In this document: one piece after another, positions 1 to 20,000 of the stretch
Position numbering within the stretch: the stretch's first letter is position 1
How the letters are laid out: every line of letters begins with the position of its first letter
Assembly: GCA_014905635.1 (NCBI GenBank)
Contig: JABVCE010000007.1
Span: 1,485,821-1,505,820, forward strand
Direction: 5' to 3'
Origin: Scenedesmus sp. PABB004
Taxonomy: Eukaryota
Length of the DNA stretch: 20,000 nt
Program-made: the position numbers and the translations under genes
The notes under the pieces: generated by a model
Seen by the model: only the letters and a program-made list of their open reading frames with translations
Databases searched by the model: none
Told to the model about the DNA's origin: nothing

Positions 1-108
1 GCGCAGCAGGCCGGCCGCCGCGGGAGCTGCCGGCGCAGCGGCAGCCCGCCGGGCAGCCCGCCACTGCCGGGCCGCTGCAGCCGCGCCCGGCCGGGGGTCG
101 CGGCGCAC

Positions 109-1294
109 CTCCTCGCCGACGTGCGAGAAGTCGTTGAGCTCGCCGCCGCAGATGCCGCACGCGTTGACCGAGCTGGTCAGGCGCTTGCCGCTGCCAATGA
201 CGTTGGCCTGGCCGGCGACGCGCGGCGCGCGCGCGGCGAGGCCCGCACCGTCGGTCGCCGCGCGCGCGCGGGCGCTGTCGCGCGTGCGGCGGCGCGGCGC
301 ACCATCTGCTCGCTCGCGACCTCTGCGAGGTCTCTGCCGAGGATGCCGAAGTAGAGGCCGTACCAGAGCAGCACGAGGCTCAGCCCCGGCTCCACCCACC
401 GTGCGAGCAGCAGGCCGACGCCAAACATGTCCAGCACCAGCAGCGCGTACCCCGCCATGCCCACGCCCACGCTCACACGGTGCGCGCCCAGGAACCAGGC
501 GTACACCTGCGCGCCGCCGGCGCGGGGGGCGGGGGGGGGGGGGGGGGGGGGTCGGCCGCCGCCGCCGCCGCGCCTGCCGCCGCCGCCGCCGCCGCTGCGC
601 CTGCCGCCGCCGCAGCGCTGCCCGCGCGGCGCGCGCGCACCCGGCGCGGCAGTGTGTGGTGCACGCGCTTGCCGAGGCACTGCCCCACCAGGTAGCCCGT
701 GACGCCCGAGTAGACCGCCCAGACGGCGAGGAAGCGCCAAAACTTGAGGTGCACGCTGAACACGGCGGGCATGAGCCACAGCCCCGCGAGGCTCACCTGC
801 GCCGTCGCCGGGGCGGCGCGCCGGCGCGGTCGCGCGGCCGCGCGGGCCGGACGGCGCGGCGCCGCGCGCCGCGCGCTGCGGCGGCGCTGGTCGCCCCGCC
901 CGGCCCGCCCGGCTGGCCGCCGCGCACCAGCTCGTAGGAGCGCTTGTGCTGCTTGCGCCACACCACCAGGCCCGTCTGGGCGCCCAGGATCATGAACTGC
1001 GGCGCGCGGCGCGGCGTCGGCAGCAGCGGCCCGGCCGCCGCCGCGCGGATCGGGCCGCCGCAGCCTCACCAGCATCATGTACATCAGCAGCACTGCCCAG
1101 CCGGGCGAGATGCGGTCCTCCTCCACGTCGATGAAGGCGGTGGCGTTGGTGGCGTTCGCCGAAGCGTTCAGCGCCCAGCCCCCGGCCGCCAGGCCCGAGC
1201 CGTTCATGCTGTTGGCTGCAGAGCCGTTCATGGCGTGCAGGGCGACGCCCACGGCCTTTCCAGCGCCCCCATCAGCCGGTGCGGGCCCACCCAT
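109..1294 (-). CDS. RNF121: RNF121/RNF175-like multi-pass membrane RING E3 ubiquitin ligase, 3'-partial. Exons 1294-1070, 996-928, 796-641, 506-303, 207-109; continues off the left edge
   Basis: Manual splicing at GT..AG sites joins one frame: MGGPAP...WAVLLMYMML|FMILGAQTGLVVWRKQHKRSYEL|VSLAGLWLMPAVFSVHLKFWRFLAVWAVYS...LPRR|VYAWFL...LLWYGLYFGILGRDLAEVASEQM|ANVIGSGKRLTSSVNACGICGGEL. The 'YGLYFGILGRDxAE', 'PRRVYxWFL' and 'WRKxHxRSY' motifs followed by the start of a RING (CGIC) match the family from memory. Confidence 0.88.
524..612. repeat. Intronic poly-G run (G21 at 531-551) followed by (GCC)n-rich low-complexity repeat
   Basis: Directly visible; lies within intron 3 (507-640) of the RNF121-like gene. 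Confidence 0.9.
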
Positions 1295-1950
1295 CGCGGA
1301 CAGCAGCGCGCGCCGCGCCCAGCCGAGGGCGCATGGGCTGGCCGCGGGCGCGTGACGGACGCGCAAAGGCGTGCTGCAGCGCCGGGCCGCCCAGCCGGTG
1401 ATCACAGCAGCCGGGCGCCGAGGGCCGGCGGAGCGATGCGCGCTGCTGCTGCTGCTGCTGCGGGCTTGCGGCGGCGGGCGTGGTTGGGGCGCGGCTCGGG
1501 TGTCGCTGTGGCTGCCCTTGGGAGCCTCAAGTGTGGGAGTCTGTTGGAGGCGTGACGGCCAGGTCGCGCGGCGGCGGTACGACTGCGTCTTTGGCGGTTC
1601 TGAGCCGTCTCTGCCCTGCGCGCACGGTACGTGCGGAGCGAGGCGGCCATGCTGGCGGCGGGCTGCGGGCGCCGCGGGGTGGCCGTCGATGAATGAGAGC
1701 CGCCCTGCAGCGCGCCCAATTGCGCGCGGCGCCAATGGCCGCCGGACGCCGGCGCACTGTTATGTGCCGTGTTGTGGCCCGCGCCGCGCCGGCGGCGAGG
1801 CCCCCGCCGCGTGGCGCCTGCGCGACCCTCGTGCCGAGGACGCTGAGCGCGGAGTTGTGGGCACCCGCCGCGCCGGCCAAGCCCCCGGTCAGCGGCGCGG
1901 TCAGCCGCGCACGGCGGCGGGCGCCGACCGGCCGAGCGCTCGCCGGCGCC
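1295..1950. promoter_or_regulatory. Putative bidirectional promoter and 5'-UTR region between head-to-head RING genes
   Basis: Start codons at 1294 (-) and 1951 (+) diverge ~650 bp apart. Two CCAAT motifs lie near 1716-1736. TSS positions are not determined. Confidence 0.5.
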
Positions 1951-3333
1951 ATGCCGCCGCGCTCCCAGGTGGCCTGCCTGGCGGTGGCCCTGCAGGACCA
2001 CATGAGCGCCCTGCTGGCGCTGCCGGGCGCGCGGCCGCCCGGCAGCGCGCCCGGCGCGGCGCCGTCGCTCGCGCAGCGCCTGGGCCTCGCGCCGGCGCCG
2101 GCGGCGCTGCTGACGCCAGAGCAGTGGGAGGCGGTGCACGCCGGCGCGCGCGCGCGCGCCGACCCGCGCGTCGACGCCTGCGCGGTCTGCCTCGAGCCCT
2201 TTGCCGACTGCGCGACGGCGCAGGCACTGCTCAGCTGCGGGCACGTGTTCCACGCGGCCTGCCTGCGCGCGTTCGAGGCGCACGCGCGGTCCCGCGCCTG
2301 CCCGCTCTGCCGCGCGCCCTGCTACCAGACGCGCGCCATCACCGACGCCGCGGACGCGCGCGCCGCGGCCGCCGCCACGCGCATCCAGGCGGTGGCGCGC
2401 GGCTGGCTGGCGCGGCGGGCGCTCGTCGCGGCGCTCGTGCGGCAGCCGCGGCCGCCGCGCGCACAGCGCCTGCGGCGGCTGTGGGCGGCGGGGCGACTGG
2501 CGGCGGCGGCGGGGGCAGCGCTGGCGGCGGGCGCCGGCGCCGGCGCCGGCGACCTGGACGGCCTGTTTGCGGAGCTGGACGCCAGCCTGGGCGCGAGCAG
2601 GCGCCTGGCCGACCCCGCAGCAGCGCGCGCAGCGGCCGCGGCGGGCAGCGACGGGCAGGCCGCCGGCGGCTGCAAGCCCAACGCGCCCGCACCCCGGGCA
2701 GAGTTGCAGGAACAGCCACGCCACGCAGGCCGGCCAGCTGCCGCTGCGACGCCACCCCGCCGCGGCTGGCCGCAGCGGCGAACGGCCGGCACCAGGCCCG
2801 CAGCAGCTGGCAGTGCGGGCGCTGTCAGCGAGGGGGCACTGCCGGCAATGGCGCCGCCGCGCGCCCCGAGGCACGCGCGAGGACGCAGCCGCGGCGACGC
2901 AGGACCGCCTGTTTCACCTGCCACCGCAGCTGGCGCGGCGGCAGTGGAGCGGGCAGCGGTGGCCCAGGCTGCGCGTGCGGAGCAGCAGCAGCAGCAGCGG
3001 CAGTTTCTCGAGCAGCAGGCGGCAGCGCCCGACGGTTAAGTGGCGCCGCGGCCGCGCCGGCCAGCACCCGGCCTCGCGGCCGACTGGCTGGCCGTGCTCG
3101 CGCACGCCTGCGAGAGCGGCGAGACCGACTGCGCCATATGCCTCGGCGCCCTGGCGGGCCCGCGCGAGGCGGCGGGCGTCGCACTCCTGTCCTGCTCCCA
3201 CGTCCTGCACGCGTGCTGCGTCGCGAGCTTTGAGGCCTTTGAGGCCGGCCGCGGCGGGCAGCCCAGCTGTCCCGTGTGCCGCGCACCGTACGAGCGGCGC
3301 TGCTTTGAGGTGGTGCCCGCGCCTGAAGCGTGA
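1951..3333 (+). CDS. RNF32: RNF32-like protein (RING-H2, IQ motif, RING-H2). In-frame TAA at 3037-3039 is probably intronic or an error
   Basis: gccATG at 1951. Motifs in order: 'ALQDH', 'SLAQRLGL', 'LTPEQW', RING1 CAVC...LLSCGHVFHAACLRAFE...CPLCR, IQ motif 'ATRIQAVARGWLARR', 'LFAELDASL', RING2 CAIC...LLSCSHVLHACCVASFE...CPVCRAPY, then TGA at 3331-3333. This is the RNF32 architecture. Exon structure between ~2610 and ~3070 is uncertain. Confidence 0.85.
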
Positions 3334-3664
3334 GCGCGCGTGACGGGCACGTCGTGGGAGGCGACCGGGCAGCGGGCGGGCGGGCAGCGGGCGGGCGGGC
3401 GGCTGAACCGCTGCCGGCGCAGGGAGGGGCAGCAGTCTCTGATCCCTGCGTGCCCAGCCGCGACGCGCCCACGGCCAGCTGCGCTCCGGAACGCGCTGTT
3501 GCTGCCGCCGCCACCCGCGCCGCAGCTGGCTGCCCCGGCCCCCAGCGCGCCGACCGGGGCTCCGGGCCTAGGGCTGCTGCCGCGCGGGAAGCGCCATGCT
3601 GGCGGCGCTGGGGCAGCAGCGCGGGGCCAGCAGACGCGTGGCGCATGCGCTGAGGGAGTGGTGC

Positions 3665-3692
3665 GATAAAGATAAAGATAAAGATAGTTACA
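3665..3692 (-). other. Retroposon-like 3' terminus: TGTAA signal immediately followed by a (TATCTT)n simple-repeat tail
   Basis: The + strand reads (GATAAA)3GATA at 3665-3686, then G, then TTACA at 3688-3692. The - strand reads ...CTATGGTGTAAC-TATCTTTATCTTTATCTTTATC. This is an AT-rich island in very GC-rich DNA. Confidence 0.65.
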
Positions 3693-3761
3693 CCATAGGC
3701 TCGCGCCCATTGGTCCCGCGCCCCTGGTGCGACCTTCGTGAGAGCGGCGGGGCGGCAAAAA

Positions 3762-3856
3762 GGCGCGCGCGCGGGCGGCGCGCGGCCCGCGGCGCGGCGC
3801 GGCCGCCGCCGGCGGCCCTCGGCGGCGCAGCCCGTGGCCGGGCAGCACGTGGGAGC
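3762..3856. repeat. First partial unit of the 171-bp tandem array, left of the hAT insertion
   Basis: Matches array units (ggcgcgcgcgcgggcggcgcgcggcccgc...gggcagcacgtgggagc) and continues in register at 7139 after the transposon and TSD. Confidence 0.95.
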
Positions 3857-3960
3857 CAGTGATTCGTGATACGCGCGTATCGACCCCTTGTATCCAGAAA
3901 TACGCGTACTGATACGGATACGCGTACGGATACGCCAAATACGCCGCCTGATACGTCAGC
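3857..3960. repeat. hAT left TIR and subterminal GATACG/AATACG motif cluster
   Basis: gtgatacgcgcgtatc...aaatacgcgtactgatacggatacgcgtacggatacgccaaatacgccgcctgatacg. These are likely transposase binding sites, by analogy to Ac subterminal repeats. Confidence 0.85.
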
Positions 3961-4101
3961 CCGCCAGGGGCTTTGCATGCTGCTGCGCCGCGGCTGGTCT
4001 GGTAAATTCCACCGATAATTTTGCTGCCCGCGCCGCTCCACGGATAGAAAGACGTTCGCAGAGTGCACTGCGCGCCGCTGCGCGGCCGTTCGCCGGCTGA
4101 A

Positions 4102-6821
4102 ATGTCCGCCCCGGGCCCGGAAGCTGCGGCGGATTGGAGCGCCTCCAACGTCGTCGCCGACCACTTCGAGGTCTGTACGGCGCCTCCAAGGCCTGGTTCG
4201 AGCTCCCACAACAAGACCTACACGTGCAAGTGGTGTTCAACCACCTTCTCAGGCTCCGTCACCCGGGCGCTCGCCCATCTGGCGGGCATTGTGGGCATAG
4301 GCGTCGCGGCGTGCGCGGCGATCTCTGAGGGCGTCAGGAACAAGTTCAAGGCTGAGTGGGCGAGCAAGCAAGCAGCCACGAAGAAGCGCCGTGCACCGCT
4401 CGGCGGTGACGCTCAGCAGCAGCGCAGCACCCCCGCCTGCGCCGGCAGCCCCCCCGGGGGCTCTGGCCACAGCAGCGCCGCCAGCCGGGTCCAGGTGCTG
4501 GTCGAGCGAGAAGCGCCGGCGGGCGGCGCGGGGTGGGGCGGGCGCGTCGCACGCGAGCGCGCCGCACGGCGCCGCGCGGCAGCAGCGCCCACGAGCGCCG
4601 CTGCCCGCCGCCGCTGCCGCAGGGCCCGCTGGAGCGGTCCTTTCAGGTCGCGGAGATCGCCCACGTGAATGCCGCTCTCACGGACTTTCTGTACGCTGAG
4701 GGCCTGCCCCTGCGCCTGGTGAAGAGCCCGTGGCTGCGCGCTTTCGTCAACGCGCTGCAGGGCATGAAAGGCAAGTACACGCTCCCGTCGTACGACAACG
4801 TGAGAACCAGGCATCTGCAAGAGGCCAAGGACCGCGTGGACAAGAAGCTGCAGGCTTGGCAGCAGCGCTGCCCGCAGAGCGGCGTCACCATCTGCAGCGA
4901 TGGTTGGAGCGACCGCCAGGGCAACCCGTTGCTGAATGTTCTTGCTGTCAACCCAAAGGGCGCCAAGTTCATCACCGCTGTCGACACCACCGGCAAGACC
5001 AAGAACGCTGAGTATGTCGCTGGCGTGCTGATGAACGTGATTGAAATGGTGGGGCCTGAGCACGTCGTGCAGGTGCGGGGCGGGGGCGCACGAGCGCCCC
5101 GGCAGCCCGCAACGGCCGAGGTGCAGCGTGACGCATGTGCCCCGCCTTCCCCAGGTGTGCACGGACTGCGCTGCCGTCTGCAAGGCGGCCGGCGTGCTGA
5201 TCATGGCGCGCTGGCCGCACATCACTTGGTCGCCATGCGTGGCGCACGTGTGTGACCTCGCGCTGGAGGACCTCTTTTCCAAGGTGGACTCTTTCAAGGC
5301 CGCCCACGAGGAGAACAAGGCGTTCATCACGTTTGTGAGGTTGGTGGGGGCACGGCGCCGGGGCACGGGAGCAGGTGCGGGCGCGGGCGCCGGCGCCGGC
5401 GCTGCGGCGGCAGCAGCGACCACTGCTCTCTCTCTTTTTCCCGTGTCTGCCCGACTTCCCTAGGAACCACCACAGCACGCTGGCGGCGTGGAAGCAGTTC
5501 AACCACAGCGACGCGACCGGCGCGACCGACGCGGAGCGCAGCGAGCTTCAGCGCACCAACAAGCTGCAGCTGATCAAGCCGGGTGAGACGCGCTTCGCCA
5601 GCGCGCACCTCATGCTGGAGCGCGTGGCGAAGCTCAAGAGCAAGATCAGGCAGTATGTGGTGTCTGAGCACTGGGCCGTTGCCATCAGCAACTTCAAGCC
5701 GGGGGACAAGGTGTGCAGCGGCGGGTTGCAGCACGCGGCTAGGCTGCGCTGTGCAGCCTGTAGCTGGGCTGCTGCCCACGCCCGCCGACACCACCCCGCC
5801 GCTTGCTAGGCTCTCGCCAAGAAGTTCGAGAGCCTTGTCACCAGCGCCAAGTTCTGGGAGCAGGTTGGTCGTGCTCGCCCGCCCACCGCGCGGGCGGCGC
5901 GGGCCCGCCTGGCCCCGCGCCAGACCAACGCCCGCCCTCACTTCGCCCACCGCGTCAGGTGGAGCTGGCTGTGCAGGTGTGCACGCCGATTGTCAAGTTG
6001 CTGCGACTGGCGGACGGCGACGCGCCCAGCGCGAGCAAGATCCACGCCCACGCGTTCTCAGTGCGCGCGCGCGCTCCTAGTGCCCGGGCTGCAGCGCCCG
6101 CCGCGGGCGCGCGCCGCACGCGTGCGCTGGGCGCGCAGCACGCGCTCACAGCGCGTGCGGCGCTGTCCGTGCGCAGGTGAAGAGCTTGCTGCGCGAGATG
6201 GCTGAGCAGTTCAGTTCAGTTCAGCAAGAACAAGAGCCGCCCCTGCTGCGCGCCACTGACTGGGAGCTGGTGCAGAAAATTTGGGACGACCGCTGGGACA
6301 TGATGGACAGCCCCCTGCACGGGGCCGGCTACACCGTCGACCCCGAGTACCTCGGCGACCAGGGGATCCCGGTCGGCAACATCACGGACAAGTGTGTGCG
6401 CGACTGGCACACCATGTGTGAGAAGCTGCTGCCCACCATTGAGGAGCGAACCCAGGCGATGGCGGGGTACATGGCGTTCCGCAACGGCGAGGGGTCGTTT
6501 GGCCAAGACCTGGCCAAGGCCGTCGCGCCCATCACCCCGGCGCACCAGTGGTGGGAAACCTACGGCCAAGCCTGGCCCGAAGCGCAGCGCGTGGCGGTCA
6601 GGGTGCTCTCCCAGGTCGCCTCCGCCAGCTCTTGCGAGCGCGCGTGGTCAGCCTACGACTTCATCCACAACAAGCGGCGCAACAGGCTCACCCCGCAGCG
6701 CGCGCGCGACCTCGTGTACGTGTTCACCAACACGCGCCTGGCCACCAAGATCAGCGCAGAGGGGGGCGAGCAGTTCCACGGCTGGGACGAGGAGGAGGAG
6801 ATGTCGGAGAGCGAGCAGTGA
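4102..6821 (+). CDS. hAT transposase, 691 aa (BED zinc finger, DUF659-type RNase H-like core, C-terminal dimerization domain). Exons 4102-4494, 4623-5072, 5155-5339, 5464-5710, 5810-5863, 5959-6060, 6177-6821
   Basis: Six GT..AG introns (82-128 nt) give one open frame of 2076 nt. Motifs: BED finger (YTCKWC...TRALAHL...C), catalytic D in 'ICSDGWSD', D in 'QVCTDCA', CxxH 'PCVAHVCDL', 'GETRF', 'WWETYG', and catalytic E in 'SASSCERAWS...KRRNRL'. Confidence 0.93.
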
Positions 6822-6944
6822 GCGCCGCCGCACGTCCGGCGCGGCGGGCACGCCGCGCGGCGCGCCGCGCAGCGTGCGCCGCGCAGCGCGCGCAGCGCAG
6901 CGCGTGCAGGTGCTGCACAGAGCCCAGGGGCGGCTGCGAGGCTT

Positions 6945-7016
6945 GGCGGCTGGGCTGGGCGGCTGGGCTCGGCGGCTGGGCGGCTGGGCTGGGCGGCTGG
7001 GCTGGGCGGCGGGCGG
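6945..7016. repeat. Short GGCGGCTGGGCTG-type tandem repeat in the hAT 3' non-coding region
   Basis: ggcggctgggctgggcggctgggctcggcggctgggcggctgggctgggcggctgggctgggcggcgggcgg is directly visible. Confidence 0.8.
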
Positions 7017-7027
7017 TAACAGTGAGA

Positions 7028-7130
7028 CGTATCAGGGCCGTATCGCAGCCGCATCGGACCGGCGGCGGCGTATTTTTCACGTATCGCGTATCGCGTATCG
7101 CGTATCACGTATCACGTATCCAAATCCCTG
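7028..7130. repeat. hAT right subterminal CGTATC cluster, (CGTATC[G/A])n heptamer run and right TIR
   Basis: cgtatcag...cgtatcgc...cacgtatcgcgtatcgcgtatcgcgtatcacgtatcacgtatccaaatccctg. The motifs are inverted relative to the left-end GATACG copies. Confidence 0.88.
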
Positions 7131-9927
7131 GTGGGAGCCCCGCACCCCCACTCCGCAGGGGCGGCGGGGCAGCGGAAACGGCGCACGGCAGCGCTGCGCC
7201 GCGGCGCCGCGAGCGGCGCGCGCGCGGGCGGCGCGCGGCCCGCGGCGCGGCGCGGCCGCCGCCGGCGGCCCTCGGCGGCGCAGCCCGTGGCCGGGCAGCA
7301 CGTGGGAGCCCCGCACCCCCGCTCCGCAGGGGCGGCGGGGCAGCGGAAACGGCGCACGGCAGCGCTGCGCCGCGGCGCCGGCGAGCGGCGCGCGCGCGGG
7401 CGGCGCGCGCTTGCGGCGCGGCGCGGCCGCCGCCGGCGGCCCTCGGCGGCGCAGCCCGTGGCCGGGCAGCACGTGGGAGCCCCGCACCCCCGCTCCGCAG
7501 GGGCGGCGGGCAGCGGAAACGGCGCACGGCAGCGCTGCGTCACGGCGCCGGCGAGCGGCGCGCGCGCGGGCGGCGCGCGGCCCGCGGCGCGGCGCGGCCG
7601 CCGCCGGCGGCCCTCGGCGGCGCAGCCCGTGGCCGGGCAGCACGTGGGAGCCCCGCACCCCCGCTCCGCAGGGGCGGCGGGGCAGCGGAAACGGCGCACG
7701 GCAGCGCTGCGCCGCGGCGCCGGCGAGCGGCGCGCGCGCGGGCGGCGCGCGCTTGCGGCGCGGCGCGGCCGCCGCCGGCGGCCCTCGGCGGCGCAGCCCG
7801 TGGCCGGGCAGCACGTGGGAGCCCCGCACCCCCGCTCCGCAGGGGCGGCGGGGCAGCGGAAACGGCGCACGGCAGCGCTGCGTCACGGCGCCGGCGAGCG
7901 GCGCGCGCGCGGGCGGCTCGCGGCCCGCGGCGCGGCGCGGCCGCCGCCGGCGGCCCTCGGCGGCGCAGCCCGTGGCCGGGCAGCACGTGGGAGCCCCGCA
8001 CCCCCGCTCCGCATGGGCGGCGGGGCAGCGGAAACGGCGCACGGCAGCGCTGCGCCGCGGCGCCGGCGAGCGGCGCGCGCGCGCGGGCGGCGCGCGCTTG
8101 CGGCGCGGCGCGGCCGCCGCCGGCGGCCCTCGGCGGCGCAGCCCGTGGCCGGGCAGCACGTGGGAGCCCCGCACCCCCGCTCCGCAGGGGCGGCGGGGCA
8201 GCGGAAACGGCGCACGGCAGCGCTGCGCCGCGGCGCCGGCGAGCGGCGCGCGCGCGGCGGCGGCGCGCGGCCCGCGGCGCGGCGCGGCCGCCGCCGGCGG
8301 CCCTCGGCGGCGCAGCCCGTGGCGGGCAGCACGTGGGAGCCCCGCACCCCCGCTCCGCAGGGGCGGCGGGGCAGCGGAAACGGCGCACGGCAGCGCTGCG
8401 CCGCGGCGCCGGCGAGCGGCGCGCGCGCGGGCGGCGCGCGCTTGCGGCGCGGCGCGGCCGCCGCCGGCGGCCCTCGGCGGCGCAGCCCGTGGCCGGGCAG
8501 CACGTGGCAGCCCCGCACCCCCGCTCCGCAGGGGCGGCGGGGCAGCGGAAACGGCGCACGGCAGCGCTGCGCCACGGCGCCGGCGAGCGGCGCGCGCGCG
8601 GGCGGCTCGCGGCCCGCGGCGCGGCGCGGCCGCCGCCGGCGGCCCTCGGCGGCGCAGCCCGTGGCCGGGCAGCACGTGGGAGCCCCGCACCCCCGCTCCG
8701 CAGGGGCGGCGGGGCAGCGGAAACGGCGCACGGCAGCGCTGCGCCACGGCGCCGGCGAGCGGCGCGCGCGCGGGCGGCTCGCGGCCCGCGGCGCGGCGCG
8801 GCCGCCGCCGGCGGCCCTCGGCGGCGCAGCCCGTGGCCGGGCAGCACGTGGGAGCCCCGCACCCCCGCTCCGCAGGGGCGGCGGGGCAGCGGAAACGGCG
8901 CACGGCAGCGCTGCGCCGCGGCGCCGGCGAGCGGCGCGCGCGCGGGCGGCGCGCGCTTGCGGCGCGGCGCGGCCGCCGCCGGCGGCCCTCGGCGGCGCAG
9001 CCCGTGGCCGGGCAGCACGTGGGAGCCCCGCACCCCCGCTCCGCAGGGGCGGCGGGGCAGCGGAAACGGCGCACGGCAGCGCTGCGCCGCGGCGCCGGCG
9101 AGCGGCGCGCGCGCGGGCGGCGCGCGCTTGCGGCGCGGCGCGGCCGCCGCCGGCGGCCCTCGGCGGCGCAGCCCGTGGCCGGGCAGCACGTGGCAGCCCC
9201 GCACCCCCGCTCCGCAGGGGCGGCGGGGCAGCGGAAACGGCGCACGGCAGCGCTGCGCCACGGCGCCGGCGAGCGGCGCGCGCGCGGGCGGCTCGCGGCC
9301 CGCGGCGCGGCGCGGCCGCCGCCGGCGGCCCTCGGCGGCGCAGCCCGTGGCCGGGCAGCACGTGGGAGCCCCGCACCCCCGCTCCGCAGGGGCGGCGGGG
9401 CAGCGGAAACGGCGCACGGCAGCGCTGCGCCACGGCGCCGGCGAGCGGCGCGCGCGCGGGCGGCTCGCGGCCCGCGGCGCGGCGCGGCCGCCGCCGGCGG
9501 CCCTCGGCGGCGCAGCCCGTGGCCGGGCAGCACGTGGGAGCCCCGCACCCCCGCTCCGCAGGGGCGGCGGGGCAGCGGAAACGGCGCACGGCAGCGCTGC
9601 GCCGCGGCGCCGGCGAGCGGCGCGCGCGCGGGCGGCGCGCGCTTGCGGCGCGGCGCGGCCGCCGCCGGCGGCCCTCGGCGGCGCAGCCCGTGGCCGGGCA
9701 GCACGTGGCAGCCCCGCACCCCCGCTCCGCAGGGGCGGCGGGGCAGCGGAAACGGCGCACGGCAGCGCTGCGCCACGGCGCCGGCGAGCGGCGCGCGCGC
9801 GGGCGGCTCGCGGCCCGCGGCGCGGCGCGGCCGCCGCCGGCGGCCCTCGGCGGCGCAGCCCGTGGCCGGGCAGCACGTGGGAGCCCCGCACCCCCGCTCC
9901 GCAGGGGCGGCGGGGCAGCGGAAACGG
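7131..9927. repeat. GC-rich tandem satellite-like array, 171-173 bp unit, ~16.3 copies (plus ~0.5 copy left of the hAT)
   Basis: Anchor GTGG(G/C)AGC recurs at 7131, 7302, 7473, 7644, 7815, 7987, 8160, 8333, 8504, 8676, 8848, 9019, 9190, 9362, 9534, 9705 and 9877. Units are nearly identical, with two main variants (cgcggcccgc versus cgcgcttgc). Confidence 0.98.
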
Positions 9928-9929
9928 GG

Positions 9930-10222
9930 TTTCTCAGGGGTTTTTGCAGCAAAGCCAACTGATGCCCCCTGGTGTGTGCGTGTGTCGTCGCGCGGCGCGG
10001 GGGCTGATGCCGCTGAGGCCGGCCCCTGCCGCCGCCAGCGTGGATGGCGTTTGCGCGTGATCTCTGCGCGGAGGCTTGGCGCCGGTGCACCTCGCTGCAC
10101 CGATGCCCGGTGCGGCTCGCCGCACCGGAAGGGGGGTGTGCGGCCTGATCTGCTGCTGCCCCTTTGATTGCGGGGCATCACCTGGTCTCCTTGGGCGCCC
10201 GTTGGGCGTTGGCCTCTGGCTG
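9930..10222 (+). mobile_element. L1-family 3'-UTR fragment (~293 bp) in sense orientation
   Basis: Reverse complement of 10388-10680 and 12006-12298, with about 4-5 substitutions. It lacks its own last ~140 nt and poly(A). Confidence 0.92.
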
Positions 10223-10963
10223 TTTTTTTTTTTTTTTTTTTTTTGGTTACAATGGGTGACCAGACAAGGACCGAGGCCCAGGGGCAGCCCACTGAAAAAA
10301 GCTCCAACGGGAAGAGCGCAGCAACCCCTCGTGAAAAACCGCGCCCCGGCGCCCCCCGAGAGGGGGCCCACACATCACCCAACGGCACAGCCAGAGGCCA
10401 ACGCCCAACGGGCGCCCAAGGAGACCAGGTGATGCCCCGCAATCAAAGGGGCAGCAGCAGATCAGGCCGCACACCCCCCTTCCGGTGCGGCGAGCCGCAC
10501 CGGGCCTCGGTGCAGCGAGGTGCACCGGCCCCAAGCCTCCGCGCGGAGATCACGCGCAAACGCCATCCACGCTGGCGGCGGCAGGGGCCGGCCTCAGCGG
10601 CATCAGCCCCCGCGCCGCGCGACGACACACGCACACACCAGGGGGCAGCAGTTGGCTTTGTTGCAAAAACCCCTGAGAAAGCCGCGCACCGATGAGAAAG
10701 CCGCCCCACCGGGCAGGCAGCACGCCAAGCCGCCGCGCACGGAGCGCGTGCAGCCGCCAAAACACGCCGGCGGCGCCAGGGGCCGGCCCATCGGCTGCAG
10801 CCCCCTCGCCGCGCGACGACCAACACGCAGACACCAGCCCCGCGGCACGGGCGGACACCGCCCAACCTTGCACGCTGCAGAAGAAGCGCGACACGCAGCC
10901 AGCCGGGGTCGCAGCAAGCCCGGCCGCGGACCCCCCGGCCCCTGCAGCTAGCCGCCGCGCTGT

Positions 10964-10995
<32 letters not shown>

Positions 10996-11839
10996 GGTCC
11001 TGCGCCGCCGCGGGGCCAGCGCCGGCGCCGCCGGCAGCGCCGGCACGCCCGCTGCGGTGAGCCGGAACTCCATTGTGAAGCGGCCCCCGTGCTGGCCCGT
11101 GCGCGCGATGACCCCTCGGTGGCACCACCGGCGTTCGAAATCTGCCTGAGTGAGCTCCTTGCCGGAGCCCGACAGCCAGGAGCGCGGCACGCCCGCCAGC
11201 GCGCGCACGTCCATCGCTGCCTTGCGCCAGTCCAGCACGACTGCGTCGCGCACCGAGTACACAAAGATGCGAATCGCCGCCACAGGCGCGTGCCCGGGCT
11301 GGCCGCCGCCGTGCCGCGCGCGCGCGGCGAGCAGGGCGCGCAGCAGCAGCAGGCGGAGGTGCGTCCAGAGCTGCTGCAGCTCCGGCGCGACGCCCGACCT
11401 GGCAAAGTCGTCCGCCAGCATCACCCTGGGCGGGGGCGGCGCGCGCGGGAAGCCCGGCTGCAGCCGCGCCCAGAGGTGAGCAAACCACTGCAGCACCGCC
11501 GCCGCCACGGGGCATCCGCCGAGGACGTGGCCGAGCGTCTCCAGCGGCGGCTGCTGCTGTGCGCGGCAGAGCGGGTGCGGGCACGCCAGCTCCGCCAGCT
11601 CCGGCGCCGCGCGCTGGTAAGAGAAGACCCTGTCGCCGCTGACGCGCACCCCGCCGTGCAGCAGGCTCCAGCCAAAGTGTCGCAGGCGCGCGCGCGGCAT
11701 GCGCGCCTGCTGCGCGCGCGCGTAGCAGGCGGCCCAGGCGGGCGGCTCCGCGCGCTCGCCGGCGCGCAGCGGCGCAGTCGCACCAGTGAGCGGGTCGACG
11801 AGGTCGTTGGCCGCCGGCTCCTGAACCAGGGTCCTGCGC
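10223..11839 (-). mobile_element. L1-clade LINE copy A: 3' 1.6 kb (ORF2 C-terminus, ~700-nt 3' UTR, poly(A))
   Basis: Poly-T22 at 10223-10244 and TTACA (TGTAA on - strand) at 10247-10251. Near-identical to 11843-13455 at an offset of ~1617 bp. Homology ends at gtcctgcgc (11839), followed by 'acc' and the next poly-T. Confidence 0.95.
10948..11839 (-). pseudogene. C-terminal fragment of L1 ORF2 (zf-RVT/CCHC region), frame open to TAG
   Basis: RRTLVQEP...RLRHFGWSLLHGGV...ELACPHPLC...LETLGHVLGGCPVA...W...FERRWC...QRGG*. No start codon. Confidence 0.85.
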
Positions 11840-12566
11840 ACCTTTTTTTTTTTTTTTTTTTTTGTTACAATGGGTGACCAGACAAGGACCGAGGCCCAGG
11901 GGCAGCCCACTGAAAAAAGCTCCAACGGGAAGAGCGCAGCAACCCCTCGTGAAAAACCGCGCCCCGGCGCCCCCCGAGAGGGGGCCCACACATCACCCAA
12001 CGGCACAGCCAGAGGCCAACGCCCAACGGGCGCCCAAGGAGACCAGGTGATGCCCCGCAATCAAAGGGGCAGCAGCAGATCAGGCCGCACACCCCCCTTC
12101 CGGTGCGGCGAGCCGCACCGGGCCTCGGTGCAGCGAGGTGCACCGGCCCCAAGCCTCCGCGCGGAGATCACGCGCAAACGCCATCCACGCTGGCGGCGGC
12201 AGGGGCCGGCCTCAGCGGCATCAGCCCCCGCGCCGCGCGACGACACACGCACACACCAGGGGGCAGCAGTTGGCTTTGCTGCAAAAACCCCTGAGAAAGC
12301 CGCGCACCGATGAGAAAGCCGCCCCACCGGGCAGGCAGCACGCCAAGCCGCCGCGCACGGAGCGCGTGCAGCCGCCAAACACGCCGGCGGCGCCAGGGGC
12401 CGGCCCCATCGGCTGCAGCCCCCTCGCCGCGCGACGACCAACACGCAGACACCAGCCCCGCGGCACGGGCGGACACCGCCCAACCTTGCACGCTGCAGAA
12501 GAAGCGCGACACGCAGCCAGCCGGGGTCGCAGCAAGCCCGGCCGCGGACCCCCCCGGCCCCTGCAG

Positions 12567-12582
12567 CTAGCCGCCGCGCTGT

Positions 12583-12613
<31 letters not shown>

Positions 12614-15600
12614 GGGTCCTGCGCCGCCGGCGGGGCCAGCGCCGGCGCCGCCGGCAGCGCCGGCACGCCCGCTGCGGTGAGCCGGAACTCCATTGTGAAG
12701 CGGCCCCCGTGCTGGCCCGTGCGCGCGATGACCCCTCGGTGGCACCACCGGCGTTCGAAATCTGCCTGAGTGAGCTCCTTGCCGGAGCCCGACAGCCAGG
12801 AGCGCGGCACGCCCGCCAGCGCGCGCACGTCCATCGCTGCCTTGCGCCAGTCCAGCACGACTGCGTCGCGCACCGAGTACACAAAGATGCGAATCGCCGC
12901 CACAGGCGCGTGCCCGGGCTGGCCGCCGCCGTGCGCGCGCGCGCGGCGAGCAGGGCGCGCAGCAGCAGCAGGCGGAGGTGCGTCCAGAGCTGCTGCAGCT
13001 CCGGCGCGACGCCCGACCTGGCAAAGTCGTCCGCCAGCATCACCCTGGGCGGGGGCGGCGCGCGCGGGAAGCCCGGCTGCAGCCGCGCCCAGAGGTGAGC
13101 AAACCACTGCAGCACCGCCGCCGCCACGGGGCAGCCGCCGAGGACGTGGCCGAGCGTCTCCAGCGGCGGCTGCTGCTGCGCGCGGCAGAGCGGGTGCGGG
13201 CACGCCAGCTCCGCCAGCTCCGGCGCCGCGCGCTGGTAAGAGAAGACCCTGTCGCCGCTGACGCGCACCCCGCCGTGCAGCAGGCTCCAGCCAAAGTGTC
13301 GCAGGGCGCGCGGCATGCGCGCCTGCTGCGCGCGCGCGTAGCAGGCGGCCCAGGCGGGCGGCTCCGCGCGCTCGCCGGCGCGCGGCGGCGCAGTCGCACC
13401 AGTGAGCGGGTCGACGAGGTCGTTGGCCGCCGGCTCCTGAACCAGGGTCCTGCGCTGCTCCAGCTGCTGCTCCCGCCGCTGCTCATGCTCCTCGCGCCGC
13501 GCCGCGGCGGCAGCGGCCGCCGCCGGCCCGACGCGCTCCATGACGTGGCGCCGCGGGGGCGAGACTTTCTGCCACGCCGGCAGCCCAGGCTCCGGGTCTG
13601 GCGTCTCGGCCCGCTGCCGCTCCGCCCAGCTGCGCTTCTGGCCCGCCTCCCGCCGCGCGATGGCGCTGGCCGGGCATGCCTGGCCGTAGCCGGCGCGCCA
13701 GAGGCCCGGCACGCAGCCAACGCCGGGCGTCCAGCCCCTGCCGGCGTGACCTCGCGCGCGCAGCGCAGCTGCAGCAGCCGCAGGGTCGCGCCGCGCACCG
13801 TAAACTGCATGACCGTGGCCGCGTGCCCGAGCCCCCACACGGAGGGGTCGACGCGGACGTCAGGCCAGAAGCCCACGAGGAACCATCGCCGCGCCCTGCT
13901 GTGCATCTCCGGCTGCTCCGCCGGCGCCGCTGCCGCCGGGCGCTCCGGCCGCCGCGCGCTGCGCGCGCGCCGCTGGCCGCGGCGCCTGCGCCGCGTCCAC
14001 CACGCAGCAGTCCTCCCACCCCCCCGCCGCGACTATCTCGGGCGGGGGCTCGGCGGTGCGGAGCCTGCTGTCAGGCCCCACCTCGAAGAAGCTCGCCGCT
14101 GCCGCGCCCAGCGCCCCCGCCGTACCCACCGCACACGGCAGCGGGCGGCGGCGGCGGCGGCTGCGCGGCTGCTCCACCGGCAGCGCCGCCAGCGGCTGCT
14201 GGGGCTGCTGCACCACGCCGCCGCCCGGCGACGGCGGCGCCGCGCTGGGCCGCAGCGCCTGCCAACCCGGCGCGCTCGGCCCGCTGCGCGCGAGCGCCTG
14301 CTGCCACTCACCCGGCATGACGACGCCGTCGGCGGCCGGCCGCCCCGGCAGGCGCGGCGCCGCCTGCCCGAGGCTGTCGCTGCGCAGCTCCGCGGGCAGG
14401 TCCTCGAGCGACGCGATGCGCGCGCCGCCCAGGGCCGCGCCGACGCTGCAGTTGCCCACCAGGGCCTCCACCCTGATCTGCTCCACGGTCATGCTGCCGT
14501 GGGGGATCACCCGGTGCACGCCGAGAGCCGCAAACGCGCAGGCGATCGCGCCCCACCGCCACGGCAGCTGCGCCCGCAGCTCCAGCGCGGTGCCCTGCAC
14601 GAGGGCGGCGGTGCCCCGGCCAGGCAGCGCGCGCGCGAAGCGCGCCGCCGCGGGTGGCTTCCAGGCCGCCCCCACCGGGTGCAGCAGCCTGGCGGCCGTC
14701 TTGGCCAGCATTGCCGTGGTGAAGGCCGCGACGTCGACCTGCGCCTCGCCGCCCATGCTCGCGGGCAGGCACGCGATGGCCGCCCGCGGAACCTGCCTGA
14801 TAATGCGGTTGTCGCTCTCGCGGATGCACCAGTTGCCGACGATGTAGGCGGTGACGCGCCGCTGGATGAGGCGCAGGAGGTCGGCCGGCACCGGCACAAA
14901 CTGCGCGTGCCAGCCCACGCAGGCCGCGAGCACCTGGCGCGCAACGTGCCGGCGGCCCGGGCGCGTGAGCGCGTACCGCGACCAGTGCGCGATGCGGCAG
15001 GTGATGGTGCGCAGCCGCTCGCGGTAAAGCTGCGCCGCGTGCCGCTCGACGCCGGTGGCAGAGAGCAGCACGCCCAGGTGCCTGATCGGCGCCTGCTCTG
15101 TGTCCGGGAAGCACACGCCCGTGCTGCACTCGACCAGCTGCCCGCTGCCATCCGGCTGCAGCTGCAGCGCCGGGTGGTCGCCCAGCAGCATGCCCTTGCA
15201 CTTGGCCAGGTTGAGCTGCGCGCCGCTGGCCAGGCAGAACGGCGCGACGGCGCCGTCCAGCAGCCGCTTGGCGCTCTCCACTGACGCTGCGTGCAGGGTG
15301 GTGTCGTCTGCGTGCTGGTGGCAGCAGGGCGCCGGCCCTGCGCCGCCGGGCAGCTGCAGGCTGGCAAAACCGGGCTGCCGCTGCACGCGCCGGCACATGG
15401 CCGCCAGCGGCTGCGCCGCCAGCACATACAGCAGCGGGCTGAGCGGGCTGCCCTGCGCGCAGCCCGACGCCACGCTGAACTCGCGGCTGACATGGCCGCC
15501 GTTGAAGGCGACGCGCGCCCGCGTGCCTGCGAGCAGCAGGCGGACCCAGCGCGTGGTTGCGTCGGGCAGGCCCATGCGCGCGAGGCACCTGAACAGCCAG

Positions 15601-17582
15601 CCGCGGTCGAGGCGGTCGTAGGCCTTGGCAAAGTCGAGGAACAGCAGGCAGCCCGGCGCGCGCGTCTCGCGCGCGCGTGTCGATCGCCTCCAGGTGCATG
15701 AGCACGTTGTCGGCGATGTCCCGGCCCGGCACAAACGCCGTCTGCGTGCCGTCGACGATGGAGCCGAGCGCGGGCGCGAGCCGCTGCACGATGGCCTTGG
15801 CTGCGATCTTGGTGTCTGTGTTGAGCAGCGTGATGGGGCGGTAGCTGCTGACCGCCTCGCGCGGCTGGCCGCCCTTGTGGATCAGCGTGATGAGCCCGAG
15901 CCGCTGCGTCGCCGCGAGCTGCGGCGCGCCGGCTGCCTGGTTGAGGTAGTGATAGTTGAAGGCTTGGACGAGCGGCTCGCCCAGCACCTCCCACAGGGCC
16001 GCGTAGGCCTCGCAGGTGAGGCCGTCGCTGCCCGGCGCCGCGCCGCGCGGCAGGCTGGCCAGCGCCGCCGTCGCCTCGGCGAACGTGAGCAGCCCCTCGG
16101 GGTCCTGCCCGCGGCAGGCCCGCTGCTCGGCTGCCGAGAGCTGCGGTCCAGCGCGTCCAGCATGCAGTCCTGCTGCTGCTGGTCGGTCGGCCGGACGCCG
16201 AACATGCCGCCCGGCACGTCCGCGTCGAAGAAGTCGGCGATGATGCGGCCGCCCTCCTGGATGCCTGCCCTGGAGGTAAGCGGCACGGCGGGCTGGCCCG
16301 GGCGGGCGAGCGCGTGAATTGGCTGCGCGCCGCCCGGCGCGCGGCCCAGGCGGTGGAACCAGCGGCTGGGCCCCTCGCCGCACTCTCCCATACCGCCTCC
16401 AGAGCGTCCGCCTGCTGCCGCGCCGTCGCCGCCTCCGCCGCGGCGAGCCCGCTCTGCGGCGAGGGCGTTAGCGGCGGCCTCGGGGCAGCCGTACTGCTGG
16501 CTGCCTGCCGCCCAGCGCGCTGCGCGCAGCGCGTGCCGCAGCTGGTGGAGCTCCTGCTGCTCCTGCTGCCGCATCTCCGCACGCAGCTCCGCCGCGATGC
16601 GCCGCACACTCTGTTTGAGCTGCTCAAACAGCTCGCCCGGGTCCAGCCCTGCGTCCCGCAGCTGCTGCGCGGCAGCTGCTACACGGTCGCGGAGCTCGGC
16701 CCGGCGGCTGGCGCAGGCGAGCAGGTCGTTGGGGAACGTCCAGCGTCGCCGCCCAGCCAGCGGCTGTCCCGGCCGCTGCAGGCTGACGCTGACCGGCCTG
16801 TGGTCGCTGTGGCACAGCGGGTGGTGCGCCGCACCGACCAGCCAGTGGTCGGCGAGCTCCTGCGCCACAAACCACGCGTCGATGCGGCCACCGTGCACCG
16901 CCCCGTCGCGCCGCTGGTAGTGCGTGGGCTGCGCGCGGAGCTGCGGCGCCACGCGCAGCAGCGCGTCGACGACGCCCGCCGCCGCGTTGGCGCGGGCGAG
17001 GTCCGCGCCGCCGTGGCACCTGCCAGACCGCGCCGCCGCCTGCCCCGGCAGGGGCTGGACGTCAGCGGCGAGACGACGCAGTTGAAGTCGCCGCCCGCCA
17101 GCAGCAGCGCGCCCCCGCCGGCCCTGCCAGGAGGGCCTCCTGGTACGGCCCGCGAAGAACGCAGGGCGCTCTGCCCGCTCGGACGGCGCGTAAACGCCCA
17201 GCACCGAGAGGCGGTCGCCATGCTGCGTGCGCCAGCCCACGCGCAGCAGCCTACCTACAGTGTCGCAGTACTCGATACTCGGCGCCTCCCCAGCGGGCAC
17301 GACGCCATCGCGGATCAGGATGCCCACGCCCCGCGACGCTGAGCTGAGCTGCCGTGGCTCCACCATGCTGAACCCTGCCATGGCCGGCCGGGGCCGGCCC
17401 CGCCTTGGACCCACCTGCGGGCCTGGCCGTCGCCCTGCGCGTGCGTCTCTGTGAGGACGACCACGTGGTAGCGGAGGCCAGGAGCCAGGCGAAGAACGCC
17501 TGTCGGCTGGGCTTGTGGTTGAGGCCGTTCACGTTGACGGCCACCACCTTGAGCCCCCCCAGGCCGCGCTCGCGCGCGACAT
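12567..17582 (-). CDS. L1 ORF2: AP endonuclease, reverse transcriptase and C-terminal CCHC/zf-RVT; broken by multiple frameshifts in this sequence
   Basis: APE motifs: LKVVAVNVNGL, VVLTETH, RGVGILI, VLGVYAPS, LAGGDFNCV, RIDAWFV, HSDHRPV. RT motifs: APGSDGLT, YRPITLLNTDTKI, QTAFVPGRDIADNV, LDFAKAYDRLD, GCAQGSPLSPLLY, QHADD (HADD at 15314-15303), RHLGV. C-terminal CPHPLC...ETLGHVLGGC. The motifs are spread over several ORF-track frames. The ATG at 17582 needs one more G in the G7 run to join the APE frame. Confidence 0.9.
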
Positions 17583-17599
17583 GGCTACTGCGGCTGCCC

Positions 17600-19742
17600 G
17601 CGGCGCCGCCGCGGGCTCGCGGGCGACTCGCCCGCCTGCCAGCCGGGGGCGAAGCCGCGGTTCGCCTCGCTCCAGGTGCCCAGCCCCGGCCGCTGTGAGC
17701 GCCTCGGGCCGCCCGCGGCGGCCTCCGCGGCGACCTCGTTGCCCCGCTGCCCCGGCGCGCTGCGCGCGCGCGCTGCGGCGCGCTCGCCGCCGCCGCCGGC
17801 GCGCGCGCGCCGCCGCACCAGTCCGGGCTGCGCGAGCGCGCCGCCACCGGCGCGCCGGCGCTCGCGCGCCGGCGCGACGCGCTGCGCGAGCGCTCCGCGG
17901 CGGCGCGCGCCGCCGCCGCCAGCCCGCTCGCACCGCCGCGCCGCCGCGCCGCGTGGCCGGAGCTCTCCGCGGCGTCGCCTGCCGCCGCCGCTGACGCGCC
18001 AGCGCCGCCCTGCTGCCGCGGCACGCTGCGCGGGCGTGCCGCGGGGGGCGCGCGCCGCCGCCGCGGCGGCGCGGCGTCGGCTGCCGTCCGCACCAGCGGG
18101 CCGCGCGCTGCCGCGGGGCTGGCCTCGGCCCCCGCCGCCGCCGCTGCCGCCTCCGCCGCCGCCGACTGCGCCGCGCAAGCCGGCCCGGCCTCGGCGCGCG
18201 CCGCCGCGGCGGCACCGGGCCCAGGCCCGCCCTCGTCGTCCGTGCCGTACCCTGCGTCTGGCGGCAGGCCGAAACGGCGGCGCAGCCACGCGCGCCGCGC
18301 GGGCCAGGCGCACGCACCGCCGACGGGGTCCGGCAGGCTCTGTCGCATGGCCGCCCAGTACTCCTCGCGCAGCCGCTCGCAGTCGCTGCCGCCCAGGTCG
18401 CCGCCGCCCCATTCCTCGCAGGCGCTCCTGGCCGCAGCGATCAGGTCGTCCGCGTCCGGCCCGTCACACCAGGCCCGGAACGCGGTGCTGCGTGCCGTGC
18501 TGCCCCCTGCGGTGCGCTGCTCGCGCGGCGCCGCGCCGCGCCGCGCGCCCGCGCGCCGCGGTGGCCGCGCCGCGCGCCGCCGCGCCCCCTCGCCGCGGGC
18601 GGGCGGGCTGCCAGCGGGCTGCTCCCCACCGCCGCCGTCTGCGTCCACCTGCATCGGGTCGCACCCGCCGGGCAGCGTCCCGGCGCCGGGCAGCTGCGTC
18701 GCGGCCGCCGCTGCCGCGGGCTCCGACGCGGCCGCTCGTCCAGCTCCATCGCCGCCGGCCCGATCCTTGCCGCCGCGTCGCCGGCACCGCCGCCGGGCAG
18801 GTCCTGCGGCTGCCGCTGCTGCTGCCGCTGCTGACCCTGCTCCATCGCCGCGGGGCGGCCCCTGGCCGCCTCGCCCGCGGCGCCCGCGCCGCGCCGCCGG
18901 CTCGCGCGCCGCCAGCGCGCGCCGCACCTGCGCCCGGCACGCCCTGCGCGGGCGGCGGCGCCACGGGGGCGCGGGCGCGCGGGCCTGCGCACGCTGCGGC
19001 GCAGCCTCGGCCCCTCCGCGTCCGCCTCCAGCCGCGCCAGCGCCCGCTCGTAGGTCTGCTCGCTCGCACGCCAGCCGCGCCACTCGCGCCCGCGCGGCCG
19101 GCGACGTAGACGCGCACGCGCCGGCCGTCGGACACAAAGTCGTCTGGCAGGCGCTGAGCATGGCTCGCGCGCCGGCGGCGTCCGCACGTACGCGACGAGC
19201 GTGTCCGCGCAGGGCAGCGCCGCCGGCGCGTCGCCGAACGCGCTGCTGCAGCCCCAGTGCTCGGACACCGCCGAGGTCAGGGCCGTAACCCGCGGCGACC
19301 AGCAGGGCGGCCATGACGCCCTGGCCGCGCTCCCACAGGTCCTCCGCAGCCCCTGCACCAGCACCTTGACGGTGCCGGCCGGCGCGGCCGTCCTGCCCCA
19401 TGCCGCCGCACCGCGCAGCCGCCGAGCTCAGCACGCCCGCGGCGCGACCGCAGCCGCCGCGGCGGCGACTGCTCGTCCGGCTTGACGCGCGATCGCGACG
19501 GTGGCCCCGGGGGTGCGCTGCCCGTCGCGGCGCACGTGGTGTAGCCGGCCGCCAGGGGAGCGGCTGCCCGCCCTGCACCAGCAGCTGCCCGAGCTGCGCG
19601 ACGCCGCGCACGCCCGCCTGGAAGTGCGCGGCGCGGCTCGCCTCCCGCTGCGCGCGCCGTGCGGCCGGAAGGCTGCACGGCCTGCCCCAGCGAGAGCACG
19701 ACCGCGCGCCGGGTCGCCGCCCGGCCCGAGAGCCGGCGCCAT
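17600..19742 (-). CDS. Putative L1 ORF1 (frameshifted; boundaries approximate)
   Basis: Lies directly upstream of ORF2 on the same strand. Protein-like segments occur in shifting frames (AAHFQAGVRGVAQLGQLLV; GVMAALLVAAGYG; ADTLVAYVRTPP; DGRRVRVYVAGR; FRAWCDGPDADDLIAAARSACEEW...LREEYWAAM...WLRRRFGL). Candidate ATG at 19742. Confidence 0.55.
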
Positions 19743-20000
19743 GGGATGGGCGCCCGCTGCGGCGGTCCCGCAGCAGCCGGGCCGGGGCAGGAGCCAGACG
19801 GGGCCCGAGGGGCCCGCAACGGCCCCCTCCGGGCCGGCCGACAGGGCCCCGCGGCCCCACGGGCCAGCGCGGGGCCGCCCGCTGCTGCCCGTCGCCGGGG
19901 GGCGCCGCCAAAGCCGGGCTGCGCCGGCCGGCGCGCCCCCGCGCCCAGAAAGCCCGCCCCGCGGCCAAACTGGGCCGCGGGCAGGCCCGCGGGCGCCTGC

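Follow-up and report, generated by a model that had tools for sequence, protein, structure and literature searches.

A retroposon-type 3' end at the edge of a 171-bp satellite array and L1 cluster in the green alga Scenedesmus sp. PABB004

The stretch of the Scenedesmus sp. PABB004 genome analysed here (20,000 nt of contig JABVCE010000007.1, hereafter the window) consists of very GC-rich DNA, 77% GC, and contains a 171-bp satellite that stops next to what resembles the 3' end of a retroposon. The question raised by this locus is whether the array is the body of a retroposon, which would carry it to new places, or a satellite that grew where it is now found. Expansion in place is the explanation that we tentatively favour over a mobile, array-bearing family, which we regard as possible but rather unlikely. 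Relative to the preliminary description of this DNA, the terminal hairpin, the recurrence of the 3' module in a metagenome, the sharp end of the array, the splitting of the array by a hAT transposon and the L1 nest that bounds it are new. The coordinates of the features are listed in Table 1.

Table 1. Repeats and retroposon-related features of the window, from left to right.
Feature	Position	Strand	Remarks
Simple-repeat tail (TATCTT)3.7	3665..3686	-	22 nt, TATCTTTATCTTTATCTTTATC; adjoins single-copy flank
Terminal hexamer TGTAAC	3687..3692	-	Common to both L1 3' ends in the window
Predicted 3'-terminal RNA hairpin	3690..3730	-	Closed by the outer stem GCACCA/UGGUGU, 3 nt from the tail
69-nt non-array sequence between TGTAAC and array	3693..3761	-	Recurs in metagenome run X1 over its 3' half (3693-3725) but not over its 5' half (3726-3761)
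Leftmost part-unit of the 171-bp array	3762..3856	.	100% identity to interior units
hAT DNA transposon, 3274 bp	3857..7130	+	Inserted in the array; 8-bp TSD GTGGGAGC at 3849-3856 and 7131-7138; TIR CAGKGATT
171-bp satellite, main body	7131..9927	.	16.3 units, 97% matches, 343-bp dimer periodicity, GC ~88%
L1 3'UTR fragment	9930..10223	+ (sense)	Meets the array at 9927/9928; 98.3% match to 10387-10680, in inverted orientation
5'-truncated 1.6-kb L1 3' end	10224..11843	-	Ends TGTAACC+A23; immediately follows the next copy's tail (Zepp-like nesting); matches 11843-13455 at 99.07% over 1620 bp
Longer L1 copy	11844..17553	-	Ends TGTAAC+A21; ORF2 (endonuclease, RT) traceable from ~17553 to ~12665 with frame breaks

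The region 3665-9927 had been described as a single array, which is in fact interrupted by the hAT transposon. This element has an 8-bp TSD, short TIRs and a transposase with the hAT dimerisation domain (DUF659, 2.1e-23; Dimer_Tnp_hAT, 4e-10), as is characteristic of hAT transposons, while its reading frame is split into several ORFs. With the transposon removed, the array is a continuous sequence of 2884 bp comprising 16.8 units (250 of 255 positions being the same as interior sequence), and it is a long, homogenised head-to-tail array of the kind that defines satellite DNA, with 97% matches and a 343-bp higher-order period. The array also resembles GC-rich repeats at 17.7-18.9 kb, which was treated as low-complexity similarity.

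The left end of the array is sharp. Interior 171-bp units match the 96 nt at 3762-3857 with 100% identity, and the junction 3761/3762 lies at an arbitrary unit phase. A degenerate piece of the unit had been reported across this junction, at 3744-3766, but MAFFT needs a 37-nt gap to reproduce the claimed alignment. Of 281 natural GC-rich control segments from the window, 186 match the unit at least as well as this piece does (local score 14), and with composition-weighted scoring (18.1) so do 92 of 583. Because this piece does not rise above chance, the array ends abruptly at 3761/3762; the unique piece between the array and TGTAAC, previously estimated at ~55 nt, measures 69 nt. The complete identity of the edge unit fits a recent cut or a recent delivery as well as recent local growth.

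On the right, the array is bounded by a Zepp-like L1 nest. The longer copy carries an ORF2 with an APE endonuclease and an RT domain (RVT_1, 5.3e-17), its protein is 81% identical to a 'transposon TX1 protein' of Scenedesmus sp. PABB004, and homologues with PF03372 and PF00078 were placed by tblastn at 17553-14373. The poly(A) 3' ends are nested in tandem (1.6 kb, 99% identical). Zepp-type L1s are described as nesting into existing copies and building tandem 3' ends (PMC8226300), and satellites as flanking ZeppL clusters on some Chlamydomonas chromosomes (PMC9940879). The window shares with these green-algal clusters an L1-clade element encoding endonuclease and RT, head-to-tail 5'-truncated 3' ends each following the previous poly(A), and a satellite at the cluster flank. 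It differs from them in the second, hexamer-tailed 3' end at the cluster edge, a feature which does not figure in the accounts of the clusters drawn on here from PMC8226300 and PMC9940879.

This second 3' end has the organisation given in the preliminary description: on the minus strand, unique sequence comes after the array, then TGTAAC and (TATCTT)3.7, and unrelated single-copy DNA lies beyond the tail, as expected of a retroposon 3' tail. The tail motif is unique in the window, with 0.00 chance occurrences expected. The hexamer TGTAAC occurs three times in the window against 0.46 expected (4 of 200 shuffles reach three), in all three cases on the minus strand and immediately 5' of a tail; the other two are the L1 poly(A) ends, TGTAAC(C)+A21-23, so that the neighbouring L1 does end in the same way, as had been noted. 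The 69 nt between hexamer and array show no above-control similarity to the 171-bp unit, the L1 or the hAT element (scores of 17 and 16 against L1 and of 15 and 15.5 against hAT, the control mean of 21.5 being higher). No RT gene with exactly this 3' end was found.

The last 45 nt fold into a hairpin of -22.8 kcal/mol, which accounts for 65% of the ensemble (z -3.52; 0 of 200 shuffles equally stable). Significance is limited to this terminal hairpin: 101-nt stretches did not fold significantly (z -0.11 and 0.18), nor did the L1 hairpin (z -1.5; 16 of 200 shuffles). A scan of Rfam yielded no family at gathering score, a single match at E 3.2 (snoR79) being ignored, and a tRNA scan yielded no tRNAs. 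The 3' end would be made up of a hairpin (41 nt), then UAAC, then a short (UAUCUU)n tail; this is the type of 3' module that a LINE reverse transcriptase may recognise and prime on at a nicked target. We take 3665-3761 to be a true 3' end, that of an L1-related retroposon lying at the margin of a cluster of L1 and satellite sequences.

Comparable 3' tails are found in the stringent-type LINE/SINE pairs, such as eel UnaL2/UnaSINE1 and zebrafish ZfL2, which are described as having a stem-loop just upstream of a short simple-repeat tail and a module that is common to elements with differing bodies (PMC4176376, PMC1636434). In contrast to these pairs, the partner at our locus is apparently of an L1/Tx1-type lineage whose copies in the window have poly(A), recognition of the hairpin by the RT is only putative, and the tail unit TATCTT fits no family checked. 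An L1-related 3' module that carries a hexamer tail rather than poly(A) bears on the matter of stringent versus relaxed 3'-end recognition within the L1 group.

The tail, TGTAAC and ~33 further nucleotides recur in an independent metagenome run (X1), next to at least two different flanks. Alignments of the X1 contigs to 3668-3725 span 41-56 nt and contain 1-4 mismatches, and at least two flanks beyond the tail are unlike each other (four such pieces among the eight listed of 31 pieces). The sequences on either side of the match are similar in two X1 contigs (agreement 0.68 and 0.75), which may therefore come from a single locus of two strains. The X1 sequence that lies 5' of the shared module is not the 171-bp unit; compared by eye, it has ATGTGTGG and GGNCCTTGTC. 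Within the window these two motifs are confined to the sense strand of the L1 3'UTRs, where they precede TGTAAC in the same order, so that the X1 motifs are collinear with the window's L1 3'UTR (n=2, by eye). X1 is a metagenome, probably of other organisms, and has 0.05 of the sampled window words; its copies therefore say little about the Scenedesmus genome. Separately, X1 contigs are 88-93% like 74-96 nt of the unit (7253-7389), with no continuation as arrays.

These data make it barely credible that the terminus is an ordinary microsatellite which happens to lie near a satellite edge, with no retroposon involved. Such a coincidence would agree with the absent TSD and with the shortness of the tail (3.7 units), but it was already disfavoured by the chance presence of TGTAAC that it demands, by the hairpin (z -3.5) and by the recurrence in X1 of the 41-56 nt next to flanks that differ.

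A DNA transposon might also be considered. Satellites borne by or derived from TEs, including Helentron HINEs (PMC7492417), Tetris (PMC4079207) and those of the double-insertion model (PMC5932611), resemble our locus in that an array of ~170-bp units is tied to a mobile-element terminus; as described there, they are DNA transposons or tandem dimers of whole TEs, whereas here the terminus is retroposon-like and the unit shows no relation to the TE sequence beside it. HINEs in particular are reported to have a microsatellite, a short array of ~170-bp units, a terminal palindrome, no TSDs and T-rich insertion sites (PMC7492417), and Helitron2 elements are known from relatives of Chlamydomonas (PMC8226300). 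The locus could accordingly be viewed as a non-autonomous Helitron2/Helentron-type, HINE-like element with a central satellite-like array, in which the hairpin would be the 3' palindrome and the T-rich hexamer run either a part of the element or its T-rich target; a hairpin, a microsatellite and a lack of TSD do coincide at 3665-3761. In HINEs, however, the microsatellite belongs to the left module and the palindrome to the right, while both are here at one end and the other end of the array is an L1 junction. Furthermore, no subterminal inverted repeat partner and no Rep/helicase were detected (30 of the 80 listed ORFs were scanned), and neither the TGTAAC common to two L1 poly(A) ends nor the L1-like motifs that precede the module in X1 would be explained. 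We consider a HINE-like origin very improbable.

The plus-sense L1 3'UTR fragment at the right edge of the array permits yet another arrangement, namely a plus-strand composite in the style of SVA/LAVA, consisting of 5' (GATAAA)n, a short unique part, a VNTR and a piece of L1 3'UTR that once had poly(A), cut at 10223 by the later minus-strand L1 nest; its TSD would match ...GAGTGGTGC. The order of hexamer, unique sequence, array and plus-sense L1 3'UTR fragment is indeed present and mirrors the domain order described for VNTR composites (PMC4432496, PMC7353768). Such a composite would nevertheless require the reverse complement of TGTAAC to stand beside the hexamer run by a coincidence of ~1e-5, the missing L1 end (~140 nt and poly(A)) is not in the window, and the X1 copies have only the hexamer-adjacent module in common, not the body. 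It is as improbable as the HINE-like origin.

If the array does move with the minus-strand terminus, the element would belong to a non-autonomous retroposon family whose body comprises the 171-bp array, 36 nt, the shared 39-nt hairpin module and the tail, copied in trans by an L1-type RT that would thereby spread the array. The family, which is a minority possibility in our estimate, would be an algal counterpart of the VNTR composite retrotransposons. In its favour, the array directly abuts the 3' end, with no other sequence between and no array beyond the tail. Only the last ~39 nt and the tail are common to the X1 copies, and the sequence just upstream is unlike; this is what a SINE-like element using a borrowed LINE 3' tail would show, as described for stringent-type pairs (PMC4176376). 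Moreover, the order on the minus strand is L1-A21, L1-A23 and then a 294-nt antisense L1 piece with array, 3' module and tail, all in one polarity, as in a Zepp-like nest. A precedent for a mobile satellite of the green algae is MSAT-11_cRei of Chlamydomonas, which may move as an array; it is presented as having no TE features and its mechanism is called unclear (PMC9940879, PMC9977147), whereas a TE-like terminus is present here and mobility is only putative.

The preliminary proposal that the array forms the body of a retroposon and is dispersed by it stands with regard to the retroposon 3' end, which is strengthened by the L1-type hexamer, the simple-repeat tail, the significant hairpin and the recurrence with different flanks. 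With regard to body and dispersal it remains conjectural. The left flank GCTGAGGGAGTGGTGC, which might have been repeated as a TSD at the far end of the nest, has no second copy in the window at up to two mismatches; the 5' end of the retroposon copy is not definable, the right array edge being an L1 junction; and the module copies of X1 are without the 171-bp unit. A second copy of the array was seen nowhere in searches, in themselves weak, of protein databases and of prokaryote or viral contigs. Since the array is open in most frames, protein databases were searched for translated copies, covering three of the six frames and giving weak evidence of absence: the terminus frame had no match at E<=10 among 3160 candidates for longer proteins, the array minus frame had none at E<=0.001 among 8000 candidates, and the array plus frame had seven weak low-complexity matches, none at or below 1e-10, among 1.84 billion representatives. 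The terminus and the unit gave no matches in prokaryote genome contigs or in viral contigs, and viral contigs likewise had none to the L1 end or to the L1 RT protein. A 20-mer spanning TGTAAC and the tail matched one locus (L001) among metagenome contigs, which was rejected as a chance match in DNA of 41-48% GC that looks prokaryotic-coding by eye. Finally, the high homogeneity and dimer periodicity of the array are explicable without retroposition.

In its most specific form, the mobile family would be a green-algal non-autonomous retroposon in which a nucleosome-sized array is joined to a 39-nt hairpin 3' module taken over from L1 elements of a Zepp-like lineage, whose machinery would copy array transcripts to new sites; we find this distinctly doubtful. 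Its relation to SVA/LAVA depends on the mobile reading being right. The VNTR units of SVA and LAVA are 35-50 bp long, and they differ in this from the 171-bp unit of our array; a further difference is that the tail here is not poly(A). The likeness would lie in a non-autonomous element that L1 mobilises in trans and that unites a hexamer repeat and a tandem-repeat core with part of another retroelement (PMC4432496, PMC7353768). The element would then be an algal analogue of SVA/LAVA and would extend to algae the VNTR composite retroposons, which the same sources state to be hominoid-specific. It would also explain in concrete terms how 'mobile satellites' move and how satellite DNA comes to be seeded next to centromere-like clusters based on L1. 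An array joined to a LINE-type 3' recognition module would represent a testable retroposition route by which satellites may reach new loci, a process that is poorly understood.

The abrupt junction 3761/3762 at an arbitrary unit phase could alternatively mean that the satellite is independent, neither derived from nor carried by the retroposon, and that a 5'-truncated copy of ~97 nt joined an array that already existed. The joining might have occurred by insertion at or near the array edge, by insertion with deletion of the target between nick and array, or by template switching of the RT onto another RNA or DNA. Apart from the junction, this agrees with the 69 nt being unrelated to the unit, with the absent TSD, which is expected after target deletion, and with the array being plainly a landing pad for hAT and L1. 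It needs, however, a 5' junction within the array, a 3' junction outside it and the loss of all left-hand array, which is a rare geometry, and no array remnant is left of the tail. We judge it unlikely.

According to the explanation that we favour, 3665-3761 is the genuine 3' end of a non-LTR retroposon that either is akin to the resident L1 lineage or depends on it, and this copy forms the outer edge, beside genic DNA, of a repeat cluster made up of the 171-bp satellite, the hAT insertion and the head-to-tail L1 3' ends. The array, which starts 69 nt inside the retroposon copy, would most likely have been expanded and homogenised in place by unequal exchange or slippage, from sequence of, or adjoining, this single copy, rather than having been reverse-transcribed ready-made and spread to other loci; the hAT and L1 insertions would have come later. 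Consistent with a local satellite are the 97% homogeneity and the 343-bp higher-order period, the targeting of the array by hAT and its L1 boundary, and the module copies of X1, which are not joined to the unit, together with the absence of another array from the protein databases and the prokaryote and viral contigs searched. Against an origin from the retroposon itself, the 69 nt are no more unit-like than control DNA, and the window gives no sign that the unit derives from the retroposon. On this more modest reading, the locus shows cleanly how a Zepp-like L1/satellite cluster ends in an alga whose genome is very rich in GC and poor in repeats. Within the window's L1 3'UTR, there is a tandem duplication of ~194 bp (10531-10641 versus 10725-10837, ~81%), and tandem growth inside such elements therefore occurs here.

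The GC content is 66-89% all along the window. For the genome of Scenedesmus sp. PABB004, PMC12571836 tabulates 39.8 Mb, 78.5% GC and 1.31% repeats; the dense repeat cluster is unusual for such a genome. The ORF to its left is probably a host gene directly adjoining the cluster; the domain scan covered 30 of 80 listed window ORFs.

Features of the repeat cluster and its left flank (window positions)
Feature	Position	Strand or reading	Description
ORF with RING-H2 and IQ motifs	1693-3039	+	RING-H2, 8.2e-09; domain scan
(GATAAA)3.7	3665-3686	plus-strand reading	
GTTACA	3687-3692	plus-strand reading	
Non-array sequence	3693-3761		69 nt
Leftmost array sequence	3762-3856		100% identity to interior units
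hAT transposon	3857-7130		DUF659, 2.1e-23; hAT dimerisation domain, 4e-10
Array proper	7131-9927		period 171, 16.3 copies, 97% matches
L1 3'UTR piece	9930-10223	sense on +	294 bp; abuts array at 9927/9928
5'-truncated L1 3' end	10224-11843	complement of L1 3' end	1.6 kb; opens with T23-GGTTACA
Longer L1 copy	after 11843	complement of L1 3' end	opens with T21-GTTACA

The preliminary description had the array end on the minus strand in TGTAAC and (TATCTT)3.7, which is indeed present (hexamer 3687-3692, tail 3686-3665), and it correctly noted that the neighbouring L1 ends likewise, as do both poly(A) L1 ends. TGTAAC occurs three times in the 20 kb (0.46 expected; at least three in 4 of 200 shuffles), always on the minus strand and directly preceding a tail, twice poly(A) and once (TATCTT)n; the tail motif was found nowhere else in the window (0.00 expected). 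Mere chance is a very improbable explanation. The terminal 45 nt are predicted to form a single dominant hairpin (-22.8 kcal/mol, 65% of the ensemble, z -3.52), as stable in none of 200 shuffles, whose outer stem closes 3 bases ahead of the tail. Longer folds of 101 nt were not significant, nor was the possible terminal hairpin of the corresponding L1 end (z -1.5). According to PMC4176376 and PMC1636434, stringent-type LINEs are recognised via a 3' stem-loop common to their partner SINEs, which the hairpin predicted here resembles. We think that 3665-3761 is the 3' end of a retroposon. Carriage of the array by a Helentron-like element is very improbable, since it mismatches the layout described in PMC7492417 and leaves TGTAAC without explanation; a plus-strand composite resembling the VNTR retrotransposons SVA and LAVA, which also leaves the hexamer unexplained, appears just as improbable.

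Copies of this terminus were found in contigs of X1, a freshwater metagenome (one public run, in which 0.05 of the words sampled from 1000-4100 occur). Four of the eight pieces listed for 3000-7400 (31 in all) cover exactly 3668-3725, as copies of 41-56 nt with 1-4 mismatches and contig depths of 8.5-147. Past the tail, their flanks are of at least two unlike kinds, GC-rich in one case and A-rich in another, and on the side away from it they diverge from the window sequence at 3725. The matches are too long for chance, and therefore the tail, TGTAAC and ~33 nt constitute a module repeated elsewhere. When reverse-complemented, the X1 stretch immediately upstream of this module includes ATGTGTGG and GGACCTTGTC. 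The window has ATGTGTGG and GGNCCTTGTC only twice each (0.17 and 0.14 expected): every occurrence lies in one of the two L1 3'UTRs and on its sense strand, and the two motifs follow one another in this order ahead of TGTAAC. The comparison was made by eye with a two-contig consensus 30 letters long (agreement 0.75), and the likeness is therefore a lead; it suggests that the hexamer-tailed module is part of an element related to the window's L1 lineage.

The array had further been taken as the body of the retroposon. Hexamer, tail, hairpin and recurrence in X1 support the 3' end, but the array as its body stays a hypothesis: the X1 module copies lack the unit and have other sequence upstream, no second copy of the left flank, as expected of a TSD, was found within the window, and no 5' end is definable, the right array edge being the L1 junction. 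These points also make an array-bearing family mobilised in trans rather unlikely, even though the tail at the exact cluster border and its shared polarity with the L1 ends argue for a link between array and terminus. The supposed degenerate unit piece did not rise above controls: MAFFT reproduces the alignment only with a 37-nt gap, and 186 of 281 ordinary GC-rich window segments score at least as well against the unit as 3693-3761 does, or 92 of 583 with composition-weighted scoring. The array therefore does not fade and stops abruptly at 3761/3762. Similarity of these 69 nt to L1 and hAT was not above control level.

Further arrays or termini were found neither in three translated frames against protein databases nor in prokaryote and viral contig collections, weak results because these are not the alga's genome. 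The one metagenome-contig match was a chance 20-mer. Some X1 contigs are 88-93% similar to 74-96 nt of the unit (window 7253-7389) without continuing as an array, and could, from sequence likeness, represent a dispersed relative or mere GC-rich similarity.

Within the array proper, period 343 scores as well as 171. The hAT element, with TIRs CAGKGATT and the 8-bp TSD GTGGGAGC, sits inside the first unit, and its excision with one TSD restores an array identical to interior sequence at 250 of 255 positions. Subterminal repeats CGTATC(G/A) lie at 7080-7120, and the transposase is spread over several frames, through introns or decay.

The tail marks the exact boundary between single-copy DNA and the cluster; only 69 nt intervene before the array starts, and none of the array lies beyond the tail. 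This geometry is hard to obtain by an unrelated insertion unless the target was deleted. An independent satellite met by truncated insertion, target deletion or template switch is unlikely. The minus-strand order is L1-A21, L1-A23 and [antisense L1 piece - array - 69 nt - TGTAAC - tail], and the one polarity of all three elements is the growth manner of a Zepp-like nest. We tentatively favour the reading that the 3' end of an L1-related retroposon lies at the cluster edge, and that the array would have expanded and been homogenised in place, with this copy or sequence beside it as the starting point. Inside the L1 3'UTR, ~110 bp are tandemly duplicated (spacing ~194 bp, ~81%; 10531-10641 versus 10725-10837), also at 12149-12455; thus these elements do undergo internal tandem growth here.

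The two L1 3' ends in 10224-13455 are arranged head-to-tail and 99.07% identical over 1620 bp, the second directly following the A21 tail of the first, as in Zepp L1s, whose 3' ends PMC8226300 describes as stacked head-to-tail behind the preceding poly(A). This nest may mark a centromere-like cluster in a repeat-poor alga. The ORF2 of the longer copy is traceable from the endonuclease start near 17553 to ~12665. Its minus-strand reverse-transcriptase ORF 13860-15734 has 87 protein matches at E<=0.001, the top two being 'transposon TX1 protein [Scenedesmus sp. PABB004]' (81% and 80% identity).

The L1 piece at the array repeats 10387-10680 in inverted orientation (98.3% identity); it may stem from nested insertion or fold-back synthesis, or belong to a composite element. 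The 163 bp between the arms (9930-10680) comprise T23 together with the final 140 nt of L1; the plus-strand arm stops exactly at the poly(T), and the same site in the intact L1 sequence is not T-rich. Upstream of the ORF2 start, GC-rich tandem repeats with periods of 23-72 bp (17741-18213) lie in a 915-aa open frame without Pfam match, and this region may be ORF1 or the 5' region of L1.

What the first reader, a model, noticed from the sequence alone, without database searches (positions are those of the whole stretch)
9930..20000. Self-nested L1 cluster: each poly(A) tail abuts another copy of the same LINE family (Zepp-like self-targeting)
Seen: three pieces of one L1 family abut with no host DNA between them. 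Copy B's poly(A) joins copy A inside ORF2 (11839/11843, 3 extra nt 'acc'). Copy A's poly(A) joins an oppositely oriented 3'-UTR fragment at 10222. Neither junction resembles a canonical TTTT/AA L1 target. Known: Zepp of Chlorella/Coccomyxa inserts into pre-existing Zepp copies, and Zepp-like L1 clusters mark Chlamydomonas centromeres. Inference: this family targets itself or this chromatin domain, with insertion order fragment, then A, then B.
Basis: partly seen in the sequence, partly recalled or inferred. Interest (0 to 1): 0.8.

Follow-up and report, generated by a model that had tools for sequence, protein, structure and literature searches.

The report
Stacked L1 retrotransposons inside algal satellite
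Three pieces of one L1-type jumping gene sit directly against each other inside a 171-bp satellite of a very GC-rich Scenedesmus-like green alga, a local example of the transposon pile-ups already known from other green algae.

Summary
A 297-nt sense fragment of the L1 3'UTR (F, about 9927-10222) abuts the poly(T) of an antisense, 5'-truncated copy (A, 10223-11839). A abuts 'ACC' and then the poly(T) of a copy longer than 8 kb (B, 11843 to at least 19756). A and B are 99.1% alike. F is 98% alike and inverted. The stack lies in a 171-bp, 88% GC satellite that also holds a hAT transposon.

The element is an APE plus RT LINE. Its closest named proteins are from Scenedesmus sp. PABB004 (up to 97% identity). 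The next named relative is a multi-chromosome Chlamydomonas family, probably ZeppL, at 35%, and it falls in a sister clade.

PABB004 gene models show the family on 11 contigs. It again sits beside the satellite, beside inverted L1 pieces and beside Copia elements.

Repeated insertion into a transposon island is therefore supported. Recognition of the element's own sequence is not shown, because unrelated transposons share the islands.

The order of A and B is unresolved. B nested in A's ORF2, A added at B's tail, a template jump and a local duplication all give the same map. The deciding sequence lies beyond base 20000 and no genome was held.

This is a new member of a known kind, of moderate interest.

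The parts
3762..3856 (.). Left remnant of the 171-bp satellite, cut off from the main array by the hAT insertion
   Evidence: 96-nt match at 96-100% identity to 16 satellite copies; sequence read
3857..7130 (+). hAT DNA transposon inserted in the satellite (context, not part of the L1 stack)
   Evidence: DUF659 (E 2.9e-23) and hAT dimerisation domain (E 5.1e-10). 8-bp target duplication GTGGGAGC at 3849-3856 and 7131-7138, with CAG... terminal inverted repeats
7131..9927 (.). 171-bp satellite array: 16.3 copies, 97% matches, about 88% G+C
   Evidence: Tandem Repeats Finder, period 171, score 5250; composition
9928..10222 (+). F: 5'-truncated fragment of the L1 3'UTR, sense on the + strand. It covers about 440 to 140 nt before the tail. 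Its left edge is uncertain by about 2 nt.
   Evidence: Inverted repeat with A and B, 297 nt at 98%; 5-6 substitutions and no indels
10223..10244 (-). Poly(A) tail of copy A, read as T22 on the + strand. It joins F with no added bases.
10245..10947 (-). 3'UTR of copy A
   Evidence: Lies between the tail and the ORF2 stop at 10948-10950
10948..11839 (-). Last ~890 nt of ORF2 of copy A, ending at A's 5' break point
   Evidence: Open frame 10948..12060(-); 99% identity to B; matched by PABB004 L1 proteins at up to 99%
11840..11842 (.). Three bases (ACC on +, GGT in the sense of the element) that belong to neither copy
11843..11863 (-). Poly(A) tail of copy B, read as T21 on the + strand
11864..12566 (-). 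3'UTR of copy B (about 700 nt), holding two ~110-nt direct repeats about 80% alike
   Evidence: ORF2 stop at 12567-12569; repeat family D4
12567..17559 (-). ORF2 of copy B: endonuclease about 16802-17535, reverse transcriptase 15069-15879, C-terminal part with a CPHPLC motif. As assembled it has several frame breaks.
   Evidence: RVT_1 hits split over two frames. Endonuclease placed by homology to P0206, whose residues 12-255 are Exo_endo_phos. Frame breaks seen as separate tblastn pieces. Metagenome contigs lack the extra base at 15678 in 4 of 4 runs.
17560..19756 (-). Upstream part of copy B, probably ORF1, with a start codon at 19740-19742
   Evidence: Matched by N-terminal parts of PABB004 models P0300, P0305, P0208 and P0301; peptides MAPALGPGG at 19716-19742 and RAPIP at 19742-19756
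19757..20000 (.). Unassigned: either the 5'UTR of B or the flank beyond B
   Evidence: The tested stretch 19743-20000, which contains this part, scores no better than shuffled sequence against the satellite, the expected rest of A, the expected rest of F, the rest of B or the left 7 kb

Best explanation
The stretch is a small transposon island built inside a 171-bp satellite array.

Mechanism. One L1-type LINE family (APE endonuclease plus reverse transcriptase, about 700-nt 3'UTR, tail of about 21 A) has integrated here several times by target-primed reverse transcription. Each later copy landed in or against an earlier one.

Order of events.
- F went in first. It was a 5'-truncated copy in the + orientation, set directly into the satellite.
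- An antisense copy then primed on the + strand inside F's 3'UTR, at ...CTGGCTG^T.
A entered F and was then split in its ORF2 by the near full-length B (about 0.4).
- A added at B's tail (about 0.25) and one-event models (about 0.2) remain open.

Why the copies pile up. I think this is a property of the region and not of the element recognising itself. The satellite island either attracts insertions or is one of the few places in a compact, gene-dense genome where insertions survive. I put this at about 0.55, against about 0.2 for self-recognition.

Shown: the anatomy, the family's identity, and its recurrence beside satellite, L1 and Copia at other loci.

Inferred: the mechanism, the order of events and the cause of clustering.
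For: Anatomy and junctions.

LINE identity:
- RVT_1 in B.
- Exo_endo_phos plus RVT_1 in relatives up to 97% identical.

F is independent:
- It differs from B at 5 of 297 positions. A and B differ at 1 position in that stretch and at 4 substitutions over 1.6 kb.
- Two of F's variants (equivalents of 12124 and 12163) are the letters that metagenome contigs carry.

- P0305 reads Copia pol end, then about four satellite monomers, then L1 truncated near 16590, then a satellite piece, then L1 from about 19756.
- P0207 reads an S1-domain host gene, then an L1 3' part, then a 13-residue exon from an inverted 3'UTR, then L1 from about 15981.
- On both contigs that carry two L1 models, the accession numbers are 1 and 4 apart.
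- Copia lies beside L1 on 5 of the 11 contigs. Two cases are fused gene models and three are neighbouring accessions.
- One metagenome contig joins L1 position 13913 to the satellite.

Region-level cause: a hAT element with its own 8-bp target duplication sits in the same array.

For the order A then B:
- Craig et al. 2021 (PMC8226300, passages read) summarise Zepp clusters as nested insertion into existing copies, which gives tandem arrays made mostly of 3' ends. This stack has that layout.
- In the intact copy, both poly(T) junctions are followed by TGC, which holds for 3.1% of positions.
- At the 4 A/B substitutions, B carries the letter of F or of the metagenome contigs at 3, so A has more private changes.
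Against: - The deciding sequence is missing. No genome is held.
- The last 258 nt of the window match neither the rest of A nor the rest of F. If B's true 5' end is near 19756, where P0305's second copy meets satellite, both nesting predictions would fail inside the window.
- Three extra bases at a poly(A)-target junction are unusual for target-primed reverse transcription, and the F/A junction has none. This favours reading ACC as filler at A's 5' end.
- The two tails are almost the same length (22 and 21), as a local duplication would predict.
- 3 private substitutions against 0 is not significant (one-sided 0.125).
- The shared TGC was noticed after the fact.
- Evidence from other loci rests on predicted gene models. 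Their introns hide the real junctions and distances. Reading accession order as gene order is my assumption.
- Two L1 copies are fused to host genes (P0207 with an S1 domain; P0209 with UDPGP and a 2OG oxygenase). The islands are therefore not isolated from genes.
- No read or contig was seen to span 10222 or 11842.
Confidence: 0.6

Rival explanations
1. Tail addition. B entered F first. Later a typical 5'-truncated copy (A) integrated into B's poly(A) tail, which is the only T-rich primer site around. ACC is filler at A's 5' junction, and any target duplication is hidden in the tail.
For: - The window has no TTTTAA or TTAAAA, and the two tails are its only A/T runs of 8 nt or more.
- A is a 1.6-kb 3' piece, the usual product of 5' truncation. 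Gene models suggest 5' ends at many positions in the family.
- Extra bases are commoner at L1 5' junctions than at 3' junctions (recalled knowledge of mammalian L1).
- This model needs only one insertion at a site that is not T-rich, instead of two.
Against: - The F junction shows the family can prime at a G+C-rich internal site, so a need for T-rich targets is not established.
- A carries more private substitutions than B.
- No other tail-to-body junction of the family could be read base by base.
Confidence: 0.25
2. One event for A and B. Either the reverse transcriptase copied a truncated RNA, added three untemplated bases and jumped to the tail of a second RNA. Or the 3' 1.6 kb was duplicated locally after insertion. 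Only one true nesting (into F) then took place.
For: - The tails are nearly equal (T22 and T21).
- There is 99.1% identity with only 4 substitutions.
- A few untemplated bases at end-to-end template jumps are known for R2 and L1 reverse transcriptases (recalled).
Against: - A and B differ at 4 substitutions and about 10 indels. One A variant (equivalent of 13134) recurs in a metagenome contig that otherwise follows B, which suggests separate sources.
- There is no homology between the tail and the ORF2 break point that could drive unequal exchange.
Confidence: 0.15
3. True self-recognition. The family's endonuclease cuts defined sequences that occur in its own body, roughly GC-N-N^TGC, and perhaps in the satellite. 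Copies therefore home to copies.
For: - Both poly(T) junctions precede TGC in the intact copy, with GC at -4/-3.
- Two independent L1 5' junctions (F here, and the first copy in P0305) fall within about 5 nt of the same point of the satellite monomer (after AAACGG), in opposite orientation. Two others (the second copy in P0305 and the metagenome contig) lie about 7 nt apart.
Against: - GC..TGC occurs 95 times on the + strand of this window alone, and GCGCTGC occurs 36 and 48 times on the two strands. Such a site cannot explain the clustering.
- hAT and Copia elements, which integrate by other means, share the islands.
- The junction phases come partly from protein models and are uncertain by a few bases.
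- The sample is four junctions and the pattern was noticed after the fact.
Confidence: 0.15
4. Assembly artefact. The stack is a mis-join of reads from several copies of the repeat.
For: - Most A/B differences are 1-base indels in G+C runs.
- B carries frame breaks that metagenome contigs lack: 15678 in 4 of 4 runs, and 13734 and 17338 in 3 of the 4 runs laid, all that cover those places. This suggests a noisy consensus.
- No contig bridges the junctions.
Against: - Both junctions are unique sequences. One has three extra bases, which assemblers do not invent.
- A, B and F each carry private substitutions.
- Similar mixed arrangements appear in independent gene models.
Confidence: 0.05

Closest known systems
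Zepp LINEs of Chlorella vulgaris C-169 / Coccomyxa subellipsoidea
   Same: - An L1-type LINE found as clusters of nested, mostly 5'-truncated copies with poly(A) tails.
- Clusters are G+C-rich peaks.
- Arrays consist mostly of 3' ends.
- Sources: Blanc 2012, PMC3446292, passages read; Craig 2021, PMC8226300, passages read.
   Different: - Blanc et al. found no tandem satellite in or near Zepp clusters. Here the stack lies inside a satellite.
- The host is a chlorophycean alga, not a trebouxiophyte.
- No Zepp sequence was available, so kinship is untested.
- One cluster per chromosome is untested.
- The primary Zepp papers (Higashiyama 1997, Yamamoto 2003) were not held.
ZeppL-1_cRei (L1-1_CR) of Chlamydomonas reinhardtii, the CENH3-associated centromeric L1
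   Same: - The nearest named relative outside Scenedesmus.
- 35% identity over 918 residues from endonuclease to beyond the RT, plus a colinear C-terminal CPHP.C region.
- About 8 kb long (preprint 10.1101/2025.03.28.645958, passages read), compared with at least 7.9 kb for B.
- Forms localised clusters mixed with other transposons (PMC9940879, passages read).
   Different: - That the Chlamydomonas proteins I used are ZeppL is inferred. The grounds are their gene models on 10 chromosomes and three unplaced scaffolds and the papers' description. No call showed it directly.
- In my tree the Scenedesmus family lies in a sister clade (SH-aLRT 90), not inside the Chlamydomonas clade (99).
- Satellite is not a major component of ZeppL clusters.
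- The partners there are Dualen LINEs. Here they are Copia and hAT.
Copia-type centromeres of Chromochloris zofingiensis (Sphaeropleales)
   Same: The host order is the same as that of the closest named relative. Copia elements lie beside this L1 family on 5 of 11 PABB004 contigs.
   Different: Those centromeres are reported as Copia, not L1 (cited in PMC8226300 and PMC11005252, passages read). No centromere evidence exists for the present locus.
Site-specific L1-clade LINEs of the Tx1 group (recalled from memory: Tx1L in Tx1D, and elements aimed at snRNA genes or microsatellites)
   Same: A LINE recurrently found in one repeated target. Two pairs of satellite junctions lie close together within the monomer.
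   Different: - The name 'transposon TX1' on the PABB004 proteins is an automatic best-hit label.
- No conserved target site is shown.
- The family also lies in L1 bodies and beside host genes.

Membership tests
L1-type (APE-bearing, poly(A)-tailed) non-LTR retrotransposon | Reverse transcriptase domain of the non-LTR type | tested here: met
   RVT_1 at E 5.7e-17 and 4e-06, in two frames of B
L1-type (APE-bearing, poly(A)-tailed) non-LTR retrotransposon | APE-type endonuclease upstream of the RT in the same ORF | tested here: met
   B's own frames gave no Pfam hit. P0206 and P0305 carry Exo_endo_phos plus RVT_1. P0206 is 97% identical to the RT-region query, and its residues 4-492 (endonuclease and what follows) map to B at 17559-16092.
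L1-type (APE-bearing, poly(A)-tailed) non-LTR retrotransposon | 3' poly(A) tail and variable 5' truncation | tested here: met
   Tails of 22 and 21 nt. A is truncated at 11839 and F in the 3'UTR. Gene models start at many positions.
L1-type (APE-bearing, poly(A)-tailed) non-LTR retrotransposon | Target-site duplications flanking each copy | not testable with these tools
   No copy has both ends in the window, and no genome is held
Zepp / ZeppL lineage (sensu Craig et al. 2021) | Groups with Zepp and ZeppL, apart from other chlorophyte L1 families, in an EN+RT tree | tested here: inconclusive
   The only Chlamydomonas proteins found with the element are one multi-chromosome family, probably ZeppL. 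In the tree of 64 rows the two are sister clades. No Zepp or other curated chlorophyte L1 sequence could be included.
Zepp / ZeppL lineage (sensu Craig et al. 2021) | Copies occur as nested or tandem clusters | tested here: met
   The window stack. P0207 and P0305 each hold two copies. On the 2 contigs with two L1 models, the models lie 1 and 4 accessions apart.
Zepp / ZeppL lineage (sensu Craig et al. 2021) | One cluster per chromosome, at the centromere, and absent elsewhere | not testable with these tools
   No genome, no chromosome map and no CENH3 data. Two copies are fused to host-gene models.
Sequence-specific LINE | The same target sequence at independent insertions | tested here: inconclusive
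   Four L1/satellite 5' junctions fall at two places in the monomer. Only two 3' junctions are readable, and both precede TGC. The sample is too small and partly at protein level.

The most novel reading that the evidence does not exclude
In this very GC-rich Scenedesmus lineage, a relative of ZeppL homes to defined positions of a 171-bp satellite and to its own copies. Together with Copia elements it builds the centromeres. These islands would then combine the L1-type centromere of Chlamydomonas, the Copia-type centromere of Chromochloris and a satellite component. That would argue that L1 residence at centromeres is ancestral in Chlorophyceae.
Probability: 0.2. Interest if true: 0.65.

Novelty: new member of a known kind. 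Interest (0 to 1): 0.4.

Why it matters
Craig et al. 2021 asked whether Zepp-like L1 clusters mark centromeres in many green algae, or were recruited independently in Coccomyxa and Chlamydomonas. They noted that the one Sphaeropleales species studied uses Copia instead.

This is a related L1 that stacks on itself, inside a satellite and beside Copia, in a Scenedesmus-like alga. The closest named relative has a genome reported as 39.8 Mb, 78.5% G+C and 1.31% repeats (PMC12571836). Such a genome has few repeat islands, which makes it an easy place to test the question by CENH3 mapping.

My searches found no paper that describes centromeres or L1 clusters in Scenedesmaceae (passages read).

The locus also offers readable junctions for working out how such stacks grow.

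Tried and rejected
Searches and tools that gave nothing:
- Whole genome: none is held, so nothing past 20000 could be read.
- Earlier notes of this scan: empty by place, by sequence and by words.
- Metagenome pattern scan with the L1 3' end: 2 loci, both chance matches in an AT-rich, apparently bacterial gene.
- Sequencing runs: 17 rows, best share 0.21, all freshwater or other metagenomes. No RNA holder is listed.
  - Contigs hold the L1 at up to 99% or more.
  - None bridges 10222 or 11842.
  - Depth was not used to rank parts.
- Search of 1.8 billion representatives with the UTR-plus-lysine-run peptide, meant to catch ORFs that read through other tails: 2 low-complexity hits.
- Genome contigs: a pattern scan found 0, and a protein scan confirmed none of 18 candidates.
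- ESM Atlas: only generic non-LTR RT clusters.
- First tree attempt: the alignment timed out. I redid it on BLAST-trimmed RT regions, leaving out 3 fragmentary Chlamydomonas rows.
- Papers: Higashiyama 1997 and Yamamoto 2003 are not held. The supplement of Craig 2021 is unreadable, so its repeat library and gene-to-TE table, which could name the Chlamydomonas proteins, were not seen. A search for the three Chlamydomonas gene ids found one unrelated paper.

Ideas rejected:
- Twin priming. The inverted piece lies on the tail side, not at the 5' end, and F is 1.7-2.0% diverged against 0.25% substitutions between A and B.
- 3' transduction of F. No tail follows F; the satellite follows it directly.
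- The 11 bases at the metagenome L1/satellite joint as filler. They match the satellite at 9 of 11, so the joint simply lies at about 9839.
- The shared start of P0207's inverted-UTR exon and F's end as a shared break point. The exon merely starts after a CAG acceptor.

Full report
WHAT IS THERE

The window is 77.5% G+C. Reading the + strand, it holds the following, in order:
- A RING-finger host gene at about 1693-3039.
- A 95-nt remnant of a 171-bp satellite at 3762-3856.
- A 3.3-kb hAT transposon at 3857-7130. It has DUF659 and hAT-dimerisation domains and an 8-bp target duplication, GTGGGAGC.
- The main satellite array at 7131-9927, with 16.3 copies at 97% matches and about 88% G+C.

F (about 9927-10222) is a 297-nt piece of the L1 3'UTR in sense on the + strand. 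A (10223-11839) is an antisense copy made of T22, a roughly 700-nt 3'UTR and the last 890 nt or so of ORF2. Three bases, ACC, follow at 11840-11842. B then starts with T21 at 11843 and runs antisense to at least 19756.

A and B align over 1,619 nt at 99.07%. They differ by 4 substitutions and 12 indel columns. F is the inverted match of both at 98%, with 6 and 5 substitutions and no indels.

The two tails are the only A or T runs of 8 nt or more in 20 kb, and the window contains no TTTTAA or TTAAAA.

WHAT THE ELEMENT IS

B carries RVT_1, split over two frames. Its closest proteins are gene models of Scenedesmus sp. PABB004, with RT-region identity up to 97%. Several of them carry Exo_endo_phos plus RVT_1. 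The element is therefore an APE-type, poly(A)-tailed LINE of the L1 kind.

B is not intact as assembled. PABB004 proteins map to it in at least seven pieces in different frames. Freshwater metagenome contigs that hold the family at 99% or more lack B's extra base at 15678 in 4 of 4 runs. At 12933, 13734 and 17338 they differ by indels in 3 of the 4 runs laid. Whether this reflects decay or a noisy assembly cannot be told.

The PABB004 genome is reported as 39.8 Mb, 78.5% G+C and 1.31% repeats (PMC12571836, table passage read). This fits the window's composition. I did not establish that the window is from that strain.

RELATIVES

The only Chlamydomonas proteins found with the element belong to one family. 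That family has gene models on 10 chromosomes (3, 4, 5, 6, 7, 8, 9, 12, 14 and 16) and on three unplaced scaffolds.

This matches what is written about ZeppL-1_cRei. It is described as the L1 behind the reverse-transcriptase ORFs at all mapped centromeres, and as the only ZeppL family in that species (PMC8226300 and PMC9940879, passages read). The identification is my inference. The supplement that could confirm it was unreadable.

A near-complete PABB004 model (P0300) and a Chlamydomonas ORF2 (P0099) share 35% identity over 918 residues. They also share a colinear C-terminal region with a CPHP.C motif.

I built a quick maximum-likelihood tree of 64 RT regions with 487 columns, leaving out 3 fragmentary Chlamydomonas rows. 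The Scenedesmus family sits in a 37-row clade (SH-aLRT 90). This clade is sister to a 21-row clade holding the Chlamydomonas family (99), and the two are joined at 91 against distant outgroups.

No Zepp sequence and no other curated chlorophyte L1 could be included. Membership of the Zepp/ZeppL lineage is therefore open.

OTHER LOCI, SEEN THROUGH GENE MODELS

With no genome to search, I used the PABB004 proteins as a window on other loci.

- P0305 (38-kb contig) reads, in one direction: the end of a Copia pol, about four monomers of a diverged version of the same satellite, an L1 truncated near 16590 and joined through a CGC microhomology, a further 13-residue satellite piece, and a second L1 starting about 15 nt before the ORF1 start codon.
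- P0207 (1.27-Mb contig) reads: an S1-domain host gene, an L1 3' part, a 13-residue exon identical to the translation of an inverted 3'UTR piece (10181-10219 on the minus strand), and an L1 from about 15981.
- Copia proteins lie beside L1 on 5 of the 11 contigs. Two cases are fused models (P0301, P0305) and three have neighbouring accession numbers. Reading accession order as gene order is my assumption.
- One metagenome contig joins L1 position 13913 to the satellite at about 9839.

The family thus recurs beside this satellite family, beside inverted copies of itself and beside Copia. Introns in these models hide the real junctions, so they show neighbourhood and not base-level structure.

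HOW THE STACK AROSE

F must be first, for two reasons. It is interrupted. It also comes from another source lineage, because two of its five differences from B are the letters carried by metagenome contigs.

The F/poly(T) junction has no extra bases and at most 1 nt of overlap. It looks like target-primed reverse transcription from a + strand nick at ...CTGGCTG^T, which is not a T-rich site.

For A and B, four models give the same map:
- (ii) A, 5'-truncated, integrated into B's tail.
- (iii) A template jump from a truncated RNA to the tail of a second RNA, adding three bases.
- (iv) A local duplication of the 3' 1.6 kb.

Evidence for (i):
- The layout is the one Craig et al. summarise for Zepp.
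- Both poly(T) junctions precede TGC in the intact copy, against a 3.1% base rate.
- A has three private substitutions to B's none.

Evidence for (ii) to (iv):
- The three extra bases sit oddly at a 3' junction but naturally at a 5' end.
- The tails are the only T-rich tracts.
- The two tails are almost equal in length.

I put (i) at about 0.4, (ii) at about 0.25 and (iii) plus (iv) at about 0.2.

The test is the sequence beyond B's 5' end. The last 258 nt of the window match none of the candidates, so they are either B's 5'UTR or something the nesting models do not predict.

WHY THE COPIES PILE UP

I favour the region.

A hAT element and Copia elements use unrelated integration machinery, yet they share the same satellite islands. 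In a compact genome with about 1.3% repeats, insertions may also simply survive only there.

Against pure region effects, there is a lead worth following. F's left flank ends after AAACGG of the monomer. The first P0305 copy's flank starts within about 5 nt of the same point, in opposite orientation. The other two satellite junctions lie about 7 nt apart. With four junctions, partly at protein resolution, this is only a lead.

COMPARISON AND VERDICT

The behaviour matches Zepp and ZeppL, namely clusters of nested or tandem 5'-truncated L1 copies. It differs from them in three ways:
- It lies inside a satellite. Blanc et al. found none near Zepp clusters, and satellite is minor in ZeppL clusters.
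- Its partners are Copia and hAT.
- Its host lineage is different.

Searches found no description of centromeres or L1 clusters in Scenedesmaceae. A 2026 survey of 38 genomes reports LINE-dominated repeats and does not use the word centromere.

I rate it a new member of a known kind, of moderate interest. Its main value is as a tractable place to test whether L1 residence at centromeres is widespread in Chlorophyceae.

Noticed in passing
window 3857-7130: A 3.3-kb hAT DNA transposon inserted in the satellite. It has DUF659 and a hAT dimerisation domain, CAG... terminal inverted repeats and an 8-bp target duplication, GTGGGAGC. At about 68% G+C it stands out against its 88% G+C surroundings.
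   Followed up: partly
window 3762-3856 and 7131-9927: A 171-bp satellite (also scored as a 343-bp dimer) of about 88% G+C. It starts about 0.7 kb past the RING-finger frame (1693-3039). A diverged version of it is read through in the PABB004 gene model P0305, so the satellite family occurs at more than one locus.
   Followed up: partly
window 9922-9927, compared with P0305 residues about 520-530: Two independent L1 5' junctions fall within about 5 nt of the same point of the satellite monomer (after AAACGG), in opposite orientations. Two further junctions (P0305's second copy at about 9846 and a metagenome contig at about 9839) lie about 7 nt apart.
   Followed up: partly
window 1693-3039 (+): An open frame with a RING finger (zf-RING_2, E 8e-09) and an IQ motif, probably a host gene next to the island.
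   Followed up: no
window 10531-10837 and 12149-12455: The L1 3'UTR contains two direct repeats of about 110 nt, 194 nt apart and about 80% alike.
   Followed up: no
proteins P0206, P0207, P0209, P0301, P0305 (Scenedesmus sp. PABB004): These public gene models are chimeras. They fuse host genes (S1 domain, UDPGP, 2OG oxygenase), Copia pol, translated satellite and one or two L1 copies into single proteins of 1,857-4,173 residues. They also cause Copia and L1 proteins to fall into one 90% cluster.
   Followed up: partly
window 12933, 13734, 15678, 16385, 16420, 17338: Copy B differs by small indels from the version of the family in freshwater metagenome contigs. At 15678 all 4 runs lack B's extra base. 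B is either decayed or the assembly has indel errors.
   Followed up: partly
window 9850-20000, runs X1-X3 and X5: Contigs of several freshwater metagenomes carry this L1 family at 99% or more over stretches of up to 1.3 kb. The alga or a very close relative therefore occurs in such waters.
   Followed up: no
window 19743-20000: The last 258 nt match nothing else in the window. In P0305 the homologous L1 start (about 19756) is preceded by satellite, so the family's true 5' end may lie just upstream of the ORF1 start codon.
   Followed up: partly
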